Part shown: piece after piece, positions 1 to 64,000 of the stretch | How positions within the stretch are numbered: the first letter of the stretch is position 1 | Layout of the letters: each line of letters starts with the position of its first letter | DNA from: an uncultured Verrucomicrobiota bacterium | GTDB lineage: Bacteria > Verrucomicrobiota > Kiritimatiellia > CAIKKV01 > CAITUY01 | Length of the DNA: 64,000 bases | NCBI GenBank assembly: GCA_964584205.1 | Contig: CAZOZF010000002.1 | Location: 160-64,159 of the forward strand | Direction of reading: 5' to 3' | Program-made: the position numbers and the translations under genes | Notes under the pieces: generated by a model | What the model saw: only the letters and a program-made list of their open reading frames with translations | Databases searched by the model: none | What the model was told of the DNA's origin: nothing

Positions 1-115
1 CGACGCGAGACTTCGGCGTGATGACGAGGGACCGAATCCGATCCTGAATAAATTCACCAGTGAATCCATGCGGCGAAATCCTCGCGAATATTTTGACGGT
101 CTGGCTCGGGTGATG

Positions 116-1297
116 TTAATAAACATTAGATCGAAGGTCTTTTGGCAAGGACGGGACATCAACCGGAATCCAGTTGTTGCGGAGCGACTTGGTCGCCGCG
201 CATCCTGTGGCCACACTCATGCGTCCAGCCAGTGGTGTTGCCAGTGGCCGTTTTCCCTCAAGAAGCATATCAATGAAGTCGCGGCAGATCTGGGGATCGG
301 CACCCCCGTGCCCGCCGGTGGCCGGTTTCACGGTCAGGTCGGAGTTCGCCAGGTTTTTCCAGCGGTTGGAACGATCACGAAGCCGCACAATGACCTTTGA
401 ACTGTCGTCCAGGTTTTCAATCCGGCCTTCCGTGCCGATCAGCGTGTAGTTCCGGCAGTAGTCCGGGGCGAAATGGCATTGCATGTAGCTGGCGCGGATT
501 CCTCCGTCGAGTTGCATCATCATGATGCTGCTATCTTCGACATCGACTTCCTTGCGGAAGACGCACATATCCATCTTGTTGTCAGACCGGTTATCGCGGG
601 ACTGGTACTCGACGCAAGTGTCCTTTTCTTTGCATTTCGGGCAGCGCAGGGTGTTGGGCTTGTCGCCTCCGTAGTAATCCAGTCCGCCCGTCGCCGCCAC
701 GCGAGTGGTGTACTGGCCGGTCAGCCAGTGGATCATGTCAATATCGTGGGATGCCTTTTGCAGGAGGAGCCCGGTGCTGTTCTTCGAATTGGCGTGCCAG
801 TCGTGGTAGTACCACCCTCCGCCCGGGCCGACGAAATGGCGCACCCATACGGCCTTCACTTCTCCGATGGCGCCGGAATCAAGGGCGTCCTTCATGACCC
901 TGAAGATATTCATATAGCGCATGTTGAAGCCGATCATGAACTGCTTTCCAGAGGTTTTCCAGGCCCGGAGCATGCGGTCGCACCCTTCGGTTGTGATCGC
1001 CATGGGTTTCTCGGTGAACACATGTTTTCCAGCTTCAAAGGCGTCGCAGACATATTGCTCATGAGTGAAGTCAGGACTCATGACCGCGACGGCATCAATA
1101 TCCTTTCGATCCAGAAGTTTCCTGTAGTCGCTGGTGATATATCCCTTGCTGTTGACATTTTCGCGATACCAGCTCAAGGCGTCCTTGGAAACATCGGCCG
1201 CGCCCGCCACGATGGAGCGTCCCTTGGGGGCGTGCCAATGTTTGGCCAAACTGCCGCGCCCTGCTGAACCGATGACTCCTATTCTGACTTTATTCAT
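116..1297 (-). CDS. Gfo/Idh/MocA-family NAD(P)-dependent oxidoreductase (sugar dehydrogenase-like)
   Basis: 393-aa ORF; N-terminal Rossmann signature RIGVIGSAGRG and the EKP motif (HVFTEKP) typical of Gfo/Idh/MocA; last gene of the minus-strand operon. Confidence 0.85.
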   Translation of the reverse strand: MNKVRIGVIGSAGRGSLAKHWHAPKGRSIVAGAADVSKDALSWYRENVNSKGYITSDYRKLLDRKDIDAVAVMSPDFTHEQYVCDAFEAGKHVFTEKPMAITTEGCDRMLRAWKTSGKQFMIGFNMRYMNIFRVMKDALDSGAIGEVKAVWVRHFVGPGGGWYYHDWHANSKNSTGLLLQKASHDIDMIHWLTGQYTTRVAATGGLDYYGGDKPNTLRCPKCKEKDTCVEYQSRDNRSDNKMDMCVFRKEVDVEDSSIMMMQLDGGIRASYMQCHFAPDYCRNYTLIGTEGRIENLDDSSKVIVRLRDRSNRWKNLANSDLTVKPATGGHGGADPQICRDFIDMLLEGKRPLATPLAGRMSVATGCAATKSLRNNWIPVDVPSLPKDLRSNVY

Positions 1298-1341
1298 GAG
1301 TACATTCCTTTCTGTCGGGTGCCGTTACGAGTCCGCGTCCG

Positions 1342-3489
1342 CTATTTCGGCCTAATCTCGAAGATCAGAACCTCGAAGGGGCGCATGGAGAATCGGATCG
1401 GAACCGTTGCGGTACAGGTTTGCGTGAGCTTGGGCACGGTTCGCTGTTTAAAGGGGGCCGTCAACGTGTATGCCGTGGGGGTCTTTTTCGGGAGTTCGAG
1501 GAATTTCGCCAGTTCCAGAGTGCAGACTTGATGCTGTTCGTTCGGGTTCCGCAAGGTGATGATTCCCTTTTGGGGCGACCATGATGCCCATCCGTAGATT
1601 TCCAACTTGCGTGGATTTCCGCCAATCCAGTGTGAGTCCACAAGGGTTTCCGCGTTCGACCTTGCCCAGGTGGCGCACTGCGCCAAATCGTTCCAGTTGG
1701 TCGCGTTCAGGAGGCCGTGCGAAATATACATTTCCTGGAGTTGGACGCCTGTTCCGAAATAGGAGCGCACCTCATCCCGGAAGTCGTTCTCGGGATCCTG
1801 ACTGAGTTTGCCTGAATGCCTGGCATAGATGACGCCATGCAACATGAGGGATGATAGAGGGAAGAGGGGACCGCACCGGACAATCCTTTCATAGGTGTTG
1901 GCATCCCGGAAGGTCATCCAGCGTTGGCGCGCTGATCCCACTCCGTAATAAGCATGATCCCAGCCGCCGCGCCAGATCGAATCGCAGATGGAGAGCCAGA
2001 AGGGGGAGGGCCAGGTTCCCGTGGTGAGGTTGATGAACAGATCGGGCTTGATGATTCGCAGATCCTTGATCAACTCGATGGCTGCCTCGAAATCGCTGCC
2101 GAACTGGCTGCCGGGCACGACGCTATTGATGTTCCCGGTGCCGTCGAGTTTGAACTGGTTGATGCCAGAGTTCGTCACCAGATCCACGCAGGTCTGGTGG
2201 AAGGCCTTGTAGTAACGCGGTCCCGAGAGGGCAAATAAGGGTTTATTGGTGTTTCCGTCGGTCTCAAAGCCGGCCGCCATGCCCGAGGCCACCCGTTGCG
2301 CGCGGGGCAACTCGTATCCGCCCCACGGGGAAAGCCAGATGCCTGGAGCCGCGCCACATTTGGCGGCTTCTTCCTTGATCCGGGAAAAGCCGTTGGGGAA
2401 GCCTTCATGAAACTTCCATTCTCCGCCCCGCGTCTTGTCGTCCCAGCCATCATCGAACAGGAAAGACTCCATGGTTACGCCACGTTTTTCGCCCAGTTCC
2501 CGTGTAAACCCGCGGATCGAGTTCAGGCAGTCAGTTTCGTTGAAGGGGGTGAAATATCCGATATCGTACCAGGAATTGTAATGCAGGAATGTGCGGTAGG
2601 GATGGGCGCGTTCACGTTCCACATAATACAGGAAGCCGCGTCTGAGTTGCCCTTGCGGCGTGACGCCCGTTACTGCGGAACAGGTGAATATTCCGCCAGC
2701 TTTGATGGGGAGCGCAAGATCCAGCCAGCACCGGGTCTGGTGTTGCCCCCAGCTGTGCCGCAAAGGGTGGAGTGGGGTGGGCAGCGCGTCTTCGGCTTCT
2801 GAATCCTCATGGGTTTCCGCTTCTGGAACTGTCTGGGTCTCCCCGAACCGACCCAGTTTGACCTGGGCAGCGGCCATCGGGTGTTCGATGGACATGAATA
2901 TCGTTCCGGCTACCACCGGGGAGCCCGCCACGGTACCGCAGATTTCCGCGCCAGCTGGGAGCGGGCGATCAATCATGATGACCTGGGCGATATCTAGGGT
3001 TTTCGCCGGGTGGATGGTGATCTGTTGGCGGATGTAATTGGCACCATCGCCCAGGATGGCGCGCCATTCCACGCGCACCGCGCCATCGGACGTTACCAGC
3101 GATGCCGCGATGGCCCGACCGGGAAAGCGGTCCGCCAACTTGGAGGCGTCCGGAGCCGCCGACAAAGTCAGTTCCTGTAGTGCCCCGGTAACCGTCATTT
3201 CTGATGCCATGATTATCCGGCCATCCCTCAGCTTGAGTTGAAAAGCTTCGGCTGGCGCGGGCAGCACTTGACCGGTCTGTTTATCTTCAAGCGAGCCTGG
3301 AGTCAGATGCCCCCTGTTCACCTTCCAGGATTGTGCGATGAGTTGGTTGTGAAGTGTAACCAGGCGGTCTTGTTGAGTACACAAGGCAGAGCCCGGTTCA
3401 CGCCCCGGGAAGACCGAAGCATCCGCTCCTGAGGCAGCGAGCGTTATAATGAACATGGCTGTGATGACACCGAGGCGTTTTGAATTCAT
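1342..3489 (-). CDS. secreted clan GH-D-like glycoside hydrolase (GH27/GH36/GH129-like TIM barrel, family not assignable); paralog of 30316..32385
   Basis: 715 aa with signal peptide; central block FLYYVERERAHPYRTFLHYNSWYD...FLFDDGWDD resembles the GWNSW/DDGW catalytic-barrel motifs of alpha-galactosidase-like enzymes; colinear similarity to ORF 30316..32385 (LQE[LM]YI, EIYGWASW[ST]PQK, PFEVL[IV][FL]E); start overlaps upstream stop (ATGA at 3486-3489). Confidence 0.6.
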   Translation of the reverse strand: MNSKRLGVITAMFIITLAASGADASVFPGREPGSALCTQQDRLVTLHNQLIAQSWKVNRGHLTPGSLEDKQTGQVLPAPAEAFQLKLRDGRIIMASEMTVTGALQELTLSAAPDASKLADRFPGRAIAASLVTSDGAVRVEWRAILGDGANYIRQQITIHPAKTLDIAQVIMIDRPLPAGAEICGTVAGSPVVAGTIFMSIEHPMAAAQVKLGRFGETQTVPEAETHEDSEAEDALPTPLHPLRHSWGQHQTRCWLDLALPIKAGGIFTCSAVTGVTPQGQLRRGFLYYVERERAHPYRTFLHYNSWYDIGYFTPFNETDCLNSIRGFTRELGEKRGVTMESFLFDDGWDDKTRGGEWKFHEGFPNGFSRIKEEAAKCGAAPGIWLSPWGGYELPRAQRVASGMAAGFETDGNTNKPLFALSGPRYYKAFHQTCVDLVTNSGINQFKLDGTGNINSVVPGSQFGSDFEAAIELIKDLRIIKPDLFINLTTGTWPSPFWLSICDSIWRGGWDHAYYGVGSARQRWMTFRDANTYERIVRCGPLFPLSSLMLHGVIYARHSGKLSQDPENDFRDEVRSYFGTGVQLQEMYISHGLLNATNWNDLAQCATWARSNAETLVDSHWIGGNPRKLEIYGWASWSPQKGIITLRNPNEQHQVCTLELAKFLELPKKTPTAYTLTAPFKQRTVPKLTQTCTATVPIRFSMRPFEVLIFEIRPK

Positions 3490-4568
3490 TTTGTTCCTTC
3501 ATCGTAAAATGCGGCAATATTTTCCAACGGTGTGTCAGCCTGTAGGTGGTGTGCCGGTGCCAGAATGTACCCTCCGCCCTGGCCGCATTCCGTTTTCAGG
3601 CGTCGTACTGCGGAGCGGACTTCATTGGGAGAACCGGCTGGCATGGTGTGCTGTACGCATAGTCCGCCGAATAAGGCCAGACGCTTGCCGTAGCGCTTCT
3701 TGAGCTTGAAGGGGTCGATCGCCATCGGCTGAACCGGGTTAAGCACGTCCAGACCGATCTCGACCAGATCGTCCAGGATGGCCTCGCAGTTGCCGCAACT
3801 GTGGTAGCAGAGCTTGATGGATGGGTTGATTTTTTTCGGTTCGGCAAAAAGCTTTGCGAATCGGGGCTTGAGAAATGTGCGCCACATGTCGACGGACATC
3901 ATCATGCCCTGCTGGTGCGCGACATCGTCGCCAAACCAGACCATGTCCGCACCCATTTCGGCATGTTTGCGTGACGCCACCAGCGGAAAACGCATCACCT
4001 TATCCATCAGCGCATGAACGTAGTCCGGCTCCAGCGCCATGTCGGCCATTAGGTCCTCCATTCCGCGTAGATACCATGCGGCCTCGAAGACGCTGATCTG
4101 GCTGGATCCAATGATCCACTTTTCCTTGCCGTAGAGCGCCTTGATTTTTCGGAATGTGTCGTATTGCGATTCCTCTTCCGGATCGGGTAGCTGGAATGTG
4201 TCCAGCTTACCCGGGTCGCCAGTCAGTGGAGGCCCCACGATTTCCGTGTACTCTCCACTTTCGTTGCGGGCCCAGCGCCAGCGGATGCCCCATGGGCAGG
4301 TGTACTCCGGCCTCGCTCCGCCGTAGAAGCTTAGTTCCAGTCCGACGCAGGTTTTTACCATGTCGTTGCCGAGTGCGACGCCAAGGTCGGCATCGTGGAT
4401 GCCGAGTGTATTGCGAAGCCGTTCGGATATTTCGGGTACAAAGCTGGCAAAAATCGGAGTTCGGTCGGGTTGTTGGTGATTCAGTGCCGTCAACACGCGT
4501 TCCCGGGATGTCATGGATGTGTTCATGTGTTTCAGTTTCTCACAGGGCGAGGGAAGAGAGAAGTTCAC
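3486..4568 (-). CDS. uroporphyrinogen decarboxylase (URO-D)/MtaA-like family protein; methyltransferase-like, function unknown
   Basis: 360 aa; overall URO-D/MtaA fold signature (RVLTALNHQQPDRTPIF...; LCYHSCGNCEAILDDLVEIGLDVLNPVQP...; GGYILAPAHHLQADTPLENI); alternative start at M15 (4526) possible. Confidence 0.65.
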   Translation of the reverse strand: MNFSLPSPCEKLKHMNTSMTSRERVLTALNHQQPDRTPIFASFVPEISERLRNTLGIHDADLGVALGNDMVKTCVGLELSFYGGARPEYTCPWGIRWRWARNESGEYTEIVGPPLTGDPGKLDTFQLPDPEEESQYDTFRKIKALYGKEKWIIGSSQISVFEAAWYLRGMEDLMADMALEPDYVHALMDKVMRFPLVASRKHAEMGADMVWFGDDVAHQQGMMMSVDMWRTFLKPRFAKLFAEPKKINPSIKLCYHSCGNCEAILDDLVEIGLDVLNPVQPMAIDPFKLKKRYGKRLALFGGLCVQHTMPAGSPNEVRSAVRRLKTECGQGGGYILAPAHHLQADTPLENIAAFYDEGTK

Positions 4569-4645
4569 ATTAGGTCAAATATCGAGTGAATTGGGGCGGG
4601 TCGCTCCGCCTGATACCCTGCCTTTATTTTCTCAATTTTCTGGTG

Positions 4646-5833
4646 TCAGGTCGTGCCCGTAACGTCGTCATTTGTCGCCAGTCGGCGTCGGTATTCCTTT
4701 GGCGAACGGCCGAAGTGCCGATGGAAAACCCGGCCCATGTTCTGAGCGTAGCCGAACCCGCTTTGTTCTGCAACCTGGTCAATATTGATGCTCGCGTGCC
4801 GCAAAAGCGCCATGGCCTTATGCAGCCGGGCGTTCACGACTTCGTTGTGCACGCTTCGTCCCAGTAGCCGGCGGAAGCGCCGCTGCAGGACGCTCCGGGA
4901 AAGGCCGGCCTGTTGCGCAACGGTATCCAATTGCACGGAGCCGGTACAATGGTTGCGGATGTAGTGGAGTGCCCGGGCGATGGCCGCGTCGTTTACGCCG
5001 AGAAAATCCGTGGATTCCCGGACTGCCACATACCAAGGCTTGATGAGTATGGGTGCCTTCGGCGGCTTTTTCCCCTGCATCAGGCGGTCGAGAAGGGCGG
5101 CCGCTTCGTAGCCGACTTGCACATGGTTGGCTTCGACGCTGGACAGGGTGGGCGTGATCATCTCGCAAAGGGTGCGGTCATTTCCTACACCCACCAATGC
5201 TACCTGGTCGCCGATCACCAGATCCGCCGTCTGGCATGCTTCCCGCACCAGTAGTCCCTGGACATCGGAACATAGCATGATGCCTGCCGGAAGTTGCAGG
5301 CCGCCAAGCCACTTGGCCACGCGCGACACGAGTGTATGCCAATCGGTTTTCTTGAAGCCCTGTCGTGAGAGCATAAACGCGCGGCATGTGTGGTTGCGCT
5401 CTGCCAGATACGCAGTGAAGCCAGCGCAACGTTCCTCCGACCAGTATTCACCGCTGATGCCGAGGAAGGCGAAGTGTATGAAGCCGCGGTCCAGGAGGTG
5501 TTCTGCGGCCATGGCGGCAATTGCGGCATTTTCCACGTGAACAAGGGGGATGCCATGTTTCCGATGTACCCCCAGAACGTCAACGACAGGAACCCGCTTG
5601 GTCGCAACCGCATTGAGGATACGCTCATCCTGAAGGCGGGCGATGATGCCGTCACCGCTCCAGTTCCGGAACCAGGAGGGCGGCGCTTGCTCCAGGTCGT
5701 GCGGCTGGGCATAGACGGACCAGGGGGCATGTTCACGGATGTACTGCCCGATGCCAAACAGGATGTCCTGACCTGAGGAGAGCGACGTCTCCACCAGAAG
5801 AGCGACCCGGGGAGGGCGGGGATTAAGCTTCAT
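4646..5833 (-). CDS. XylR-type transcriptional regulator (periplasmic-binding-protein-like sugar sensor + C-terminal AraC-family HTH)
   Basis: 395 aa; N-terminal LacI/PBP-like sensor fold, C-terminal AraC HTH (VQLDTVAQQAGLSRSVLQRRFRR...FGRSPKEYRR); first gene of the minus-strand operon, divergent from 5907. Confidence 0.85.
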   Translation of the reverse strand: MKLNPRPPRVALLVETSLSSGQDILFGIGQYIREHAPWSVYAQPHDLEQAPPSWFRNWSGDGIIARLQDERILNAVATKRVPVVDVLGVHRKHGIPLVHVENAAIAAMAAEHLLDRGFIHFAFLGISGEYWSEERCAGFTAYLAERNHTCRAFMLSRQGFKKTDWHTLVSRVAKWLGGLQLPAGIMLCSDVQGLLVREACQTADLVIGDQVALVGVGNDRTLCEMITPTLSSVEANHVQVGYEAAALLDRLMQGKKPPKAPILIKPWYVAVRESTDFLGVNDAAIARALHYIRNHCTGSVQLDTVAQQAGLSRSVLQRRFRRLLGRSVHNEVVNARLHKAMALLRHASINIDQVAEQSGFGYAQNMGRVFHRHFGRSPKEYRRRLATNDDVTGTT

Positions 5834-5906
5834 TTTGTGTCTCCCGGATAGGTTCCCTTTTTCATTTCAATGAGATAAAGAATAGTCCAAAATGGATGTA
5901 TGTTAA
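5834..5906. promoter_or_regulatory. AT-rich divergent intergenic region between the two regulator genes (candidate bidirectional promoter/operator)
   Basis: 73-bp spacer, markedly AT-rich relative to a ~59% GC background (tttttcatttcaatgagataaagaatagtccaaaatggatgtatgttaa), flanked by divergently oriented start codons. Confidence 0.4.
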
Positions 5907-6836
5907 ATGGCGTGGACAATTGAAAGTTTAACAAAAATGACGGCCGTAAATCTGTATTCTGAGTCTTTGTTCAGATGCCAGTCTCTCGCCAGGCGGCTGC
6001 GTGCCCCGTCGGACTATCTTGAAGGAGTTAAGGGTATTCTTCCGGTCCTGCCGGAAAATGTACTTCAATTTCATCGACATAATGCCCGCTACATTAGTAA
6101 AGGCAGGCCCTTCCTCCACCACCGCTTTGTACTTATGTCCTGCCTGAGGGAAGCCGGCTGCATTGTGGTGGATGGAACCATATATCGTATTAAACCCGGC
6201 CAGGGCTTTTTGGTCTTCCCTTATCAAGCCCATTATTTTACCCGGCCTGAACACCCAGAACAGCTCAGTTGGTTATTTACCACTTTCGAATACTCCGCGC
6301 CCGGAAGTCTTGAACTGTTGAGGAACATGCCGCTGGTTTTCAATGTTCAGGATCTGCAACGACTTGGCCAAACAACTGTCGCGTTTCTCCAAAACTGTCA
6401 CGCCACTTCAGGGATCACCCTTGACGTGCCTCTTGAATTAGCCCTGTTGCTCTCCGGCCTGTTAGTGCGTTATCAACAGCAGAGCACATTATCCCGATGC
6501 AAGATTAGGCCTGACAGCGCTCAAATTCTATTTTTGAACCCGCTCTTTATGCATATTAACCAGAATCTTGGATGTCGTATCCACATGAAGGATCTCGCTC
6601 AATGCGTCCACCTGTCGACCAGCCATCTTCAGGCCCGATTTAAGCATATGCTTGGAATTGGAATCGGTGAGTTTATCCGGCACACCCGGGTTCACCGGGC
6701 CTGCGTATTGCTCAAAGGGACAGACCTCACTGTGACTCAGGTTGCAGATAAATGCGGCTTTGCCTCGGTCTACGCTTTCAGTAGGACCTTTAGGTGCGTG
6801 ATTGGCGATCCTCCCTCCGTTTTCCGACAGGGTTAA
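5907..6836 (+). CDS. AraC-family transcriptional regulator (cupin-like N-terminal domain + HTH)
   Basis: 309 aa; C-terminal AraC HTH (MKDLAQCVHLSTSHLQARFK...FIRHTRVHRACVLLKGTDLTVTQVADKCGFASVYAFSRTFR). Confidence 0.85.
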   Translation: MAWTIESLTKMTAVNLYSESLFRCQSLARRLRAPSDYLEGVKGILPVLPENVLQFHRHNARYISKGRPFLHHRFVLMSCLREAGCIVVDGTIYRIKPGQGFLVFPYQAHYFTRPEHPEQLSWLFTTFEYSAPGSLELLRNMPLVFNVQDLQRLGQTTVAFLQNCHATSGITLDVPLELALLLSGLLVRYQQQSTLSRCKIRPDSAQILFLNPLFMHINQNLGCRIHMKDLAQCVHLSTSHLQARFKHMLGIGIGEFIRHTRVHRACVLLKGTDLTVTQVADKCGFASVYAFSRTFRCVIGDPPSVFRQG

Positions 6837-6906
6837 GTTGATGAGGAAGGGGGGGCTGATGGCTCTTGCCTTATCGCTTACTCATAGAAAGCTTTCACGT
6901 TTTTCA

Positions 6907-6951
6907 GTGACCTGATTTGTCCAAAAATAGCCCCGAAATGCTCTAGGCAGG
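6907..6951 (+). promoter_or_regulatory. conserved upstream motif copy D (gtgacctgatttgtccaaaaatagccccgaaatgctctaggcagg)
   Basis: One of six copies of a ~47-nt motif; lies ~68 bp upstream of the 7020 start of the 582-aa surface protein gene. Confidence 0.5.
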
Positions 6952-7019
6952 CAGTGTGGGTTATGAGAAAATAGATGACTGAGGACAAGGTTGGTCTTTC
7001 AGCAAGGGGTGGTGAAGAT

Positions 7020-8723
7020 ATGAAGTCAAAGTTTCTGAATCCTTGTAAGCCACATTTCAGTAGTCGGTTCATTCAAGTGGCTTGGGCATCGGTTGCGTTG
7101 TTCTGCTGTGCTTTCGGCGCCGGTACGGCCTCTGCGGAAGCCAATTACTGGGACAGCAATGGCGCCAGCGCCAGCTTCGGTGCGGCTGGGGGTACGTGGG
7201 GAACGGATGCCTTCTGGAGCACGAATAGCGCTGGCGACACTTTGCCATCCATCACCAATCCCTCAACCTCCGACGACCTCAACTTCGGCTACACCAGCAC
7301 CGGCTTGAGCAATGGGACTATCACTGTTGTCACCGGCAGTGCCAACAGTCTGACCTTTGCGGCCGGGTCGGGTGCCATTACGTTATCCGGCGGCACGATC
7401 ACCTTGGCCGATGCCGCCACGATTTCCGTGAATAACGCCCCTACAAATGTCATCAGTTCGGTTATTGCGGGGGCGGCCACCAGCTTGACCAAGGTCGGAA
7501 CGGGGACTTTGACGCTGAGCGGCCTCAATACCTACAGCGGCGGGACGACCATCAGCGCGGGAACGGTTATCGTCGGAAATACCAATGCGTTGGGAACGGC
7601 GGGTGCGATTACGTTGGGGGATGTCAATTCCGGCGCAAATGCGATTACGTTGGTGGCCACTGCCAATCCGTATTCTCGTGCCTTCACCGTGGCAAACTAT
7701 GGGGGCGTGGTGACCCTTGCAACCGCCGGCGGGAAGTTTTCGGGGGCGATCACCTTGAACCGTGGCGTTAAACTGATACCGAATTCAAATAATGCGGCCA
7801 ATTTTGATGGTGGTTTTTCGGGGTCGGGTGATCTGACAATTGCGAATTATAATGGTTATGGCGTCAATTTCCGCTTCGCCGACAATACCTTTACTGGCAG
7901 CGTATTTGTTCTTGCGGGTAGCACGTTTGGGGTTGGTGGTGGCCAGTCGCTAACCGGGTCGCTCAAAAGCCTGATTCCAGACTCAGCGACTGTGAATGTC
8001 CTTGGCACGATGATGTTGAGCGAGCTTGCGCGCAACGAAACTATCGATGCCCTGACCGGTTCAGGCTCTGTGACATTCGGACAAGTTGGCGACATGTTGA
8101 CCGTCGGTGGGGGCAATGGCTCTGGCACGTTCAGCGGCATTATTAGCACTTCTGGCTCCTTTGCCAAGACCGGCACCGGTGCGCAGACACTTACGGGTAT
8201 CAACACCTACACTGGAACCACAACGGTCAACGGCGGCACCCTTCTGGTGAATGGGAAAATTACGGGTGCTGGTGCCGTCACTGTCAATAGTAGCGGCACG
8301 TTGGGTGGAACGGGGATGGTCTCTGGCGCGGTGACCGTGACCTCGGGCGGGACATTCTCGCCCGGCGACCCGGCGGTGAGCAACGGCATTGGACGGGTTA
8401 CGGTTAGCAACGACGTGACATTGGCTACGAACGGGATCTTTGCAGCCCAGATCGCGGCAGGCGGACTGGTTGATATGTTGGTGTCGACGCGGACGATCTC
8501 GAACCAGAATGCGACTTTGTCGCTTTCGGTGCTGGATGTGAACGCTCTGAAGGCGGAGTTCTTTACGGTCATGGTGGCTTCCAACATCGTGGGGACGTTT
8601 AACGGGCTTCCGGGTGGAGCCGGTCTTTCGGTTGGGGGGCGAAGTTTCGTCATTTCCTATCCAGGGAATACGAACGTGGTATTACAGTCCATGTCATTGG
8701 GTATGCTTCTGATGGTGCAATAG
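7020..8723 (+). CDS. secreted autotransporter-associated beta-strand-repeat (TIGR02601-like) surface protein, 567 aa
   Basis: Gly/Thr/Asn-rich repeats LTLSGLNTYSGGTTISAGT / GTGAQTLTGINTYTGTTTVNGGTLLVNG; signal peptide begins at the internal Met (MKSKF...CAFGAGTASA) so 7020 is preferred over the ORF-track start 6975; hydrophobic C-terminus; shares a ~650-bp near-identical segment with 8862..16145. Confidence 0.75.
   Translation: MKSKFLNPCKPHFSSRFIQVAWASVALFCCAFGAGTASAEANYWDSNGASASFGAAGGTWGTDAFWSTNSAGDTLPSITNPSTSDDLNFGYTSTGLSNGTITVVTGSANSLTFAAGSGAITLSGGTITLADAATISVNNAPTNVISSVIAGAATSLTKVGTGTLTLSGLNTYSGGTTISAGTVIVGNTNALGTAGAITLGDVNSGANAITLVATANPYSRAFTVANYGGVVTLATAGGKFSGAITLNRGVKLIPNSNNAANFDGGFSGSGDLTIANYNGYGVNFRFADNTFTGSVFVLAGSTFGVGGGQSLTGSLKSLIPDSATVNVLGTMMLSELARNETIDALTGSGSVTFGQVGDMLTVGGGNGSGTFSGIISTSGSFAKTGTGAQTLTGINTYTGTTTVNGGTLLVNGKITGAGAVTVNSSGTLGGTGMVSGAVTVTSGGTFSPGDPAVSNGIGRVTVSNDVTLATNGIFAAQIAAGGLVDMLVSTRTISNQNATLSLSVLDVNALKAEFFTVMVASNIVGTFNGLPGGAGLSVGGRSFVISYPGNTNVVLQSMSLGMLLMVQ
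7509..8155. repeat. ~650-bp direct repeat, copy 1 (~90% nt identity to 14859..15505)
   Basis: By-eye alignment of nt 7509-8155 with 14859-15505 at a constant offset of 7350; encoded peptide runs NTYSGGTTISAGTVIVGNTNALG...GNGSGTFSG[IV]ISTSG and is ~90% identical. Confidence 0.8.
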
Positions 8724-8750
8724 CAGGGATTCGATAGTCCTTCTTCTGGT

Positions 8751-8797
8751 GTGACCCGATTCACCCGAAAAAAGACCTAAACCGCTCTCTTCAGGGG
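8751..8797 (+). promoter_or_regulatory. conserved upstream motif copy A (gtgacccgattcacccgaaaaaagacctaaaccgctctcttcagggg)
   Basis: ~64 bp upstream of the start of the 2427-aa gene. Confidence 0.5.
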
Positions 8798-8861
8798 AAA
8801 TAGGAAGTGGGAGAATATTCAGATGAAGATAAATTGATATTTTTTTTGAGTCAGGGGGGGT

Positions 8862-11800
8862 ATGAGAGAAAACCTATCAAGTTGTAGAATCATTCTGGGG
8901 GTCCTCGCGGTCATCTGGACCACTTTGAGTTCCTCGCAGGCGGTAACCACTGGTTTTAATCAAACAACCGTGGGGCCTCACGATTATAATACGGCCGGCA
9001 ATTGGGTCGAGAACTCGCTTCCCGGCAATGGCATCTGGGACAGTTCGCTGACGTTGGGGGCGAATCAATTCGTTACATTCACCGGCGACACCTCATTGAC
9101 CACCGCGTTGAATTTCAATTATGCCGGCAACAAATCCCTCACGCTTTATTCTTCTGCGGCTGGGACCGTCAACCTTACGCTCGGTGGTGACATTGGCGTG
9201 AATACCAGTGGCGGCACCTCGGCAAACGTCACAATTGGTAATGCGACCCAGATCCTTAATGTCAACCTAGGCGGTACAACCCGCACCATGACGGTGGCGT
9301 CCGGTCGAACGTTGACCCTTCAGAATGTCGTTTCTAGTGGTGGCATCATAAAGGGGGGTGACGGCACGCTGACGCTGAACGGCAACAACACCTACAGCGG
9401 TGGCACCACCATCAGCGCGGGAACGAATATTCTCGGAAATGCCAATGCTTTGGGCACATCGGGAACGATCACGTTGGGCTCTTCCGGTTCCGGGGCGAGG
9501 TTGATGATTGCTGGACTTACCATTACACGCCCTATCACAGTGTCTGCAGGAACGGGTACAGTAGGTATTGGTGCACAGGGCGGTACCCTTAGTGGAGTGA
9601 TCGCGCTAAACCGTCCCGTCAGCTTGAGTGGAGTTAATGTCTATGGCGGCATTTCCGGGACGGGCGATGTGACTATCGACTCTTCATTCTACAGTGGATA
9701 TCTTATAACCAGTTTCGCCGCCGTGTCCGGCGGCGGCGTAGCCAATACCTTCAACGGAAATTTGTATATTCTTTCCGGTGCCACTTTGAACGTTGGCAGC
9801 GGTTGGGCGTCGAGCATCAGTGCGATTCCTGACTCATCGACAGTGAATGTAGTTGGCACTTTAAGTATATTAAAAAGCGCGAATGGCGAAACCATTGATG
9901 CTCTGACCGGAAACGGCATTGTGACTGCGGCTTCGAGTGGTGGAACGTTAACCATTGGCAGCGCCAATGGTTCCGGTGCTTTCAGCGGTGCTATCGGTGG
10001 TTCTGGCGCCATCATCGTCAAGACGGGTATCGGGACCGAGATCTTCAGCGGCGTCAATACCTACACGGGAACCACGACCGTCAATGGCGGGGCGCTCCTC
10101 ATCAACAGCCCCGGGTCCCTTCATGCCAGCAGTGCGGTTTCCGTGAATCCCGTCGGCTGGGCAACCCTCGGGGGAAACGGTACTATTAACGGTTCGGTTG
10201 CGGTAGCTGCGGGCGGTTTTTTGGCTCCAGGTAGCGCCTCCGGCACCATCGGCAAACTCTCCCTGTCCAGCACGCTGACCCTGAACGGGGGCTTTCTGGC
10301 CTTTGATCTCAACGCGGATACAACAGCCGGTACGACCTACGATCAGATCGCCATTACCAGTACCTTGACTATGAGTGGTGTGAACGTCATTCAGCTCAGT
10401 TCCCCCTCGGGTTCGATTGCGGTGGGAACCTATACGCTCATGACCTTTGCCTCCTCGACGGCAAGCACGTTCAAATTCCCGAATGGAACCGAATCCATGA
10501 TCATCGGGAGTTCCACCCTTACTCTCATTAACGGCACCACGAGCCTGACTCTAACCGTGGCTAACGCAAGCGCTTCAGTACCGCCCTTTGCTGCCTTGAC
10601 GTGGAAAGGTAATTCCAGCGGCACATGGGACACGTCAACCGCGAACTGGCTCAATAGCGCCGCCGTCTCGTCGGCCTACGCTGAAGGGAACCAGGTTGCG
10701 TTTGATGACACCGCTTCCGGGAACTTCTCCGTCAGCGGGGGGACGGTCTCGCCCCTTTCCGTGACTGTCGGCAACACCGTCAACGCCTACACGATTTCGG
10801 CCGCGATTGCGGGCCCCACGCCTTTACTCAAAATCGGGTCGGGTACCTTGACTCTCTCTGGCGCCAACACGTACAGTGGCGGTACAACGCTCTCCGCAGG
10901 AACGCTCAATCTTGCCAATACAACGGCCCTGGGTGCTACTGCCAGCACGCTTACAATCAATGGGGGAGCCATACTCGACGGCAATGTGACGATTGCGAAT
11001 GCCAACGCTCAGAATTGGAACGGTGATTTCACCTTCAGCGGGACCAGCGGAAGTTTGAACCTGGGAACCGGTGCGGTGACGCCGAGTGCCAATCGTACGG
11101 TCACCGTTTCGGCCAATACCCTGACCGTAGGCGGGGCGATCGGCGGTGGTGCCAAGAGTTTGACCAAGCTCGGCGACGGAACCCTGATCCTTTCCGGGGC
11201 GAACACCTACAGTAGCACGACGACGGTGGGTGGCGGTACATTGAAGATAGACGCCGGGGCCGGTGGCGCTCTCAATTCCTCGTCGCCGCTGACCTTCAAC
11301 ACCGGTGGTGGCGTGTTCAATTATGATAATGCGAATGCCGGGGGCGCCAAAAGTCAGAGCCTGGGGGCGCTGACGTTCAGTGCGGGGGATGGAGTGGTGA
11401 AGGTTACGCGTACGGCGATTCAGAATGTTTTTCTGACGCTAGCTTCTAGGGCCCGCACAGCCGGAGCTTCGGGGAACTTCGTTCTCACCGACACGGCTGG
11501 CGGTGGCGTCAATGGAACGAATCTCAAAATTGCATTAACGACACCGCCCACGGCCAGTGTCTTCATCGACCAAGGCACCTTTTTCAACGGATCCTCGTAC
11601 GCCGCCTATGACTCAGGCGGGTTCGTGCGGGCAATGAATTATACCACCGATAATAGCAGTGCTGGTGGCAGCGTGGGGAGCAGCTTCACGACTTTTACGG
11701 TCGCCAGCGCGAATGGCAAACACGTCGATCTTGGCACAGCCGGAATCATTTCGGCTGCGGGGACTGAAAGCATAAAGAGTTTGCGTATTGGCGGTGTTAA

Positions 11801-14800
11801 TACCGTTACCGTGGGTGCCGGGAATACTTTAACAATCGCAAACGGGGGTATCCTCAAGACGGGTAGTAATGCCTCGTCAATTAGTGGCGGAAACGCAATT
11901 TCGCCTACTGTTGAATTAGTGGTACGCACAGATACCAGTAGTGATGCGCTGACGATCAGCACGCCGGTTACAGGATCGCAGGCTCTGACCAAATCTGGCG
12001 CCGGCACAGTGACATTTTCCGGCGCGAACACCTACAGCGGCGCGACCAAGGTCGATGCGGGCACTCTTCTGGTGAACAATACGCATATTGTCAACAGCTC
12101 GACTGAAGCTTACACCGTGTTGAACGCTGCCACGCTGGGCGGTAGTGGTCAAATTAAATTGAATCAGGTTATCACCGTCAACAGTGGCGGGTTCCTTGCC
12201 CCTGGTAACGGGCTCAATTCGTCGCTGAAAATTGATGGTGGTACCAAGGCCACCGCGGGACTTCTTACCATGTCCTCCGGTGCGAAGTTCAGCTTTTCCT
12301 TGGATGCCACCGGAGCGGGTAACCCGACCATGCTGGACTTCTGGAATTACGCGGCTAACGATTTAGCGCTCAACAGCAACGTGGTCAACCTCACGCTTTC
12401 CGGGAATCACACGCCGGGCACTTACACAAATAGCATTTTTCGCTTCTACAGCGACACGGGCAGCTCGGCGACCCCCCACGGTATCAGTTCCGGCCTGACC
12501 ATTGGTACCGTGGATTCCGGCATCTCCTCGCCCTCCATCATCTACAGTGCAAATACGATCGACGTCGCCTACACGATCCTGCCCGGGGCGGCCGATGCGA
12601 TGCGATCGACCCTGACGCCGACGAGTGCGAGTATCACGGCCAATGGGATAGCCTCACAGATCTTGACCGTTCAGGCGAAAGATTCCTACGGCAACTACCT
12701 GACCTCTGGCGGCGCGACCGTGACGATCACGAAATCCTCCGGTACGGGTACGATTGGTAGCGTGACGGACAACAACAACGGCACCTATACGGCGACGGTG
12801 ACTGCGCCGGAGACCACGGGTAGCGGCGTCTTTGTGGCGACATTGGGTGGGGACCAGGTCAAGAGCGGAGAAGGTAGCCAGACGCAGGCGGCGGTCTCCT
12901 ATGTCTCTGGCCCGGCGGATCACCTTACGATCACCTCTTCGATCTCTGGCCTGATCGCTGGCGATACGAGGGAGATTACGGCTGAAATCCGGGATGGAAC
13001 CGGGAATCTGTGCACGGGAGATTCGACCTCGGTTCATTTCTCGCAGTCGGGTGCTGGTAGCGTCAGCGGTCTCCCCGCCGATGTGGCGGCCGTTTCCGGC
13101 ATTGCGACCCAGCAGGTTACAGGCAGTGCTGGGGGTTCAGTTACCATCACCGCGCATGTGGACGGGTTGACTGATGGCAGCACGACATTCACAGTGCTCC
13201 AATCCTCGGCAAGCGCCTATTCGATTCAGGTTTCTGGGAGCAGCAGTGCGACCACGGCGGCAGGCAGTGGCGTGCATCTGACGGTGATTGCACTGGATGG
13301 CTCCGGCAACACGATGACCGATTTCGACTCCGACAAGGCCCTTTCGTTCTATGGACTGGTCAGTTCCCCGAACAGCACGGCGCCGACGGTCACCGACAAG
13401 AATGGCGTCGCAAGATCGGTCACATCCACGGTCGGTTTGCCCAACACCACGCTCACATTTGTCGATGGCGTGGCGGATGTGGGTGGCGTAGATAATCCGG
13501 TGCTAACGGCGTATAACGGAATCAGCTCAGCGGTGATGTTGCATTGCTCGGATGGAACTAAGAGCACGGAAAGTACCCATGGCTCTGGCTTGAGTTTAAC
13601 AGTTAATCCCGCCAGTGCGAGCACGCTGACGGTGAACGGGTTCCCAACCTCCGCAACGGCGGGAATACCGGGCGATGTGACGGTGACGGCCAAGGATCCC
13701 TATGGAAACACAGACCCAAGTTATGCCGGAACAATCACATTCACCGTTGGGGTGGCTGATACCGGGAAGACAGTTCCGTCCGACTTTACGTTTATACCGG
13801 CCACGCACAATGGAGCGCATGCGTTTAGCGGTGGTGTGACACTCACGAAGGCAGTCACTGGCGGCGGCCAGTCGATCATTGCGACGGACAAGAATGCCGG
13901 GAGCATTAACGGGACACAAAGCGGTATCACGGTCAATCCCGGTACGGCGAATATGCTGGCACTCGATTCGGGGGACGGGCAGCTCGGGAGCGGGTCGGCG
14001 GCTCTTGCCAGTCCCTTCGTGGTAAAGGTGACTGATGTCTACAACAATCTGGTGCCGGGCGTCACGGTTGATTTTGCGGTCTCAACGTATCCTGCGAGTG
14101 CGACGGGGCAAGCGTTGAGCCCCGCGAGTCCCGCCACAGGTAGTGATGGCAAGGCGTCCAGCACTCTAACCTTGGGAGACAAGCAGGGGGCCTATACGGT
14201 TACTGCGACGGCCTCCGTTCCCAACGGTAGCCCCGTGACCTTCACCGCCACCGCCGCGCCGATAGGATCTGTGATCAAGGCTGGTACGGGAACCGACCTT
14301 GCGGCCGTCGGAAGTTGGGATGGTGGTGCCGTGCCGGGTTCCGGCAACAAGGCCTATTGGTCGAGTGCTTCACTCGGCGCAAATCTGACACTGGGTTCCT
14401 CTGCGTCGTGGGGGAGCATCACAGTTGAGGGCGCCCTAACAGACATCGGTATCACCGGGGCGGGTACGCTCACGCTCGGCGAGAACGGCATCGATCTGTC
14501 GGCATCCCCAGTCAATCTTTCGATCGGAAACCCTATCACGCTTGGAGCCGCCCAGACATGGGTCGTGAACTCGGCTAAGACGTTGACGGCATCGGGAATC
14601 GTCGGTGGAAGCGTGGCTAGCGCACTGGTCAAGGACGGCGCGGGCACGCTTACCCTATTGCATACCAACACGTACGGTGGTGATACGACGATCAGCAACG
14701 GAACGTTCGAAATCGGCGGCGCGGGTCAATTGGGTGGCGGAACGTATACCGGTGCCATCACGAACCACGGCCTATTGCGAGTGAACAGTTCCGCCAGTCA

Positions 14801-16145
14801 GACGCTGGGCGGCATCGTCAGCGGTAACGGAAGTCTGATTAAATCCAGCACAGGGACATTGACGCTGAACGGCATTAATACCTACAGCGGTGGGACGACG
14901 ATCAGCGCAGGTACGGTTATCGTTGGAAATACCAATGCGTTGGGCTCGTCGGGTACGATTACGTTGGGGGATGTCAATTCCGGCGCGAATGCGATTACGT
15001 TTGTGGCCACTGCCAATCCGTATTCTTGCCCCTTCACCGTGGCCAACTATGGGGGCACGGTGACCCTCACCACCGCTGGCGGGAAGTTTTCGGGAGCGAT
15101 CACGTTGAACCGCAACGTTAAATTGGTCCCGAATTCAAATAATGCGGCCAATTTTGATGGTGGTTTTTCCGGGTCGGGTGATCTGACGATTACGAATTAT
15201 AATGGTTATGGCGTCGCTCTCCGCTTTGCCGACAATACCTTTACTGGGAATGTATATGTTCTCGCGGGTAGCACGTTGAGTGTTGGTAGTAGCCAGGCGC
15301 TAAACGGGTCGCTCAAAAGCCTGATTCCCGACTCGTCTGTCGTAAATGTCCTCGGCACGATGACTGTGGCCTTACTTGGGCGCAACGAAACAATCGATGC
15401 CCTGACTGGTTCCGGCTCGGTGACGTTCGGTCAGGTTGGTGACACGTTGACCGTCGGTGGGGGTAATGGCTCCGGTACGTTCAGTGGCGTTATCAGCACC
15501 TCAGGCGGTATCATCAAGATCGGAACCGGCACGCAGACTCTCAGCGGTAATAACACCTACACAGGCGTAACGACGATCTCAAATGGCGCGCTGAAAGTTT
15601 CGGGGGGCTTGCTGGGTAATACCGCCATTTCGCTAGCCGGCACCGGCACCTTGGCTATCCAGCCGGGCAGTGCCACGGCGATTAGCGCGGGCAATACGGC
15701 TACCGCTTCGGCAGGCGCGACGTTGAACCTCGGTAGCAGGACCTTTGACATGACAGATTCAGCCGTTAGCACCTTTAGCCTTATGCAGGGGTCGAGCTTT
15801 TCGGGAGCCGCCCTGACGATTACCACGGGCGCAACCTTGAAGTTCAATCTTGGCAACACGGGTGCCGACCTGTTGGCGGTTACCAAGGCTGCTGCTGTGA
15901 GTGGAACGATTAATGTGACCCTTGATGCCACGGGTGCGGTTTCGCTGACACAGGGCACCTTCGCTCTCATTACGGCGGCTTCCGGTCTGATCAGTAGCAA
16001 CCCGACCTGGCAGTTCACCGGTGGCGGAACCACCCGGATTATCACCATCGGGGGGGCGGACTACGGACTGACCCTCACCCCCACGGATACGGCGATTTCG
16101 GTACACTGTTTCGCTATATGCGGCTCAGTTTATACGATTCGGTAA
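8862..16145 (+). CDS. giant (2427 aa) secreted surface/adhesin-like protein: autotransporter-associated beta-strand repeats + multiple bacterial Ig-like (Big_1/invasin-like) domains
   Basis: RBS aggggg upstream; signal peptide MRENLSSCRIILGVLAVIWTTLSSSQA; many LTLSGANTYSGGTT.SAGT repeat units; central Ig-like block (ITANGIASQILTVQAKDSYGNYL..., TSSISGLIAGDTREITAEIRDGTGNL..., VNGFPTSATAGIPGDVTVTAKDPYGNTD...); C-terminal module is a near-duplicate of gene 7020..8723. Confidence 0.85.
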   Translation: MRENLSSCRIILGVLAVIWTTLSSSQAVTTGFNQTTVGPHDYNTAGNWVENSLPGNGIWDSSLTLGANQFVTFTGDTSLTTALNFNYAGNKSLTLYSSAAGTVNLTLGGDIGVNTSGGTSANVTIGNATQILNVNLGGTTRTMTVASGRTLTLQNVVSSGGIIKGGDGTLTLNGNNTYSGGTTISAGTNILGNANALGTSGTITLGSSGSGARLMIAGLTITRPITVSAGTGTVGIGAQGGTLSGVIALNRPVSLSGVNVYGGISGTGDVTIDSSFYSGYLITSFAAVSGGGVANTFNGNLYILSGATLNVGSGWASSISAIPDSSTVNVVGTLSILKSANGETIDALTGNGIVTAASSGGTLTIGSANGSGAFSGAIGGSGAIIVKTGIGTEIFSGVNTYTGTTTVNGGALLINSPGSLHASSAVSVNPVGWATLGGNGTINGSVAVAAGGFLAPGSASGTIGKLSLSSTLTLNGGFLAFDLNADTTAGTTYDQIAITSTLTMSGVNVIQLSSPSGSIAVGTYTLMTFASSTASTFKFPNGTESMIIGSSTLTLINGTTSLTLTVANASASVPPFAALTWKGNSSGTWDTSTANWLNSAAVSSAYAEGNQVAFDDTASGNFSVSGGTVSPLSVTVGNTVNAYTISAAIAGPTPLLKIGSGTLTLSGANTYSGGTTLSAGTLNLANTTALGATASTLTINGGAILDGNVTIANANAQNWNGDFTFSGTSGSLNLGTGAVTPSANRTVTVSANTLTVGGAIGGGAKSLTKLGDGTLILSGANTYSSTTTVGGGTLKIDAGAGGALNSSSPLTFNTGGGVFNYDNANAGGAKSQSLGALTFSAGDGVVKVTRTAIQNVFLTLASRARTAGASGNFVLTDTAGGGVNGTNLKIALTTPPTASVFIDQGTFFNGSSYAAYDSGGFVRAMNYTTDNSSAGGSVGSSFTTFTVASANGKHVDLGTAGIISAAGTESIKSLRIGGVNTVTVGAGNTLTIANGGILKTGSNASSISGGNAISPTVELVVRTDTSSDALTISTPVTGSQALTKSGAGTVTFSGANTYSGATKVDAGTLLVNNTHIVNSSTEAYTVLNAATLGGSGQIKLNQVITVNSGGFLAPGNGLNSSLKIDGGTKATAGLLTMSSGAKFSFSLDATGAGNPTMLDFWNYAANDLALNSNVVNLTLSGNHTPGTYTNSIFRFYSDTGSSATPHGISSGLTIGTVDSGISSPSIIYSANTIDVAYTILPGAADAMRSTLTPTSASITANGIASQILTVQAKDSYGNYLTSGGATVTITKSSGTGTIGSVTDNNNGTYTATVTAPETTGSGVFVATLGGDQVKSGEGSQTQAAVSYVSGPADHLTITSSISGLIAGDTREITAEIRDGTGNLCTGDSTSVHFSQSGAGSVSGLPADVAAVSGIATQQVTGSAGGSVTITAHVDGLTDGSTTFTVLQSSASAYSIQVSGSSSATTAAGSGVHLTVIALDGSGNTMTDFDSDKALSFYGLVSSPNSTAPTVTDKNGVARSVTSTVGLPNTTLTFVDGVADVGGVDNPVLTAYNGISSAVMLHCSDGTKSTESTHGSGLSLTVNPASASTLTVNGFPTSATAGIPGDVTVTAKDPYGNTDPSYAGTITFTVGVADTGKTVPSDFTFIPATHNGAHAFSGGVTLTKAVTGGGQSIIATDKNAGSINGTQSGITVNPGTANMLALDSGDGQLGSGSAALASPFVVKVTDVYNNLVPGVTVDFAVSTYPASATGQALSPASPATGSDGKASSTLTLGDKQGAYTVTATASVPNGSPVTFTATAAPIGSVIKAGTGTDLAAVGSWDGGAVPGSGNKAYWSSASLGANLTLGSSASWGSITVEGALTDIGITGAGTLTLGENGIDLSASPVNLSIGNPITLGAAQTWVVNSAKTLTASGIVGGSVASALVKDGAGTLTLLHTNTYGGDTTISNGTFEIGGAGQLGGGTYTGAITNHGLLRVNSSASQTLGGIVSGNGSLIKSSTGTLTLNGINTYSGGTTISAGTVIVGNTNALGSSGTITLGDVNSGANAITFVATANPYSCPFTVANYGGTVTLTTAGGKFSGAITLNRNVKLVPNSNNAANFDGGFSGSGDLTITNYNGYGVALRFADNTFTGNVYVLAGSTLSVGSSQALNGSLKSLIPDSSVVNVLGTMTVALLGRNETIDALTGSGSVTFGQVGDTLTVGGGNGSGTFSGVISTSGGIIKIGTGTQTLSGNNTYTGVTTISNGALKVSGGLLGNTAISLAGTGTLAIQPGSATAISAGNTATASAGATLNLGSRTFDMTDSAVSTFSLMQGSSFSGAALTITTGATLKFNLGNTGADLLAVTKAAAVSGTINVTLDATGAVSLTQGTFALITAASGLISSNPTWQFTGGGTTRIITIGGADYGLTLTPTDTAISVHCFAICGSVYTIR
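9370..10020. repeat. diverged third copy of the ~650-bp module (protein-level ~55-60% similarity to 7509..8155 / 14859..15505)
   Basis: Peptide LTLNGNNTYSGGTTISAGTNILGNANALGTSGTITLG...SISAIPDSSTVNVVGTLSILKSANGETIDALTGNG...GSANGSGAFSGAIGGSG is colinear with the two near-identical copies. Confidence 0.55.
14859..15505. repeat. ~650-bp direct repeat, copy 2 (~90% nt identity to 7509..8155)
   Basis: See copy 1; lies inside the 3' part of the 2427-aa gene. Confidence 0.8.
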
Positions 16146-16199
16146 CGGGACTCGCCCTGCCTTTTCATCCTCCGGGCCCGTGGGTTCGCCCTTGGCAAT

Positions 16200-16246
16200 T
16201 TGACCCGATTCGCCCTAAAAAAAACTCATAATGCTCTATGCAGACC
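16200..16246 (+). promoter_or_regulatory. conserved upstream motif copy B (ttgacccgattcgccctaaaaaaaactcataatgctctatgcagacc)
   Basis: ~70 bp upstream of the GH95 start at 16316; contains TTGACC and cATAAT hexamers. Confidence 0.5.
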
Positions 16247-16315
16247 GCCGTGAATGTGGGAGAACGTTTCGAGTTCATTTGCCGATTAATACAATGCAGG
16301 AGAAGGGTGGTCGTA

Positions 16316-18949
16316 ATGAGAAAAATGTCTACGATGGGGTGTATGCATTTCCTGGCGCTTGTGTTTGTAGGGTTTATCATCCCGGCTTTCGCCAGCATGG
16401 AAAATATCCTGTGGTATCAGAAGCCCGCCGGTTACTCCATCAATGAAGCGCTGCCCGTTGGTAACGGGAAACTGGGGGGGCTGATTGATGGGGTGCCAAT
16501 CGTCGAGCGTGTGGTGCTCAACGAAATCAGTCTCTGGACCGGGGATGAAAAGACGGCGACCGGCGGGTACGATCAAATGGGTTCTTACCAGACGCTGGGC
16601 GTTCTCCTTGTTGATACCGCCGCCCGGCTGGGCGAGGATGAAGTAAAGGTGCCGACCGTGATCTGCGCCAGCAGGCAGGAACCCTATTATCAGAGTGAAG
16701 GTATTGCGGCGAGTGTGGACAACAAGCTTGGAACCAAATGGTGTGTAGTGCCCGATGGAGTGCCGCTGATCTGGGAAGTCAGGCTGCCCGAGGCCCGCGT
16801 GGTCAATCAGTACTCGTTCACCTCAGCCCCTGATGTCCCGGAACGGGATCCGTCCACCTGGGAGTTCAGTGGATCCAGCAACGGCAGGGACTGGATCACC
16901 TTGGATCGCCATGAGAATGATAAGCCTTTTACAAAACGCTGCGAAGTAAAGGCTTTTACATGCACGAATACCCAGGCGTTCAAGAGCTACAGGGTGACGT
17001 TTGCTCCCAATAAACGCGTCATGCATTTCCAGCTTTCCGAAATATCCATTCCGGGCGTGGTATTTCCGGCCCGAGAGGCTCCCGCCACGGTGGAGGCCTA
17101 TCGCCGGTCGCTTGATATTTCCACCGCACTGCATTGGGTGTCTTACAAGTTGGGTGACATGAACTGCCGGCGCGAAACGTTTGCCTCGCATCCGGATGAG
17201 GTGATGGTCATGCGGCTGACGGCGGATAAACCCGGGTCATGCAGTGGGGCGGTTCAACTTAAAGGCGGTCACCGTGAGGAGACCCAGGCATTCGGTAATG
17301 GATTGGAATTTTCCGGAGTACTCACCAATAACCTGAAGTACGACACCCGCGTTGTGGTACTGAATGACGGGGGCAAGGTGCGGTCAAGCGAGGGCCGGGT
17401 GTTTTTCGATAAATGTGATAGCGTTACGATCCTGCTGGCGGCCGCTACGGATTATACGCCCGATCATTCCCGAGCCTACCGGGGTGGGGATCCCAAGGAG
17501 ATTGTCGGGAAGCGGCTTGCCGCAGCGGCTAGGAAGACTTATGACGCCCTGAAGACGGCGCATATCAAAGAGTACCAGTCCTATTTCAGCCGGGTGGCGC
17601 TTGATGTCGGGGCGACCCCGGCGGATCGGTTGTCCCTTCCAACCGATAAGCGGAAGAGCCTGCATGCCGAGAAGGGGGGGGATGCCGATCTCGAGGAGTT
17701 GATGTTCCAATATGGACGCTACCTGCTGATCAGTTGTTCGAGACCCGGCGGATTGCCGGCGAACCTGCAGGGGCTGTGGAACGACAACAATACGCCCCCA
17801 TGGCACAGTGATTACCACGCGAACATCAATGTTCAGATGAACTACTGGCTTGCCGAACCGGCTAATCTGTCCGAGTGTCACACGACCTTTTTGAATTTAA
17901 TTACGAGTCAGCTTCCGGCATGGCGCAAGGCAACGGCGGAAGCCAGGGAATTCAAGTCGGAGACAGGTAAGCCGGTGGGGTGGGCCGTCCGGACCTCGCA
18001 TGGCATCAATGGTGACATGGGCTGGCAGTGGGACATCACGGCGAACGCCTGGTATTGCCAGCATTTCTGGTGGCACTATGTCTATACTGGCGACAAGGCT
18101 TGGCTGAAGACTGTGGCCTATCCCATCATCAAGGAAATCTGTGAATTCTGGGAAGTGCGCATGAAGGCGTTGCCGGATGGAACATTGGTGGTTCCGAATG
18201 GCTGGTCGCCGGAGCATGGTCCCGTCGAGGATGGTGTGAGTTACAACCAGGAGATTGCGTGGGATCTCTTTAATAACTTTGTCGCGGCCAGTGAGGCTTT
18301 GGGTGTGGATGCGGTATACCGGAAGAGGATTGCGGATATGCGCGACAAGCTGATGGTTCCAAAAATCGGGAAATGGGGACAGCTCCAGGAGTGGATGGTT
18401 GACCGGGATGATCCCAATGATCACCATCGCCACACCTCGCATCTGTTCGGGCTTTTCCCGGGGGAACAGTTCAGTGTTTCCAAAACTCCCGCCTTGGCGG
18501 CCGGGGCCAAAAAATCACTCGACGCGCGGGGGCCGGTGGGTGATGTCAGGGAGTGGTCATTTGCCTGGCGAACCGCGCTCTATGCCCGGTTGCGTGAGGG
18601 TGAAAGCGCGTACACGATGTTCAGGAACCTTTTGAACGACCGGAATACCTGTCTCAATCTGTTTGGCAATCATCCGCCGATGCAGATGGATGGCAATTTT
18701 GGTATCACCGCAGGGATCTGCGAGATGCTGATGCAGTCCTACACCGGTACGATCGAGCTGTTGCCTGCGATTCCCAGGGCCTGGCCGAGTGGAATCGTGA
18801 AAGGGTTGAAGGCCCGTGGCAATTTCACCGTGGACATTGCCTGGGCCGACGGCAAGGTTGTTTCCTATAGCATTCGTTCTCCGGATCGTCGTAAAGTTAC
18901 GGTGCGCGTTAATGGCGAGGAAAAAATCGTGAAGACGGATGAACTCTAA
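16316..18949 (+). CDS. glycoside hydrolase family 95 (alpha-L-fucosidase/alpha-L-galactosidase type) with an inserted F5/8 type C (discoidin) carbohydrate-binding domain
   Basis: GH95 motifs LPVGNGKLGGLIDG...LNEISLWTGDE, WHSDYHANINVQMNYW and HRHTSHLFGLFPG; F5/8-C-like insert (LGTKWCVVPDGVPLIWEVRLPEARVVNQYSFTSAP...WEFSGSSNGRDW); start set to the Met preceded by an aggaga RBS (ORF-track start 16238 is probably too far upstream). Confidence 0.88.
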   Translation: MRKMSTMGCMHFLALVFVGFIIPAFASMENILWYQKPAGYSINEALPVGNGKLGGLIDGVPIVERVVLNEISLWTGDEKTATGGYDQMGSYQTLGVLLVDTAARLGEDEVKVPTVICASRQEPYYQSEGIAASVDNKLGTKWCVVPDGVPLIWEVRLPEARVVNQYSFTSAPDVPERDPSTWEFSGSSNGRDWITLDRHENDKPFTKRCEVKAFTCTNTQAFKSYRVTFAPNKRVMHFQLSEISIPGVVFPAREAPATVEAYRRSLDISTALHWVSYKLGDMNCRRETFASHPDEVMVMRLTADKPGSCSGAVQLKGGHREETQAFGNGLEFSGVLTNNLKYDTRVVVLNDGGKVRSSEGRVFFDKCDSVTILLAAATDYTPDHSRAYRGGDPKEIVGKRLAAAARKTYDALKTAHIKEYQSYFSRVALDVGATPADRLSLPTDKRKSLHAEKGGDADLEELMFQYGRYLLISCSRPGGLPANLQGLWNDNNTPPWHSDYHANINVQMNYWLAEPANLSECHTTFLNLITSQLPAWRKATAEAREFKSETGKPVGWAVRTSHGINGDMGWQWDITANAWYCQHFWWHYVYTGDKAWLKTVAYPIIKEICEFWEVRMKALPDGTLVVPNGWSPEHGPVEDGVSYNQEIAWDLFNNFVAASEALGVDAVYRKRIADMRDKLMVPKIGKWGQLQEWMVDRDDPNDHHRHTSHLFGLFPGEQFSVSKTPALAAGAKKSLDARGPVGDVREWSFAWRTALYARLREGESAYTMFRNLLNDRNTCLNLFGNHPPMQMDGNFGITAGICEMLMQSYTGTIELLPAIPRAWPSGIVKGLKARGNFTVDIAWADGKVVSYSIRSPDRRKVTVRVNGEEKIVKTDEL

Positions 18950-18972
18950 TCTGTGAACTGAAAGAGATTCCG

Positions 18973-21354
18973 ATGAAGAATCTGATTCGGGCTGTTGGGC
19001 GGGGGATAACGCTCGTGTGTTTTTGTGCGGGTTTGGGTGTCGCCGCGATGGGGGATGAAACCCGTTTGGAGGATCTCCCCAATCTCAATTTGATCAAGAG
19101 TGGCAACAACCAGAAGCCCGGCAAGGATAAGTCGGTTTCCGGCCAGCCACTGCAGATGGGGGGCGAGACGTTTGAGCATGGGGTGGGGGTTCATGCGCCC
19201 AGCGTGGCTCTGTTCAACCTTAATGGGAAGTCCGAGAAGTTCCATGCCGTTGTGGGGGTGAGTGATCTCAAAGGAGAACCCGGCTCGGTGGAGTTTTTCG
19301 CGACGGGCGACGGGAAAGTCCTTTACCGGAGCGGGGTGATCAAGGGTGGCGTGATGAAGGATGGTGTATTGAAGGTAGGCGACAAGCCCAAGGTCATTGA
19401 TCTTAACCTGACTGGGGTCAAACTCCTCCGGCTTGATGTGACCGATGGTCGGGATCAGACTTGGAGCGATCACGCCAATTGGGCCGATGCGGTGTTCACT
19501 TGGAAAGGGGTGGCGCCGGCCTTGATGGAAGTGCCCCTGCCGGAGGCGACCGATCCGCGCTGGCCCCGGTTTGAACGCGGGGTGGATGTCGCGGCCGAAG
19601 AGGCCTATCCTCCCGCCGAGAAGCTGGTCAAATCGCCCGGCGGAACAACCTACTATGTTGATCCGCAGAAGGGGCGTGACGAGAACTCCGGGACCCAGGC
19701 GTCCCTGCCGTGGCGCAACCTGAGAAAGGTAAACCGTCTCCTGCTTGCTGCCGGGGACAGGATTGAGCTGAAGCCTGGCTTCTACGCGGACACGCTGAAG
19801 CCCTCCGGTGCCGGAACGGTTAAACGCCCCATCATTATCCGTTTTGCGCCGGGCGAATATGATTTTCAGCCGAAGACTGCATTTAAACTCAAGCTCCACA
19901 TCAGCAACACGAATGATGATCCGGGTACGCCCAAGGCCATTGCACTGGCCTTCCAGGGGGTTCGTCATGTACTTGTGCTTGGCGGGGCAAAAGGCACCCG
20001 TAGTGACATCTATATGCGCGGAAAAATGATTCAGACGTTTTTCGATCATGTCGAGGATGTCTGCCTACAGGGGTTGGCGTTTGATTATCGACGACCAACC
20101 GTATCGGAATACACCGTGGAGGATGTTGTCGCTGATCATGCCGATCTGGCCATTAACCAGGATTCGAAATATATAGTTGAGAATGACCGCTTGGTGTGGG
20201 TGGGCGAAGGGTGGCGTCATGATGCGTTTCGGCAGAGTGCCCAGCAGCAAGGAGATCCCATTGAGGGAACCTTATGGCGATCAGGGGTCAATTTCAGTAA
20301 AATCTCGAGCGTTGAGGAGTTGGCGGCCAACAAGGTCCGTGTTCGTTTTTCCGAAAACCCCGGTTTCGCCAAAGGCAAGGTTTGGCAGGAACGTGATACG
20401 TACCGCGATTGCGCGGGTTCCTTTGCGCGTAACAGCAAGGACATCACCTGGGAGGATTGCGCCTATCATTTTATGCATGGCATGGGATTGGTGAACCAAT
20501 ATTGCGAGAACCTGACCCTGAAGAAGGTTGAACTGGCGCCACGGCCCGGTTCGGGACGTACCTGCGCCTGTTGGGCAGATGCCATCCAGGTCTCCGGTTG
20601 CAGGGGGAAGTTTATTGCCGAGGATTGCACTTTCTCAGGGACAAATGATGATCCGATCAATGTGCATGGCACGCATTTGCGAATCATAGGGCGGCCGGCT
20701 CCCGATCAGTTGCTGGTAAGGTTCTGTCACTGGCAGACGTACGGGTTCGAGGCTTTTTTTGCTGGAGATGAGGTTGATTTTGTCCGTTCGGATTCCCTGC
20801 GCGTATTTGCCTCCGGTAAGATCAAGAAGGCTGAGTTGAAAGGCGAGCGGGAGATGATGCTCACCTTGGAGCAGCCGGCTCCGGCTGGAATTATGGCTAA
20901 TGATGTCCTTGAGAATGTCACCTGGACGCCCGAGGTCTATGTCCGGAATTGCAAGGTGACCATGTGCTCCACTCGGGGGTTCCTGCTTACCACCCGGCGA
21001 AAGGTGGTGATTGAGAACAATATCTTTAACAAGACCGCGATGGCGGCCATTCTGGTGGCTGACGATGCGCGAAGCTGGTTTGAGTCGGGGCCGGTGCGTG
21101 ATATGACGATCCGCAGCAATACCTTTATTAAGTGTGGAATTTCTATTTCACCCGAAAACATAACGGCCAACCCTGCCGAGCCTGTTCATGAAAACATCCG
21201 GATCGAGGGCAACCTGTTCACGGACAACGGGGTTAGTGCCAAAAGCGTCAAGGGCTTAGTGATAACCGGGAACAGGTCGCCCTCCGGGACGGTGAAAGTC
21301 AATACGACTGCCTGCACGGACGTGATCAATGAAAACAATTCTAGGATTGAATGA
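18973..21354 (+). CDS. secreted NPCBM-domain protein fused to a right-handed parallel beta-helix domain (candidate glycosidase/polysaccharide lyase of unassigned family)
   Basis: Signal peptide; NPCBM/NEW2 signature GGETFEHGVGVHAPSVALFNL...FHAVVGVSDLKGEPGSVEFFATGDGKVLYRSG; PbH1-like repeats (VIENNIFNKTAMAAIL, TIRSNTFIKCGISI, IEGNLFTDNGVSA); stop TGA overlaps an ATG of the next gene. Confidence 0.7.
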   Translation: MKNLIRAVGRGITLVCFCAGLGVAAMGDETRLEDLPNLNLIKSGNNQKPGKDKSVSGQPLQMGGETFEHGVGVHAPSVALFNLNGKSEKFHAVVGVSDLKGEPGSVEFFATGDGKVLYRSGVIKGGVMKDGVLKVGDKPKVIDLNLTGVKLLRLDVTDGRDQTWSDHANWADAVFTWKGVAPALMEVPLPEATDPRWPRFERGVDVAAEEAYPPAEKLVKSPGGTTYYVDPQKGRDENSGTQASLPWRNLRKVNRLLLAAGDRIELKPGFYADTLKPSGAGTVKRPIIIRFAPGEYDFQPKTAFKLKLHISNTNDDPGTPKAIALAFQGVRHVLVLGGAKGTRSDIYMRGKMIQTFFDHVEDVCLQGLAFDYRRPTVSEYTVEDVVADHADLAINQDSKYIVENDRLVWVGEGWRHDAFRQSAQQQGDPIEGTLWRSGVNFSKISSVEELAANKVRVRFSENPGFAKGKVWQERDTYRDCAGSFARNSKDITWEDCAYHFMHGMGLVNQYCENLTLKKVELAPRPGSGRTCACWADAIQVSGCRGKFIAEDCTFSGTNDDPINVHGTHLRIIGRPAPDQLLVRFCHWQTYGFEAFFAGDEVDFVRSDSLRVFASGKIKKAELKGEREMMLTLEQPAPAGIMANDVLENVTWTPEVYVRNCKVTMCSTRGFLLTTRRKVVIENNIFNKTAMAAILVADDARSWFESGPVRDMTIRSNTFIKCGISISPENITANPAEPVHENIRIEGNLFTDNGVSAKSVKGLVITGNRSPSGTVKVNTTACTDVINENNSRIE

Positions 21355-21401
21355 AGGGCTGTCTACCGATTCCTTCAGTTCGGATGAAGGGTAAGGATCT
21401 C

Positions 21402-24400
21402 ATGAATCAGCTGCTTAATACTTTTTGGGTCATCCTGTTTCTCGGTCTCTTGGGTTATCCCCGGGTATCGGCAGGGGGCGAAACACGACTGGAAGATCTG
21501 CCCAGCCTCAATCTGGTTGAAAATGGAGGGGGAGTTGCGAAAAGGGATAGAGCGACAAATGATCATCCGTTGCAGATGTGTGGTCAGAAGTATGAACATG
21601 GACTGGGCGTTCATGCCCCGTGCGTTGTGATGTTCAGTCTTGATGGGAAAGTGGAGAAATTTCATGCCCTGATCGGGTTTAGTGATTTTCCGGGTGATCG
21701 CGGGTCTATCGAATTCATGATGATCGGCGACGGGAAAGTTCTGTATCGGAGCGGCGTCATGAAAGGCGGTTTAAATAGCAAAGGCGTGATGACGTTTGCT
21801 GTCGACAAGCCGAAGATTGTGGATGTTCCCCTTGCGGGCATCAAGAAGCTCAGGATTGAAGTGTCTGATACCGGCGATAACAAATGGGGTGATCATGTCA
21901 ACTTGGTGAATGCCCTGTTTACGTGGGAAGAGACGCCCCCCAGGATCGTGGATGTGGAGGAATATGTGGGGCACGCTTTTCCTCCCGTCGGCAACACCAT
22001 GGGTACGGGGGGGGAACAGGTAGTCAGCGTTCCGTGGACCGGGAAGTGGATCGGGCCAGCCAAAGCCGATGCGAATACGTGGATTTGTTACCGCAAGAAT
22101 TTCGAGGTGGGAAGTGTTCCTGCATCGGTGCCGGCTCGCATCGCGGTCGATTCAAAATACTGGTTGTGGATCAATGGCAAGCTGGTGGTGCGCGAAGGTG
22201 GCCTCAAGCGCGGTCCGGCGCCGAATGACGGATATTACGATGCGGTGGAACTTGCGCCCTACCTGAAGAGGGGAAGTAACACGATAGCCGTCCTGGCCTG
22301 GTATTTCGGCAAGCAGGGGTTCTCTCATAAGAGCAGTGGCAAGCCAGGGTTTGTGATGGAGGCCAAGATCGATAAGGCATCTGTTGCAACCGATGGAGCC
22401 TGGAAGATGCGGATCCATCCGGCATTTGGTACGGCGGGTGAGCCCTTGTCGAATTACCGGCTTCCGGAAGCCAGTATTCTTTTTGATGCGACGAAGGATA
22501 TCGGAGCTTGGATGGAGCCCTCTTATGATGATTCCGGATGGAACGTTCCAGTAACGTCGGGGAGCCCGCCGGTGGCGCCGTGGGGAAAGCTCGTGCTTCG
22601 GCCGGTTCCGCAATGGAAGGATTTTGGGCTGAAAGCCTATACCAATGCGGCGGCATTTCCGGCGGTTAGTGATGGCAAAGTGATCAAGGCCGTTCTGCCT
22701 TACAATGCCCATGTGACCCCATATTTCAAGATTGAGGCGACGGCAGGCCAGAAGATCGATATCCGTACCGACGACATCAAGGGTGGCGGCGAATTCAGTG
22801 TTCACGCCGAGTACATCACCCGGGACGGGGTGCAGGAGTTTGAGGCCCCGGGCTGGATGAATGGCCATGTCGTCGAGTATACGATTCCGGCTGGTTCCAA
22901 GATTCTGTCGCTGCTGTACCGTGAGACCGGGTATAATGCTGAGTTTGTAGGCTCGTTCCGATGTGAAGACCCTTTCCTTAACACGCTCTGGGAGAAATCA
23001 AAACGGACGCTTTATGTCACCATGCGGGATAACTACATGGACTGTCCGGATCGAGAGCGGGCGCAGTGGTGGGGCGATGCGGTCAATGAACTCGGTGAAG
23101 CATTTTACGTCTTTGATCCGCCTGGCTATCAACTCGCGCGCAAGGGAATTCTTGAATTGGCAAATTGGCAGAGGCCTGACAAGACCATGTATTCTCCCAT
23201 CCCTGCCGGAAACTGGTGGGCGGAACTGCCTCCTCAAATACTGGCCAGTGTCGGGAAATATGGTTTTTGGACCTATTATTTCTATACCGGGGACGCCGAA
23301 ACAATACGGGAGGTGTATCCCCATGTCCGTGATTACCTGACGGTCTGGAAACTGGACGAGGACAGTCTTGTAATCCACCGCAAAGGCGACTGGGATTGGT
23401 CGGATTGGGGGAGCCAGATTGACGTAAGGTTGTTGGACAGCGTGTGGTACCACCTGGCGCTCCAGGGGGCGATCGAAATGGCCAAGTTGTGCGGGGCGGA
23501 AGGCGATTTACCGGCATGGCAGGCCCGGCTAAAGGCTGTGGAAAAGGGGATCAATACGAAATTATGGAACGGGAAGGAGTACCGTTCGCCCGGCTACAAG
23601 GGGGATACCGATGACCGCGGGAATGGTCTGGCGGTGGTGGCCGGGATCGCTGGACCAGACAAGTATGCGGCATTGCGTGAGGTGCTCGACGCTCACCGAA
23701 ATGCCAGTCCCTACATGGAGAAGTATGTGCTTGAGTCCCTTTTCATGATGGGTGAAGCGCAGCTGGGTCTCGACCGAATGAGGCAACGCTATGTCAAAAT
23801 GGTCGGCAGTGAGATCACCACGCTTTGGGAAGGGTGGGATGGCTATGGTGGTTGTAACGGCTATAACCATGCCTGGAGCGGTGGGCCGCTGACGATGATG
23901 TCCCAGTATGTGATTGGGGTGGCACCAGACAAGGTGGCTTATGAGCAGTACCATGTACTGCCTCAGTTGGGGGATTTGACGACTCTGGAGGGTGTTGTCC
24001 CGACGGTAAAGGGTAACATCCAGGTTTCGCTGAAACGTGATGCGGCTTCATTCGGTCTGAAGTTGCTGTCGCCGAATGGAACGAGGGCTGTGGTTGGGCT
24101 GCCGCAGGAAAAAGGGCGGAGGATCGTCAGTGTGACCCTCAACGGAAAGACGGTTTGGAAGAAGGGTAAGCCGGGAGAGCCGGTCCGTGGCATGGCCTGC
24201 AAGGGGGAAGACGAACGCTATTGCCGTTTTGAGGTGGTTCCTGGCTCGTGGAGTTTCAGCGCTCTGTATGATGGGGTTTCGTCGATTCCTGTCGCTCTAA
24301 CTGCTGCCCAGCTTGCTGAATACCCGCTGAAACTCCGGGAGATCCGTGTCAGGGATCCATTCATTCTCGCCGATCAAACAACGAGCAACTATTATCTCTA

Positions 24401-25217
24401 TGCCCAATGCGGGAACCGGTTGCTTAATGATAATCTTGGGATCGGGGTAGAGGTCTATCGCAGTAAGGATCTGGTCAACTGGGCTAAGCCCGTGCCGGTT
24501 TTTGAGCGGCCTACATCGAATTTCTGGGGGGGCAAGGAAGTTTGGGCGCCTGAAGTCCATAAGTTGGGTGACGCCTATTTCATGTTCGTTTCATTTCCCG
24601 GACGACAAGGCGGACGGGGTACACAAATCCTGAAGGCTCAACGACCAGAGGGACCTTTTGTGATTGCGGGTGAAGGGGCGAACACGCCGCCAGAGCAACG
24701 GGCTCTGGATGGCACTCCCTGGGTCGATGCCAATGGTGCGAATTGGCTGGTTTATTGCAATGAGTGGTGTCAGGTCGGGGATGGCACCGTGCGTGCGATA
24801 CGGATGTCTTCGGATTGGATGACCCGACAGGGTGAGTCATATCTGCTTTTCAAGGCCTCTGAAGCGCCATGGGTCGGGCCGTATAGCGATAAGAAATATG
24901 TTACCGATGGTCCGTATTTGTATCGGACCAAGGGCGGAAAAGATGGTAAAGGCAAACTACTTATGATCTGGTCCAGTTTCGGTAAAGGTCGCGATTATGC
25001 GGTGGGGCTGGCCGAGTCACAAAGCGGGAGAGTCGAGGGACCATGGCTCCAGTCATGGGAGCCCCTGTTCCCAAGCAATGGCGGACATGGCATGTGCTTT
25101 CAGGATTTTTCCGGGAATCTCCGGTTGGTGTTGCATCAGCCGAATCAATCCCCCAACGAGCGTGCGAAACTTCTCAAGCTGAAAGAAGTAGAGGGGCGCC
25201 TGGTGGTGGAGAAGTGA
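21402..25217 (+). CDS. secreted tri-modular glycosidase: NPCBM + GH78-like (alpha-L-rhamnosidase-type (alpha/alpha)6) + C-terminal GH43 beta-propeller
   Basis: Start chosen at the Met giving the signal peptide MNQLLNTFWVILFLGLLGYPRVSA (ORF-track start 21351 overlaps the upstream stop). NPCBM: YEHGLGVHAPCVVMFSLDGKVEKFHALIGFSD...GSIEFMMIGDGKVLYRSG. GH78-like: WICYRKNF...WLWINGKLV and MDCPDRERAQWWGDA. GH43: IRVRDPFILADQTTSNYYLYAQ...VWAPEVHKLGDAYFMFVS...DGPYLYRTK. Confidence 0.75.
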   Translation: MNQLLNTFWVILFLGLLGYPRVSAGGETRLEDLPSLNLVENGGGVAKRDRATNDHPLQMCGQKYEHGLGVHAPCVVMFSLDGKVEKFHALIGFSDFPGDRGSIEFMMIGDGKVLYRSGVMKGGLNSKGVMTFAVDKPKIVDVPLAGIKKLRIEVSDTGDNKWGDHVNLVNALFTWEETPPRIVDVEEYVGHAFPPVGNTMGTGGEQVVSVPWTGKWIGPAKADANTWICYRKNFEVGSVPASVPARIAVDSKYWLWINGKLVVREGGLKRGPAPNDGYYDAVELAPYLKRGSNTIAVLAWYFGKQGFSHKSSGKPGFVMEAKIDKASVATDGAWKMRIHPAFGTAGEPLSNYRLPEASILFDATKDIGAWMEPSYDDSGWNVPVTSGSPPVAPWGKLVLRPVPQWKDFGLKAYTNAAAFPAVSDGKVIKAVLPYNAHVTPYFKIEATAGQKIDIRTDDIKGGGEFSVHAEYITRDGVQEFEAPGWMNGHVVEYTIPAGSKILSLLYRETGYNAEFVGSFRCEDPFLNTLWEKSKRTLYVTMRDNYMDCPDRERAQWWGDAVNELGEAFYVFDPPGYQLARKGILELANWQRPDKTMYSPIPAGNWWAELPPQILASVGKYGFWTYYFYTGDAETIREVYPHVRDYLTVWKLDEDSLVIHRKGDWDWSDWGSQIDVRLLDSVWYHLALQGAIEMAKLCGAEGDLPAWQARLKAVEKGINTKLWNGKEYRSPGYKGDTDDRGNGLAVVAGIAGPDKYAALREVLDAHRNASPYMEKYVLESLFMMGEAQLGLDRMRQRYVKMVGSEITTLWEGWDGYGGCNGYNHAWSGGPLTMMSQYVIGVAPDKVAYEQYHVLPQLGDLTTLEGVVPTVKGNIQVSLKRDAASFGLKLLSPNGTRAVVGLPQEKGRRIVSVTLNGKTVWKKGKPGEPVRGMACKGEDERYCRFEVVPGSWSFSALYDGVSSIPVALTAAQLAEYPLKLREIRVRDPFILADQTTSNYYLYAQCGNRLLNDNLGIGVEVYRSKDLVNWAKPVPVFERPTSNFWGGKEVWAPEVHKLGDAYFMFVSFPGRQGGRGTQILKAQRPEGPFVIAGEGANTPPEQRALDGTPWVDANGANWLVYCNEWCQVGDGTVRAIRMSSDWMTRQGESYLLFKASEAPWVGPYSDKKYVTDGPYLYRTKGGKDGKGKLLMIWSSFGKGRDYAVGLAESQSGRVEGPWLQSWEPLFPSNGGHGMCFQDFSGNLRLVLHQPNQSPNERAKLLKLKEVEGRLVVEK

Positions 25218-25259
25218 TGTCGTAAATAAATGGAAAATCGTTCTGCTAAGCGTGTAAAT

Positions 25260-26849
25260 ATGAAAAAAATCGGGATGTCGGCCTTGCTAATGTTAATGAG
25301 CCTGTCGGCCTATGCCGACGTAACCTTGCATGGATTATTCACGGATCACATGGTCCTTCAGCGCGCCATACCGGTTTCGGTCTATGGCAGGGCTGAACCA
25401 GGAGAGAAGGTGACCGTCTCCTTTTCTGGCCAGGTGAAATCCGCCATTACGGATAAAGATGGCAATTGGGCCATCAGGCTTGACGCGATGAAGGCCTCAA
25501 CGAACTCTGCCATAATCAGCATTGTCGGGAAAAACAAACTGGTCCTCAATAATGTGGTTGTGGGGGACGTCTGGATTTGTTGCGGTCAGTCCAATATGGA
25601 ATTCCTGCTGGGGCATTGTGGGCGGCCGGATGACGTCAAGGAAGCTGACTACCCGCTAATTCGGCAGTTCTCCGTGCCTCACGATTTTGCCGGGTACCGG
25701 AAGACGGATGTCAAGGGCAGTTGGATGACTTGTACGCCCAAGACGGCTGGAAACTTCACTGCGGTAGGTTATTATTTCGCCCGAAAAATTAACCGCGAAA
25801 CCGGCATTCCGATTGGACTGATCAGGAGCGTGTCGAGCGGGACATCCATTGAGCCTTTCTGCTCTGCGGAAGGATTGGCTTCCATTCCCGAACTGGCGGA
25901 AGAAAAGGGGCGGCTTGATAAAACGATGGTGGAATACCGTAACAATGTGTCGAATACCCTTTCCAAGCTGGAAATCTATATCGCGGATGTGCGCAAAGCC
26001 CTCGCTGGTAATACGGTATTGCCCGATGCGGTCCAGATTCCCGGGAATCCTGGAACCGGCCCCTGTAGCTGGCTTTGTGTTTATAATGGCATGATTCACC
26101 CCCTCATCAACTTCAGGATCAAGGGGGCGCTCTACTATCAGGGTGAGACCAACGGCAGTGAGGAAAACGGATATTTTCACAAAATGCGCGCGCTTATCGG
26201 GGGCTGGCGCAAAGCATGGAACCAGGGCGACTTCCCGTTTTATTTCGTTCAGCTTCCCAACTACAGCAATCCTGTAAGCCGTCCGGACGGTGGTGATGGT
26301 TGGGCCAAAACCCGTATGGGCCAGTTTAAAACACTGGCTGTCACCAACACCGGGATGGCGGTAACGATCGAATTGGCCGACGTTGGTAACCCCGGCAATG
26401 TTCATCCCACGAATAAGCGGGATGTGGGTGAGCGTCTGGCGCTCTGGTCCCTTGCCAAGGACTACCCTGCGACGACGCTCAAGTCAGGTGGCAAGGCGGC
26501 CGATCTCGTCTACAGCGGTCCATTGTATAAGGAGATCAAGATCGAGGGCGGTAAGATCCGTGTCATATTCGGGAGTGTCGGTTCCGGGCTGATTGTGGCT
26601 ACCAAGAAGGGGTATGAGCCCGTGGTCAAGGATCCACAGGGCAAGCTCCAGAGGTTTGCCATTGCCGGTGAAGACAAGAAATGGGTTTGGGCGGATGCCG
26701 TTATCGAGGGTAAGACCGTCGTGGTTTCCAGCCCTGAAGTTCCCCGGCCGGTAGCGGTTCGCTATGCCTTCTCAACTAATCCTGATGGCTGCAACCTTTA
26801 CAACAACGAAGGTCTGCCGGCCTCTCCGTTCCGTACGGACGAATGGTAG
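25260..26849 (+). CDS. sialate O-acetylesterase-like (DUF303/SASA, SGNH-type) carbohydrate esterase
   Basis: Signal peptide MKKIGMSALLMLMSLSAYA; hallmark GDVWICCGQSNMEF block of the 9-O-acetylesterase family; ORF-track start 25230 moved to the signal-peptide Met. Confidence 0.8.
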   Translation: MKKIGMSALLMLMSLSAYADVTLHGLFTDHMVLQRAIPVSVYGRAEPGEKVTVSFSGQVKSAITDKDGNWAIRLDAMKASTNSAIISIVGKNKLVLNNVVVGDVWICCGQSNMEFLLGHCGRPDDVKEADYPLIRQFSVPHDFAGYRKTDVKGSWMTCTPKTAGNFTAVGYYFARKINRETGIPIGLIRSVSSGTSIEPFCSAEGLASIPELAEEKGRLDKTMVEYRNNVSNTLSKLEIYIADVRKALAGNTVLPDAVQIPGNPGTGPCSWLCVYNGMIHPLINFRIKGALYYQGETNGSEENGYFHKMRALIGGWRKAWNQGDFPFYFVQLPNYSNPVSRPDGGDGWAKTRMGQFKTLAVTNTGMAVTIELADVGNPGNVHPTNKRDVGERLALWSLAKDYPATTLKSGGKAADLVYSGPLYKEIKIEGGKIRVIFGSVGSGLIVATKKGYEPVVKDPQGKLQRFAIAGEDKKWVWADAVIEGKTVVVSSPEVPRPVAVRYAFSTNPDGCNLYNNEGLPASPFRTDEW

Positions 26850-26880
26850 ACTGTTTCGCAATCATAAGTAGGAGTTCCTG

Positions 26881-29800
26881 ATGATGATTTCCGTTGCGCG
26901 CATGAAGCCAATATTGGCAATCCTGGGTCTAAGTGTGATGCTGTTTCGTCTTTCCGCGGTAGGGGGCGAAACACGACTGGAAGATCTACCCGATCTCGAG
27001 CTTGTTGAAAATCTCGATAAAACTCCGCTCAAGGATCAGTCGGCCTCATGGACGCCCATACAAATGGGCGGTGAGAAATTTCAACATGGGTTGGGGACTC
27101 ATGCACCGTTTGTCGCCATGATCAGGCTTGACGGGCATACCGGGAAATTTCATGCCGTCGTTGGTGTGAATGGTATGACGAAAGATCGCGGATCGGTGGA
27201 GTTCATCGTGAGTGGTGATGGCAAGGTCCTGTTCCGCAGCGGTGTGATGAAGGGCGATGTGGTGAAGGATGGCAAGGTGACCATCCCTGCCGACCTGCCC
27301 AAGGTGATCGATCTTGATCTGACGGGAGTCAAGCGGCTCAAGCTTGAGGCGACCATCGGCGGCGACAACACCTGGGGCGATGATGCCAACTGGGCTGATG
27401 CGATGTTCACGTGGAAAGGTCAAGCGCCCAGAATCGTCGAAATCGTGGATGATGCCAGCAGTGTTGCCGGTGATGCGCCTCCCGTGGTTAAGTCACCCGA
27501 TGACACGATCTACGTTCCGGAATCCGGGACGAACCGTGTTCCAGGTGCCAAAGTTGATGGGCCGCGGTCTAAAGCAGGGAAGAATGCGGCACCGTCGGCG
27601 CCTGACCGGCTGACTGTCGAAGGCGTGCGTGAGCCGATGGGCATCGATAACCCTGCCCCCGTATTCGGCTGGGTCGCCTCGCATGTGGTTCGTGGGCAGA
27701 AGCAGCGCGGCTATCAGATCCTTGTGGCGTCCAATAGAAAGATCATTGATGCGGATAAGGGGGATGTCTGGTCAATTCAGGAGAAGGAATCGTCACAACA
27801 ATGTGCGATTGCCTATGCCGGGCCTTCCTTGGCGAGCCGGACGCGATATTGGTGGAAGGTACGGGTATGGGATGAGGGCGGCAGTGTTTCGCCCTTCAGC
27901 CAGCCGGCGACGTTTGAGACGGCGATGATGAAGCCGACGGACTGGAAGGCCCAGTGGATCGGCGGTGATTTTACCCGGATGCGCAAGGAGTTCGTAGTGG
28001 ATCCGGTAAAGACGATTGCCCAGGCGCGTGCCTATGTCTCGGGTCAGGGGTATTATGAATTACGGCTTAATGGGAAGAAGGTGGGTGACCATGTCCTGGA
28101 TCCTGGCTATACCGACTACAAATTTCGAGCCCTGTACAGTACCTATGACGTCAAGGAACTGCTTAAGCCCGGCGCCAATGCGCTGGGGGTCATGCTGGGA
28201 GACGCCTATCTGATCAGGTGGGAGCTCAAGCAGCCGTCCGATAAAATGGCGGTCGTGCAGATTGAGGTGAAGTATACCGATAATACCACGGCGACTGTTG
28301 TTACTGATCCGGGTTGGCTGGGAGAGAACCGTGGACCGATGGTCGCGAACAGTGTGTATGTTGGCGAAGTATATGACGCGAGGTTGGAAGATGCCTGGGA
28401 TCTGCCGGGATATTCTGGAACCGGTTGGACAGCAGTCATGGTCAAGACGCCGCCACCGATTGTGAATGCCCAGCTGCAGGCGATCAAGGTGGTTGATACA
28501 CTGAAACCGGTCAAGATGAGCGGGAAGGATGGGGATTACATCTTCGATTTCGGGCAGAATATCGCCGGGTGGCTCAGGATTTCGGCAGCGGCACCGGCTG
28601 GCACTGTCATGAAGATGGATTATGGCGAGGGGGATTGGCCCGCCAGCAGCCAGAAGGATCAGTATACTTTCAAGGGCGGGGGCGTGGAAACTTGGGAGCC
28701 GCGGTTTACTTACCATGGTTTTCGGACCGCTAAGCTTTCCGGAGTGACGGGGCTTACGAGCAATAGCGTGGTTGCCTGTGTGGTGCATAGCGCGGTCGAG
28801 CCCGCCGGTGATTTCACCTGCTCTTCGCCGATGCTCAATAAGATTCACAAGGCCTTTCTTTGGACTCTTGTAAACAATATGCACAGCATCCCCACCGATT
28901 GCTGTCAGCGTGACGAACGTAAGGGTTGGTTGGGCGATGCACTGGTCACGGTGGAAGCGGCGTGCCTGAATCTCGATATGAAGGCGTTCATGGCAAAATG
29001 GTTCCGTGATATCCAGGATTATCAGGATTTCCGGAATACCAATGGGACCGTTGCGAATATTGCGCCCTGTCCCACATTTGAGTTAACCCAACCGGGCCGC
29101 CGCAATTGGGAATCCCAGGATATCCCGTGGAATTCGGCGGCGGTATCCATTCCGTGGGACTTGTACATGGCTACGGGTGACAAGATCCTGTTGGCTAAAC
29201 ATTATGGCATGATGAGGCGCTACGTGGAGTATGTCCGTTCCGTTTCGCCGGAGAATATCTGCCGGTCTAATCGCTGGGGCGACTGGACCGGCGGCCCCAC
29301 TGAGGCGGCTTTGCTGTCGACCGGCTATTACTACCGCTGTGCCGATCTGCTCTCGCGAACTGCTTTGGAACTGGGAAAAACTGAGGATGCCGAAACCTAT
29401 GCGAAGCTGGCGGTGGATATCAAGGCGGCCTTTAACAAGCGATGGCTCAAGTTCGATCGCTATTACAACAAGAACGAACAGGTGGCCAATGCGATGGCGC
29501 TTTCTTTTGATCTGGTGCCAGCCGAGCGCAAGGGGGCCGTGCTGGCCCGCCTGAAACAGGGGATTGAATACAAGGGCGGGCATTTGACCACCGGTGTGGT
29601 GGGGACGCATTGCCTGATGAACGCGCTTTGGCGGAATGAGGCAATCGAGACGGCCTATACCCTCGCTAACCAGAAGACCGCGCCCAGCTGGGGCAACATG
29701 ATTGAAAAAGGTGCCACGACCATATGGGAGTTCTGGGATGGGCACGGCTCCTGGAATCATCCCATGCTCGGTGGCCCTGTTGATGCCTGGTTCTACAAGG

Positions 29801-30162
29801 GGGTATTGGGAATCTATTCGACCAAGCCCGGATATGAGGAGCTGGCGATCCGGCCCCAGATCGGCGGTGGTTTGACATTTGCCAAGGGGTATGTGCAGAC
29901 CCCGCGGGGTAAGGTGGCCTCGGAATGGCAGGCCAATGGCACCTCGGTCACGTTGAATGTAAGCATTCCCTTCAACAGCAAGGCCGCCGTCAGTTTCCCG
30001 AAACCAGCGGCCGGTGTTGTCGCTATTTATGAGGGAAGCACCTTGGTCTGGAAGAATGGTGTCCTGGTGGCAAAAACCGTAGGAATGTACGGCGCGAGTG
30101 AGGACGGGAACTACATCCGGTTTATCGTTGGCTCGGGCGATTATTGTTTTAGACAGATGTGA
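26881..30162 (+). CDS. secreted NPCBM + GH78 alpha-L-rhamnosidase
   Basis: aggag RBS 7 nt upstream; NPCBM (FQHGLGTHAPFVAMIRLDGHTGKFHAVVGVNG...GSVEFIVSGDGKVLFRSG); GH78 N-terminal (PVFGWVASHVVRGQKQRGYQILVAS...RYWWKVRVWDEGG) and catalytic hallmark IPTDCCQRDERKGWLGDA. Confidence 0.88.
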   Translation: MMISVARMKPILAILGLSVMLFRLSAVGGETRLEDLPDLELVENLDKTPLKDQSASWTPIQMGGEKFQHGLGTHAPFVAMIRLDGHTGKFHAVVGVNGMTKDRGSVEFIVSGDGKVLFRSGVMKGDVVKDGKVTIPADLPKVIDLDLTGVKRLKLEATIGGDNTWGDDANWADAMFTWKGQAPRIVEIVDDASSVAGDAPPVVKSPDDTIYVPESGTNRVPGAKVDGPRSKAGKNAAPSAPDRLTVEGVREPMGIDNPAPVFGWVASHVVRGQKQRGYQILVASNRKIIDADKGDVWSIQEKESSQQCAIAYAGPSLASRTRYWWKVRVWDEGGSVSPFSQPATFETAMMKPTDWKAQWIGGDFTRMRKEFVVDPVKTIAQARAYVSGQGYYELRLNGKKVGDHVLDPGYTDYKFRALYSTYDVKELLKPGANALGVMLGDAYLIRWELKQPSDKMAVVQIEVKYTDNTTATVVTDPGWLGENRGPMVANSVYVGEVYDARLEDAWDLPGYSGTGWTAVMVKTPPPIVNAQLQAIKVVDTLKPVKMSGKDGDYIFDFGQNIAGWLRISAAAPAGTVMKMDYGEGDWPASSQKDQYTFKGGGVETWEPRFTYHGFRTAKLSGVTGLTSNSVVACVVHSAVEPAGDFTCSSPMLNKIHKAFLWTLVNNMHSIPTDCCQRDERKGWLGDALVTVEAACLNLDMKAFMAKWFRDIQDYQDFRNTNGTVANIAPCPTFELTQPGRRNWESQDIPWNSAAVSIPWDLYMATGDKILLAKHYGMMRRYVEYVRSVSPENICRSNRWGDWTGGPTEAALLSTGYYYRCADLLSRTALELGKTEDAETYAKLAVDIKAAFNKRWLKFDRYYNKNEQVANAMALSFDLVPAERKGAVLARLKQGIEYKGGHLTTGVVGTHCLMNALWRNEAIETAYTLANQKTAPSWGNMIEKGATTIWEFWDGHGSWNHPMLGGPVDAWFYKGVLGIYSTKPGYEELAIRPQIGGGLTFAKGYVQTPRGKVASEWQANGTSVTLNVSIPFNSKAAVSFPKPAAGVVAIYEGSTLVWKNGVLVAKTVGMYGASEDGNYIRFIVGSGDYCFRQM

Positions 30163-30206
30163 CCCGAGTCACTCTGAAATCGACTCGAAACGATCTGTGC
30201 AGAAGG
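30159..30206 (+). promoter_or_regulatory. conserved upstream motif copy E (gtgacccgagtcactctgaaatcgactcgaaacgatctgtgcagaagg)
   Basis: Begins at the TGA stop of the GH78 gene; ~110 bp upstream of the 30316 start. Confidence 0.5.
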
Positions 30207-30315
30207 CACGTCATGTGAAAGACTACATACAGTCAATGCGAATCAGGTTTATTGTGGAGCCCTTCGTATTGCCGGATGTGCCACTTTTAAAAACGGGAAG
30301 ATCAGGAGTATTATC

Positions 30316-32385
30316 ATGCAAATTGTGCCTGCGGTTCTCTCTCTTACACTCGTCGGGATCATCGGTGTCGGGTCGACCTTGGGCGCGGCTTCATCGGCGC
30401 CACGTGAGCTTTCCGCGCCGGCGGATATTATCTATGCCAAGGTTATGCCTGGTAGGGCCACCGCCATTCAGTCGGGCCGGAATTTCGTCCTGGCGAACAA
30501 TGTGCTTGAGATGGGGTGGTCGCTGGAGGCCGGGCATTTGCGGCTGACCCGTATTGCGGATCGGATGAACGGACGTTCCTATCTCCAGAGCAATGAGGTG
30601 TTTGAAGTCCAGTTGGATAACCGGACCAGGATTTCCTCGTCCGCTTGCCAGCTTGTAGGATCGCCGACGCTTGAGGTGATCACCCCCGTGTCTGATTCTG
30701 CCTGTGCGGCGATGCATTTAGGTGGCTGGAAGATTGCGGCCCGGTTCAAGCATGAAGCCGCCGGCTTAACGGTTCAATGGAATGCTGAACTCCGGGACGG
30801 GTCGCACTATGTGCGCCAGATTCTCCGTATCGAAGGGGCAAAGGGAACGTTATCCGAGGTCAACTGCCTGGAGACCAACGTCGGGCGGGCATGGAATGAG
30901 GGCTCGGTTTTGGCCGGCAATCCCGTATGCAATGATCATCTGTTCATGGGCCAGGAATTGCCGATGTCGAAGAATGTGGTGAAGAGTGGGGTGCTTTCTG
31001 GCGATTCCGGAGCGGTTTCATGTGGCTTGTCCTGCAAGCTTCCGCTTCAGACCGGCAAGGCGTATGAGTTTTCGTCAGTTCTGGGCGCTTATCCTGAAGG
31101 GCAACGTCGCCGTGCCTTCCTGCGGTACCTGGAGCGTGAACGGGCCCGGCCTTATCGGCAATTCCTGCACTATAATTGCTGGTTCGATCTTCACATCAAA
31201 CTCAATGAGCAGGATATCTTGAAGAACGTCCAGGCATTTACCGAGGAAATGACGGTCAAGCGGGGAGTTGCGATGGATTCATATGTGTTGGATGACGGGT
31301 GGGACAATCCACGTGAAGGATTCTGGACGATTGACAGGAAGAAATTCCCGTCGGGATTTGATACGGTTACGTCGGAGCTGGACCGTGTGAATTCGCACAT
31401 GGGCATCTGGATATCACCGTTGGCCGGGTATGCCTTCATCGGGGAGCGGGTGGAGCATGCCAGTAAGCTGGGCCTGGTGCGTGCAGGTTCGTTTCTTGAT
31501 CTGTCATATGCTCCGTACTACGAGTGGTTCAGGGATTTCTGCGCAAACATGGTGAAGACCAATAAGGTGAATTATTTCAAGTGGGATAAGGCCGGCGAGG
31601 GGGCTTCGCCGCATTTCATGGCCCTCCTGTCATGCGCCCGGGAATTACGTCAAATTGACCCCAATCTCTTTTTCAATGTTACCGTGGGAACCTGGGCGTC
31701 GCCGTTCTGGTTGAATGTGATCGATAGCACCTGGCGCGGTGGGGAGGATGTTGGCTGGGACTGGACTTGTAAGGGGAATGACCGCGAGAAATGGCTCAAT
31801 TACAGGGATGGTGTGACCTATCGGAATGTGGTCAAGGCAGGGCCTCTCTATCCCTTGAATTCGATCATGAATCATGGAATTGTCCATGCGTCACTGGGTG
31901 CGGCGGGACGTGCGGCCGGCACGGGAACGGATCTGCGCAATGAGGCGCGTTCATATTTCGGGTCGGGAACAGCGCTTCAGGAGCTGTACATCCAGCCGAG
32001 CATCATGACGTCCCAGGCGTGGGACACCGTGGCGGCAGCGGCGAAGTGGGCGCGTCTGAATGCCGATGTCCTGGTGGATACGCACTGGGTGGGCGGGGAT
32101 CCCACTAACCGCGAGATTTATGGCTGGGCGTCATGGACGCCGCAGAAGGCGACTCTCACTTTGAGGAATCCGGATGACCAACCGCGTGAGATCACGCTGG
32201 ATGCCGTTGAGGTGTTTGAATTGCCCTCATTTGCCGCGAAGGATTATGTAATGACGAGCCCCTATGCGGATCAACGGATCCAGAAGGTGGAAATGAAGGC
32301 CGGAAACCCAAGCGTGTACTCGCTTCAGCCTTTCGAAGTGCTTGTGCTGGAGTCTAGTCCAACGAAGGATAAATATATCAGATAG
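30316..32385 (+). CDS. secreted clan GH-D-like glycoside hydrolase (paralog of 1342..3489)
   Basis: aggag RBS; signal peptide; FLRYLERERARPYRQFLHYNCWFD...YVLDDGWDN; C-terminal blocks shared with 1342..3489. Confidence 0.6.
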   Translation: MQIVPAVLSLTLVGIIGVGSTLGAASSAPRELSAPADIIYAKVMPGRATAIQSGRNFVLANNVLEMGWSLEAGHLRLTRIADRMNGRSYLQSNEVFEVQLDNRTRISSSACQLVGSPTLEVITPVSDSACAAMHLGGWKIAARFKHEAAGLTVQWNAELRDGSHYVRQILRIEGAKGTLSEVNCLETNVGRAWNEGSVLAGNPVCNDHLFMGQELPMSKNVVKSGVLSGDSGAVSCGLSCKLPLQTGKAYEFSSVLGAYPEGQRRRAFLRYLERERARPYRQFLHYNCWFDLHIKLNEQDILKNVQAFTEEMTVKRGVAMDSYVLDDGWDNPREGFWTIDRKKFPSGFDTVTSELDRVNSHMGIWISPLAGYAFIGERVEHASKLGLVRAGSFLDLSYAPYYEWFRDFCANMVKTNKVNYFKWDKAGEGASPHFMALLSCARELRQIDPNLFFNVTVGTWASPFWLNVIDSTWRGGEDVGWDWTCKGNDREKWLNYRDGVTYRNVVKAGPLYPLNSIMNHGIVHASLGAAGRAAGTGTDLRNEARSYFGSGTALQELYIQPSIMTSQAWDTVAAAAKWARLNADVLVDTHWVGGDPTNREIYGWASWTPQKATLTLRNPDDQPREITLDAVEVFELPSFAAKDYVMTSPYADQRIQKVEMKAGNPSVYSLQPFEVLVLESSPTKDKYIR

Positions 32386-32421
32386 ACCGCTTGCAGGTCG
32401 TAATCCAATCGAGGATAGACA

Positions 32422-32733
32422 ATGAGAAGCATAGTGTTGTCATTAATGATTGGTACTTTGATCCAATCCGTTGCCGCCAGGGAAGTGACGAATATCGATG
32501 CCGGCAAGGAGATGGTGGGGGCTATTGATTCCTGGAACAAGATTTTTGGACAGCGCGGGATCGCGGTGACCGAATATGGCGCGGGTGCCAGCATCTATCA
32601 CCATGTTGAGGAGCCTGGGCATCCGTATTCAAATGGCATGTGGCATCAAGGCGATAACGAGGTTCAGGTTCAGGGTGGCGCGGGTAAAAATCAATATACC
32701 GATAGAGCTGTTTTTAGGGTGAATCAGGAATAG
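32422..32733 (+). CDS. small secreted hypothetical protein (103 aa)
   Basis: gagga RBS-like sequence upstream, N-terminal signal peptide MRSIVLSLMIGTLIQSVAA, fits exactly between flanking genes; no recognisable domain. Confidence 0.45.
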   Translation: MRSIVLSLMIGTLIQSVAAREVTNIDAGKEMVGAIDSWNKIFGQRGIAVTEYGAGASIYHHVEEPGHPYSNGMWHQGDNEVQVQGGAGKNQYTDRAVFRVNQE

Positions 32734-32766
32734 TCCGCGTAAAATGAGAATGATAGGGAGTTGTGA

Positions 32767-35700
32767 ATGACCAAGAAATCATTGTTATCCAACATCTTTC
32801 TGATGGCTGTTTGCCTCCTGCTGGTTGTCCCTGCCGATCTCCGCGCCACGTGGTACGGGGAGAATGTGGCAAACGGTTCAGATGTCATGATGATGGATGT
32901 GTGTTGGCCGTTCTGGCCGGAGAGCACCTATTCCGCAATCTGGAATTTCGGGACCAATCCCACGGGGATCGGTGGTTACGGCGGGTTTGCCAATGGGATT
33001 CCGTCAGTTCCTCCGGATCATCGCCCCAATTTGGATCCCGCGGTCCAGGCGGCATTTCATCCCGGCTCCGTGTGGTCATTTTGGGGTGGGAACAAGGACG
33101 GTGAGCCCGTCCGTGTCGTCGCCTCGTCGGAATACACCTATCCCCGCCAGTATGTCGTCGAAGGCGCCAGTGGTTCACTGGGAGGTTATGGCTGGCCGTT
33201 CATGAAGAACGGGGAGTGGTACACCATGATGATGAAGATATGGGAGCCGGTGGGGGTGACGAATGACCAGTACTCCTATATTGGCCGCTGGATCAAGGAC
33301 ATCGCCACCGGGAAGTGGTACCTCTATGGCATCGTGCGTTTGCCTGTGCCGGGGACATCTTTCAATAGTAATAACGGTTTCCTTGAGGATATTGGAAATA
33401 GTGGCCGGTCGGTACGTTCCTTATACCGGCGGCTAGGGTACTGCCGCAAGGATGGGACGTGGCGTTCATCGAATAAGGTAACCATTAATGTGGATCCCAA
33501 GAACGGTCAATTTGATAATTATTGGGTGGTGGAGGTCAAACCGGAAGGGGATCACGAGATCCTGGCGATGGAGCTGTCGTGGAATAAGGCGTTGATGCCG
33601 TTCAAATTGTCCGGAGCACCATTGGCCTTTAAATCGAAAAATGAATTCACGGTCAAGCAGCCTGCGGCGCCGTCGCTCGACAAGCCGCAAGTGGCTTCGG
33701 TGTCAGCCGAGTCCAATGGCCGACAGGTGTTGGTGAAATGGGAGCTTGCGGCTACATCCTCCCCTCAGTTTCTCTATCGCATTGAGGTCTTCAATAATGT
33801 CGCTTGCCAAGGGGTGCCCCTGGTTGTCAGGCAGGAACGGATGCCCATCGTGAACACCGTTCTGCTTGATGCAGTTGTGGCGAAGCCCACCGTGCGATTC
33901 ACCCTGACGGATGTGTTCGATCAGGCCATCACCCCCATGGTGGTAGCGGTCAAAGCCGCCGCCAAGCCGTCTCCATCGACTACGGCTACCATGGCGACAG
34001 GATTGGGTTATGAGCTGCTGCACAAATTTAAGGGGAATGATCGGTTGCTGCTCAAGGATTTTGGCGGCGGGGAATTGTTCCAGAAGGGAATTGCGCGCGG
34101 GTTCGATACCTCGCTGGCCAGTGCGTTGGGCAAGCGTTACGCCTTCCGTTTCAAGGGGTTTTTGCGGGCGCCCGCCGATGGATTATACGTGCTGAGGATG
34201 CAGGGCACTGATGGATACAGTATCGCTGTTGATGGGAAGGAAACATTGGTCTGGGATGGCCCACATGGGCCTGCCGAACGCTCTGGTTTCATGAATCTGG
34301 CAAAAGGTGATCACTCCCTGGCGGTGGACTATTTTGTCGATCAGGCGTCATCGCCATTCTTCAAAATGGAGTGGGAAGGGCCTGGCCTGGCCCGACAGGA
34401 AATACCCGTATCGGCATTGATGCACCAGGATGCCGGCCAAACACCTGTAGCGACGCTGACAACCTTCGGCGGTAACAATGGCACCGCCACGCTCAAGGTC
34501 GATGTCAATCCACGGGGCCATGCCATCGCCAAGCTCCAGTTATTTCTGGGAACGATGCAAATTGCCGAAAGCACGGGCGCCGCTCTTGCCTATTCCGGTC
34601 CGATGCTGGAGGGCACCAATACACTCTGGACGCGGGTTACCTATGATGGCAATTGCACGATGGATTCACAGCCGCAGAACCTGGTGGTCAAGGGAACTCC
34701 GATTCAAGGCGGGTGGACCATGTCGGTGGTTGGTGAATCCAAGGCGGTGAAGGGCTTGTGGCAGACCGCGCCAGATGCCTTTTCCTTTATAGGAGAAGGT
34801 GAATATGTCGTGACTCGCCGTATCACCGGCGATTTTACGCTGACGTGCCGGCTTGATTTCTGGTCTGGTGAGAAAGGGGAGCGGGTGAACGGGTGGTCTT
34901 GGGTTGGGCTTACGGCAAGGGAAAAGGGCAAGGAACGTTGGTGGGGTCAGGAGTTCGGCATTTACCAGATGGCGCAGTGTGGGTTGCGTACAACCCCTGA
35001 TTTTAGCGATCAGGGTGCTAGCCGCATCAGTAGTTACGCGTTGCCGAAGGGGCATCCATGGTTGCGGATGGTGCGCAGGGGGCAGGTCTGGACGGCCTGG
35101 TCCTCGGCTGATGGCGAAATTTGGGAGTTAGGGGCAACCCACCTGAAGCCTGCCTCGGAGGGGATGGATGCCGGTTTGGTCTTCCGCGTATTGCCGCAAG
35201 ATGCCCAGGCGTATTTCCAGGCGAAGGTATCTTGCCTCAAACTTGAAGCCGGTGTGGCTAAGGATTCGGTGTTCCCGGGTTCTGTCCCGGCCACTCATAC
35301 TGATGGGCCCCGTTGGACCGGTGTCGTGATGGCGCGTTCCGATGCCAACATCGTCGTGTTGCGTTCCTCAGAGAAGGGCTTGCTGCGATCGTCTGATGAC
35401 GGGAAGAGCTGGTCGTCCGCCAACGGCAACTTGAGTGGCGCCGCCAATGCGGTTCGTAGTGTTGCCATTCATCCGAAAGATCCGCAGATCATGTATCGCG
35501 CCGCCGGATGGGTCGGAGATTCCGGGGCATGGGAGGGTGGTTTATGGAAGTCAACGGATGCGGGGCTTAATTGGAAGAAGCTCGATTTCCCAGGCGATTT
35601 TGATGGCGTGGGGCCCTCTGCCCTTTGCGGTGAGGTTGTCGCTTTCGATCCCGAAAAGCCGGAGACGGTTTATGCCGGATGTGAGACCAAGGGCTTGTAC

Positions 35701-36372
35701 CGGAGTGAAGATGGCGGTGTCAAATGGACCAAGCTGGGGATTGAGAACGAACGCATCACAGCCGTGGTTCTATGCGGATGGATTCGCGGCGAGAATGGCC
35801 TGCCGCGGATACATGCCGTCACGTGTCCTGACGCCTTGATGACGCTTCTGGGGCGCGGCAAGCCGGCGTTAGCGGCATCCGTCAAGACCGCGCATGATTA
35901 CGTCAGCCTCAACGGAGGGAAAAGTTTGTGGCCGGTTGGTGAATGGAGCGAAGTAGGTTATCTGAATGTCGCCTTCGATAAAGGTTCAGCGGATGAACCT
36001 TCCTATGCCACCACGCATGGGTTTTGCATGTCGCTCAAAAACCGCTATATGTTCCTGTTTCCCGCAGCTAAAAACATGGAGACTTTACGGCCAGTCACGG
36101 CGGTTGCCAGTTCGGGGCGCGGGGATACCCGGTGCGGTCGGGCCCTGCTGCAAGCGCTGAATCCAGTTAAGTCGGGCCGACTGTCGCGTAGTGACGAATA
36201 CGGCTTGAAGTGGAACTGGATCGAGACGCGCGGTGATATTCCGCAGGGCGGCTACATTGCGTTTAGCGGGGAATACGTCAAGGGCGAGCACTGGTGGTTA
36301 CTGGCAACGGATGGACTATACCGATCCAAGGATGGCGGAAAGACGTTGACGAAGGTGATGGGTGAACGATGA
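32767..36372 (+). CDS. large secreted multidomain protein (1201 aa): N-terminal domain of unknown function + PA14 domain + C-terminal BNR/Asp-box beta-propeller (candidate novel glycosidase/glycan-binding protein)
   Basis: Signal peptide; PA14-like block (FKGFLRAPADGLYVLRMQGTDGYSIAVDGKETLVWDGP...DHSLAVDYFVDQASSPFFKMEWEGPG); four Asp-box repeats (LRSSDDGKSWS, WKSTDAGLNWKK, YRSEDGGVKWTKL, YRSKDGGKTLTKV). Confidence 0.7.
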   Translation: MTKKSLLSNIFLMAVCLLLVVPADLRATWYGENVANGSDVMMMDVCWPFWPESTYSAIWNFGTNPTGIGGYGGFANGIPSVPPDHRPNLDPAVQAAFHPGSVWSFWGGNKDGEPVRVVASSEYTYPRQYVVEGASGSLGGYGWPFMKNGEWYTMMMKIWEPVGVTNDQYSYIGRWIKDIATGKWYLYGIVRLPVPGTSFNSNNGFLEDIGNSGRSVRSLYRRLGYCRKDGTWRSSNKVTINVDPKNGQFDNYWVVEVKPEGDHEILAMELSWNKALMPFKLSGAPLAFKSKNEFTVKQPAAPSLDKPQVASVSAESNGRQVLVKWELAATSSPQFLYRIEVFNNVACQGVPLVVRQERMPIVNTVLLDAVVAKPTVRFTLTDVFDQAITPMVVAVKAAAKPSPSTTATMATGLGYELLHKFKGNDRLLLKDFGGGELFQKGIARGFDTSLASALGKRYAFRFKGFLRAPADGLYVLRMQGTDGYSIAVDGKETLVWDGPHGPAERSGFMNLAKGDHSLAVDYFVDQASSPFFKMEWEGPGLARQEIPVSALMHQDAGQTPVATLTTFGGNNGTATLKVDVNPRGHAIAKLQLFLGTMQIAESTGAALAYSGPMLEGTNTLWTRVTYDGNCTMDSQPQNLVVKGTPIQGGWTMSVVGESKAVKGLWQTAPDAFSFIGEGEYVVTRRITGDFTLTCRLDFWSGEKGERVNGWSWVGLTAREKGKERWWGQEFGIYQMAQCGLRTTPDFSDQGASRISSYALPKGHPWLRMVRRGQVWTAWSSADGEIWELGATHLKPASEGMDAGLVFRVLPQDAQAYFQAKVSCLKLEAGVAKDSVFPGSVPATHTDGPRWTGVVMARSDANIVVLRSSEKGLLRSSDDGKSWSSANGNLSGAANAVRSVAIHPKDPQIMYRAAGWVGDSGAWEGGLWKSTDAGLNWKKLDFPGDFDGVGPSALCGEVVAFDPEKPETVYAGCETKGLYRSEDGGVKWTKLGIENERITAVVLCGWIRGENGLPRIHAVTCPDALMTLLGRGKPALAASVKTAHDYVSLNGGKSLWPVGEWSEVGYLNVAFDKGSADEPSYATTHGFCMSLKNRYMFLFPAAKNMETLRPVTAVASSGRGDTRCGRALLQALNPVKSGRLSRSDEYGLKWNWIETRGDIPQGGYIAFSGEYVKGEHWWLLATDGLYRSKDGGKTLTKVMGER

Positions 36373-36396
36373 AATAAAACGAAAGAACACAATAAC

Positions 36397-36684
36397 ATGC
36401 ATAAGCAGTGGATGATGGCGGTTCTGTTGTTGGCAACCAAGAAAGGCTATGACCCTGTGGTTAAAGATCCACAGGGCAAATTGCAGAAGTTTGCCATTGC
36501 CTGGGAAACCCGGAAATGGGTGTGGGCGGATGCCGTTATTGATGGGGTGACCGTGGTGGTCTCCAGCCCTGAAGTTCCAAAGCCCGTGGCCGTGCGGTAT
36601 GCGTTCACCATGAACCCCGACGGGTGTAACCTTTATAATAACGAGGGACTCCCCGCTTCCCCATTCCGAACCGATAATTGGTAA
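36397..36684 (+). pseudogene. remnant of a sialate-O-acetylesterase gene (C-terminal 84 codons only)
   Basis: nt 36433-36684 are ~80% identical to 26601-26849 (3' end of gene 25260..26849); encoded ATKKGYDPVVKDPQGKLQKFAIA...VAVRYAFTMNPDGCNLYNNEGLPASPFRTDNW matches the esterase C-terminus; no catalytic domain upstream. Confidence 0.7.
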
Positions 36685-36708
36685 TGATGATAACGAGAGG
36701 ATAAGGCA

Positions 36709-38709
36709 ATGAGAAGAATGATCAATCTGGCGCGTGTTGTGACGTGCGCCGTGATTCTTTCGGCGGGAATCTCTGTTGCGGTTGCAAATGAGGTTACGGT
36801 TCAGGAGCTGGCCGTCAAGGATGCGCCTGCAGGAGCGGTTTGGCTCGATGGATTTGATTTGGGTTCCGTGGAGACCGGGTGGGGGAAAGTTGGGGCGGGA
36901 AAATCCGCGGCAGGAAAACCGATTACTGTTGGTAAGAAGGCTTTCGTCCACGGTATTGGAGTTCATGCGCCGAGTGTGGCGGGGATTGATCTCGGGAAGG
37001 CCGCAAGCCGGTTTGTTGCAGTGGTTGGGGTAGATGATGAAACCGGAGTCGGTGGATCAGTCGTTTTTCAGGTCTGGGTTGATCGGGTGAAAAAAGCGGA
37101 TTCCGGCCTGATGAAGGGCGGAGATGCCCCTAAATTGATTTCCGTGGATCTGACGGGGGCGGAAAAGATGGCCCTCGTCGTAACCGATGGCAGAAATGGT
37201 AATGATTCCGATCATGCCGACTGGGCTGGCGCCGCGCTTTACACGCAGAGGAATTCAGTCAAATTCGAGCCGGGGCTCTTCACCATCCCGAACGTCATGC
37301 CTAAAATATCCTCAATTGATCAGTCAAAGACGGCCATCAATGGGCCTCGGATTGTCGGTACGACTCCTGGGCGGCCCTTTGTGTTCCTGGTTCCCGCCAC
37401 CGGCGAAGAACTGAGGGACTATACGGCGAAAAAACTTCCCGCCGGTTTGGTGATCGATCCTGATACCGGCATTATATCAGGTTCCGTCGTGAAGCCCGGT
37501 AGCTATGAGGTCATGCTTTCGGTCGCGGGTCGGAGCGGGGTGGCCACCCGTAAGTTGGTGATTGAGGCGGGTGAGCACAAGCTGGCCAGGACGCCGCCGA
37601 TGGGCTGGAATTCATGGAACTGCTGGGCAGGTGCGATTGATGACGCCAAAGTGCGCGCGGCGGCTGATGCCATGGTCGCCAGTGGCCTGGCTGCCCATGG
37701 TTATCAATACATCAATATTGATGACTGCTGGCAGAAAGGACGTGATGCCAATGGGGAAATTGTGCCGAATGCAAAATTTCCAGACATGAAAGCACTGGCC
37801 GATTACGTGCACAGCAAGGGTTTACGGCTGGGGATCTATTCGTCGCCTGGCCCGCAGACCTGTGCCGGTTTCGAGGGTAGTTACCGGCACGAGGAGCAGG
37901 ATGCGAAGACCTACGCGACGTGGGGTATGGATTACCTCAAGCATGACTGGTGCTCTTACGGTTCGGTGGTGACGGCTAAGGTCTACCAGCTCGAGGATTA
38001 CGCGAAACCTTTCAGGATCATGGGCGAGGCGCTCGATGCCTGCGGGCGTGACATCGTTTACAGTCTTTGTCAGTACGGTATGGGTAACGTCTGGGAATGG
38101 GGCGCGGACGTTGGAGGGAATTGCTGGCGTACGACCTATGATATCACCGATATGTGGGAAAGCATGTCCCGCATCGGATTCGGCCAGAATGGGCACGAAA
38201 AGTATGCCGGGCCAGGCCGCTGGAACGATCCGGATATGCTTGTCGTGGGCAGGGTGGGTTGGGGACCGAACCTGCATCCGACCCGGCTCAAATATGTGGA
38301 ACAGGTTACGCATCTAACTCTATGGAGCCTCCTGTCTGCTCCCCTCCTGATCGGGTGTGACATGACGACGATGGATAAATTCACGTTGGACTTGCTCACC
38401 AATGATGAGGTTCTCGACGTTAATCAGGATCCGCTGGGTAAGCCGGCGGGCCGGGTGGCTGAAAATAATGGCATCCAGGTGTGGAGCCGGCCGCTTCAAG
38501 ATGGCGCTGTGGCGGTGGGTATTTTCAACACCGGAATGGAGGACCTTGACGGGATTGTTAAGTGGTCTGATATCGGCGTCCAAGGCAAGCAGACTGTGCG
38601 TGATCTCTGGTTAAAGCAGGATCTGGGTGTCTTTGACGGACAGTACGCAGTCAAGGTGCCTGCGCATGGCGCGTTCATGTTCAAGATCGGAGCGCCACGC
38701 AGGGACTAG
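36709..38709 (+). CDS. secreted NPCBM + GH27 alpha-galactosidase
   Basis: gagagga RBS; NPCBM (FVHGIGVHAPSVAGIDL...FVAVVGVDDETGVGGSVVFQVWVDR); GH27 catalytic motifs GWNSWNCW, INIDDCWQ, LRLGIYSSPGPQTCAG, LKHDWC. Confidence 0.9.
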   Translation: MRRMINLARVVTCAVILSAGISVAVANEVTVQELAVKDAPAGAVWLDGFDLGSVETGWGKVGAGKSAAGKPITVGKKAFVHGIGVHAPSVAGIDLGKAASRFVAVVGVDDETGVGGSVVFQVWVDRVKKADSGLMKGGDAPKLISVDLTGAEKMALVVTDGRNGNDSDHADWAGAALYTQRNSVKFEPGLFTIPNVMPKISSIDQSKTAINGPRIVGTTPGRPFVFLVPATGEELRDYTAKKLPAGLVIDPDTGIISGSVVKPGSYEVMLSVAGRSGVATRKLVIEAGEHKLARTPPMGWNSWNCWAGAIDDAKVRAAADAMVASGLAAHGYQYINIDDCWQKGRDANGEIVPNAKFPDMKALADYVHSKGLRLGIYSSPGPQTCAGFEGSYRHEEQDAKTYATWGMDYLKHDWCSYGSVVTAKVYQLEDYAKPFRIMGEALDACGRDIVYSLCQYGMGNVWEWGADVGGNCWRTTYDITDMWESMSRIGFGQNGHEKYAGPGRWNDPDMLVVGRVGWGPNLHPTRLKYVEQVTHLTLWSLLSAPLLIGCDMTTMDKFTLDLLTNDEVLDVNQDPLGKPAGRVAENNGIQVWSRPLQDGAVAVGIFNTGMEDLDGIVKWSDIGVQGKQTVRDLWLKQDLGVFDGQYAVKVPAHGAFMFKIGAPRRD

Positions 38710-38733
38710 GATAACCGTGAAGGGACTGACATC

Positions 38734-40959
38734 ATGATATCGTTATCAATAAGAGTGGCAGCATATCTCGGCACCAGCCTGGTCATCCTCGGGACAGGTT
38801 TAGGCGTCAGCCAGGGTGCCGTTGTGCCTGATCCGCAGTTGGCTGGCTTCAGTCTGACAACGAAGGCTTTCACCGTTTATTACAAGGTGGACAAGGACGG
38901 TTCGCTTTTGAATGGCGTGAAGAAGCCCGGGGACGCTGGCGCGTTTCCTGTGGGCGGGCAGGTATTTCCTGGAAGATTTGTCAGATCCAAGGAGGGCTAC
39001 TGTCACGGGCCCCGATATGCAGGACCTCTTTCGGTCGCGCTTCCAGGTGGCGATAGTTCCCTGGATCTGGTCTATGAGTCCCACCGCTTGATCCAGGAAT
39101 CCTCCAATGTCGAGCATGCGGTTATCATGTTGCGCGATCGCCAGGTGCCTGTCGGTGTGGAATTGCATGTGCGCGCCTACCGGGATGAGAGTGTAGTCGA
39201 GCAGTGGCTTGTCCTCAGGAACGGAACTATGAAACCCGTGCATGTCAAACGGCTGGACTCCTTGTATTTGCAGGGTCAGAACGGCGATAAGATGTTCCTT
39301 GAATGGTATGAAAGCAAGGAGGGCAATGAGGCTAGTCGGCCGGAGCGAGAAAAGTTTCTGAAGGGTGGGCGCCTTCTGGAAAGCCGGCATGGAAATCGAC
39401 ATGTGTCGGGGCCGGAACCGTTTTTCAGTCTTGGATTTGGTGATTTTCCAGATGAAGAAAAAGTGCCCTGCATGGTGGCTGCCCTGTCATGGTCTGGTAG
39501 CACGCGCCTATCCTTCGAAATTCATGAGGGGAATGCCTTGGAGTCTTCCTTTGGCGTGAATCAGCCCCTCACCGTGATGGTTGGGCCGGAACAGTCGCTG
39601 ACGTCGCCGACATGTGTCTATTCTTTCAGCGCGGCTGGCAAGGGGCCGGCGAGTCGCAATTTCCACCGCTGGATGCGCCGGTATGGCCTGCGGGATGGGG
39701 ATCGCCTGCGATTGGTCGATAACAATTCATGGGAAGGGTGCGGCATGGAAGTCTCGGAATCGTCCGTTGTTGACATGATGAAGATCAGTGCCGAACTTGG
39801 CATCGAGCTGTATGTCATGGACGATGGCTGGTTTGGCAATGGTGACAATGCACGGACCTGTGCCAAAGCTGGTCTTGGAGACTGGCAGATCAACCGGAAG
39901 CGATTTCCGAACGGACTCGAGCCGCTGCTTAAAGCAGGACGGGAATCCAATATTGCCCTTGGGATCTGGTTTGAACCGGAAATGGTCAATCCTCGGAGTA
40001 CATTGTTCCTGAAACATCCTGACTGGGTCATGCGGGTGCCTGGACGCGAGTTGGATCTCCAGCGTGACCAGGTGGTTCTCGATGTGGTCAATCCCGCCGT
40101 GCAGGAATTCATGTTTCACTCGGTGAACAATATTCTCAAGGCCTGTCCCGGGATCCGTTTTGTGAAGTGGGATGCCAATTCCAGCATCAATAATCCGTAT
40201 TCACCCTTCCTGGGGGCAGACCGTCAGGGGGAGATGCTCAACCGATATATGGCCGGTTACTACGGTGTGCTGGAGAAGCTGGTTGCCGCGTATCCGGAAA
40301 TCGATTTCCAGGCTTGTGCCGCGGGCGGGGGACGCTCCGATCTTGGGGCCTTGAAATACAGTCATACATTCTGGCCAAGCGATAACACTAATCCGGGCTA
40401 CCGGTTGGGCGCGATCTGGAACTTCTCGACGTGCCTGCCCGCCCTGGCCGCTACGTGTCATGTCACTCATTCAGGTGGTAAGGAGTATCAGCCCAAGTAT
40501 CGTTTTGATGTTGCCATGATGGGGCAACTCGGCATGGAGGTGGATCCGCGCAAATCCGAGCCTGAATACCTCGAGGCGGCCAAGGTTGGTATTGCCGCCT
40601 ACAAAGCGGTTCGCGATATTGTTCAACTCGGGGATCAGTATCGTCATCAACATCCGTATGATTCTTCAACACCAGCGGTCAATTATGTGGCTGCGGATAA
40701 GAGGCGCGCCTTGATTCTGGCGTACCAGACCGGCCATGTCGCGCAGCCCCTTGTATTTTCCTGTCCGGTAAGCGGTCTGGATCCGTTGCGAAATTATCGT
40801 GTGGCCGAAATCAATTTGCCAGCTGGTGACGCCCGGCCACGCCTGGCCAGGGACGTCAAGGGGGGTCAGCCCGGAAGTGAGTGGGTGAAACAGGGGGTGC
40901 CGCTGATCTTTACGCGCCGCTTTGATAGCGCGGCGGTCTTGCTTGAGGTTGTTCCCTGA
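38734..40959 (+). CDS. GH36 alpha-galactosidase
   Basis: YVMDDGWFGNGDNARTCAKAGLGDWQINRKRFPNGLEPLL...LGIWFEPEMVNPRSTLFLKHPDW matches the AgaA-type GH36 catalytic-core signature. Confidence 0.9.
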   Translation: MISLSIRVAAYLGTSLVILGTGLGVSQGAVVPDPQLAGFSLTTKAFTVYYKVDKDGSLLNGVKKPGDAGAFPVGGQVFPGRFVRSKEGYCHGPRYAGPLSVALPGGDSSLDLVYESHRLIQESSNVEHAVIMLRDRQVPVGVELHVRAYRDESVVEQWLVLRNGTMKPVHVKRLDSLYLQGQNGDKMFLEWYESKEGNEASRPEREKFLKGGRLLESRHGNRHVSGPEPFFSLGFGDFPDEEKVPCMVAALSWSGSTRLSFEIHEGNALESSFGVNQPLTVMVGPEQSLTSPTCVYSFSAAGKGPASRNFHRWMRRYGLRDGDRLRLVDNNSWEGCGMEVSESSVVDMMKISAELGIELYVMDDGWFGNGDNARTCAKAGLGDWQINRKRFPNGLEPLLKAGRESNIALGIWFEPEMVNPRSTLFLKHPDWVMRVPGRELDLQRDQVVLDVVNPAVQEFMFHSVNNILKACPGIRFVKWDANSSINNPYSPFLGADRQGEMLNRYMAGYYGVLEKLVAAYPEIDFQACAAGGGRSDLGALKYSHTFWPSDNTNPGYRLGAIWNFSTCLPALAATCHVTHSGGKEYQPKYRFDVAMMGQLGMEVDPRKSEPEYLEAAKVGIAAYKAVRDIVQLGDQYRHQHPYDSSTPAVNYVAADKRRALILAYQTGHVAQPLVFSCPVSGLDPLRNYRVAEINLPAGDARPRLARDVKGGQPGSEWVKQGVPLIFTRRFDSAAVLLEVVP

Positions 40960-40989
40960 TGATTTTAGAACAGGAAAAGAAAGGTTGAT

Positions 40990-43900
40990 GTGATGTCTAC
41001 TGGAAATTCGAGCCTGTCGGGTGTGATTGCGCTGTCGGTATTGTTTCTGCTGGCTGTTCATGGTGATGTCCGTGCGGAAAAGGTTGAGCACTGGAAGCAT
41101 ATTAATGTTGAAGACGAGTTGTGGACGAATGCCGGCGGAGCGGGAGACGGTCTTCTGGGTTTTGGCGAATTCATGATTTATTCCGGAGCTACCTTTGACC
41201 AGACGGGGGGGCGAATTGGCAGTGTTACTAATTGGGGTGCCCCGGTCGCTTCCATTGGTTGGAGCACCGGTGGTTCATACAAGATGTCGGGTTTGGCTAT
41301 ATTTACAACGGCTACGGATGTAGTACTTGGTCATGCCAAGAGTGGGGGCCAGGTTGCGGGCTGGAGTTTAACCGACATCGCCAGCGCTACGCTGGGGGGT
41401 GCCCTGGATTTCCGTGACGGTGCCGCGAATCACCTTCTTCTTGGCGGGGCGGCCACTTTTCGCGCGGGAAGCCTTCGCGGGTTGGATCGCGACGGTGAAT
41501 ACATCAGCTTTGCCTGTGGCGCTACAGCCTCCCAGGCCACGCTTACGATTGGATCCCGGGATCAGTCCTACTATGAGGATTTGGTTTCCAAAGGGTACAT
41601 CCGCATCAATCGAGTGAAGCAAACCAACTTCAGCAAGTTTCAAGTCAAAGGCAGTACGTTGTCGCTGGTCCCGCTGTCCATGAGGCTGGCGATTACCTCC
41701 GTTAATGGCGGATCTAGCCCCAGTGCTGGCGACGGCTTTGATGTGACCGTTCAGGTTCTGGATCTGAATAATGCTCCGGCCAAAGTCGGTGCGGATAGGG
41801 TGGTGACGCTCATGCGTAAGGCCGGTAGCGGCATTTTGGATGGGACAACCAATATTACCATCGCGGCAGGCTCCCATACGAAAAAAATCAGCGGAGTGAC
41901 CTACACCAAGGCGGAAAATGGCGTGGTGCTCACCGCCTTGTGTGACGGAGTGGGGGATGGCGACAGCCCAACCTTCACGGTCGCGGCGGGGACTCCCAGA
42001 AAGCTGGTGTTCTGCGCCCAGCCGGAGGCGACAGTGCTGGGGTGGCCGATCAGTCCGGTCGTGACGGTTCAGATTCAGGATGCCAATGGCAATACCGTGG
42101 TCGGCGAGTCCCGCCGCGTGACGATCAGTAGCTCTACAACCGCTTTCTCCGGCGACAGTATCCTCGCCACGAATGCCGTCGAGGGTGTGGCGAATTTTAG
42201 CGCGCTCAAGCCAGTCCGGATCGCCAGTTCTAACATGCTGGTGGCCAGCGTGGGTTCGCTGGCGGGGGCGACCTCCCGCACCTTCGCCGTCTCTTCGGAT
42301 TGTGTGGCTCATGCCTCGCCGGAAAAGTGCGCACAGTTCAACGCCTTTAAGGAGATCCCCATCAACTCCATTACCCCCAAGGGGTGGTTGCGTGAATTTC
42401 TGGTTCGGCAAAATACAGGACTCACGGGAAACCGTGAAATATTGTCCTACCCGTTCAACACCTGTCTTTGGGCCGGCCGCATCCCGTACAACGGGAACGG
42501 CGACGACTGGTGGCGCTACGAACAAACCGCTTACCTGACCGACGGGATGCTCCGGCTCGGCTATCTCATCCGCGATGACAAGCTCATGCAGGCCGGGCGT
42601 GACGGCGTGGCGTATGTGCTCGCGCATCCTATGGAAAAAGGCCGCCTCGGCCACCCCTTTTTCACCAGCCAGTGGCCGATGGCCGTTTTTTTTCGTGCCA
42701 TGCAGGCCGAATACTCAGCCACCACTGATCCCAAGCTCCTGGAGGCGCTTCGCCAGCACTACCTTTCCTTTTCAACCGCGGAGTTGCGCGGGGGGCGGAA
42801 TGTCATCAACGTTGAGGGCATGCTTTGGACATACGGCAAGACCGGTGATCGCAAGCTTCTTAATCGCGCGAATGCGATCTACGATCAAGGGCAGGGTATA
42901 TGGGGCAGAGGTGCTCTGGGCGCGCCAGGAAAGGATGTTGAGCATGGAGTCACCTACAATGAAATGGCGAAACTGCCGGCGATCTTCTATGCCTACACCG
43001 GCAACAAGGACTATCTGTCCGCCTCAGTCAACGCCTTCAGGAAGCTGGATCGTGATCACATGCTGCCCGATGGAGTTCCCAGTTCCAACGAATTCCTGGC
43101 GGGAAAGGATATTCACCAGAGCCACGAAACCTGTGACATTTCGGATTATACATGGAGCGTCGGCTACCTCTTGATGGCCACCGGCGACGCTGCCTGGGCA
43201 GATCACATCGAAAAGGCCATTTTCAATGCCGGGCCCGGTTGCGTTTCCAAGGATTTCAAGAACCTCCAATATTTTTCTGGCGTTAACCAGGTCATCGCGA
43301 CGGGCGACTCTAATCACAACAAACATTTCCATGGTTCCACCTGGATGGCCTACCGTCCTTGTCATGAGACGGAATGTTGTGCTGGCAATGTGCACCGTTT
43401 CATGCCCAACTACGCTGCCCGCATGTGGATGAGCGATACCAATGGCGGGCTTGTGGCGACACTTTATGGACCGTCGTCAATGACGCTGCCGATCAATCAA
43501 GGGCGACAACAGCTGACCGTCACAGAAAACACGGGCTATCCTTTTTCCGAAACCATTACCTTCACGTTCAACACACCGACTCCTGTCGAGATGCCATTTT
43601 CGTTCCGCATTCCCGGGTGGTGTGTAGCCCCGTCGGTTATAGTCAACCAGCGGCCCTATTCGGGTCAGCTCACCCCTGGCGCCTTCACCACCCTGAGCCG
43701 GACCTTCCGGAATGGCGATATCGTCACGTTGCGCCTGCCCATGCCTTTGAAACTAATTAAGTGGGAAAACCAAGGGGTTGCCGTTGAGCGCGGTCCTCTG
43801 CTTTTTGCCTATCCGGTGCCCGAGAAGGTGACGGAGGATACCCGGACTTATGCCAATATGCGCGGTAAGAAATCGTCTGACCCGGTCAATTTCCCGGCCC

Positions 43901-44193
43901 TTGATATTAGGCCTGATGGGCCATGGAATTACGCGCTCGCGGCAAATTCCGCCGCTGACCTCAAGTTGGTGACGAATGAATCCAATGGTTATCCGTTCGA
44001 TCCTGGCGCCAGTCCTCTGGTCATCAAGGTGCCTGCCAGGAAGGTCAAGGGGTGGAGCTTGGTTGAGGACCGTTACACGCCGCCGTTGCCGGACCGTGAC
44101 AAGGTTGAGTGCGAGGCGGCTGTGGAAACCATTACCCTCGTCCCGTATGGTAGTACGCGATTGCGAATTGGGGTTTTTCCTGTGGCACGGTGA
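40990..44193 (+). CDS. secreted GH127-like (DUF1680, beta-L-arabinofuranosidase-type) enzyme with N-terminal Ig-like domains
   Basis: Signal peptide; Big/invasin-like Ig domain (PEATVLGWPISPVVTVQIQDANGNTVVGESRRVTISS); DUF1680 core with the Glu-Thr-Cys (HQSHETCD) and Cys-Cys (HETECCAGN) motifs corresponding to the HypBA1 Zn/nucleophile site. Confidence 0.75.
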   Translation: MMSTGNSSLSGVIALSVLFLLAVHGDVRAEKVEHWKHINVEDELWTNAGGAGDGLLGFGEFMIYSGATFDQTGGRIGSVTNWGAPVASIGWSTGGSYKMSGLAIFTTATDVVLGHAKSGGQVAGWSLTDIASATLGGALDFRDGAANHLLLGGAATFRAGSLRGLDRDGEYISFACGATASQATLTIGSRDQSYYEDLVSKGYIRINRVKQTNFSKFQVKGSTLSLVPLSMRLAITSVNGGSSPSAGDGFDVTVQVLDLNNAPAKVGADRVVTLMRKAGSGILDGTTNITIAAGSHTKKISGVTYTKAENGVVLTALCDGVGDGDSPTFTVAAGTPRKLVFCAQPEATVLGWPISPVVTVQIQDANGNTVVGESRRVTISSSTTAFSGDSILATNAVEGVANFSALKPVRIASSNMLVASVGSLAGATSRTFAVSSDCVAHASPEKCAQFNAFKEIPINSITPKGWLREFLVRQNTGLTGNREILSYPFNTCLWAGRIPYNGNGDDWWRYEQTAYLTDGMLRLGYLIRDDKLMQAGRDGVAYVLAHPMEKGRLGHPFFTSQWPMAVFFRAMQAEYSATTDPKLLEALRQHYLSFSTAELRGGRNVINVEGMLWTYGKTGDRKLLNRANAIYDQGQGIWGRGALGAPGKDVEHGVTYNEMAKLPAIFYAYTGNKDYLSASVNAFRKLDRDHMLPDGVPSSNEFLAGKDIHQSHETCDISDYTWSVGYLLMATGDAAWADHIEKAIFNAGPGCVSKDFKNLQYFSGVNQVIATGDSNHNKHFHGSTWMAYRPCHETECCAGNVHRFMPNYAARMWMSDTNGGLVATLYGPSSMTLPINQGRQQLTVTENTGYPFSETITFTFNTPTPVEMPFSFRIPGWCVAPSVIVNQRPYSGQLTPGAFTTLSRTFRNGDIVTLRLPMPLKLIKWENQGVAVERGPLLFAYPVPEKVTEDTRTYANMRGKKSSDPVNFPALDIRPDGPWNYALAANSAADLKLVTNESNGYPFDPGASPLVIKVPARKVKGWSLVEDRYTPPLPDRDKVECEAAVETITLVPYGSTRLRIGVFPVAR

Positions 44194-44205
44194 TGGAGAA
44201 ACATT

Positions 44206-47181
44206 ATGGATGTGCTCAAGGTTATGATGGTGGCTGTTGTGGTTTCCGGGGGATTGTGCCTGGTTGGTCACTCGATTCCGCTTCCTGAGACGGCGATTCC
44301 CCGTTTGAGTCCCCGCCCAATCAAGATCGACGGGGTGAGGAACGCCCAGATTGATCTCAACGGCCGGTGGCGCTTCAATCCGGCACCCTGTGATGGTTTC
44401 ATGACCAATTCCTTCGAGGTCACTTCCTCGGTGGGCTGGGCAGATATTCAGGTTCCCGGACAATGGCTTCAGCAAGGGTTTGCTGTGGCTCCGGACAGTG
44501 CTGCCGGATATGTCCGTCAATTTGACCTGCCCGCCGACTGGCGGGGCAAACGTATCAAATTGCGGTGTGATGCCGTCTATAGCGATGTCACGATATGGGT
44601 GGGAGGGCGGGAGGTGGGCCGGCATCAGGGCGGGTTTACCCCGTTTGAATGTGATGTCACGGAGGCGGTACAGCATGGTCGGGAGAATACCATTGCCCTC
44701 AGGGTTCAGAGTGGGAGTGATGCTGATAAACTGGCCAGTGGTATCCAGTATGCCTGTCATGATCTTGGTGGCATCACGCGGAAAATCTATCTGGTGGCTT
44801 TGCCTGAATTAAATGTTGCGGCGCTTCGCATCCGCTCGACCTTTGACAGCCAATTCAAGAATGCCGAGCTGACGGTGGATTTCTCACTTGCCAACGAAAG
44901 TCTCATGATGTCATCCCCGGCATCACTGGGCCTTGAATTGCGGAGTCCGGAAGAACACAAAGTCGGTGTTGCCGCGGTTACGGTTCCAGCCATCAAGGCT
45001 GGCAAAATCGCAGCGCTACAGATTCGCATGAAGGTAGCCAAACCGCTGAAGTGGGATGTTGAGCACCCGAACCTATATACGGTCAAAATCGTTTTTGGAT
45101 CCGGCAGGACGGCTGAAACATTGTCTTCCCGTTTCGGATTTCGGCAGGTTGAGGTGCGTGGCAACCAGATGTTCGTTAATGGAAATGTGGTGAAGTTGAG
45201 GGGCGTGTGTCGTCATGAGGTGCATCCCACACGAGGGCGGTCATTGGAAGGTGATTTATGGCGCCGGGACGCCGAACTGTTTGCCCGTGGGAACGTCAAC
45301 CTTATCCGCACTTCGCACTACCCGCCGGCGGAGGAGTTCCTGGAAGCCTGCGATGAAGTTGGCTTGTTGGTCGAGCTTGAGGCCCCGATCTGCTGGGCAG
45401 GGCATGGTGCCAGTTTCAAACGCCTGAAGGCGCCCGATAGTCAGGCGGTTGATGATTACGTTCTGCAAGCCAACCTGGAGAGCGTGGGGATGTCCTATAA
45501 TCACCCGTCCGTGATCCTGCGCTCATTAGCCAATGAATCGAACTGGAATCCGCTCTTTGCCGGGGTTAATGCCGCCGTGCGGCAGGCCGATCCCACACGA
45601 CCGGTTGCCTTTCACGATCAGTGCTGGGGGGGCGCCAACAATCTTGGTTCCACTGAAATGCAGGTCGGGAATTATCACTATCCGGGTCTGGATGGGCCGG
45701 CCAAGGGAGATGAGTCAAAACGCCCGCTCTACTTCGGTGAGTATTGCCATCTTAACGCCTATAACCGGCGTGAACAAATGGGGGATCCGGGGTTGCGTGA
45801 TGCCTGGGGACTGGGCTTCGCCAACATGTGGGAGACCATGCGCGCCCATCCCGGTTGTTTGGGTGGCTCACTATGGGCGGCCATGGATGACACCTTTTTC
45901 CTGCCTGGGGAACGCACCGTAGGCTATGGTACATGGGGGCCACTTGACGGTTGGCGCCGTCCCAAGCCGGAATACTGGCACATGACCAAAGCCTATTCAC
46001 CCGTGCGGATCCTGGACGAGACCGTGTGTGTTCCGCCTCTCGGTGACCCGATCCGGTTGACAGTAGAGAATCGCAGCGATTTCGCGAATCTAGATGAGAT
46101 GCGTTTTGATTGGAAATTGGCCTGGAAATCGGGCCGGACGAAAGTGGAGGCCGCCCCCGGTCAGAAGGGGATATTGGTGGTTCCGGCTAAGTTTCGCGAC
46201 TTGGCGGGTGAGGTGCTGGAAATCAGCGTGACGGGTCCGCGTGGCTTCACAGTGGACCGCTATCGCTACATCATCGGCGGTGAAGCGTTGGTCGCGCCAG
46301 CTCCTATGCGTAAGCTGGGTTCATTGGAGTTGACTCAGGCCACTAATGAAATTGCGATTAGTGGCAAAGGGTTTAAGTACCTCATTGACTCGGCCTCAGG
46401 ACAACTGAAAGCCGGAAAAGCCGGTCGGCATGAGTTTAGTCTGTCCGGGCCCTGTTTGACCATGATCCCGCTCGATAGCGAAGGGGGCGGGGCTCAATTG
46501 ACTGGGAAGGAACCGGAATTCAAGCCTTTATGGGGGCTGTATACCGGGTGGAAAGCTTCGTCGGTCACGGTGATGCAAACAGGACAGGTTGTCGGGGTGA
46601 AGGTTGCGGGTGCCTATGCGGAAGCTGAAGGTGGGTATGAGTTGTTGATAGACGGAAGCGGACGTTTGAGTGTGAACTGGGCCTTTACCTCGAAGCAAGA
46701 GATCAATCCGCGCCAGACCGGCATGACGTTTGGTTTGCCTGAGACTTGTGACACATTGACCTGGCGGCGACGCGGTCAATGGACTGTGTATCCTGAAGAT
46801 CACATCGGCCGTTTGTCCGGTACTGCGAAGGCATTCCGGGGCCATCCTGACTGTGGTCTTGCCGGTCCGCGAACACAACCGGCCTGGTCTTGGAGCGAAG
46901 ACCAGAATCAATATGGCTGCAATGATTTCAGGTCTACCAAGTCCAATATATTTGAAGCGGCGTTGAAGGATGGTCATGGGGTTGGCCTACGTGCGGTGGC
47001 TGCTGCGGATCGTCATGCGCATGCCTGGATCGATGGCGGCAAGGCCATGTTGATGGTCGCCGACTATGTCAATGAAGGGGCCGAAGGCTATTTGCAATGT
47101 ACCCGGGCCATTCCGGACAGGAAGGTGCCCAAAGGCGGCACTATCTCCGGGTCGGCGCAGGTGGAGGTTACGGGTAACTGA
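44206..47181 (+). CDS. GH2-family glycosidase (beta-galactosidase/beta-mannosidase-like), secreted
   Basis: GH2 sugar-binding N-terminus (RIKLRCDAVYSDVTIWVGGREVGRHQGGFTPFECDVTEAV), TIM-barrel blocks VKLRGVCRHEVHPTRG...NLIRTSHYPP...CDEVGLLVELEAPICW and NESNW. Confidence 0.8.
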   Translation: MDVLKVMMVAVVVSGGLCLVGHSIPLPETAIPRLSPRPIKIDGVRNAQIDLNGRWRFNPAPCDGFMTNSFEVTSSVGWADIQVPGQWLQQGFAVAPDSAAGYVRQFDLPADWRGKRIKLRCDAVYSDVTIWVGGREVGRHQGGFTPFECDVTEAVQHGRENTIALRVQSGSDADKLASGIQYACHDLGGITRKIYLVALPELNVAALRIRSTFDSQFKNAELTVDFSLANESLMMSSPASLGLELRSPEEHKVGVAAVTVPAIKAGKIAALQIRMKVAKPLKWDVEHPNLYTVKIVFGSGRTAETLSSRFGFRQVEVRGNQMFVNGNVVKLRGVCRHEVHPTRGRSLEGDLWRRDAELFARGNVNLIRTSHYPPAEEFLEACDEVGLLVELEAPICWAGHGASFKRLKAPDSQAVDDYVLQANLESVGMSYNHPSVILRSLANESNWNPLFAGVNAAVRQADPTRPVAFHDQCWGGANNLGSTEMQVGNYHYPGLDGPAKGDESKRPLYFGEYCHLNAYNRREQMGDPGLRDAWGLGFANMWETMRAHPGCLGGSLWAAMDDTFFLPGERTVGYGTWGPLDGWRRPKPEYWHMTKAYSPVRILDETVCVPPLGDPIRLTVENRSDFANLDEMRFDWKLAWKSGRTKVEAAPGQKGILVVPAKFRDLAGEVLEISVTGPRGFTVDRYRYIIGGEALVAPAPMRKLGSLELTQATNEIAISGKGFKYLIDSASGQLKAGKAGRHEFSLSGPCLTMIPLDSEGGGAQLTGKEPEFKPLWGLYTGWKASSVTVMQTGQVVGVKVAGAYAEAEGGYELLIDGSGRLSVNWAFTSKQEINPRQTGMTFGLPETCDTLTWRRRGQWTVYPEDHIGRLSGTAKAFRGHPDCGLAGPRTQPAWSWSEDQNQYGCNDFRSTKSNIFEAALKDGHGVGLRAVAAADRHAHAWIDGGKAMLMVADYVNEGAEGYLQCTRAIPDRKVPKGGTISGSAQVEVTGN

Positions 47182-47210
47182 TTAGCCTTCCTGTTTTCAT
47201 TGTTTATGCG

Positions 47211-47259
47211 CTACGCCCCAATGCGCTCTAAATTAGACCCGAAACGCTCTCTTCAGACG
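47211..47259 (+). promoter_or_regulatory. conserved upstream motif copy C (ctacgccccaatgcgctctaaattagacccgaaacgctctcttcagacg)
   Basis: ~87 bp upstream of the tdh start at 47346; the 3' half is almost identical to copy A. Confidence 0.45.
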
Positions 47260-47345
47260 ATCCCGTTTGTGGGAGATTGACCGTCACAAAGAAGCTGATG
47301 AGTGATGGGGTTGAATCGCATTCAAACCTAGCGGAGGAAAGTTCC

Positions 47346-48386
47346 ATGAACCGTATGAAAGCCTTGGTAAAGCGCAACGCCACTCCAGGTCTTTGGCTGG
47401 AGGATGTGCCCTTTCCTGAGGTTGGGATTAATGATGTCCTGATCAAGGTATTCCGGACTGGGATTTGTGGCACTGATTTGCATATATACAACTGGGATGC
47501 ATGGGCTCAGAAAACCATCCCGGTTCCCCTCGTGATTGGTCATGAATTTGTCGGGACGATTGTGGAGGTCGGGGCGAACGTGAAGGATTTTCATTCTGGC
47601 GATATTGTCAGCGGGGAAGGACATGTTGTTTGTGGGCGATGCCGGAACTGCCTGGCCGGACGTCGTCACCTGTGCAAGGATACCCAGGGCGTGGGGGTTA
47701 ACCGGACTGGGGCGTTTGCGGAGTATCTGGCGTTACCCGTAACCAATGTGTGGGGACATGCGCCGGGGCTCGATCGTGATATCCAGTCCATTTTCGATCC
47801 CTTTGGGAACGCTGTTCATACCGCCCTTAAATTTGAATCGCTGGGGGAAGACGTCCTCATCACTGGAGCCGGGCCCATCGGAATCATGGCGGCGGCTGTG
47901 GCCAAGCATGCCGGGGCCCGGTATGTTGTCATTACGGATACCAATCCCTACCGACTCGATCTGGCCCGGAAAATGGGGGTGACGTTGGCGGTCGATCCGA
48001 CCCGGGAGAGTCTGCCAGAGGTTCAGAAGAAGCTCGGCATGAAGGAAGGGTTTGATATCGGATTGGAAATGAGCGGGAATCCTGGCGCCTTTCGTGATAT
48101 GCTGGCCAACATGGCACACGGGGGCAAGATTGCGATGCTGGGTATCCCTCCGGAATCGGGCACCATGGACTGGAATAAGGTCATTTTCAATATGTTGACG
48201 ATCAGTGGGATCTACGGGCGGGAGATGTATGAGACCTGGTACAAGATGACAGCGCTTTTGCAGTCCGGACTGGATATTAGCCAGATTGTGACCCATCGAT
48301 TCCACTATACGGACTTCCAGAAAGGGTTTGATGCGATGCTTTCAGGGAACTGCGGGAAAGTGGTGCTGACCTGGTGTGAGGGGTGA
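47346..48386 (+). CDS. tdh: L-threonine 3-dehydrogenase
   Basis: Colinear similarity to E. coli Tdh along the full length ([58 protein letters not shown]...[21 protein letters not shown]...[25 protein letters not shown]); ggagg RBS ~9 nt before this Met (ORF-track start 47277 is too far upstream). Confidence 0.93.
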
Positions 48387-48389
48387 TAT

Positions 48390-49577
48390 ATGCTTACTCA
48401 TTCCTTCAAGTTGCAATTGAGCGGGACGATGGAAGAGATACGCGGCGCGGGCCTTCTTAAGAACGAGCGGATCATCGCGTCCCCGCAACGCCCCAGACTC
48501 AGTACCTCTGTCCGGGCTGAGGTGCTCAATATGTGTGCCAATAACTATCTCGGGTTGGCCTCCCATTCCGAGGTGATTGCCGCAGCCCATGCCGCTCTCG
48601 ATCAATGGGGCTATGGTATGGCCAGTGTCAGGTTTATTTGTGGCACCCAGCCATTGCATAAGCAGTTGGAGCAGGCCTTAAGTGATTTTCTCGGAATGGA
48701 GGAAACCCTTCTGTATTCCTCCTGTTTCGATGCGAACGGTGGGTTGTTTGAAACCCTGCTTGGCGAGCCGGACGCCGTTATTTCTGACGAACTCAACCAT
48801 GCCTCGATCATCGATGGGATCCGCTTGTGCAAAGCCAGGCGTTACCGCTACCTGAACAACGATATGGCCGACCTTGAGGCCCGGCTCCGGGAGGCTCTGG
48901 ATGCGCGTCATCGCTTGATCGCCACCGATGGGGTTTTCTCGATGGATGGCACGTTGGCCAACCTGCCGGCAATCTGTGATCTGGCTGAACGTTATGATGC
49001 GATGGTTATGGTTGACGATTCCCATGCCGTTGGCTTCATGGGTGCCCATGGCCGGGGAACGCACGAACATCATGGGGTGATGGGGCGGGTGGACATTATT
49101 ACCGGCACGCTCGGAAAGGCGTTGGGTGGCGGCTGCGGTGGGTATACCAGCGCCCGTGCCGGCATAGTTCAGTTGCTTCGTCAAAGGTCACGCCCTTACC
49201 TTTTTTCCAATTCCCTGCCACCCCCGGTCGTCGGGGCTTCTCTGAAAGTCATGTCGATGTTGGTTCATTCGGCCGAACTGCGTGACCGGTTGGAGTCCAA
49301 TGCCCGCTTTCTCCGTGAGGGCCTTGCCCGGGCCGGATTCACACTGGTTTCCGGCGTTCATCCGATTATTCCGATTATGTTGGGCGATGCCGCCCTGGCA
49401 ACGCGTATGGCAGACCGGCTCCTTGAGAAGGGCGTCTATGTGATTGGTTTCTCTTATCCGGTGGTGCCCGTTGGAAAGGCTCGTATCCGCGTGCAGGTTT
49501 CGGCCGCCCATACGCGTGCCGATCTGGAGTTCGCGCTTCAGATGTTTACCGAAGTGAAGCAAGAGTTCGGTGTTTAG
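48390..49577 (+). CDS. kbl: 2-amino-3-ketobutyrate CoA ligase (glycine C-acetyltransferase), PLP-dependent
   Basis: Kbl/AONS-family signature ([46 protein letters not shown]...[15 protein letters not shown]; FSMDG lysine region); immediately downstream of tdh. Confidence 0.93.
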
Positions 49578-49591
49578 GAGTAACAGCCCGA

Positions 49592-51823
49592 TTGAAAATG
49601 GTTTTGCTAGCAGGGATGTGCGCGTGTGTTGGCGTGGGTGGTGTTTCTGGCTCGAGCCAGGCGATTCCGTTTCCGGAGGCGTTGCAGGATGCCGCGATGT
49701 CGGTTGCCAAAATGACGGACGGGCAAAGCGAAGGACTGATTGTCGGCAACGGCGACCTGTACGGGGTGGTCTGGGAGAAACAAGGCGGGCTTTTCCTGCG
49801 GATCACCCGCAATGAGATCTGGGACGCGCGGCTTGATACTTCAAAAGATGGTCCTATTTCCCGGGTGAATGTCCGATCCCGGGCGGTGACTGGTACGACG
49901 GGCGCTCCGCCAAGTTATGGCTCTCCTTATCCCCAGCCACGGTGTGCGGCCGCTATCCGAATCGGGGGTGCGGCGCCGGCGCTCGCTAAAGGGGATGTGG
50001 ATTTGCGGCGGGCGGTCATGACGGTGACGTCCGGCAACAGCAAATGTACCGAGATCCGGGCCCTGGCCGACCGGAATGTAATGCTTATCAATACGGCAGG
50101 CAAGGTGGCGATAGAGGAGATCCTTTCCGGAACCCTGCCCCGGGCCAAGGCCGGAACCACCGACGGTGTCGCCTGGCTGCATATGGTGATGCCCGGGGAT
50201 GTCGACTATAAGGGGATGGAATACAGTGTCGCGGTGGCAGGTGATGGGCGGATGAAAACCGTTTCACTTGTCACATCATTTGACGTAGCTACAGGGGATG
50301 TGTGCCGTGCCGCGATTGCCTTGGCCACCAAGACGCTCGACGAGGTGAACAAGAGCCCGGACGCGTTGATCGCGAAGCATGAGGGGGTTTGGGTTGATTA
50401 CTGGGCCCGCAGCGGTATTGCGCTGGCGGATCGGGACTTTCAGCGTTGGTGGTACCGGATGTTGTATTTTGCGCGGACCATCTGTCAGCCCGGTGGCCGG
50501 TTCCCGCCGGGCCTGATGCCACCTCTGGTAACGGATAACACACCTTGGCATGCGGATTTCCACTTCAATTACAACTCATGGCAGCCGTTCTGGTCGGTTG
50601 TTTCGGCGAATCATGCTGACCTTGCGGATTCGTGGCTTACCTACGTTGATGGATTGTTGCCGCGGGCGCAGTGGCAGGCCAGGGAAATCTATGGCTGTGA
50701 CGGGGTCTTCTATTCGATTTCCCAGTATCTGCACGAACCGGATCCGGCCATCTGTAAGAGTGTCAACAAGCGGGCCGGACCGATGAATCCGTGGGGAATG
50801 ACCATCGGTATGGTGGGAATGACGGCCCAGAGTCTGTGGCACCGGCACCTGTGCGATCCGGATCGCGCCATCCTGGAAAAGAAGATCTACCCGACGTTGA
50901 GGGAAGCGGCGCGGTTTTATGTTTCCTTCATGAAGCAATGCGGCAGGGATGCGGATGGGAAAGTCTTGCTGGGGCCATCGTACAGTCCTGAGCATGGTAA
51001 TATGGGTATCGACAATTGTCCCTTTGATATTGCCTATGTTCATTACACGTTTGAGGCCTTTTGCAAAGCCGCCCGTGAGCTGGGTAAGGATCCGGCGCTG
51101 GTGGCAGAGTGCCAGGACATGAAGACGCTTCTTTCCGAATACCCTGTGGCGTTGGATGCCCAAGGACAACCGGTTGTCGTGGACTGGCGAGGCTGTAAGT
51201 ACAAAGAAGTCCCCATTCATAATCTGACCGTTCCGGCGGCGCCTGTGTTTCCCGGCGAGCAGGTGACCTGGTTCTCTCCGGAGCCGGTCAAGGAGTTGTT
51301 TCGCCGCACCATTCGTGACACCCGGTTCAATGGCAATAATTCACACGTCATATTTAATATTGCCAAGGCCCGTTTATCCATGCCTGAAGCGTTATCTGAT
51401 GCCCGGCAATGGTTTAAAAGCCGGGAGCTGCACAATGGTCTGTTCGTTTGGCAGGGACATGAGCATGGGACTTTTATGACGGAAAGCATCGGGGTTACGG
51501 CGCTGGTAACCGAATTCCTGATGCAGAGTGTGGGGGATATCATTCGGGTCTTTCCTTGTTGGCCGAAAGACCAGCCCGCTTCGTTCCGCCAATTGCGGGC
51601 GCAGGGCGGCTTCCTTGTGTCTTCCAGTCAGCAGGCGGGCAAGGTGGTTATTCTGGAAATCACCTCGACCGTCGGCGGGCGATTGCGGGTGTTGAGTCCG
51701 TGGCCGACGCTTATGGTAAAGTGCGGCCTTGATGGGGCGAAGCTCATGAACCCTGATGCTCAAGGTGTCGTGACGCTGAGTACGCAGCCCGGCGAGCACG
51801 TGGTGTTTGGACCGGCGGAGTGA
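49592..51823 (+). CDS. secreted GH95-like (alpha/alpha)6-barrel glycosidase, divergent from canonical GH95 (paralog 1 of 2)
   Basis: Signal peptide; N-terminal LIVGNGDLYGVVW...RNEIWDARL and the block WHADFHFNYNSWQPFW echo GH95 motifs (GNGRLGAMVFGG; DYHxNINxQMNYW) at low identity; tandem paralog follows. Confidence 0.6.
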   Translation: MKMVLLAGMCACVGVGGVSGSSQAIPFPEALQDAAMSVAKMTDGQSEGLIVGNGDLYGVVWEKQGGLFLRITRNEIWDARLDTSKDGPISRVNVRSRAVTGTTGAPPSYGSPYPQPRCAAAIRIGGAAPALAKGDVDLRRAVMTVTSGNSKCTEIRALADRNVMLINTAGKVAIEEILSGTLPRAKAGTTDGVAWLHMVMPGDVDYKGMEYSVAVAGDGRMKTVSLVTSFDVATGDVCRAAIALATKTLDEVNKSPDALIAKHEGVWVDYWARSGIALADRDFQRWWYRMLYFARTICQPGGRFPPGLMPPLVTDNTPWHADFHFNYNSWQPFWSVVSANHADLADSWLTYVDGLLPRAQWQAREIYGCDGVFYSISQYLHEPDPAICKSVNKRAGPMNPWGMTIGMVGMTAQSLWHRHLCDPDRAILEKKIYPTLREAARFYVSFMKQCGRDADGKVLLGPSYSPEHGNMGIDNCPFDIAYVHYTFEAFCKAARELGKDPALVAECQDMKTLLSEYPVALDAQGQPVVVDWRGCKYKEVPIHNLTVPAAPVFPGEQVTWFSPEPVKELFRRTIRDTRFNGNNSHVIFNIAKARLSMPEALSDARQWFKSRELHNGLFVWQGHEHGTFMTESIGVTALVTEFLMQSVGDIIRVFPCWPKDQPASFRQLRAQGGFLVSSSQQAGKVVILEITSTVGGRLRVLSPWPTLMVKCGLDGAKLMNPDAQGVVTLSTQPGEHVVFGPAE

Positions 51824-51847
51824 TGTAGTCGGAAATTGGAGGTTAGC

Positions 51848-53962
51848 ATGAGGAAACTGGGCATTGGGGCCGTTCTAATAAGTGCCGTTCTGTCGGCGCA
51901 GGGTATGAACTACAGCGGGGTTTTTACCGAGCCGCCGAAAAGTGTTCCAACCTACTACATGCCTGATGGGCCCCTGCTGGGGAACGGCGATGTCGGTGTC
52001 GTGCTGGCAGGTCCACCGGAAGAGCAGCGTTTTTACATCGGCAAGAATGACTGGTGGGGGTATGGCGATGGCTCACGCGCGATGCCGGCCGGCGGATTGA
52101 CGCTTGCGATAACCGAGTTGAAAGGCGCGAGCTACCGGCAGGAACAGGATTTGGCTTTGGCGGAAGTCCGAGGCTCGTTCACCAATGGCGAGGTGGTGGT
52201 GCAGACACGGTCGTTTGTTGATGCCGAGTCCAACCTGCTGATAACGGAAGTGAAGTGCGCCGGGACAAAGCCGGTGACGGCCGTTTTTTCACAGAGAAAC
52301 GGTTTAGATGATCCCTGGGGAACCCGACGGACAAGTATTCCATCCGGCATCCTGTGTTGTACACGGGTGAGCGGGGATGCTCCTCCTGAAAAGAGGATGG
52401 AGATAGGGGTCGTGAGCCGCATCATCGGTGGAGCGCTGGTCGTGGACAGCGCAGGCACAATAACGTTGACCCTCAAAGCAGGCGAAGTCGTAACGATTGT
52501 AACGTGTGTGCTCTCCAAACTGGACGATCCTGGTTTTCTTGAGTCGGCAAAAAAGAAAGTGTCAGCATTGGAGATAAAGGACTTTCGGTCCATTTCAATC
52601 AAGCACAGGGAGTGGTGGAAGAATTTCTGGTCAAAATCGTTTATAGAGATTCCCGATAAGGAGATTGAGAAGCGCTGGTACGCAGCCTTGTATGTGATGG
52701 GGTCTTGTAGCAAGGCGGGGAAGGTCGCGCCCGGGTTGTGGGGGTGCTGGGTCACCATTTTTGCCCAATGGCAGGGCGATTATCACTTGAATTATAATTT
52801 TCAGGCGCCGTATTACATCGTCTATTCCAGTAACCATGCCGATTTGTCAGCCCCCTATTATCGGGCGATCCTGGAGTCGGTGCCTCGAGCCAGAGAGGTG
52901 GCAAGGAAGAACGGGTGGAAAGGCGTGCACTTTCCAGTATGTATTGGTCCCCGGGGTATTTTTCCGGAGGGGGAAAGGGATCATGGACAGCGTTCGAATG
53001 CCGCGTATGTGGCCTTGAATTTCATCTGGCAGTACCAGTATACGAAGGATAAGGAATTCCTGAAGACGACGGCCTATCCGTATCTGCTGGAAGTGGCGGC
53101 ATTCTGGGAGGATTACCTCAAGCTGGAAAACAAACGGTATGTGATCTACAAGGATGCCATCCATGAGGGGTCAGGCGATAACATAAACCCGATTCTCTCG
53201 CTGGGGCTTGTCAGGACACTTTTCACGAGCCTGATATCCATGAGCAAGGATATCGGTGTGGATGAGGCCCGGCGTGCGAAGTGGCAGGACATCCTGGACA
53301 AGCTCAGCGCATTCCCGTTACAGGAGCGCAATGGGAAAACCGTGTTCCGTTATACGGAGAAGGGGTTGGATTGGTGGAAAGACAACACTCTGGGTATCCA
53401 GCATATCTTTCCGTGTGGCACCATCGGCCTGGACAGCGATCCAAAGCTGCTGGAAATCTGCCATAACACAATTGACGAGATGGGGCGTTGGGCTGATTAC
53501 AACGGCTTTTCATCGTGGTATACCGCCTGTGCCCGTATCGGGTACGATCCCAAAACGATCCTGACGAAAATGCGTACGGAGTGTGATAAGCATTCCTTTC
53601 CGAATCTCCTGCTATTTTATGGTGGTGGCGGAATAGAGAGTTGTGGTGGCTTTCTGGCGATCAACGAGATGTTATTGCAGAGCCATGAGGGTGTGCTCCG
53701 CTTTTTCCCTTGCTGGCCCAGGGATCAGGATGCCCGCTTTGGGACGCTGCGCGCTGTGGGTGCCTTCCTTGTCAGCGCCGAGCTGAAGAATGGCGTGGTC
53801 GGCGGCGTGAAGATCATCAGTGAGAAGGGGGCCGATTGTACCGTGCAGAACCCCTGGCCCGGCAAGAAGGTGACCATCTCCGGCCGGAAGCCGCTTGAGG
53901 GCGCGCGGTTCACGTTCAAAACCAAGCCGGGCGAAATCATGGAATTGCGGCCGCAAACATGA
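51848..53962 (+). CDS. secreted GH95-like (alpha/alpha)6-barrel glycosidase (paralog 2 of 2)
   Basis: ggagg RBS 5 nt before the ATG at 51848 (the ORF track began at an upstream TTG, 51836); signal peptide MRKLGIGAVLISAVLSAQG; LLGNGDVGVVL...KNDWWGYGDG, WQGDYHLNYNFQAPYY; colinear with 49592..51823. Confidence 0.6.
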   Translation: MRKLGIGAVLISAVLSAQGMNYSGVFTEPPKSVPTYYMPDGPLLGNGDVGVVLAGPPEEQRFYIGKNDWWGYGDGSRAMPAGGLTLAITELKGASYRQEQDLALAEVRGSFTNGEVVVQTRSFVDAESNLLITEVKCAGTKPVTAVFSQRNGLDDPWGTRRTSIPSGILCCTRVSGDAPPEKRMEIGVVSRIIGGALVVDSAGTITLTLKAGEVVTIVTCVLSKLDDPGFLESAKKKVSALEIKDFRSISIKHREWWKNFWSKSFIEIPDKEIEKRWYAALYVMGSCSKAGKVAPGLWGCWVTIFAQWQGDYHLNYNFQAPYYIVYSSNHADLSAPYYRAILESVPRAREVARKNGWKGVHFPVCIGPRGIFPEGERDHGQRSNAAYVALNFIWQYQYTKDKEFLKTTAYPYLLEVAAFWEDYLKLENKRYVIYKDAIHEGSGDNINPILSLGLVRTLFTSLISMSKDIGVDEARRAKWQDILDKLSAFPLQERNGKTVFRYTEKGLDWWKDNTLGIQHIFPCGTIGLDSDPKLLEICHNTIDEMGRWADYNGFSSWYTACARIGYDPKTILTKMRTECDKHSFPNLLLFYGGGGIESCGGFLAINEMLLQSHEGVLRFFPCWPRDQDARFGTLRAVGAFLVSAELKNGVVGGVKIISEKGADCTVQNPWPGKKVTISGRKPLEGARFTFKTKPGEIMELRPQT

Positions 53963-53987
53963 AGAACCTTCTTAAGGAGATGCTAAA

Positions 53988-56453
53988 ATGAAGAAAATCT
54001 TATGCAGGACCGTGATGCGTTTCATCCTGTTGGTGCTTTTGCCTTCCAGCATGATGGGAGCAGGCTCTGCTAACATGCAGTTAAGACGCACGGTCAATCT
54101 TGACGGCCCGTGGCAGATTGCCCAGGGCGGTATGGATAAGGTTCCTGATAAATTCGAGCATACGGTCCCGGTGCCCGGTCTGGTGGATCTGGCGACCCCG
54201 GCGTTTAGTGACGTTGGCATCCGGACTGGCGTGCGTAGCGCCTTCTGGTATCGGAGGACGTTCACGCTGGAGGGCAAAGTTCCTTCCGTGGCCACGCTTA
54301 AAATCGGCAAAGCCATGTTCGGGGCAAGTGTGATTCTGAACGGCAAGTCGCTCGGGGAACATCTGCCCTGTTTCACGCCCGGATTGTTCAACGCGCGCGA
54401 GGCGCTGAAAGCTGGCGAGAACGAAGTGGTCATCCGCATCGGTGCGACCCGGGAATCCTTGCCGAATACCATGCCCAGCGGTTTTGACGAGGAGAAGAGC
54501 CGTTACATTCCTGGACTATTCGATTCCGTCGAGTTGCTGCTATCGGGGACGCCCGCCATCGTCAACGTTCAGGTTGCGCCGGATGTGACCAACCAGCAGG
54601 CTCGGGTGCGTCTCTGGCTGGCGCAGGTGACGGAGGGGGAGGTGACCGTTGAAGTGAGCGAGGCGAAGTCAGGCAAGGTGGCTGGCAAGGCGACAGGTCG
54701 CCTGGTGCCCGGTGTGGAGCAAACGCTGGATATGGTTGTGCCGCTGACCCAATGCCAGCTGTGGTCGCCGGAAACCCCATTCCTGTATGAGCTTACCGCC
54801 AGGACGCCTGGGGACAGCTTCACGACGCGCTTCGGGCTGCGCGAGTTCCGGTTGGATCCTGTAACAGGACGGGCAATGCTCAATGGCAAACCCTATTTTA
54901 TGCGCGGCAGCAATTTTACCGTGTACCGGTTTCTTGAGGACGCTGACCGTGCGGCGTTGCCCTGGGATGAAGCCTGGGTGCGCCTGCTGCATAAGCGCGT
55001 GAAAGATATGCACTGGAACTCCTTACGCTACAGCATCGGGTTCCCTCCTGAAGCCTGGTACCGAATTGCAGACGAGGAAGGTATCCTGATCCAGGATGAA
55101 TTCCCCATTTGGAAGCTGCCGGATACCGTGAAGACACCTGAACTGGCGAAAGAATATGAAGAGTGGATGCGCGAACGGTGGAACCATCCTTGCGTTGTGA
55201 TCTGGGACGGTAATAATGAGACATGGACCGACCAGACGGCGCCCGCGATCAAGCAGGTGCGCGGTCTCGACATGTCAAACCGTCCATGGGACAACAGCTA
55301 CCAGTACCCGGCGGAGCCTGGTGATGTGTACGAGGCGCACCCTTATCATTTCAATGAGAACAACTTCATACTGGCTGATCTCGCTACTGCCGATAAAGTT
55401 CCGCAGGGGAACGTTACGAGGAACGACAGTAAACATGCGGTGATCATCAACGAGTATGGTTGGCTTTGGTTGACCCGAGACGGCCTGCCCACGACGCTCA
55501 CCAAGAAACATTATCAGCGATGGCTTGGAAAAGATTCCACGGTAGAGCAGAGGCGGAACCTCTATGCGCGCTATCTTGCGGCGGACACGGAATTCTGGCG
55601 TGCCAATCGCAAGGTTGCAGGGGTGATGGAATTCTCGTCGTTGAGCTATTCACGTCCAAATGGCCAGACCAGCGATCATTGGCTTGATGTGAAAAAGCTG
55701 ACCTGGGAGCCTGAGTTCTATCATTATGTGAAGGACGCATTCGCTCCGGTGGGACTCATGCTCGATACCTGGCGTGAGCGCTGGATGATCGGGGAGACGG
55801 CGACGTTTCCGGTTGTGGTCGTCAACGATCTGGAAAAGCCGTGGAAGGGACAGGTTCAGTTTTGCCTTAAGAAACAGGACAAGGTCATTGCAAAACAGAA
55901 ACTTCCTGCTGAGGTGGCAGGTCTGGGCACCAACCGGATTGAGTTTGCCTCGTTAGTCTTGAAGGAAGGCGGTGACTATGTTGCGGAAGCCACTCTGCTG
56001 GATACGCCCGACGGTCCGGTGAGCAGTGTGCGCCACTTCACGGCTTATACGCCGGCGCAGATAGGTCTTGCATACGGCAAACCAGTAAAGGCCTCATCTT
56101 CTGAAAATGCGAGAAACTGCACATCGCCTGACGCCGTGACGGATGGACGCCCTGACACCGGCTGGATGTCACAGGCATCCGATCCGCAGTGGATCGCCGT
56201 TGATCTCGGAGCTTCAACCAAGATCAGCCGGGTGGAGTTGATGTGGGCGCTGGCGTCCGGTGGCGGTTATGCGATCCAGGTTTCGGATGACGGTCAGAAT
56301 TGGACTGATGCTTATAAAACCAATGAAGGCCGGGGCGGCAATGAGACGATAACGTTCAATCCGGTGAGTGCGCGATGGGTTCGCGTTTACGGAACTCGCA
56401 GAAACACCGGCTGGGGATACTCGATGTGGGAGATTCGCGTGTTCGAGAAATAA
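53988..56453 (+). CDS. secreted GH2-like glycosidase with C-terminal F5/8 type C (discoidin) domain
   Basis: Signal peptide; GH2-type sugar-binding N-terminus and TIM-barrel blocks (NGKPYFMRGSNFTVYRF..., WNHPCVVIWDGNNE); C-terminal discoidin-like domain (PDTGWMSQASDPQWIAVDLGASTKISRVELMWA...WEIRVF). Confidence 0.7.
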   Translation: MKKILCRTVMRFILLVLLPSSMMGAGSANMQLRRTVNLDGPWQIAQGGMDKVPDKFEHTVPVPGLVDLATPAFSDVGIRTGVRSAFWYRRTFTLEGKVPSVATLKIGKAMFGASVILNGKSLGEHLPCFTPGLFNAREALKAGENEVVIRIGATRESLPNTMPSGFDEEKSRYIPGLFDSVELLLSGTPAIVNVQVAPDVTNQQARVRLWLAQVTEGEVTVEVSEAKSGKVAGKATGRLVPGVEQTLDMVVPLTQCQLWSPETPFLYELTARTPGDSFTTRFGLREFRLDPVTGRAMLNGKPYFMRGSNFTVYRFLEDADRAALPWDEAWVRLLHKRVKDMHWNSLRYSIGFPPEAWYRIADEEGILIQDEFPIWKLPDTVKTPELAKEYEEWMRERWNHPCVVIWDGNNETWTDQTAPAIKQVRGLDMSNRPWDNSYQYPAEPGDVYEAHPYHFNENNFILADLATADKVPQGNVTRNDSKHAVIINEYGWLWLTRDGLPTTLTKKHYQRWLGKDSTVEQRRNLYARYLAADTEFWRANRKVAGVMEFSSLSYSRPNGQTSDHWLDVKKLTWEPEFYHYVKDAFAPVGLMLDTWRERWMIGETATFPVVVVNDLEKPWKGQVQFCLKKQDKVIAKQKLPAEVAGLGTNRIEFASLVLKEGGDYVAEATLLDTPDGPVSSVRHFTAYTPAQIGLAYGKPVKASSSENARNCTSPDAVTDGRPDTGWMSQASDPQWIAVDLGASTKISRVELMWALASGGGYAIQVSDDGQNWTDAYKTNEGRGGNETITFNPVSARWVRVYGTRRNTGWGYSMWEIRVFEK

Positions 56454-56743
56454 GTATGCATGGGGAAATATTGGGGAATGCCATCTGCCCGAAATGAAAA
56501 TGTTTCACTTCATAAAGTGCAGGTTACGTGCCGAAACGAATCAGGCCATTTCAGTTTTGTTTTTAGCCCTGGTGTTTTCCGCGGTGAAGGCGGAATGTGT
56601 GGAGACGTGTCCTGTGTCGAAATACACGGCGGTGTTCACGGCACCGCCAAGGTTTAACCCGCCGCTGGACTCGCAGGGGAGAGCTGCAACATCGACAATC
56701 CGAGGGCAAATAAGGCTGTCAGTCTATATGTTTTCAGTTTGGC

Positions 56744-56791
56744 GTGACTCGAATAACTCGGAAATTGCGCCGATTCGCTCTGTTCAGGTGG
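56744..56791 (+). promoter_or_regulatory. conserved upstream motif copy F (gtgactcgaataactcggaaattgcgccgattcgctctgttcaggtgg)
   Basis: ~91 bp upstream of the 56882 start; lies in the only long (~430 bp) relatively AT-rich intergenic gap of the island. Confidence 0.45.
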
Positions 56792-56881
56792 GCTGCCCTG
56801 TGTAAACGTATAAGTCAGTAACGGATACACTTGAGCGGGAATGATCATGGCTTGTCAGAAGATGAACTGTGGACATAATGG

Positions 56882-59266
56882 ATGGGAAAATTCATGAAAG
56901 CAACGAAAGTCCGGTTTTTCAGCAGGGTTGCGTTGGCGGTGTTGTGTCTGTGGGCCTTCCCCGGCGTGAACCGGGTTGCGTTCGCTGGAGTCGGGATACA
57001 GGCCACAATGGGCAAGATCATGCCCTTAGGCGATTCGATCACCAGAGGTAACGACGTTCTCGGCGGCTACCGCTCCCCGCTATCTACCCTCCTGACCAAC
57101 TGGCTTGACACTTTCACGTTCGTGGGGTCGGCGACCGACAATGCGACCACAAATCTCACGGCCGCCGGCCAGACGCATCACGAGGGCCACGGCGGCTATA
57201 CCATCTCAGCAGGAGGTGCTGGCAACTTATACTCTAATCTGGTGACATGGATCGGACCTAGCGGGGCAGCCCCGGATAGGATTCTGTTGATGATCGGTAG
57301 CAACGATATCAATTTGTCGTATGACAAGGCTAACGCCCCGGCTCGCCTGAGCGCCCTCATTGACCTCATCTATTTCTACAGGCCGAGTGTGAAACTCTAT
57401 GTGGCGTCGATCATTCCTAATGGACTTGGGAAAGAATCCGACGTGCTGGCCTACAACGCTGCCATCCCGGGTATCGTGGCCAGCAACCAGGTTCTTGGGC
57501 GGAGCGTGGTATATGTCCCCATGCATGATGCGTTGAGTACCAACACGGACTTGGCCGACGGGTTGCATCCCAACGCGGTCGGATACCAGAAAATGGCACA
57601 GGTCTGGAATGAGGCGCTCAATACAAGTGCTACTGGGATGGTCACCACTACCACGCTGGATTCATCGGTCAACCCGTCCGTCTATGGTCAGCAGGTCATT
57701 TTCACGGCGACGGTTAAAACCAACGGTGTTGTGGCGATGGGAACGGCCGGGAATATCGTGTTTTCGGTGGATGGGTTAGCGAGGGCCTTCGTGGAGGTTT
57801 CTAACGGGGCCGCTGCCTATACGAACAGTAGCCTCGCAACGGGAGCTCATGCCATGCGGGCCGTCTATGTCGGCGATGGAACGTATGCCGCCAGTGCGGT
57901 CAATTTCGCCCAGACCAACAATCCGGGCCCCGCCAGCAAGCTGGGGTTTGGTCAACAACCTGCGGCGACGAGACCGGGCTTTGCGATCAGCCCGGCTGTG
58001 ACGGTGCTGGTTCAGGATGTCGACGGCAATATCGTGACCGGCGATAACAGTACCGATGTGACGATCAGTGGGACTGTCTTTTCAGGTGACAGTACTCTGA
58101 CTGCGAAAGCTTCCGGCGGTGTGGCGACGTTCAGTAATCTCAAGCCAATGACGTTGGGTGATAGCAATACGCTGGCGGCCAGCGCTGCTTCACTCGCCGG
58201 GTCGACCTCTAGTCCGTTCCATGTGGGTATTGTCGTCAATTCCGGGAGTTTTATCCCTCCTAGAAACACGAACACGACCGTGGGAGTCTGGGATTCATAC
58301 ATTATCAGTGATAGCCAGTCGTTTATTGTGGGCAACTGGAACACCGGAGGTGCGATTCTGAACCAGACCGGTGGGACCATCACGTTTACCGGTACTTGGG
58401 TGGGTCGTATGGGTATTGGCTCTTCGGATGGGCCAACCTGGGGTGAATACAATATGTCTGGAAATGCAGTCTTCAGCGCGACGGGCCTTAATGGCGCCAG
58501 TAGCGTCTATTCCTACACGATCACGGGGTATTTGGGGAAATCCAAGCTAACGATGACCGACACGGCCACAGCGAATATTGGTAGTCTGACGCTAAAACCT
58601 TTCAGCGGTGCCGCTGCAAAGATTGAGCTATCGGGTCACGCCAGCTTGACTATTGGTAAGATCGGAAACAACACAGATGGTTACATCATTGGCGCCGGCT
58701 GTTATATTGATTTTGTTTCCGGTAGTCAGGCCACGCTCACGATAACCGGCACGCATGACTTTACGAATCTGGTTAGCGCGGGCTCCATCCGGGTCGATGG
58801 GATTGCACAATCCAACTTCAGTGCCTTTGCAGTATCGGGCAATACCTTGTCGCTTGTTGCAACGCTGACTGCGAGTGCGCATCCGACGCCGACATTGTGG
58901 CTGAACCAGTATTACGGCGTAACGAATTATGCAGCTGTGGCAGAAGTGGATACTGATGGGGACGGAATGAGTGCTTGGGAGGAGTACATTTCGGGGACCG
59001 ACCCAACCAACACGCAGTCTTCATTCAAAATAATAGAGTTGACGAGAGTGAGGTCGACAAACGTTGTGGTCTGGTTGGGCGGCAATACCAGTCTGCCTCC
59101 ATTCGGGATATTGGTATCCAGTAACCTGAGTGCCATAGCGGGGGGCTGGACTCAACTTTCAACAAAAGTCCGGTCGGCAGATGGAACTAATTTCTGGTAT
59201 GACGATTCCACTGCGTCATTGATAATGCCACGCTACTATAAGATTGTCGCCACCAATGCACCCTAA
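56882..59266 (+). CDS. secreted SGNH/GDSL-type hydrolase (esterase) fused to Ig-like domains and a C-terminal region with a TSP3/dockerin-like Ca-binding motif
   Basis: Signal peptide; SGNH blocks (GDSIT; LLMIGSNDI; DGLHPN); Ig-like domains similar to those in 40990..44193 (VTVLVQDVDGNIVTGDNSTDVTISG...FSNLKPMTLGDSNTLAASAASLAGSTSSPFHV); C-terminal DTDGDGMSAWEEYISGTDPTN; alternative start at 56894. Confidence 0.7.
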   Translation: MGKFMKATKVRFFSRVALAVLCLWAFPGVNRVAFAGVGIQATMGKIMPLGDSITRGNDVLGGYRSPLSTLLTNWLDTFTFVGSATDNATTNLTAAGQTHHEGHGGYTISAGGAGNLYSNLVTWIGPSGAAPDRILLMIGSNDINLSYDKANAPARLSALIDLIYFYRPSVKLYVASIIPNGLGKESDVLAYNAAIPGIVASNQVLGRSVVYVPMHDALSTNTDLADGLHPNAVGYQKMAQVWNEALNTSATGMVTTTTLDSSVNPSVYGQQVIFTATVKTNGVVAMGTAGNIVFSVDGLARAFVEVSNGAAAYTNSSLATGAHAMRAVYVGDGTYAASAVNFAQTNNPGPASKLGFGQQPAATRPGFAISPAVTVLVQDVDGNIVTGDNSTDVTISGTVFSGDSTLTAKASGGVATFSNLKPMTLGDSNTLAASAASLAGSTSSPFHVGIVVNSGSFIPPRNTNTTVGVWDSYIISDSQSFIVGNWNTGGAILNQTGGTITFTGTWVGRMGIGSSDGPTWGEYNMSGNAVFSATGLNGASSVYSYTITGYLGKSKLTMTDTATANIGSLTLKPFSGAAAKIELSGHASLTIGKIGNNTDGYIIGAGCYIDFVSGSQATLTITGTHDFTNLVSAGSIRVDGIAQSNFSAFAVSGNTLSLVATLTASAHPTPTLWLNQYYGVTNYAAVAEVDTDGDGMSAWEEYISGTDPTNTQSSFKIIELTRVRSTNVVVWLGGNTSLPPFGILVSSNLSAIAGGWTQLSTKVRSADGTNFWYDDSTASLIMPRYYKIVATNAP

Positions 59267-59294
59267 AAGAAGTAATGCCAAGGCAGGAGTGGAT

Positions 59295-62200
59295 ATGAAA
59301 TGGGTTCTTATGGTTGCATTTTGGGCCGTCACTTCCCTGGCAGGTGAACAGCCTGCCTTGAAGATGCATCCGTTCAATAAGGATTGGCAAGTTGTCATCA
59401 ATGCGGCCACTGCGACAACGTCTACGGTATGGCAGGCGGTCACGTTGCCTCATACCGCCCGGTTGGAGTCCGTGTTGCCTGGAAATAAGATGTGGATGGG
59501 TGACTGTCTCTACCGAAAAGTGTTCTTTGTCAGTCCGGAGTGGGAGAACAAACGGGTTTGTCTCAATATTGAGGCGGCCATGCATACTGCAGAAGTCTTT
59601 CTGAATGAGAAACGGGTGGCATCGCATATGGGAGGGTATCTTCCTTTTCAGGCCGATCTGTCGGGACTGTTGGCGGTCGGATCCACCAATGAGCTGTTGA
59701 TCAAGCTGGATAATCGGGAAACTCCGGATATTCCGCCCGGGCGGCCTTACAGCAAATTGGATTTCAACTGGTATCATGGTCTTTATCGTAATGTTGATTT
59801 ACAGGTTACTGATCCGCTTCATATTACTGATCCCGTGGCCGCCAATCTGCCGGCATCGGGCGGGATCTTTGTGACGTATCCCTCGGTATCGCCTGATTCG
59901 GCCGCCGTTCAGGTTCAGGTTCATGTAAAGAATGACCGATCCGTGTCGGCTAGGTTTGTGGTGCGGTGTGCCCTTGCGGGTCAAAACGTTCAATCCGAAC
60001 CGGCAACATTGGCGCCGGGGGAGATGAGCGCCTATACCCTCTCTTTGGTTGTCCCTGCACCTAAGCTCTGGAGTCCGGATGCCCCTCATTTATATCCGCT
60101 TACCACCGAGATCCGCACGGCGGAGGGTGTTGTAGTTGAGAGTCAATGCCTCCGGGTGGGGATCCGTTCCGTGACCTGCAAGGCCGGCCGGTTTGCCATT
60201 AATGGCCGACCGATGTATTTACGCGGAACGAACCGCCATCAGGAATATCCCTACATCGGTTATGCCCTTCCGGATAGTGCCCAGTGGCGAGACGCCGCTA
60301 TGATCAAGCAGGCTGGGTTTGCCCTAGTTCGCCTTTCCCATTACCCGAACTCCAGTGCCTTTCTGGATGCTTGTGACTATTACGGCATTGTCGTTATGGA
60401 GCCTGTACCGGGCTGGCAATTCTACAAGAACGGGCTTTTTGCTGAACGTTCCCTGCAGATGGCTCGTGACATGATCCGGCGTGACCGTAATCATCCCGCC
60501 TGCATATTCTGGGAGACTTCCCTGAATGAGGCCAAACACCCGGATGCCTTCCTCAAACAACTGCACGAGATCGTTGGGCAGGAATATCCTGGGGCGCTTT
60601 CGGCCAGCCATATCAATAAATTCCATGATATTTTCATTCCGGCCCGGCAGCACACGAATGGCCCGAAATTCTGGGATGAGTGGAAACAGGGCGATAAGCC
60701 CATCTTTACGGCGGAATATGGTGATTGGGAATATTACGCCGACAATGCCGCCAATTTCAACCAGACCGGCATCAAGGAACTCAAGGGCGAGGAGATTAAC
60801 AGCCGGCAACGGCGGTCGGACGGAGAGCGGCGCATGCTGCAACAGGCGCTGAATTTCCAGGAGAGTCACAACCAGAACCATGTTTGTCCTTCGATGATCG
60901 GTGACGCCAATTGGTTGTTCAACGATTACAGTCGCGGCTGTGCGCCGGATCATTGCACCAGCGGGATCGTGGATGTTTTCCGGCTGCCGAAGTTTGTCTA
61001 TTATTTTTATCAAAGCCAGCGTGACCCGACGGATGGGATCCTGGCCAACCCCGGGGTGTTTATTGCCTCCTATTGGACTGCACAATCGTCGATTCCCGTC
61101 CGGGTTTTCTCCAATGGTGATGAGGTCGAGCTCCTGCTCAATGGGGTGAGTCTAGGGCGGCGCAAGCCTGACCAAGACCACTTTTCACGATATCTGGCGC
61201 ATGCGCCGTTTACGTTTCCTGTCAAGGCATTCGAGCCCGGTGAACTCAAGGCAATCTCCTACATGGGTGGCAGACCTGTCGCACAGCATGTGATTCGAAC
61301 TCCAGAGAAACCTGCCAGGATTAGATTGGTAGCCCGGTTGTCGGGTATTCCCATTTCCAGGAATTCCAAGGACGCATTTTTTGTCCATGCTGAGATTGTA
61401 GACCGCAACGGAACGCTCGTTCCGGATGCTGCTTTGCCGGTGAGTTTCGTAACCACGGAGGCCGAATTGGCTTCGCCTGGACAGGTTAACGCTGAAGCCG
61501 GAATCGCAACGGCATTGCTATTATCTGGCGGGACAGATCGGCCTGTTGTTGTCCAGGCGACGGCGGAGGGACTTGAGTCGGATTCACTTGTCCTTCTGGC
61601 TCAGGATACGCTTCGCAATACCATCAGTCTTGACGGCCAGTGGCAGATTGGTCAGGGCGTGATGGACCAGGTGCCGGAGAAATTCGAGCACACGGTTCCG
61701 GTGCCCGGACTGGTGGATCTGGCGACTCCGGCCTTTGGTGATATTGGGATCAAGAGCGGACAGCGGAGTGCCTTTTGGCATCCGCGAACGTTCACGCTTG
61801 ATGCCCTGCCGCCGGTGGCTCGCCGTCAACAAATCATAACGATTCATGCCGCACGGTTCACGGTTCTGACACCGAATTGTGTGCGTTTTGAATACCAGAA
61901 AGACGGGAAATTCACGGATGAACCGACCCTTTTCGTTAATCGACGTGTGATCAACCCGGTTCCTTTTGTTCAGCGTTTTGAGGGTAACGCCACTGTCATT
62001 GAAACCAGTTCGATCCGTATCCGATATATCCCGGATGGAAGGGCTTTTCATCCAGGGAATCTCCAGGTGATGATCCGTAAAGGGACAGGATGGGTTGAAT
62101 GGACGCCTGGCGCAAAGCCTTTTTGTAACCTCCGGGGGCCGATCTCGACACTCGACAATGTCAGCGGGCCGGTGGAACTCCCTGAAGGGCTTCTTGCTAG

Positions 62201-64000
62201 AGATGGTTGGTCGGTTGTTGACGATACCGGGAAACCCATTTTCGTCAACGACTGGATCGCGCCGCGTCCCGTTGAGCGGGGGCTTGACTGGTATCTTTTC
62301 GGCTATGGTTCGGATTACAAGGCGGCGCTCGCCTCCCTAGCGGCGATTTCGGGGCCAGTGCCCATCCCCCGGAAGCATGTTTTCGGCTCCTGGTATTGTC
62401 GATGGTTTGATTATACCGAGGCGCAGTTCCGTCAAATTGCAGAAGAATACAGGCAACACGATTTTCCGCTCGATATCCTGGTGATGGATATGGGATGGCA
62501 TACGCAGAAGGACGCCAAGACTGGCATCGGGCACTTTATCGGATTGGGTTGGACCGGTTGGAGTTGGAATCGCGCGCTCCTGCCCAATGCCGAGAAGCTC
62601 CTCGCTGACCTTCGAGCCGATGGTTTGTTTGTTACCTTGAATGCCCATCCGCACGATGGGGTCCGTGCCCATGAAACCTGTTACCCGGATTTCATGCGGA
62701 TGCTGGGGAAAGACCCGGTAAAGGATGAAGTGCCGAAATTCAATGCGGGGGACCGGACCTATATGGATGCTTACTTCAAGGCTGCACACTGGCCCCTGGA
62801 GAAGGCGGGGGTTGATTTCTGGTGGGTGGATTGGCAGCAGGACAGCAAGCCCGGCTTGGAGTATGTTCCTGGCGTACCTGGATTGCGACATCTCCCCTGG
62901 CTTAATCACCTTTACTTCACCTATAGCCAGACACTGGGAAAACGCGGATTGGGCTTCAGTCGCTGGGGTGGGTGGGGGGACCAGCGCAACCCCATCCAGT
63001 TTTCAGGTGATTCCGGAGGATGTTGGGAGATGTTGAAGTTCGAGATTGAGTTCACCTTGCGTTCGGGCAACAGCGGGTGTTTCTTCTGGGCTCATGACAT
63101 CGGGGGATTTTTTGATGGCAACGATGCGGAATTACTCGCGCGCTGGATTCAGTTTGGCGCGGTGAGTTCATCGCTTCGGCTCCATAGTTACGGCAACATG
63201 GATCGGCGCCCCTGGCTCTGGGGGCCTGAAACGGAGCGGTCTGCTCGCATTGCCTACCATTTGAGGTCTCAGTTGCTGCCCTATATTTACTCCAGTGCTC
63301 GCCAGTGCAACACTAAAGCCCTACCGTTGCTCAGGCCTCTCTATCTTGAATATCCTGAACAAGAGTTTGCCTACAGTCATATGAACGAATATTTTTTCGG
63401 GGAGCACCTGCTTGCCGCTCCTGTTACGACCAAGGGGGAAGGGGTGCGAAAAGTTGCCGGACAAACCCTCTGGATTCCTGAGGGGACATGGTTCCACTGG
63501 TTCAGTGGCGAGTCATTTGTTGGCCCGAAGACCGTTTTTCTCAAGTCCACACTGGATGAGTTTCCCTTGTTGGTGCGCGGTGGGACTCCGATTCCCTTAC
63601 AGCCGTATACGGCGCGGATGACTACCACCCCGCTCACCAATCTGGTGGTGCGCTGCTGGCCCGGAAAAGACGGGGTCATGGGAATCAATGAACTCTACGA
63701 AGACGATGGGCAGTCTGAACGATATCGCTATGGCGATTATGCTGTCACAAAGTTGTCGTATATCCGTCAAGGTGAACATATTACTATTGGCGTTGAGCCG
63801 GTGGTTGGTACATATCAGAGCCAACCGCTAAAACGTACCGTTACCATCGAGTTGCCGTGCGTCTCACCCGTGGTCAAGGTTTTGTCAAACGATCAGGCCA
63901 TAACAGCCGAGTATGATCGAAAAACCGCTACCTGTCGGATCATTTTGCCTGACCGCGATATCCGATCAAGGCTGACGATCAAAGTTGAAGTCAAAAGTGA
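59295..64000 (+). CDS. giant bifunctional glycosidase, 3'-incomplete (runs off the window end): N-terminal GH2 (beta-galactosidase-like) + internal beta-sandwich + C-terminal GH31 (alpha-xylosidase/alpha-glucosidase-like)
   Basis: Not in the ORF track because no stop occurs before the window end. I translated the frame continuously from the ATG at 59295 (aggag RBS upstream; signal peptide MKWVLMVAFWAVTSLAG) to 64000 and spot-checked it at 60300, 61080-61620, 62340, 63060 and 63960. GH2 blocks: DFNWYHGLYRNV, RGTNRHQEYPYIG...VRLSHYPNS...CDYYGIVVMEPV, NHPACIFWETSLNEA. GH31 blocks: LDILVMDMGWH, GVDFWWVDWQQD, GCFFWAHDIGGF. Confidence 0.75.
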   Translation, partial: MKWVLMVAFWAVTSLAGEQPALKMHPFNKDWQVVINAATATTSTVWQAVTLPHTARLESVLPGNKMWMGDCLYRKVFFVSPEWENKRVCLNIEAAMHTAEVFLNEKRVASHMGGYLPFQADLSGLLAVGSTNELLIKLDNRETPDIPPGRPYSKLDFNWYHGLYRNVDLQVTDPLHITDPVAANLPASGGIFVTYPSVSPDSAAVQVQVHVKNDRSVSARFVVRCALAGQNVQSEPATLAPGEMSAYTLSLVVPAPKLWSPDAPHLYPLTTEIRTAEGVVVESQCLRVGIRSVTCKAGRFAINGRPMYLRGTNRHQEYPYIGYALPDSAQWRDAAMIKQAGFALVRLSHYPNSSAFLDACDYYGIVVMEPVPGWQFYKNGLFAERSLQMARDMIRRDRNHPACIFWETSLNEAKHPDAFLKQLHEIVGQEYPGALSASHINKFHDIFIPARQHTNGPKFWDEWKQGDKPIFTAEYGDWEYYADNAANFNQTGIKELKGEEINSRQRRSDGERRMLQQALNFQESHNQNHVCPSMIGDANWLFNDYSRGCAPDHCTSGIVDVFRLPKFVYYFYQSQRDPTDGILANPGVFIASYWTAQSSIPVRVFSNGDEVELLLNGVSLGRRKPDQDHFSRYLAHAPFTFPVKAFEPGELKAISYMGGRPVAQHVIRTPEKPARIRLVARLSGIPISRNSKDAFFVHAEIVDRNGTLVPDAALPVSFVTTEAELASPGQVNAEAGIATALLLSGGTDRPVVVQATAEGLESDSLVLLAQDTLRNTISLDGQWQIGQGVMDQVPEKFEHTVPVPGLVDLATPAFGDIGIKSGQRSAFWHPRTFTLDALPPVARRQQIITIHAARFTVLTPNCVRFEYQKDGKFTDEPTLFVNRRVINPVPFVQRFEGNATVIETSSIRIRYIPDGRAFHPGNLQVMIRKGTGWVEWTPGAKPFCNLRGPISTLDNVSGPVELPEGLLARDGWSVVDDTGKPIFVNDWIAPRPVERGLDWYLFGYGSDYKAALASLAAISGPVPIPRKHVFGSWYCRWFDYTEAQFRQIAEEYRQHDFPLDILVMDMGWHTQKDAKTGIGHFIGLGWTGWSWNRALLPNAEKLLADLRADGLFVTLNAHPHDGVRAHETCYPDFMRMLGKDPVKDEVPKFNAGDRTYMDAYFKAAHWPLEKAGVDFWWVDWQQDSKPGLEYVPGVPGLRHLPWLNHLYFTYSQTLGKRGLGFSRWGGWGDQRNPIQFSGDSGGCWEMLKFEIEFTLRSGNSGCFFWAHDIGGFFDGNDAELLARWIQFGAVSSSLRLHSYGNMDRRPWLWGPETERSARIAYHLRSQLLPYIYSSARQCNTKALPLLRPLYLEYPEQEFAYSHMNEYFFGEHLLAAPVTTKGEGVRKVAGQTLWIPEGTWFHWFSGESFVGPKTVFLKSTLDEFPLLVRGGTPIPLQPYTARMTTTPLTNLVVRCWPGKDGVMGINELYEDDGQSERYRYGDYAVTKLSYIRQGEHITIGVEPVVGTYQSQPLKRTVTIELPCVSPVVKVLSNDQAITAEYDRKTATCRIILPDRDIRSRLTIKVEVKS

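Follow-up and report, generated by a model that had tools for sequence, protein, structure and literature searches.

Two adjacent genes of an uncultured Verrucomicrobiota bacterium, one short (S) and one long (L), share a module of PATR beta-helix protein sequence, and this shared module is explained by gene conversion between the two neighbours, of which it bears the classical signature. Judged from the comparison with a syntenic relative, the simplest history would consist of two independent conversions that ran in opposite directions in the two lineages and left overlapping tracts with different ends. Taken as a whole, i.e. two opposite conversions, anchoring in PATR-repeat DNA, later drift and a glycan-linked role at the cell surface, we consider this account to be well founded and probable. 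The genes lie within a window of 64,000 nucleotides of contig CAZOZF010000002.1, and all positions given below refer to this window unless stated otherwise.

S and L are PATR beta-helix proteins

S (7020..8723, + strand) encodes 567 amino acids when translated from M16 of the mechanically predicted ORF (6975..8723, 582 aa). The start at 7020 is likely to be the correct one and is favoured over 6975, because the orthologue of the relative begins at the equivalent MKSKF; the N-terminus of S is signal-peptide-like. L (8862..16145, + strand) encodes 2427 aa. Using Pfam, we found two PATR matches (PF12951) in S with 61 bits and eight in L with 165 bits at a cut-off of 27, and TIGR02601 was likewise detected with 60 bits in S and 173 bits in L (cut-off 19.85). 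In L, a central run of Invasin_D3 and Big_1 Ig-like domains (about aa 1246-1795) is located between PATR beta-helix units, the C-terminus being itself a PATR unit. This agrees with the architecture proposed in the first-pass annotation, which had described beta-strand-repeat modules around invasin-like Ig domains. Since no barrel-family match, including the beta-barrel translocator PF03797, was found in S or L at E ≤ 0.01, both are PATR beta-helix proteins and not classical (type Va) autotransporters. PATR beta-helix proteins without a barrel form a large family that has been annotated before, and S and L are best explained as secreted or surface beta-helix proteins that are built of PATR-to-PATR units of about 240 residues.

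The AlphaFold model of S (pLDDT 86.2, pTM 0.81) shows a long run of short strands forming a beta-helix and a small beta-sandwich-like region at the C-terminus. In a Foldseek search the best PDB match was 7JVI (E = 3.7e-5, TM 0.43/0.57, 16% sequence identity), followed by the passengers Ssp, IgA1 protease, pertactin, EspP and Ag43 (E = 1e-4 to 1e-3), so that according to both AlphaFold and Foldseek the model has the right-handed beta-helix of a passenger. The combination of this fold with PATR repeats is shared with the passengers of type Va systems such as pertactin, Ag43, SPATEs and Ssp. In contrast to type Va autotransporters, S and L are devoid of the C-terminal beta-barrel, and L has additional Ig domains of the invasin/intimin type.

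In a second assembly of the source organism, the L protein is identical with the exception of A16E, which is positioned in the signal peptide, and the module does not differ between the two assemblies. Besides, a 43-nt element is found upstream of S and of L, the same in each, and both module copies are embedded in full-length genes. Scanning positions 5800-16400 for RNA families, sigma-70 promoters and terminators revealed nothing relevant.

A direct repeat in codon register

In S, the module occupies 7500..8228 (+ strand; aa ~176-418 of the 582-aa ORF) and extends from PATR repeat 1 (KVGTGTLTLSGLNTYSGGTTISAGT..., 7491..7592, + strand) to PATR repeat 2 (KTGTGAQTLTGINTYTGTTTVNGGT..., 8166..8267, + strand). 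Its counterpart in L, the C-terminal module that we term Lc, is located at 14850..15578 (+ strand; aa ~1997-2239). Counted from PATR repeat to PATR repeat, the structural units comprise aa 173 to ~430 of S and aa ~1994 to ~2250 of L. A repeat search placed the two copies in direct orientation with a start-to-start spacing of exactly 7350 bp, which is a multiple of 3, and as both genes are in frame 0, the copies are in codon register. Over 7509-8155 versus 14859-15505 they are identical at 561 of 647 positions (86.7%) without any gap, and over the full similar stretch (7500-8228 versus 14850-15578) the identity amounts to 84.6%. The direct module of ~650 bp reported in the first-pass annotation is thereby reproduced in its coordinates, orientation and 7.35-kb spacing; the identity of ~90% given there turned out to be slightly too high, and the measured value is still well above 80%, far below which the claim would have had to be given up.

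The boundaries of the module are clearly visible. At the 7350 offset, the identity of S and L remains at about 25-35% until ~7497, rises to 75-100% in the 30-nt windows between 7500 and ~8228 and returns to background beyond them, with an abrupt 5′ edge at ~7500 in S and a 3′ edge that fades from ~8150 to 8228. At the other in-frame offsets, the mean identity is 28.4% and the maximum 35.5%, and this rules out chance or low-complexity likeness of the modules.

A third, diverged copy within L had also been announced and is present near the N-terminus at 9360..10082 (+ strand), reaching from the PATR repeat at aa 164 to that at aa 387 (structural unit aa 164 to ~410). It shares 61.5-62.6% of its DNA and 54-56% of its protein sequence with the other two copies, with indels in the alignment and an island of 82.6% over the first 109 nt, and it serves as an unconverted internal control.

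A relative with a mosaic of orthology and paralogy

Protein searches with S and L returned the self match, with the exact S protein located on a contig of 64.7 kb, and one orthologue with 70% identity, while everything else was at most 55% identical or partial; the better-scoring homologues that are named by source include MAGs of Planctomycetia, Opitutaceae and Verrucomicrobiia. There was no close relative in the genome collection (best 35-45%), and a literature search on PATR proteins in Verrucomicrobia yielded nothing specific. Our comparison is with L001, a JGI metagenome contig, which is a syntenic relative carrying the same gene pair. Its gene order (URO-D-like, XylR-like, AraC, short gene of 561 aa, long gene of 2409 aa, GH95) is the same as in this genome, S and its orthologue are 70% identical, and it has an internal repeat of its own with 82.6% identity (contig positions 5361-6070 versus 12660-13369). 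In the following, wS and wL denote the short and long genes of this genome, lS and lL those of L001, and wLc and lLc the respective C-terminal modules. Another relative, L162, which was found through GH95, was considered for a third comparison and dropped, as it is without the AraC/PATR pair.

The flanks of the module are 85-86% identical in DNA between this genome and L001, and the BLAST alignment breaks off inside the module. An identity profile was computed after aligning the four module copies and their flanks codon by codon. In the flanks, orthologues are 73-97% identical in most windows (two downstream windows of wL-lL reach only 56-60%) versus 31-55% for within-genome paralogues. In the module core the relationship is reversed, with 47-68% for orthologues and 76-96% for within-genome paralogues. 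The informative sites draw the same picture: 242 sites group the orthologues and 5 the paralogues in the flanks, versus 125 sites for the paralogues and a single one for the orthologues in the core (7640-8150). On the protein level, the paralogues within each genome are 83% (wS/wLc) and 81% (lS/lLc) identical, and the orthologues 57% (wS/lS) and 60% (wLc/lLc). The third unit, as a control, has 90% aa identity between this genome and L001.

This homogenisation includes synonymous sites, as dS between the core paralogues is 0.36 in this genome and 0.53 in L001 versus 1.2-1.4 for the core between the genomes, and convergence or selection is therefore excluded as cause of the likeness. Comparison with a relative, as suggested in the first-pass annotation, thus demonstrates gene conversion. 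Diversifying selection as the reason for the high divergence of the module between the genomes was also considered and rejected, since with a dS of 1.2-1.4 the synonymous sites are saturated there. The divergence of the core between the genomes instead represents the old split between S-type and Lc-type paralogues and not an accelerated protein evolution. The resident units differ among themselves to the same extent as the S type from the Lc type (53-61% identity).

Since the two copies align in frame without gaps and a module sits at either position in each genome, the module was replaced and not inserted, each position having carried one already in the common ancestor. With definable breakpoints and the same gene order in both genomes, the locus presents the features of a non-reciprocal replacement.

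Tract edges suggest conversions in opposite directions

The two ends of the module behave differently. From 7560 to 7640, wS, wL and lS carry the same state and lL is odd at 13 sites, with 2 sites of the paralogue type, whereas from 8150 to 8190 it is wL, lS and lL that agree and wS that is odd at 9 sites. The state at the 5′ edge is common to the orthologues wS and lS and is thus the ancestral S type, which implies that wL acquired it; at the 3′ edge, the state common to the orthologues wL and lL is the ancestral Lc type, which implies that lS acquired it. In line with this, S-type sequence is found in wL at S coordinates 7505-8149, with the nearest orthologue-type sites outside at 7499 and 8150, and lS has Lc-type sequence at S coordinates 7650-8192. 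The reverse directions (L to S in this genome and S to L in L001) predict that the paralogues group at 7560-7640 and that lS is odd at 8150-8190, and as neither pattern was seen, they were rejected.

Some properties of this comparison should be kept in mind. The direction is read from the tract edges under the assumption of a single tract. A clear orthologous pair is available in two lineages, so that the word "recurrent" would refer to n = 2. Using L082, a more distant homologous locus, as outgroup, all identities between the types were 53-61%, and the ancestral module type was not polarised by it. For the core, the donor could be a third paralogue or another strain; our comparison covered individual contigs.

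Based on these data, we propose the following sequence of events. The ancestral S unit and Lc unit would have been old paralogues with ~55-60% protein identity, like the other units. After the split from L001, the S unit, as the presumed donor, would have been copied non-reciprocally over the Lc unit in this lineage (~645 bp, 7505-8149), giving rise to a putative converted tract at ~14855-15499 of L. Independently, Lc would have been copied over S in the L001 lineage (~545 bp, 7650-8192). The similarity of L beyond the converted tract, up to 15578, reflects an older likeness of the PATR repeats. Afterwards, both copies would have drifted under purifying selection to the present identity of 86.7%. 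With a dN/dS between paralogues of 0.27 in this genome and 0.18 in L001, both module copies are indeed under purifying selection.

As to the mechanism, the tract ends fall at PATR repeats, whose DNA is conserved better than any other part of the units (70-90% alike there). In this genome, the tract begins at the conserved 5′ anchor formed by PATR repeat 1 of S and stops just short of PATR repeat 2, the conserved 3′ anchor, whereas the tract of L001 stops inside the latter. It is most likely that the exchange started and resolved in this conserved PATR-repeat DNA at the unit ends, which would correspond to a cassette replacement via flanking homology. We infer such an anchoring because the ancestral cores, represented by wS versus lL, are only ~50-65% identical in DNA and probably too diverged to recombine.

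The donor might also have come from outside the gene pair: another paralogue, or horizontal or allelic transfer, could have replaced the module in one lineage, from where it spread to the neighbouring gene. Such a course would accommodate the very high core divergence between the genomes (dS 1.2-1.4; 57-60% aa), and L and lL differ in further low-identity islands (aa 1-150, aa 851-1000 and the C-terminal tail), an indication that foreign or paralogous segments do enter L. However, more events are needed in this case, whereas two conversions among resident copies cover every edge pattern, and the core is as diverged as resident units ordinarily are from one another (53-60%), so that we regard an outside donor as improbable.

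The conversions are old

Gene conversion between the resident S and Lc units can also be placed in time. The between-genome dS of the orthologues is 0.40 for the module flanks, 0.38 for AraC, 0.27 for the XylR-like gene, 0.54 for the URO-D-like gene and, as an approximate value, ~0.74 for GH95, and most 150-codon windows of L lie at 0.33-0.70. The core values of 0.36 and 0.53, which were estimated from ~170 codons, overlap the range of these neighbouring genes (0.27-0.74). Because the paralogues are about as diverged at synonymous sites as the two genomes, the conversions are not recent; they date from roughly the time at which the genomes separated and are not ongoing. Nominally, the paralogue dS of 0.53 in L001 is higher than the 0.40 of the flanks, which would date that event before the split.

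The distribution of the differences fits this picture. In the module of wS and wL, the longest perfect match has 41 bp (7779-7819), not more than expected from permutation (P = 0.18), and the differences are evenly spread; with a divergence of 13%, this genome displays neither the near-identical tracts nor the uneven divergence that mark recent or ongoing conversion. In L001, an identical run of 53 bp exceeds the expected length (P = 0.003) and gives at most a weak hint of heterogeneity. Of the recent duplication or ongoing gene conversion that had been postulated from the sequence of this locus, the conversion is thus upheld by the mosaic with L001, but not the duplication, the recent date or the ongoing activity, given a paralogue dS of 0.36 similar to that between the genomes and the even spread of differences.

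The first-pass annotation had further predicted a 7.35-kb deletion that acts as a size switch. In such an active size or phase variation, the direct repeats would recombine today and create a 591-aa S/L chimera by this deletion, or else would re-convert each other repeatedly. In principle the arrangement is suited for it, as the repeats are direct, a crossover between the modules of S and L would be in frame and leave the chimera as an intact ORF, and the perfect run of 41 bp is usable for strand exchange; size differences at the family level (2056 and 2607 aa, see below) point in the same direction. Nevertheless, there is no sign of the deletion: two assemblies as well as L001, at a dS of ~0.4, have kept both genes intact and in full length. 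Moreover, the 13% divergence of the copies is evenly spread without newer tracts, the paralogue dS matches the species dS, and silent cassettes or genes for invertases or recombinases were not found nearby, nor any other feature of a programmed variation system of the pilE/pilS, msp2 or tprK type in the assemblies compared. RecA-dependent recombination falls steeply at a divergence of more than 10%. Judging from the behaviour of RecA and MutS, modules that are 13% diverged and share perfect stretches of 41 bp at most should recombine inefficiently. All in all, we hold a presently active switch to be very improbable.

Size differences do exist at a larger evolutionary distance. A metagenome scan retrieved only L082, L083 and L084. 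The first of them harbours an ORF of 2607 aa that resembles S at both ends, in the N-terminal part at aa 16-239 (50%) and in the C-terminal part at aa 2147-2607 (52%), with ~1900 extra residues in between, and its adjacent genes have units that are 74-79% alike in patches; L083 contains an ORF of 2056 aa with an S-like N-terminus. Across the family, protein size thus changes by gain or loss of internal units. The length polymorphism in relatives that had been proposed as a check is found among distant homologues; L001 has both genes in the same arrangement.

Recent segmental duplication, by which the module would have been newly inserted from one gene into the other, fits the confinement of the high DNA identity to a bounded block but is scarcely credible, as L001 carries a module with orthologous flanks in lS as well as in lL, the units have collinear lengths, the pair in the window is gap-free, lL and wS each preserve a different ancestral type where the tracts end, and the divergence between the copies is not recent.

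Comparison with known systems

Gene conversion in surface-protein paralogues is a well-known process, and the locus is a clean, ordinary new example of it. The outer-membrane adhesin paralogues babA/babB/babC, homA/homB and sabA/sabB of H. pylori undergo concerted evolution by gene conversion (e.g. PMC4552749, PMC2795765). The locus studied here resembles bab, hom and sab in its bounded non-reciprocal tracts and in the greater likeness of paralogues inside one genome compared with orthologues of different genomes. Exchange in H. pylori is frequent, takes place within strains as well as during infection, and alters receptor binding or expression. In contrast, our data point to two old events (dS 0.36-0.53) between genes that are adjacent and not dispersed as in H. 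pylori. The proteins concerned are barrel-less PATR beta-helices of an uncultured environmental bacterium, without population variation in two assemblies.

A second point of reference is yeast FLO together with other repeat-rich surface genes, for which internal repeats are described as substrates of ectopic, intergenic recombination that results in chimeric or resized proteins (PMC3512402). Unlike in this eukaryotic system, where chimeras have been shown by experiment, we see conversion only, and variation in size is restricted to distant homologues.

It is somewhat unusual that each of the two sister lineages apparently homogenised the S/Lc pair on its own and in the opposite direction to the other, with the nearer third unit left orthologous. 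This double homogenisation could reflect a structural hot spot of recombination or selection for matched modules.

Gene neighbourhood and possible function

Upstream of S there are two regulator genes, one XylR-like/AraC (4646..5833, - strand) and one of the AraC family (5907..6836). Downstream of L, a long run of genes on the same strand encodes GH95, NPCBM/beta-helix, GH78 rhamnosidases, GH43 and a SASA esterase, and continues with GH27/GH36 alpha-galactosidases, GH127-like, GH2 and further GH95-like genes, so that S and L head a large glycoside-hydrolase cluster. 7JVI, which matches the model of S best, is the structure of CapCBM89. This right-handed beta-helix binds xylan, is non-catalytic and comes from a polysaccharide-degradation cluster (PMC8810776). 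With CapCBM89, S has in common the beta-helix fold and the location in a polysaccharide-degradation locus, and glycan binding by S is predicted from the fold. CBM89 occurs attached to a GH10 enzyme of a Bacteroidaceae bacterium, whereas S and L are stand-alone PATR proteins. Taking together the moderate fold match (TM 0.43/0.57) and the gene neighbourhood, S and L probably act at the surface as glycan-binding or adhesive proteins that are regulated together and belong to the adjacent hydrolase cluster.

In this context, one may ask whether selection favours matching modules in S and L, with conversion as the means by which a glycan-capture device of two proteins stays matched to the hydrolase cluster. 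We consider this doubtful; if true, matched modules would offer the same glycan-binding surface at two distances from the cell, or a common docking partner.

Giant proteins of the PATR beta-helix type abound in environmental bacteria, with homologues among others in Planctomycetota and Verrucomicrobiota, and both their function and their evolution are poorly understood. The locus provides a quantified example of the unit-wise replacement of cassettes between neighbours, apparently anchored in PATR repeats. It also calls for caution in the interpretation of similar loci, as an identity of ~87% between paralogous blocks implies neither recent or ongoing exchange nor an active deletion switch. 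Finally, the cluster of fucosidases, rhamnosidases and galactosidases together with the match to a CBM fold suggests a role of these proteins in glycan capture that can be tested.

Mosaic structure of the long PATR gene

Besides mosaicism in the module that it shares with the short PATR gene (window 7020-8723, plus strand, 567 aa), the long PATR gene (8862-16145, plus strand, 2427 aa) is a wider mosaic. When its product is compared with the orthologue on L001, the contig of a relative with the same gene order, islands of 32-62% identity stand out from a background of 80-98%: residues 1-150 (window 8862-9311), residues 851-1000 (11412-11862) and the C-terminal tail (15612-16145). The stretch of residues 1351-1500, on the other hand, has an unusually low dS of 0.13 in the same comparison. 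In consequence, other segments of the gene outside the module may have been exchanged as well, or may be fast-evolving. Within the organism itself, the 2427-aa protein of the window and that of a second public assembly differ by one substitution, A16E (residue 16, region of window position 8907), which lies inside the predicted signal peptide.

Among distant homologues, the size of the protein changes, as the counterparts of the 567-aa short protein comprise 2607 aa in locus L082 (3563-11386) and 2056 aa in locus L083 (152-6322). In these proteins, the N- and/or C-terminal regions of the short protein enclose repeat units that add about 1500-1900 residues, indicating that protein size evolves via internal gain or loss of modules. 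L082 also carries a 234-bp tandem duplication with 98% identity between its copies (1658-1891 and 1888-2121), located upstream of the PATR genes.

The glycoside-hydrolase cluster and its variable head

Downstream of the PATR pair, a very large cluster of glycoside hydrolases and esterases extends on one strand over window positions 16238-56453. It comprises three GH95-like enzymes, two GH78, GH43, GH27, GH36, a GH127-like enzyme, GH2 and SASA esterases, with numerous N-terminal NPCBM domains, and this collection suggests that a polysaccharide rich in fucose, rhamnose, galactose and arabinose is the target of degradation. Elsewhere in the window, a 715-aa ORF (1342-3489, minus strand), lying between the genes for a GFO/IDH/MocA oxidoreductase and a URO-D-like protein, gave no Pfam match at E <= 0.001.

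The glycoside-hydrolase run is also present in a third relative, L162 (1-7881; ENA ERZ19048635, GROS21-1 scaffold_213), whose GH95 falls into one 90%-identity cluster with that of the window. Upstream of the run, where the window carries the AraC/PATR pair, this locus encodes an SSF transporter along with small genes. The regulator-plus-PATR block that heads the glycoside-hydrolase cluster is therefore accessory and variable.

A shared upstream element

A 43-nt element with the pattern TGACCYGAT-N(8)-AAA...GCNCT-N(3)-CAG occurs three times in the window: upstream of the short PATR gene (6908-6950), of the long PATR gene (8752-8794) and of GH95 (16201-16243), the first hydrolase gene of the cluster, where it runs over the mechanical ORF start at 16238. 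In both PATR genes, 68-70 nt separate the end of the element from the likely start codon, and GH95 would have a similar spacing only if its translation in fact begins at an internal Met near 16316. The element matched neither Rfam nor the sigma-70 consensus, and it was found neither in L162, which has no AraC/PATR pair, nor in 2.26 Mb of other loci. L001 keeps it at the same three positions (4772, 6605 and 14002). The element may serve as an operator or promoter by which both PATR genes and GH95 are regulated together, perhaps through the adjacent AraC-family regulator (5907-6836).

Follow-up and report, generated by a model that had tools for sequence, protein, structure and literature searches.

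A tri-modular NPCBM-GH78-GH43 protein encoded in a glycan-degradation gene cluster of an uncultured Verrucomicrobiota bacterium

In a stretch of 64,000 nucleotides from an uncultured Verrucomicrobiota bacterium (the window), one gene encodes an NPCBM module, a GH78-type module and a GH43 module on a single chain. With the Pfam gathering thresholds as the cut-off for domain calls, all three modules are above threshold, and the tri-modular architecture proposed in the initial annotation is confirmed. Each module belongs to a known enzyme family; it is the joining of these modules on one chain that is rare. Judged from its sequence, the protein is most likely a bifunctional exo-debranching enzyme. 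More fully, we consider it an exported, three-module, exo-acting glycoside hydrolase working within a large glycan-degradation cluster of a freshwater PVC-group bacterium (Kiritimatiellota or Verrucomicrobiota) by the mechanism proposed below, and give this reading a probability of roughly 0.6.

Gene integrity

21402..25217, + strand: whole gene, 1271 aa plus stop
21351..25217, + strand: the same gene from an alternative upstream start (ATG 21351), 1288 aa, with a 4-bp overlap with the upstream gene's stop

The single + strand frame 21351..25217 has no stop and no frame change within the window, and the protein-cluster search retrieved an identical 1288-aa protein (P0001). The chain is thus uninterrupted, as was originally described, but its length from 21402 is 1271 aa, the earlier figure of 1272 having included the stop codon. 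The motifs quoted at that time are found at aa 547 (DCPDRER), 985 (DPFIL), 1048 (WAPEV) and 1168 (TDGPY). Minus-strand ORFs of 130-238 aa within the gene were taken as antisense shadow ORFs. Searches gave no Rfam matches and no tandem repeats, and the count of promoter and terminator matches was not clearly above chance expectation.

In some close relatives (P0011-P0015, L003, L071) the NPCBM-GH78-like protein stops before any GH43 module, as might be expected if the long ORF were an assembly or frameshift artefact fusing two adjacent genes. A frameshift or stop between the modules was looked for and is absent, both here and in the orthologues from two other assemblies, L001 (82% identity) and L002 (79%), which carry the same three modules in one frame; the fusion is therefore not an artefact. 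Since it is kept in frame at approximately 80% identity and dS above 1, it has been maintained over a long divergence. The same architecture is shared by approximately 10 protein clusters from NCBI, JGI, ENA and Logan, and by three assemblies, and the artefact explanation is effectively refuted. Compared with the two orthologues, dN/dS is 0.06-0.16 for every module, and all modules are under purifying selection.

N-terminus and NPCBM module

21402..21473, + strand: putative Sec signal peptide MNQLLNTFWVILFLGLLGYPRVSA, read by eye from the sequence
21480..21923, + strand: NPCBM/NEW2 (CBM51-type) module, aa 27-174 (Pfam PF08305, E 1e-29)

The N-terminal stretch, just ahead of GGETR, resembles a Sec signal peptide, so that the protein is putatively exported. 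All close homologues have a similar leader of 20-30 aa ahead of ETRLEDLP. The next module covers positions 2-137 of the 137 positions of PF08305 (103.7 bits, cutoff 23.9) and in sequence searches matches the CBM51-containing PDB proteins 2VMG/2VMH, 7JS4 and 8PVS. In multi-modular glycosidases such as the C. perfringens enzyme (2VMG/2VMH) and the GH110 alpha-1,3-galactosidase B (8PVS), NPCBM/CBM51 is likewise appended to exo-glycosidases, whereas here the putative binding module is N-terminal and occurs in four to seven enzymes per PVC gene cluster. Four enzymes within the window have it, and the module studied here is 52% identical to those of both flanking enzymes.

Gene neighbourhood

18973..21354, + strand: upstream NPCBM plus GH110-type alpha-galactosidase-like enzyme with beta-helix and GLAA-B barrels (Pfam)
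25230..26849, + strand: downstream SASA-type carbohydrate esterase (Pfam; syntenic in L001, L002 and L006)
26881..30162, + strand: NPCBM plus canonical GH78 alpha-L-rhamnosidase (Pfam; canonical motif DCCQRDERKGWLGD)

The gene lies in a long co-directional cluster of glycosidases and esterases, and the gene set recurring in relatives comprises GH95, GH110, GH127-like, SASA, GH78, GH27 and GH2. Neighbouring functions are also found on shared chains: the upstream GH110-type module is part of the target's own chain in the relatives P0010 and P0014, and RhaB-like and canonical GH78 modules are joined in other lineages (P0037, P0052). A literature search for GH78, GH43 or NPCBM in Kiritimatiellota found nothing relevant.

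The GH78-type module

22014..22946, + strand: N-terminal beta-sandwich region, aa 205-515 (alignments to RhaB and to the canonical neighbour)
22947..23912, + strand: (alpha/alpha)6 catalytic domain, aa 516-837 (PF17389, Bac_rhamnosid6H)
23916..24134, + strand: C-terminal beta-sandwich, aa 839-911 (PF17390, Bac_rhamnosid_C; 33.2 bits, cutoff 22.1)
23040..23078, + strand: subfamily hallmark DCPDRERAQWWGD with D547, E552 and D559 (RhaB alignment; 98 homologues)
23055-23057, + strand: codon of E552, putative general acid, aligned to RhaB E572
23829..23831, + strand: E810 (TTLWEGW), putative general base, aligned to RhaB E841

On profile and alignment evidence, the middle module genuinely belongs to GH78 but is a divergent member; its closest solved relative is the alpha-L-rhamnosidase RhaB of Bacillus sp. 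GL1 (PDB 2OKX). The initial assignment to the GH78 type is borne out by the family profile, the match to RhaB and the flanking sandwiches. PF17389 is matched over positions 3-339 of 339 (E 6e-34; 118.3 bits, cutoff 24.5), while the PF08531 match in the N-terminal sandwich region is weak (22.2, cutoff 25). RhaB is found by phmmer with a whole-protein E of 8e-51 in two stretches that together span the (alpha/alpha)6 domain and both the N-terminal and the C-terminal sandwich; aa 354-902 give E 7e-32 and the RhaB N domain 6e-18, the region aa 205-515 aligning to RhaB residues 6-198 and 367 onward. The similarity is distant, the two stretches scoring 67 and 113 bits; the module is approximately 200 aa shorter than RhaB, and RhaB has neither an NPCBM nor a GH43 module. 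The canonical GH78 neighbour at 26881-30162 has the same domain order and fold family and aligns end to end (E 1e-27) at approximately 23% identity. Both catalytic Glu positions align, E810 with TTIWEFW of the neighbour, and one gap is needed in the motif. Unlike canonical GH78, the target has no Ig_Rha78A_N or concanavalin-like (PF05592) domain by Pfam.

In place of the canonical motif DCPQRDERxGWxGD the module has DCPDRERAQWWGD, which is one residue shorter and has QWW replacing GWxG. The departure noted earlier is thus real but not unprecedented: the motif of the characterised RhaB, DCPSYEQVFWVGD, shares the shortened spacing and, RhaB being an accepted member, DCPQRDERxGWxGD is not defining for the whole GH78 family. 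Residues D547, E552, D559 and E810 line up with RhaB D567, E572, D579 and E841, proposed as catalytic by Cui et al. as quoted in PMC3663046, so that the proposed catalytic residues of RhaB are all retained. The variant motif is invariant in 98 homologues, and D547, E552 and E810 are 100% conserved in the same set; it thus marks, as had been suggested, a distinct subfamily, a large uncharacterised branch of GH78. Source annotations of the homologues ('alpha-L-rhamnosidase', 'family 78 glycoside hydrolase') are automatic names.

The GH43 module

24324..25214, + strand: GH43 five-bladed beta-propeller, aa 975-1271 (PF04616, fold model, 5C0P match)
24354..24356, + strand: D985 (RDPF), GH43 general-base Asp, 100% conserved (115 homologues) and aligned with the DP motif of 4QQS
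24708..24710, + strand: D1103 (LDG), GH43 pKa-modulator Asp as assigned from position and conservation, 100% conserved
24906..24908, + strand: D1169 (TDGP), Asp in the position of the canonical general acid (Glu of EGP), from alignments to PDB enzymes

The complete five-bladed propeller described before was recovered by three approaches: the Pfam profile PF04616 (Glyco_hydro_43; aa 982-1249, E 1e-32, 113.7 bits, cutoff 32.2), an AlphaFold2 model of the module (pLDDT 95.5, pTM 0.93) and Foldseek, in which the 50 matches listed for the model were all GH43 structures. NCBIfam matches were sub-threshold only. The closest relative is PDB 5C0P, a structural-genomics entry from Bacteroides thetaiotaomicron named 'endo-arabinase' (phmmer E 4e-64; Foldseek 40% identity, TM 0.85/0.92), for which a literature search found no publication. 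It is a standalone protein of approximately 298 aa with WAPD in the place of WAPE. The nearest folds after 5C0P include the five-bladed exo-alpha-L-arabinofuranosidases HoAraf43 (4QQS), AtAbf43C (9NXG) and the S. avermitilis enzyme (3AKF), with TM of approximately 0.71-0.77 and 18-22% identity. Approximately 360 clusters at 50% identity match the module at E<=1e-30; 5C0P is a member of this clade, and most members are standalone proteins of approximately 300 aa.

In GH43 enzymes the general acid is normally the Glu of an EGP or EAP motif. Here Asp D1169 occupies the aligned site, at which phmmer places the EGP Glu of 4QQS, 4NOV and 9NXJ; 9NXG and 3AKF also have Glu (EGP) as general acid, whereas the target has Asp. 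Of the motifs initially called clear, DPFIL, WAPEV and DGPYLY are indeed all present, but DGPYLY is not canonical, as it has Asp in place of the general-acid Glu. The Asp is found in 97% of the 115 homologues and, among divergent cluster representatives, in 141 of the 156 aligned stretches that have no gap here; 5C0P shares it (VTDAPFIY). Being kept in approximately 90-97% of the clade and in 5C0P, it is a clade trait and not decay. By these alignments the GH43 catalytic apparatus is non-canonical, and the change is conserved clade-wide. Nothing relevant came from a literature search for GH43 enzymes with Asp as general acid.

E1154 (ASEAPW) was considered as the true general acid, since the phmmer alignment pairs it with 'REAPY' of 3QZ4, and the SEAPW stretch is shared by 5C0P. 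This candidate was rejected: the position is variable in the 115 homologues (D43/E34/Q26), so that E1154 cannot stand in for the general acid, while D1169 is highly conserved, aligns with the three PDB Glu residues and opens a predicted strand in the AlphaFold2 model.

The shorter Asp at the acid site, together with the lack of a substitute in the variable SEAPW Glu, could also mean that the GH43 module has lost catalysis and serves for lectin-like binding, in which case the protein would have rhamnosidase activity only and carry two binding modules. We regard this as rather improbable. Besides the conservation of the Asp in close and divergent relatives, the base Asp and the Asp assigned as pKa modulator are also conserved (at the D1103 position Asp is found in 158 of 167 aligned stretches of the divergent clade set), the rare members with Glu at the D1169 site show that only acidic residues are tolerated, dN/dS of the module is 0.08-0.10, and the predominance of standalone members is what one would expect if they are autonomous enzymes.

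Recurrence and rarity of the fusion

The pairing of GH78 and GH43 on one chain had been called uncommon, and the counts agree: less than 1% of the GH43 clade is fused to a GH78-type module, and among 48 multidomain proteins with a GH43 of the 5C0P-type clade, the partner domains of which are very diverse, a GH78-type partner is found in one only. Further independent GH78-GH43 fusions are P0016, in reverse order, and P0255, with a distant GH78. Modules of the GH78 type and of the 5C0P-type GH43 clade have thus come together on one chain on at least three occasions, one of them with the order reversed. P0121 (370 aa, 79% identity) was examined as a standalone orthologue and set aside as probably a piece of a fused protein, since its start falls at query aa 897, inside the C-terminal region of GH78.

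Widespread coupling of the GH78-like subfamily with the GH43 clade in gene neighbourhoods was looked for and rejected: a GH43 of the 5C0P type within 10 kb was found at 0 of 75 loci of more distant relatives of the GH78 module (roughly 47-58% identity). The coupling is therefore lineage-limited.

Proposed function

According to the mechanism that we propose, the NPCBM (CBM51-type) module would tether the enzyme to a galactose-bearing heteroglycan; the neighbouring enzymes have the same module. The RhaB-like GH78 module would be an inverting hydrolase that takes off terminal alpha-L-rhamnose, E552 serving as the acid and E810 as the base. The GH43 propeller would remove a furanosyl or pentosyl residue close by, for which alpha-L-arabinofuranose is the most likely candidate, with D985 as base, D1103 as pKa modulator and D1169 as the Asp in the general-acid position. 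Two activities on one tethered chain could then debranch the same side chain sequentially. Export, the target glycan and D1169 as the actual general acid are what we infer, and the sugar specificities attributed to both modules derive from family membership only. The recurrence of independent fusions makes the earlier suggestion, an attack on a specific Rha/Ara-containing branch, plausible.

One or both catalytic modules may have another specificity than the family name implies; this appears unlikely, though less so than a dead GH43 module. The substrate of the GH78-like module could be a different 6-deoxy-hexoside or a rhamnoside that bears substituents, given the module's low identity to the canonical neighbour and its distant match to RhaB, and with a canonical GH78 already in the cluster a second enzyme of identical specificity would be redundant. 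The GH43 module could be a beta-D-galactofuranosidase or a beta-xylosidase. Specificity differs among GH43 subfamilies (alpha-L-Araf, beta-D-Galf, beta-Xyl, galactanase), and those newly screened had alpha-L-Araf or beta-D-Galf activity (PMC6442616). Against this, conservation is strict at the catalytic and motif positions of the rhamnosidase, and the nearest GH43 folds are exo-arabinofuranosidases. Several points count against the bifunctional reading: to our knowledge, neither the GH78 branch with the DCPDRERAQWWGD motif nor the 5C0P-type GH43 clade has a biochemically characterised member, the GH43 module does not have the usual general-acid Glu, GH43 specificities are varied, and the coupling of the two modules is confined to a lineage, the GH43 clade having very diverse partner domains.

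Implications

The uncharacterised Asp-for-Glu GH43 clade and the at least three separate GH78 fusions, in both orders, allow a more far-reaching but tentative suggestion, namely that the two modules are an unrecognised enzyme pair for a rhamnose-plus-furanoside motif of an algal or plant glycan with galactose decorations, perhaps with altered catalytic geometry or a new specificity. Otherwise the protein is an ordinary part of a polysaccharide-degradation cluster. The Asp-for-Glu general acid of the GH43 branch poses a small mechanistic question. If both catalytic modules are active, the protein would point to a glycan motif with rhamnose beside an arabinofuranose-type residue, and would provide a handle on the function of two large branches, one of GH78 and one of GH43, which are both uncharacterised and abundant in freshwater PVC bacteria.

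Reading frame and domain architecture

The gene for the three-module protein is contained in an uninterrupted open reading frame on the + strand (21351-25217), the first ATG of which (21351) overlaps the stop codon of the upstream gene by 4 bp. With 21402 as the start, the product is 1271 aa long and a stop codon follows. Four Pfam domains, all above their gathering thresholds, were recognized on this chain:

aa 27-174, NPCBM (E 1e-29)
aa 516-837, Bac_rhamnosid6H (118 bits)
aa 839-911, Bac_rhamnosid_C (33.2 bits)
aa 982-1249, Glyco_hydro_43 (114 bits)

One reading frame with these four domains confirms the three-module architecture proposed in the initial annotation, and every motif quoted there is found in its place. 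By eye, the N-terminus resembles a Sec signal peptide, and in every close homologue a leader of 20-30 residues precedes the conserved ETRLEDLP, the start of the NPCBM module.

The possibility that the long reading frame is an assembly artefact is effectively excluded. The same protein, 1288 aa in length, was retrieved from the protein collection as cluster P0001 (NCBI source, 64.6-kb contig). Frameshifts and stops between the modules were looked for and are absent from the reading frame, as well as from the orthologues in a lake metagenome bin (L001, 82% identity) and an 'Akkermansiaceae' MAG (L002, 79% identity), in which the three modules are in frame with no stops. Selection on the modules is reflected in the dN/dS values (Nei-Gojobori, the gene against each of these two orthologues), which are 0.15-0.16 for the NPCBM module, 0.06-0.08 for the GH78 parts and 0.08-0.10 for the GH43 module, all approximate since dS (~1-1.6) is near saturation. 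None of the modules looks degenerate.

GH78-like module

The best solved relative of the middle module is RhaB, the characterised GH78 alpha-L-rhamnosidase of Bacillus sp. GL1 (PDB 2OKX; whole-protein E 8e-51), which matches in two stretches jointly spanning nearly the whole module. RhaB has DCPSYEQVFWVGD where our protein has DCPDRERAQWWGD; in both, the motif is one residue shorter than the canonical DCPQRDERxGWxGD and the spacing is identical. Residues D547, E552, D559 and E810 align with RhaB D567, E572, D579 and E841, so that the Glu and Asp proposed as catalytic in RhaB, the retention of which had been in question, are kept. Glu572 of RhaB, with Asp567 or Glu841, has been proposed as the key catalytic apparatus (Cui et al., cited in PMC3663046). 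In BLASTP the 755-aa module was aligned end to end with the canonical GH78 enzyme encoded two genes downstream (26881-30162; 23% identity, E 1e-27), with one gap within the motif and TTLWEGW...NHAWSGGP placed over TTIWEFW...NHPMLGGP. Across 98 aligned homologues (roughly 54-71% identity), E810, H823 and every residue of the motif show little or no variation. Given the RhaB spacing, the aligned residues and this conservation, the earlier suggestion of a distinct GH78 subfamily behind the variant motif was right, and the branch already has a characterised member in RhaB itself. The subfamily is large and widespread: of the candidates scored, 2263 match at E<=1e-10, and members at ~47-58% identity come from Verrucomicrobiota, Planctomycetota, Bacteroidota and many Streptomyces.

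GH43 module and its Asp variant

The closest solved protein to the C-terminal module is 5C0P (phmmer E 4e-64), a structural-genomics 'endo-arabinase' of Bacteroides thetaiotaomicron. An AlphaFold2 model built with 70 homologues as input (pLDDT 95.5, pTM 0.93) was superposed on 5C0P with TM 0.85/0.92, and further structural matches include 4QQS as well as the exo-alpha-L-arabinofuranosidases AtAbf43C (9NXG/9NXJ) and 3AKF. The confident model and these matches bear out the complete GH43 propeller.

Just part of the catalytic apparatus is canonical. The general base D985 (in RDPF) and the putative pKa modulator, D1103, are conserved in 100% of 115 homologues. The GH43 general acid normally sits at the start of a beta-strand, and a predicted strand begins with D1169 (codon 24906-24908). 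In other GH43 enzymes the acid Glu is placed about 4-6 Å from the anomeric position and about 8-10 Å from the base Asp. In phmmer alignments this Asp, within TDGPYLY, is matched by the EGP Glu of 4QQS, 4NOV and 9NXJ; 5C0P too has Asp there, within VTDAPFIY. The motif DGPYLY, described earlier as clear, is thus present, but with Asp where the EGP Glu is expected, and in the strict sense the general-acid Glu, one defining feature of GH43, was not found, D1169 standing in its place. One phmmer alignment put the EAP Glu of 3QZ4 at E1154 ('SEAPW'); this position varies (D43/E34/Q26), and E1154 was rejected as the general acid.

Position 1169 is Asp in 112 of the 115 homologues; in a more divergent set of 50%-identity cluster representatives, 141 of the 156 aligned stretches with no gap there have it too. 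By the alignment and these counts, the Glu-to-Asp change is a stable trait of a large clade within GH43, to which 359 representative clusters belong at E<=1e-30, and no sign of decay in our protein. An inactive, lectin-like GH43 module is a rival reading that the Asp invites, to be set against this clade-wide conservation; we infer that Asp1169 is catalytically competent. No description of Asp-for-Glu in the whole clade was found in the searchable literature, nor was a characterised member of the clade.

Rarity and shuffling of the fusion

In a full-length search, PF17389 and PF04616 occurred together in 11 of the best 120 protein clusters (P0001-P0010 and P0016), the other listed matches being mostly single GH78-type proteins of 750-950 aa. 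Members of the GH43 clade are mostly standalone (~300-370 aa); the partners of 48 multidomain representatives are very diverse (HYR, GH3, GH28, GH10, GH5, GH2 and others), a GH78-type domain being present in just one. The combination on one chain is indeed uncommon, as had been supposed.

Modular arrangements among related protein clusters
P0010, 1823 aa: NPCBM–GH78like–GH110like–GH43, the GH110-like module being inserted between GH78like and GH43; JGI and ENA; locus L083 8001-13472
P0014, 1516 aa: NPCBM–GH78like–GH110like
P0016, 1142 aa: reverse order, GH43 (53-348) then GH78like (379-1142); 57%/53% identity; three contigs, locus L081 1786-5214
P0255, 974 aa: distant GH78-type domain (20% identity), then the same GH43 clade (43%)
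P0037, P0052 and similar, 1750-1880 aa: RhaB-like and canonical GH78 on a single chain

The NPCBM-GH78like gene of the close relatives L003 and L006/L071 has no GH43 part; the L006 cluster includes a separate GH43 of this clade, ~5 kb upstream. Among 75 loci of more distant GH78-like relatives, none had a same-clade GH43 within 10 kb. The fusion is therefore rare and lineage-limited, and the fact that it has arisen independently more than once speaks for a real functional connection of the two activities. Across orthologous clusters the modules have been shuffled repeatedly and extensively.

Glycosidase cluster

The gene belongs to a run of 19 co-directional genes (6975-59266), mostly 3-150 bp apart; four intervals are wider, at 153-428 bp. 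Relatives have the same gene set in shuffled order.

Genes of the cluster and its regulators
AraC/XylR regulators
6975-8723 and 8862-16145, +, two PATR-repeat proteins, putatively at the surface
16238-18949, GH95 (catalytic domain 469 bits)
18973-21354, NPCBM-GH110-like
21402-25217, +, NPCBM/GH78-like/GH43 protein
SASA esterase
26881-30162, +, NPCBM-GH78 (canonical)
GH36-like protein
DUF3472/PA14 protein
36709-38709, NPCBM-GH27
GH36
GH127-like protein
two GH2 enzymes
47277-49577, +, zinc alcohol dehydrogenase and class I/II aminotransferase
two GH95-like proteins
GDSL esterase

The PATR-repeat proteins heading the cluster, the second of which (2427 aa) carries invasin-D3 and Big_1 domains, may belong to the glycan-capture system as surface or adhesin-like parts. 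The alcohol dehydrogenase and aminotransferase genes, 3 bp apart and embedded among glycosidases, suggest that a released sugar, or a derivative of one, is metabolised further. Family matches are weak at 40990-44193, 49592-51823, 51836-53962 and 30316-32385 (among them GH127 ~58 bits to a partial profile, GH95 catalytic domain ~95 bits, compared with 469 for the true GH95, and Melibiase 26.7 bits), and these members may represent divergent, uncharacterised subfamilies.

Four cluster enzymes (GH110-like, the three-module protein, canonical GH78 and GH27) start with an NPCBM/CBM51-type module right after the signal peptide, with mutual identities of 31-59%. The relative L083 (13511-20010) has the module on a GH95-like enzyme and two GDSL esterases as well. 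It has the appearance of a targeting module common to the enzymes of one regulon.

A URO-D-family (PF01208) gene (3486-4568, -) adjoins the AraC/XylR regulators, and in JGI sample 3300059473 the reverse-order fusion P0016 has another such gene next to it; a role in sugar O-demethylation is speculation. Two ORFs, of 715 aa (1342-3489, -) and 253 aa (60324-61085, -), had no Pfam match at E<=0.01. GC skew is strongly positive (roughly 0.1-0.19) over most of 16001-60000, with a dip near 42-44 kb, and coincides with uniform + strand coding.

Proposed activity and significance

Judged by family names only, the repertoire would comprise alpha-Gal, alpha-Fuc/L-Gal, alpha-Rha, Ara-active and esterase functions, which fits a branched, acetylated, galactose-bearing heteroglycan. 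Candidates, none favoured, include exopolysaccharides of phytoplankton and plant glycans resembling arabinogalactan or pectin. The protein, presumably exported, would be tethered to the glycan by its NPCBM module. The GH78 module would remove terminal alpha-L-Rha with inversion (E552 acid, E810 base), and the GH43 module a neighbouring furanoside, most likely alpha-L-Araf, also with inversion (D985 base, D1103 modulator, D1169 putative acid). The rival reading, that the modules have other sugar specificities, bears on these assignments, which come from family membership.

Every part of the protein is of a known kind, being a member of GH78 (RhaB-like branch), of GH43 (the Asp-variant clade typified by 5C0P) and of NPCBM/CBM51. 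Homologues already carry the automatic name 'alpha-L-rhamnosidase', and the architecture is rare, not unique. Of chief interest are the Asp-variant GH43 clade and the fact that it has repeatedly been fused with GH78 modules.

Follow-up and report, generated by a model that had tools for sequence, protein, structure and literature searches.

The 1201-aa protein encoded at 32767..36372 (+) of the window, i.e. the whole 64,000-nucleotide stretch of DNA analysed, was found to carry six modules, of which the N-terminal pair has the catalytic-unit fold of the di-glutamate mucinase HC7. The protein may well be a multimodular glycopeptidase-like enzyme, a relative of HC7 acting on densely O-glycosylated substrates with the DUF3472 and Fn3 domains as catalytic centre; to this function we give an even chance. 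The N-terminal end is likely to hold the active site, and not the C-terminal propeller, because of the close likeness to a two-glutamate mucin-cutting enzyme.

Gene and module order

The exact coordinates of the open reading frame were verified. It starts with ATG, and a Shine-Dalgarno-like motif (GGGAG) lies upstream. Read directly from the sequence, the N-terminus (MTKKSLLSNIFLMAVCLLLVVPADLRA followed by TWYGENV) shows the n-, h- and c-regions expected of a Sec signal peptide. The conservation among homologues starts exactly at TWYGENV (residue 28), so the preliminary description of a secreted 1201-aa protein was borne out. When the surroundings of the gene were scanned for promoters and terminators, no signal exceeded shuffle expectation. 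The small flanking ORFs and the regions without domain assignment showed 0 Pfam matches, and the M60 domain was absent from the protein in the Pfam search.

The AlphaFold2 model (pLDDT 92.6, pTM 0.85) revealed the order signal peptide, DUF3472 beta-sandwich, Fn3-like, PA14, Ig-like, LamG/DUF1349-like and seven-bladed Asp-box propeller. These values suggest that the six modules of the predicted structure form a fixed multidomain assembly. The features are as follows.

32767..32847, + strand: predicted Sec signal peptide, residues 1-27 (KK n-region, hydrophobic core, LRA followed by T; read by eye from the sequence)
32848..33657, + strand: DUF3472/HC7-type beta-sandwich, proposed catalytic module, residues 28-297
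33160..33162, + strand: codon of E132, aligned with HC7 E131 in GGEGTG, proposed second catalytic glutamate
33298..33300, + strand: codon of D178 (WIKD), aligned with HC7 D170, conserved acidic residue
33385..33387, + strand: codon of E207, equivalent of HC7 Glu200 (FQEDW versus FLEDI)
33658..33966, + strand: Fn3-like domain, residues 298-400, part of the HC7-like two-domain unit
33967..34434, + strand: PA14 domain, residues 401-556 (Pfam PF07691; PDB PA14 matches 6QDI and 6QE7)
34435..34701, + strand: Ig-like beta-sandwich linker, residues 557-645 (all-beta in the model; weak match 9KVU)
34702..35262, + strand: LamG/DUF1349-like concanavalin-type beta-sandwich, residues 646-832 (sub-threshold Pfam DUF1349, E 5e-4)
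35263..36369, + strand: seven-bladed Asp-box beta-propeller, single GH74-type lobe, residues 833-1201
35389..35412, + strand: Asp-box 1, SSDDGKSW, residues 875-882 (regex match)
35551..35574, + strand: Asp-box 2, STDAGLNW, residues 929-936 (regex match)
35704..35727, + strand: Asp-box 3, SEDGGVKW, residues 980-987 (regex match)
36325..36348, + strand: Asp-box 4, SKDGGKTL, residues 1187-1194 (regex match)

The PA14 domain named in the preliminary description is present: residues 457-547 score 33.6 bits with PF07691, whose cutoff is 24, and the match to the PDB PA14 structure 6QDI reached E 1.5e-18 with the profile. It does follow the N-terminal module as described, with the difference that an Fn3-like domain (~298-400) lying between the two had been missed. 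The middle region, earlier put at ~350 aa, exists but measures about 290 aa and consists of the Ig-like (~557-645) and LamG/DUF1349-like (~646-832) modules. The former is the least conserved of the modules and only weakly matches 9KVU, a bacterial Ig domain. The latter is supported by several homologues with PF07081 in their precomputed Pfam columns, and its conserved residues are D689, R741, D748, R753, R767 and R770. As had been stated earlier, the architecture lies outside every named GH family; in the sources, members of the ~1200-aa family are labelled 'hypothetical' or 'PA14 domain-containing'.

The DUF3472 unit and its proposed chemistry

The N-terminal module, previously regarded as an unknown domain of ~280 aa, actually matches Pfam DUF3472 (PF11958), scoring 43.9 bits where the gathering score is 24.8, and structures of this family have been solved (HC7; PDB 8PMU, 8PN3 and 8PN5). 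A search of the PDB with the single sequence matched HC7 at E 4e-17; with the family profile the match, over positions 33-391, reached 1.4e-32. The beta-sandwich and the Fn3-like domain together have the fold of the HC7 catalytic unit. The pairing of E207 with E200 and of E132 with E131 was obtained by residue counting in the family-profile alignment to HC7. The PDB titles of 8PN3 and 8PN5 read 'HC7-Glu200Ala mutant complexed to tri/tetraglycopeptide', indicating that Glu200 is functionally critical in HC7.

The conservation of the acidic residues was analysed in 42 family members, reaching down to 31% identity, and in 83 more distant DUF3472 sequences, HC7 included. E132, D178 and E207 were invariant in the 42 homologues. 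In the wider set E207 was retained in 80/83 sequences, the other 3 being gaps, D178 in 78/83 and E132 in 77/83. Among the 20 conserved positions checked in this wider set, E132 and E207 were the only near-universal glutamates. The DUF3472 module has retained the glutamate pair and, as judged from the alignments, is the most probable place of the active site, and E132 would be the second catalytic glutamate.

According to the proposed mechanism, the six-module enzyme would be exported by the Sec route and catalysis would take place in the N-terminal DUF3472 and Fn3 unit. E207 and E132 would serve as a carboxylate pair for water activation and leaving-group protonation, hydrolysing the peptide bond adjoining O-glycosylated residues in a mucin-like or proteoglycan-like dense glycan stretch. 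The attached sugars may be held in a cleft of the conserved W47, W50, W59, W103, W106, W151, W175, W184 and W232, lined also by the conserved R217, R221, R222 and R227 and by Tyr. The PA14, LamG/DUF1349-like and single GH74-like propeller modules would be non-catalytic and would contribute glycan binding or substrate positioning like the CBMs of other mucinases, while exo-glycosidases encoded around the gene could trim the glycans and thereby give the backbone-cutting enzyme access.

The DUF3472 fold is also like that of GH16 glycanases, so that a glycosidic bond is another conceivable target of the two glutamates. The module would then be an endo-acting glycoside hydrolase or transglycosylase with E132/E207 as acid/base and nucleophile, as in the GH16 type, and the neighbouring exo-glycosidases would debranch its product. 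This reading appears unlikely, though it deserves consideration; should the protein be enzymatic, the nearest relative that has been characterised cuts peptide bonds of O-glycoproteins, not glycosidic bonds.

The protein could instead be a non-catalytic lectin or adhesin, secreted or on the surface, in which all modules including DUF3472 bind glycans, for example for tethering cells or enzymes to algal or animal glycoconjugates. PA14, LamG and BNR propellers are frequent in adhesins, the gene mostly stands alone without enzyme partners, and the protein after which PF11958 is named, BPSS1860, is a surface-located attachment factor (PMC7998038). However, the invariance of E132, D178 and E207 down to 31% identity and their retention in the wider DUF3472 family form a pattern typical of catalysis. 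In addition, trapping of the substrate required the E200A mutant of HC7, a sign that the wild-type enzyme turns it over. The non-catalytic role is accordingly judged improbable, and the peptidase reading is preferred.

The C-terminal propeller

The propeller was modelled with high confidence as 28 strands, i.e. seven blades, over 369 residues, in agreement with the C-terminal propeller of the preliminary description. Its four Asp-boxes were recovered with the pattern S-x-D-x-G-x-x-[WLFY], against 0.09 expected and a shuffle maximum of 2 in 5000; only two of them satisfy the stricter S-x-D-x-G-x-[ST]-[WL] under which all four had been reported. A profile match to Sortilin-Vps10 (33.9 bits, cutoff 33) was also obtained.

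The active site of GH74 lies between two propeller lobes. In GH33-type sialidases the propeller has six blades and a FRIP motif, together with an Arg triad and a Tyr/Glu nucleophile. Assignment to GH74 xyloglucanase, which requires two tandem seven-bladed propellers, was rejected, as the alignments and the model show one lobe. The GH74 catalytic Asp, located in the first blade (D70 of Xgh74A, D60 of PoGH74), aligns with S868, in a column occupied by S/T/P/A/V/Y in 42/42 members. The propeller is not sialidase-like either, because it has seven blades, not six, and lacks the [FYW]R[IVL]P (FRIP) motif; the sialidase matches covered single Asp-box stretches of ~30 residues only, with E >= 6e-4. 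The NCBIfam model NF045728 'F510_1955 family glycosylhydrolase' scored 61.8 bits, far under its cutoff of 175.

Ycf48 and DAIP, which likewise have a single Asp-box propeller, are non-enzymatic binders. With these findings, the earlier suggestion of a possibly catalytic propeller is unlikely to hold, and its being the catalytic domain of a new sialidase-, GH74- or GH143-like glycosidase family with accessory N-terminal modules is very improbable.

Distribution and comparison with known systems

The entire architecture recurs in 143 genome loci at identities of 31-80%. Nearly all of these loci are labelled Verrucomicrobiota or Planctomycetota and come from lakes, ponds and the ocean; a cultured carrier is Anaerohalosphaera lusitana (WP_146662749.1). 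In the source genome the gene lies in a ~50-kb one-strand array of exo-glycosidases, with GH95, GH110-like, GH78, GH43, SASA esterase, GH27, GH36, GH127-like and GH2 as local genes. The GH78, GH127 and GH43 genes of this island are as suggestive of rhamnose- and arabinose-containing glycans from plants or algae as of mucin-type O-glycans. The embedding among glycosidase genes described earlier holds for the window and the closest relatives, but it does not extend to the family. Comparing the island proteins of the window with 84 family loci by tblastn gave no conserved partner, nor did a Pfam census of the 86 nearest neighbours (98 families, maximum count 5). Island genes were common only to the closest relatives (loci L006, L008, L075, L065 and L076). 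The closest relative, L005, has a GH109 upstream of the family gene. In some members CBM32-GH95 is fused to the family protein or follows it, and GH95-type neighbours or fusions occur in roughly 10 loci. Since the neighbourhood is not conserved across the family, the glycosidase island is local context and gives weak guilt by association.

A more specific version of the glycopeptidase reading is tentative and rather doubtful: the protein could be an environmental counterpart of gut mucinases, a rigid six-module glutamic glycopeptidase cutting non-mammalian O-glycoprotein backbones in aquatic Verrucomicrobiota/Planctomycetota. The degenerate GH74-like lobe, LamG-like and PA14 modules might then form a composite glycan-reading platform, an equally tentative suggestion, and the substrates might, just as speculatively, be algal/plant arabinogalactan-protein or extensin-type glycoproteins, or invertebrate/fish mucus. 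A limited literature search found no dedicated bacterial backbone-cleaving enzyme for algal/plant glycoproteins or invertebrate/fish mucus. In the literature searched, DUF3472 appeared in centipede-venom and virus papers only, and there was no functional account of DUF5077, BACCAC_02064 or 4QHX. If the enzyme is active, glycoprotein-backbone cleavage would be a widespread step of aquatic carbon turnover beside glycan trimming, and the di-glutamate class would gain a new modular design, one that has recruited a catalytically dead GH74-type lobe. Glycopeptidases of the di-glutamate type are useful tools in glycoproteomics.

To our knowledge, di-glutamate glycopeptidases were first described only in 2024; HC7 of Bacillus cereus K8 was reportedly studied by Narimatsu et al. 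in that year on human-type mucins. The identity between HC7 and the present protein is only 23-26%. HC7 has 659 aa, whereas the proteins of the family described here are about 1200 aa long and contain PA14, Ig, LamG-like and GH74-like propeller modules. The two arginines R221 and R222, like several N-terminal Trp, are specific to this family in comparison with HC7 and the wider DUF3472 sequences, and the hosts are aquatic Verrucomicrobiota/Planctomycetota in contrast to Bacillus. The GH74 xyloglucanases (3A0F, 2CN2, 6MGJ) have two lobes and the catalytic Asp, whereas here there is one lobe with the Asp replaced. Neprosin, a beta-sandwich glutamic peptidase (7ZVC, 7ZU8), and the GH16 glycanases are similar at the level of fold only, with 7-9% identity. 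BPSS1860 of Burkholderia pseudomallei, which gives PF11958 its current Pfam name, resembles the protein, by description only, in Pfam family and secreted or surface location; it is a surface attachment factor with an attachment/virulence phenotype, reported without enzymology (PMC7998038).

HC7 itself bears a CBM5, and in the M60-like mucinases appended glycan-binding modules position extended substrates, these enzymes acting after exo-glycosidase trimming of the O-glycans (PMC13003899). The M60-like enzymes have a zinc metallopeptidase fold and chemistry unrelated to the DUF3472 unit. By analogy, the functional logic proposed here, that of a multimodular secreted glycopeptidase, would be the same as in the CBM-bearing M60-like gut mucinases BT4244 and HC11.

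Gene, signal peptide and modular structure

The gene occupies 32767-36372 on the + strand with an ATG start and a GGGAG motif a few bases 5' of it. Its coordinates are exactly those of the preliminary description, whose account of a 1201-aa ORF with a PA14 domain and an Asp-box propeller was correct except for the N-terminal module. That module, called unknown, was assigned to DUF3472 by Pfam. The N-terminus (MTKKSLLSNIFLMAVCLLLVVPADLRA followed by TWYGENV) has the layout of a predicted Sec signal peptide, and conservation among the homologues begins exactly at TWYGENV. AlphaFold2 was run on the mature protein and 42 homologues were aligned. The model showed a mean pLDDT of 92.6 and a pTM of 0.85 with no segment below pLDDT 50, and its secondary structure revealed six modules. 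Because the pTM is this high across six modules, the model suggests a fixed assembly.

Modules of the protein (full-length residue numbers)
~28-297: beta-sandwich (model)
30-245: DUF3472 (Pfam, 43.9 bits, cutoff 24.8)
~298-400: Fn3-like domain (model)
~401-556: PA14 (model)
457-547: PA14 (Pfam, 33.6 bits, cutoff 24)
~557-645: Ig-like domain (model)
~646-832: LamG/DUF1349-like sandwich (model)
728-805: DUF1349 (Pfam, sub-threshold)
~833-1201: 7-bladed propeller, 28 strands (model)
872-992: Sortilin-Vps10 (Pfam, 33.9 bits, cutoff 33)

The NCBIfam model 'F510_1955 glycosylhydrolase' was rejected, the protein scoring 61.8 against a cutoff of 175.

The DUF3472 module and the propeller

The PDB sequence search with the protein retrieved 8PN5, 8PMU and 8PN3 ('DUF3472 domain-containing protein') at E 4e-17, the family profile retrieved the same entries at E 1.4e-32 over profile positions 33-391, and Foldseek of the model matched them at TM 0.83. 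These entries represent HC7, the 'di-glutamate' mucinase of Bacillus cereus, under the titles 'HC7 apo form' and 'HC7-Glu200Ala mutant complexed to a tri-/tetraglycopeptide'. By residue counting in the profile alignment, HC7 E200 aligns with E207 (FLEDI in HC7, FQEDW here), E131 (GGEGTG) with E132 (VEGASG) and D170 with D178. E132, D178 and E207 are invariant in 42/42 homologues. In a wider set of 83 more distant DUF3472 sequences (153 hits from 1.84 billion representatives searched), taken with the HC7 fragment, E132 was retained in 77/83, D178 in 78/83 and E207 in 80/83, the remaining three being gaps, while the residue following E207 was variable. Conservation is denser here than in any other module, with many conserved Trp, Tyr and Arg residues. 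Since two Glu are near-universal and one of them corresponds to the position whose mutation trapped substrate in HC7, E132 and E207 would, from the alignments, fit a di-glutamate catalytic pair.

The protein is regarded, with moderate confidence, as a glycopeptidase. It would be exported via Sec, and the DUF3472 and Fn3 unit would then use E207 and E132 to hydrolyse the backbone of a substrate with dense O-glycosylation. By analogy with the CBMs of other mucinases, which position extended substrate (PMC13003899), the PA14, LamG-like domain and GH74-like lobe may bind glycan and do the same, and side chains would be trimmed by the exo-glycosidases of the one-strand gene array around the gene (the island). 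The same E132 and E207 could instead serve a glycanase cleaving glycosidic bonds, which is possible but considerably less probable.

Asp-boxes (S-x-D-x-G-x-x-[WLFY]) were located at residues 875, 929, 980 and 1187, against 0.09 expected from shuffles (maximum 2 in 5000); together with the 7-bladed propeller of the model they bear out the Asp-box propeller described for the C-terminus. Polar residues are conserved outside the boxes (R897, H902, R911, D944, D946, E956, E973, R996 and D1022), and because of them a ligand-binding role of the propeller is likely. A pure lectin or adhesin, for which BPSS1860 (PMC7998038) offers a comparison, is unlikely, more so than the glycanase. The first-blade catalytic Asp of C. 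thermocellum Xgh74A, D70 (ARADIGG in 2CN2, ARAAIGG in mutant 2CN3), aligns with S868, in a column holding S/T/P/A/V/Y in 42/42 family members. GH74 enzymes require two lobes, whereas this protein has one, and a GH74 assignment was rejected on both grounds. The conserved polar residues leave room for cryptic catalysis, but with a single lobe, the Asp column lost throughout and no FRIP motif found in the propeller, the catalytic propeller proposed earlier is highly improbable.

Gene neighbourhood

The island runs from ~5907 to 59266 in the window.

Genes of the island and other features of the window
1342-3489 (-): 714-aa ORF adjoining URO-D-like and GFO/IDH/MocA oxidoreductase genes; no significant Pfam family, Melibiase at E 0.016 only
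4646-16145: array head; two divergent AraC/XylR-type regulators, then 582-aa and 2427-aa PATR/invasin/Big_1 surface proteins
Following, in order: GH95; NPCBM+GH110-like; NPCBM+GH78+GH43; SASA esterase; NPCBM+GH78; divergent GH36-like; the gene under study
30316-32385 (+): 689-aa secreted protein, divergent GH27/GH36-clan member, 62% conserved in a relative's locus (L075); Melibiase sub-threshold only (E 3e-6, 26.7 bits, cutoff 27)
32422-32733 (+): 103-aa ORF in the 381-bp gap 5' of the gene; signal-peptide-like start MRSIVLSLMIGTLIQSVAA, 'AVTEYGAG' stretch
36424-36683: 260-nt direct-repeat copy, in the 336-bp gap 3' of the gene, of the SASA esterase 3' end (26589-26848)
Past the gene: NPCBM+GH27; GH36; GH127-like; GH2; dehydrogenase; aminotransferase
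40990-44193 (+): 1067 aa, GH127-like domains confined to residues ~600-920; N-terminal 600 aa with no Pfam match at E <= 1
49592-51823 and 51836-53962 (+): tandem distant GH95-like proteins (catalytic domain E ~1e-27, partial coverage), preceded by Zn-dehydrogenase and class I/II aminotransferase genes
Island end, beyond the aminotransferase: the two distant GH95-like genes; GH2+F5/8C; GDSL esterase

The regulators and PATR proteins may be the sensor and surface-binding components of the island. For the 103-aa ORF, which may represent either a small gene or a remnant, Pfam gave no hit and neither the window nor the fetched loci contained a paralogue. The esterase copy (77% DNA identity; 85% over the last 86 residues), called as an 89-aa gene by public pipelines, is a gene remnant left by an earlier duplication or rearrangement at the 3' border of the gene under study.

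The gene had been described as embedded among glycosidase genes, which holds within the window and fails as a family trait; glycosidase context is not a family property. Gene context in four family loci read in detail was unrelated to the island, a tblastn search of 84 loci with the island proteins found genes in common only with the nearest relatives, and the 98 families counted in the Pfam census of 86 nearest neighbours each occurred in at most 5 loci. A minority of loci carried recurrent glycosidase links. A CBM32-GH95 gene lies directly downstream of the family member in L032, L033, L036 and L041. In three of these, from Verrucomicrobiales MAGs, a ~1040-aa ORF 93-135 bp downstream (L032:4248-7394, L033:7279-10383, L036:5523-8669) matches a 123-residue stretch, probably the F5/8C region, of the GH95 protein of the window. 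Two homologues carry C-terminal fusions, P0099 to CBM32 and a GH95 N-domain and P0067 to a GH130/GH43-like module, and GH109 stands upstream in locus L005. The link of the family to GH95-type enzymes is recurrent.

Distribution of the family and comparison with HC7

The homologue search yielded 129 proteins, almost all between 1180 and 1260 aa long and sharing one set of Pfam domains, at 31-80% identity and named 'hypothetical' or 'PA14 domain-containing'; cultured Anaerohalosphaera lusitana holds one (AQT69176.1, WP_146662749.1). The scan of GTDB representative genomes gave 143 relatives, the best match (77%) being in a lake Akkermansiaceae MAG. Among the loci listed, nearly all were MAGs labelled Verrucomicrobiota or Planctomycetota, with a few under other labels, and their habitats were lakes, ponds, rivers and ocean. 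An identical protein is present in runs SRR12261226 and SRR12261227.

Five MAGs titled 'Akkermansia muciniphila' (L035, L037, L038, L066, L082), with environmental-looking isolate codes, carry the family at 45-48% identity, and the labels may be mis-assigned to other Verrucomicrobiota. Homologue P0110 was called as 741 aa with DUF3472 and PA14 only, and L010:10001-13669 gave a tblastn match to query residues 1-1171; if L010 is the 68,134-bp contig of P0110, this would suggest a frameshift, pseudogene or assembly error in that MAG.

The glycopeptidase prediction is well grounded and readily testable, for an enzyme class already known. New and uncharacterised is the ~1200-aa architecture with its recruited single GH74-like lobe, mainly of Planctomycetota and Verrucomicrobiota in aquatic habitats; the catalytic module is of the same known, recently described kind as HC7 (PF11958).

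Follow-up and report, generated by a model that had tools for sequence, protein, structure and literature searches.

Gene content of the locus

The window, i.e. the whole analyzed stretch of 64,000 nucleotides, contains a same-strand string of glycan-degrading genes (16238-59266, + strand), which was delineated by Pfam scans. Its first part encodes, in order, GH95, NPCBM+GH110-like, NPCBM+GH78+GH43, SASA esterase, NPCBM+GH78, GH36-like and DUF3472/PA14 proteins, followed by GH27, GH36, GH127-like, GH2, tdh, kbl, the two genes studied here (A and B), GH2-like+F5/8C and a GDSL esterase. No sulfatase was found in the window among ORFs of ≥ 250 AA. The gaps flanking A and B measure 14-25 nt and no promoter- or terminator-like excess was seen; we infer that both genes are co-transcribed with the string.

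An earlier note on this DNA had reported two adjacent ORFs with GH95 motifs. Both ORFs are real and lie on the + strand, and all four peptides quoted at the time were found in the translation. According to the ORF list, the longest frames span 49592-51823 (743 AA) and 51836-53962 (708 AA), each starting from TTG. The likely true starts are the ATG at 49598 for A (741 AA) and the ATG at 51848 for B (704 AA), the latter with GGAGG 5 nt ahead of it. These starts agree with database gene calls, and proteins identical to A (P0001, 741 AA) and B (P0121, 704 AA) are present in the database. From the ORF list, Pfam, AF2 models and structural matches, A (49598-51823, + strand) and B (51848-53962, + strand) are predicted to encode secreted GH95-like glycosidases. 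Residue numbers given below refer to the 743-AA frame for A (TTG 49592) and the 708-AA frame for B (TTG 51836). Signal-like N-terminal sequences are present in both proteins; residues 1-20 of A are hydrophobic, have a low pLDDT and probably form a signal peptide. The predicted location of A and B is periplasmic or at the surface.

Sequence similarity and predicted fold

Enzymes which we take to be representative are Bifidobacterium bifidum AfcA (2EAB), Akkermansia muciniphila FucOB (7ZNZ) and Bacteroides ovatus BACOVA_03438 (4UFC) for GH95, the 2-O-methyl-alpha-L-fucosidase BT0984 (9HYQ; Pfam DUF5703) for GH139, and the Flavobacterium johnsoniae alpha-1,2-glucosidase (7FE3) and kojibiose phosphorylase (3WIQ) for GH65. 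A further comparator is the canonical GH95 alpha-L-fucosidase encoded in this string (16316-18949, + strand, ORF from 16238), which carries DYHANINVQMNYW, matches PF22124 with 469 bits over the whole catalytic model and matches FucOB with an e-value of 8e-194. It is a probable pathway partner of A and B. The distance between this enzyme and the pair, which had been pointed out before, is borne out by an identity of 23-26% (e-values of 3e-23 and 6e-24 for A and B). The two proteins are 27-28% identical to each other (BLASTP e-value 7e-39, 27% over ~490 residues; hhalign e-value 6e-49).

PF22124 was detected with 96.8 bits in A (e-value 1.8e-27) and 94.1 bits in B (e-value 1.2e-26), at a gathering score of 27. 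The matches cover model positions 85-373 and 59-347 of 408, i.e. ~70% of the model, and score about one fifth of the canonical enzyme. The earlier note had held that a strong full-length match to a well-characterized family would make the pair ordinary; no such match was found, the Pfam match to GH95 being partial, with ~95 versus 469 bits. Additional weak Pfam matches of B are GH65m, DUF5703_N and GH95_C. Sequence matches in the PDB are to GH95 only, plus weak ones to GH139 and GH65.

The AF2 models reached a pLDDT of 87.5 and a pTM of 0.90 for A, and 86.9 and 0.89 for B. The GH95 architecture of N-terminal beta-sandwich, helical linker, (alpha/alpha)6 barrel and C-terminal beta-sandwich was recovered, and the three-domain layout is seen in the model of A. 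Top Foldseek matches are GH95 enzymes aligned over the full length (e-values 5e-34 for A and 4e-39 for B; TM 0.78-0.83 for the top matches of B).

GH139 enzymes share the overall fold, but A and B are structurally nearer to GH95. Sequence similarity to GH139 is marginal (0-36 bits among non-canonical representatives; e-values of 0.003 to 6e-7 in the PDB), and DUF5703_N scores 15.3 bits in A and 27.4 bits in B, in B over a stretch of 24 residues only, compared to 195 bits for a true GH139 neighbor gene. Where GH139 has its active-site signature Gln411-Asn412 / Asp723 (PMC12282258), A and B have Asn-x-Asn. They resemble GH139 in that it is GH95-like without conserving the canonical Asp766 and its flanking His (PMC12282258). 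GH65m was detected in B only, with 41.9 bits and beneath a stronger GH95_cat match, and GH65 structures rank below those of GH95.

Catalytic residues

The catalytic core of GH95 is retained in both proteins. In AfcA, N421 and N423 position and activate the nucleophilic water (roles of catalytic residues according to PMC10063614 and PMC12282258). This Asn pair corresponds to N326/N328 in A and N319/N321 in B, in alignment columns that do not vary among A, B and GH95. In A, the motif D-x-H-x-N-x-N is found within DFHFNYNSWQPFW (50555-50593, + strand), in which the alignments place H324 at FucOB H383, N326 at N385 and N328 at N387, the proposed base; W319 (FucOB W378) lies just upstream. In B, DYHLNYNFQAPYY (52778-52816, + strand) contains H317, N319 and N321, again with a Trp, W312, just upstream. 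The predicted general acid of A is E467 (FucOB E541, AfcA E566) in SPEHG (50984-50998, + strand), a family-conserved motif which is identical in the canonical GH95 of the window. For B, MAFFT and hhalign align IHEGS (53159-53173, + strand) with the SPEHG of GH95, so that E444 is the predicted acid; H443 and E444 do not vary within the B family. Equivalents of W378, H383, N385, N387 and E541 are thus present in A and B, and they are ≥ 97% conserved among 120 homologs each.

Further motifs shared with GH95 are EMLxQS, which ends the barrel, and the GNG motif of the N-terminal domain, i.e. GNGDLYGVVW in A (49745-49774, + strand) and GNGDVGVVL in B (51980-52006, + strand), both read from the translation. 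G52 and N53 of A occur without exception in A, B and GH95, and G49 and N50 of B are invariant as well. By homology, an inverting mechanism is expected.

Remodeling of the sugar-binding pocket

The residue set of the GH95 -1 subsite (AfcA W414, H419, H678, W722 and H760, corresponding to FucOB W378, H383, H613, W655 and H693) is incomplete in A and B, whereas the seven canonical GH95 sequences used for comparison conserve all five residues fully or almost fully. A retains W319, H324 and H625 and has Leu545 at H613; in B, only W312 and H317 are retained, Asn517 lies at H613, Phe558 lies at W655 and there is no equivalent of His693. The pair Arg612/His613 of FucOB is changed to Asn/Leu in A and Asp/Asn in B, and the stacking Trp655 is deleted or His in A and Phe in B. 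The activator Asp (AfcA D766, FucOB D699, in H-P-P-x-Q-x-D-G-N) is replaced by Thr630 in A and Ile600 in B, each followed by a conserved Glu. In A, hhalign and MAFFT place H625 of H625-GTFMT-E631 (51464-51484, + strand) at FucOB H693 and E631 at Asp699 +1; both residues are ≥ 97% conserved in the family and E631 is proposed to replace Asp699. In B, the alignments show a GGGGIES loop (53621-53641, + strand) with E601 at Asp699 +1 and the run of four Gly where His693 is missing; G596-G599 and E601 do not vary within the family. The placement of Glu631, Glu601 and the Trp655 replacements derives from sequence alignment and is ambiguous by 1-2 residues in these loops, for which BLAST, phmmer, MAFFT and hhalign give differing alignments.

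The earlier note had suggested a distinct family with altered specificity. Several pocket residues which do not vary in canonical GH95 are replaced here, in line with an altered specificity; the activities named at that time, alpha-L-galactosidase and methyl-fucosidase, are still guesses, and A and B carry the fucosidase-type His and the Asn-x-Asn motif. The L-galactosidase BACOVA_03438 has Thr at the H419/T370 position (PMC10063614), in contrast to the His of A and B.

Homologs and their gene neighborhoods

For A and B each, hundreds of uncharacterized homologs with 55-85% identity were found in Verrucomicrobiota, Planctomycetota, Kiritimatiellia, Lentisphaerae and Bacteroidota MAGs. The non-canonical clade comprises ~250 or more clusters at 50% identity (e-value ≤ 1e-30), and its metagenomic sequences number in the thousands. 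Of the 150 best representatives retrieved with A, all full-length ones (≥ 600 AA) score higher to A or B than to canonical GH95. Clustering separated an A-like group, a B-like group and five further non-canonical ones, which are 19-23% identical to canonical GH95; overall, identity to GH95 is 19-26%. R612, H613, W655 and D699-G are invariant in canonical GH95 alone, and the Glu at D699+1 is common to the non-canonical groups. No biochemically characterized member of the A or B subfamily was found in the literature. Clade members are automatically annotated as 'hypothetical protein' or 'alpha-L-fucosidase', the latter being probably too specific.

We interpret A and B as distinct subfamilies, both old and well conserved, of an uncharacterized clade sister to canonical GH95. 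Since Pfam and KEGG-style annotation put B in GH95, this sister clade may simply correspond to deep GH95 subfamilies. A and B had been described as a tandem pair of paralogs, which holds in the deep sense; a recent tandem duplication is contradicted by the orthologs of 55-85% identity which each of them has in other phyla. A and B are found together only in close relatives and at one distant locus.

Genes near A homologs in 78 genome loci encode sulfatase (14, directly adjacent in 9), GH29 (10), GH78 (9), GH106 (8), GH95 (6) and GH139 (6). In 76 metagenome loci with B homologs, GH2 (12), GH29 (11), SASA (9), GH78 (8) and GH95 (8) were counted. At several loci, a GH139 gene adjoins an A- or B-like gene. 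One A homolog (P0066) is fused to a sulfatase, and B homologs are fused to Laminin_G_3, GH36 or esterases. These neighborhoods are heterogeneous, with most neighbors carrying no label, and no one substrate stands out.

Proposed function and alternatives

We consider it probable (roughly 0.75) that A and B are catalytically competent, secreted, inverting exo-glycosidases of an uncharacterized GH95 sister clade, whose target would be an L-fucose-type residue that is modified or presented in another way. [quoted passage not shown] Glu631 (A) or Glu601 (B) would polarize Asn, standing in for the canonical Asp. As the Trp and His contacting C6 of fucose are kept, a 6-deoxy-L-galacto (L-fucose-type) sugar is predicted in the -1 subsite; since Arg612/His613 and the stacking Trp655 have been lost, it would be bound differently. 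This sugar may be substituted with methyl, sulfate or acetyl groups, or be in a linkage closed to canonical GH95. Together with the GH95, GH78, GH27, GH36, GH110-like, GH2 and GH127-like enzymes and the esterases of the string, A and B would remove side chains from a complex heteroglycan containing fucose, rhamnose and galactose.

It is unlikely that A and B are ordinary diverged GH95 alpha-L-fucosidases of alpha-1,2 or relaxed linkage specificity, which would make three redundant fucosidases at the locus. This would account for the PF22124 scores above the gathering score, the JGI name of B ('alpha-L-fucosidase 2'), the conserved Asn pair, Glu acid and C6-contacting His and Trp, and the GH29 and GH95 fucosidases that often adjoin homologs. 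The canonical GH95 in the same string argues against simple redundancy.

A role as non-catalytic or regulatory carbohydrate-binding proteins appears very improbable. The partial loss of the canonical pocket would suit it, and there is a precedent among GH139 homologs of solved structure: SDT91673.1 has no catalytic acid and no activity, and a role in glycan binding has been suggested for it (PMC12282258). Against this, the general-acid Glu, both Asn and the neighboring Glu are ≥ 97% conserved in both families, the genes lie within enzyme strings, and homologs are fused to sulfatase, GH36 or esterase. Least probable are GH65-like glycoside phosphorylases or alpha-glucoside hydrolases, since the GH95-specific D-x-H-x-N-x-N motif with its Asn pair is invariant in place of GH65 catalytic or phosphate-binding residues, GH95 matches are consistently stronger, the neighbors are fucosidases and rhamnosidases rather than alpha-glucan genes, and phosphorylases are normally cytoplasmic, whereas A and B have putative signal sequences.

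Beyond the proposed exo-glycosidase function, a more far-reaching reading is tentative and, in our estimate, rather doubtful: together with the five other non-canonical clusters, A and B could form a group that has the rank of a family, as GH139 does, and amounts to one or more new CAZy families, for a terminal sugar which no known fucosidase family removes. Its signature would be the Glu at +1 for the Asp activator and the loss of Arg-His and the stacking Trp, adapting the GH95 mechanism. Candidate sugars would be L-fucose carrying O-methyl, sulfate or acetyl groups, or a different 6-deoxy-L-hexose, in heteroglycans of algae, cyanobacteria or plants; this reading would explain the repeated adjacency to sulfatases, GH139 and MtaA/CmuA-like methyltransferase-family genes.

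Significance

Verrucomicrobiota, Planctomycetota and Kiritimatiellia degrade polysaccharides which are rich in fucose and rhamnose and often carry sulfate or methyl groups. This degradation is a bottleneck of carbon turnover, and to our knowledge the exo-fucosidase families GH29, GH95, GH139, GH141 and GH151 do not cover every linkage. A and B are good candidates for a new specificity and not for a new kind of enzyme; the advance is incremental and does not concern a new type of system. What has been delimited is a large clade in which GH95 chemistry is predicted to be kept while the pocket is remodeled. Characterization of one A and one B member could reveal a new specificity, perhaps even a new CAZy family, and glycan use in freshwater and sediment metagenomes would be better predicted from CAZymes.

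Gene assignment and homology to GH95

ORF-A and ORF-B, the two neighbouring GH95-like glycosidase genes, are arranged head to tail on the + strand. The ORF listing places ORF-A (A) at 49592-51823 (743 aa) and ORF-B (B) at 51836-53962 (708 aa), each beginning with TTG, whereas the database gene calls are 741 aa and 704 aa. ATG 49598 of A has AGGAG upstream, and GGAGG is found 5 bases ahead of ATG 51848 of B. Start codons and gene calls therefore favour the ATG starts, and the true genes are most likely 49598-51823 and 51848-53962. Residues are numbered in the 743-aa frame for A and the 708-aa frame for B. Hydrophobic, low-confidence N-termini suggest that both proteins are secreted. The four peptides cited in the earlier note were all recovered at their positions on translation, and the canonical GH95 alpha-L-fucosidase upstream (16238/16316-18949, +) is genuine, scoring 469 bits across the whole Pfam GH95 catalytic model and E 8e-194 against FucOB, the GH95 fucosidase of Akkermansia.

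The resemblance of A and B to each other and to GH95 is real. They share 27% identity across ~490 residues (E 7e-39; profile-profile E 6e-49, 28% identity), and against the GH95 of the window they gave E 3e-23 (A) and 6e-24 (B) at 23-26% identity, improving to 2e-29 and 8e-39 with profiles. The match to the GH95 sequence model is weak, though above the Pfam gathering score: GH95_cat (PF22124) was hit with 96.8 bits by A and 94.1 bits by B, covering model positions 85-373 and 59-347 of 408, respectively, and the GH95 C-terminal domain scored slightly under threshold in the same Pfam scan. B additionally matched GH65m, DUF5703_N and Glyco_hyd_65N_2 more weakly; these are all glycoside hydrolase families of the same fold. 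Sequence searches of the PDB with A and B returned GH95 structures (best E ~1e-17), then marginal GH139 and GH65 hits and nothing else. NCBIfam has no informative model for A or B; this is uninformative, because canonical GH95 itself obtains only a weak kojibiose-hydrolase match there.

Predicted structures

Confident AlphaFold2 models were obtained from family alignments, with pLDDT 87.5 and pTM 0.90 for A, and pLDDT 86.9 and pTM 0.89 for B. In both, a beta-sandwich at the N-terminus is followed by a helical linker, then an (alpha/alpha)6 barrel and finally a second beta-sandwich at the C-terminus; the predicted fold of A and B is of the GH95 type. In Foldseek, A matched GH95 best (E 5e-34, TM ~0.74), followed by GH139 (E ~1e-23, TM 0.63-0.65) and GH65 (E ~1e-19). 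The corresponding values for B were E 4e-39 with TM 0.78-0.83 (GH95), E ~1e-29 (GH139) and E ~7e-29 (GH65).

Catalytic and pocket residues

In FucOB (B. bifidum AfcA numbering in brackets), the catalytic residues are N385 (N421), N387 (N423), E541 (E566) and D699 (D766), and the pocket is formed by W378 (W414), H383 (H419), H613 (H678), W655 (W722) and H693 (H760) (PMC10063614, PMC12282258). Positions were transferred from FucOB to the GH95 of the window and then, through hhalign and an L-INS-i alignment of 98 sequences, to A and B. W378, H383, N385 and N387 correspond to W319, H324, N326 and N328 in A and to W312, H317, N319 and N321 in B, and the acid E541 to E467 in A, where the SPEHG motif is identical, and E444 in B. 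R612/H613 is replaced by Asn544/Leu545 in A and by Asp516/Asn517 or a deletion in B. H693 is kept as H625 in A and lost to a GGGG loop in B. The stacking W655 is deleted or His585 in A and Phe558 in B, and D699 is Thr630 in A and Ile600 in B, followed at +1 by Glu631 and Glu601; in both regions the alignment shifts by 1-2 residues between methods. The retained residues and Glu631/Glu601 are ≥97% conserved in 120 homologues each of A and B. A and B thus retain the Asn pair and acid Glu and carry replacements at four canonical positions.

Judging from the alignment, Glu631 in A and Glu601 in B probably stand in for the canonical Asp. The two proteins would be inverting exo-glycosidases with this Glu as activator, and the sugar in the -1 subsite would be of the 6-deoxy-L-galacto type, differently bound or bearing a substituent. 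The H383 position, proposed to discriminate fucosidases (His) from L-galactosidases (Thr) (PMC10063614), is His in both A and B. Plain alpha-1,2-fucosidase activity is the less likely reading but still a serious alternative. It is unlikely that A and B are pseudo-enzymes, the Asn pair and acid Glu being kept, or phosphorylases, GH65 being matched behind GH95.

Family size, clades and distribution

Among the scored candidates, 402 database matches were obtained for A and 1244 for B, and homologues among the matches listed were 55-85% identical. Named homologues of A are all 'hypothetical protein', those of B mostly 'hypothetical protein' or 'alpha-L-fucosidase 2'. An exhaustive HMMER search with A of 1.84 billion representatives at 50% identity yielded 4301 matches at E ≤ 1e-3, 1742 at ≤ 1e-10 and 250 at ≤ 1e-30. 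Among the best 150 representatives, every full-length protein (≥600 aa) scored higher with A or B than with canonical GH95 (0-147 bits), and GH139 gave 0-36 bits. Average-linkage clustering of 98 sequences at 30% identity separated A-like (36) and B-like (17) sequences, five more non-canonical groups and canonical GH95 (seven), the latter sharing 19-23% identity with all other clusters. R612, H613, W655 and D699-Gly are invariant in the canonical cluster only, and Glu at D699+1 is common to most non-canonical groups. A and B are members of populous non-canonical subfamilies.

A small non-canonical group, cluster 5 (P0338, P0343, P0354, P0361, P0371, P0372, P0374 and P0389), retains His613 and, in part, Trp655 and Asp699. 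Its position seems to lie between those of canonical GH95 and the A/B-type clades, and it would help to root a family tree.

Within the GTDB species genomes, homologues of A are spread over Verrucomicrobiota, Lentisphaerae/Victivallales, Kiritimatiellia, Planctomycetota, Hydrogenedentes and Bacteroidota, the closest GTDB locus being 81% identical. All 78 A loci come from metagenome assemblies (77 titled MAG), and many isolate names suggest a lake origin. A literature search on DUF5703, GH95-like proteins, GH95-related new families and GH95 sequence networks found no paper on the A/B clade, nor was one found citing PDB entry 8ZBV; PDB codes 9HMB/9HYQ lead to a GH139 paper (PMC12282258).

The gene string around A and B

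According to Pfam scans, A and B are part of a ~43-kb same-strand (+) string of glycan-degrading genes in the order GH95, NPCBM+GH110-like, NPCBM+GH78+GH43, SASA esterase, NPCBM+GH78, GH36-like, DUF3472/PA14, GH27+NPCBM, GH36, GH127-like, GH2, tdh, kbl, A, B, GH2-like+F5/8C and GDSL esterase. The gaps flanking A and B measure 14-25 nt, and promoter and terminator scans around them gave fewer sites than shuffled sequence; the string, A and B included, is probably co-transcribed.

Four string enzymes carry an N-terminal NPCBM, an unusual concentration for a single locus: the GH110-like enzyme (18973-21354, +), the GH78+GH43 fusion (21351-25217, +), GH78 (26881-30162, +) and GH27 (36709-38709, +). 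The GH127-like protein (40990-44193, +; 1067 aa) matches GH127 models in its C-terminal half only, and its best NCBIfam hit, RG-II aceric acid hydrolase, is far under cutoff (89 bits). Directly upstream of A, inside the glycoside hydrolase string, are tdh and kbl (47277-49577, +), a genuine L-threonine 3-dehydrogenase (NF003808, 579 bits) and glycine C-acetyltransferase (NF005394, 633 bits). The order tdh-kbl-A recurs in L003, a close relative, and in L040, and at L054 tdh is near an A homologue; one guess is that the substrates are Thr-rich glycoproteins.

Upstream of the string are AraC/XylR-type regulators and, between these and the hydrolases, two giant PATR-repeat proteins (6975-16145, +). 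One of the two measures 2427 aa and contains Invasin_D3/Big_1 repeats; both may serve in surface adhesion or in glycan capture. On the - strand, a URO-D-family gene (3486-4568) is weakly MtaA/CmuA methyltransferase-like (87 bits, cutoff 235), and its end overlaps by 4 nt a 715-aa ORF (1342-3489, -) with no Pfam match. This ORF is not a third GH95-like paralogue. It shows only weak similarity, to alpha-galactosidase structures (E 0.002-0.02), so a divergent enzyme of GH27/GH36-like type is one possibility.

Neighbourhoods of homologues

The 84%-identical relative L003 keeps the gene order, A-B included. Elsewhere, seven loci seemed to have a B-like gene near A; more seed families left only the distant locus L016 (946 bits) with a true B-family gene among the 78 loci. 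Beyond close relatives, then, A and B do not make up a conserved module. The earlier note had described a tandem pair; the two are indeed adjacent paralogues, but recent local duplication does not hold. Since the pairing dissolves in distant loci, A-B represents two old paralogues brought together in an operon neighbourhood. Tandem pairs of A-like genes are common, as are those of B-like genes.

Neighbour counts (78 A loci, 76 B loci) are minimum values, as the seed set was limited and most neighbours are unlabelled. Sulfatases occurred near A in at least 14 loci (directly adjacent in 9) and near B in at least 3; the respective minima were 10 and 11 for GH29, 9 and 8 for GH78, 8 and 2 for GH106, 7 and 12 for GH2, 6 and 8 for GH95, 6 and 3 for GH139, and 4 and 9 for SASA esterases. 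GH27 (at least 5) and GH110-like genes (at least 4) were found near B, with none seen among the labelled neighbours of A. An A homologue is fused to a sulfatase (P0066), and B fusion partners are Laminin_G_3, GH36 and esterase domains. The surroundings are thus those of glycan degradation, with fucosidases, rhamnosidases, esterases and sulfatases abundant.

URO-D-family genes were near A in at least 9 of 78 loci and near B in at least 5 of 76, several directly adjacent; examples are at L011 (8333-10004), L094, L096 and L040 (7511-8545). Their recurrence next to A-/B-like genes may hint at O-methylated sugar processing. Large proteins in which PF18582, the middle domain of hydrazine synthase alpha, was recognised were present at 4/78 A and 3/76 B loci (e.g. 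L018 2456-4714, L113 and L157).

Relation to known families

The family closest to A and B is GH95, followed by GH139 and GH65. The mode of action would be like that of GH95, but the defining Asp activator is replaced in both, and the defining set of His and Trp residues in the -1 subsite is incomplete in both. The divergence pointed out in the earlier note is borne out, and its reading as a distinct or new family with altered specificity is supported in part. A and B do not form a surprising system; they are a sensible target for CAZyme discovery.
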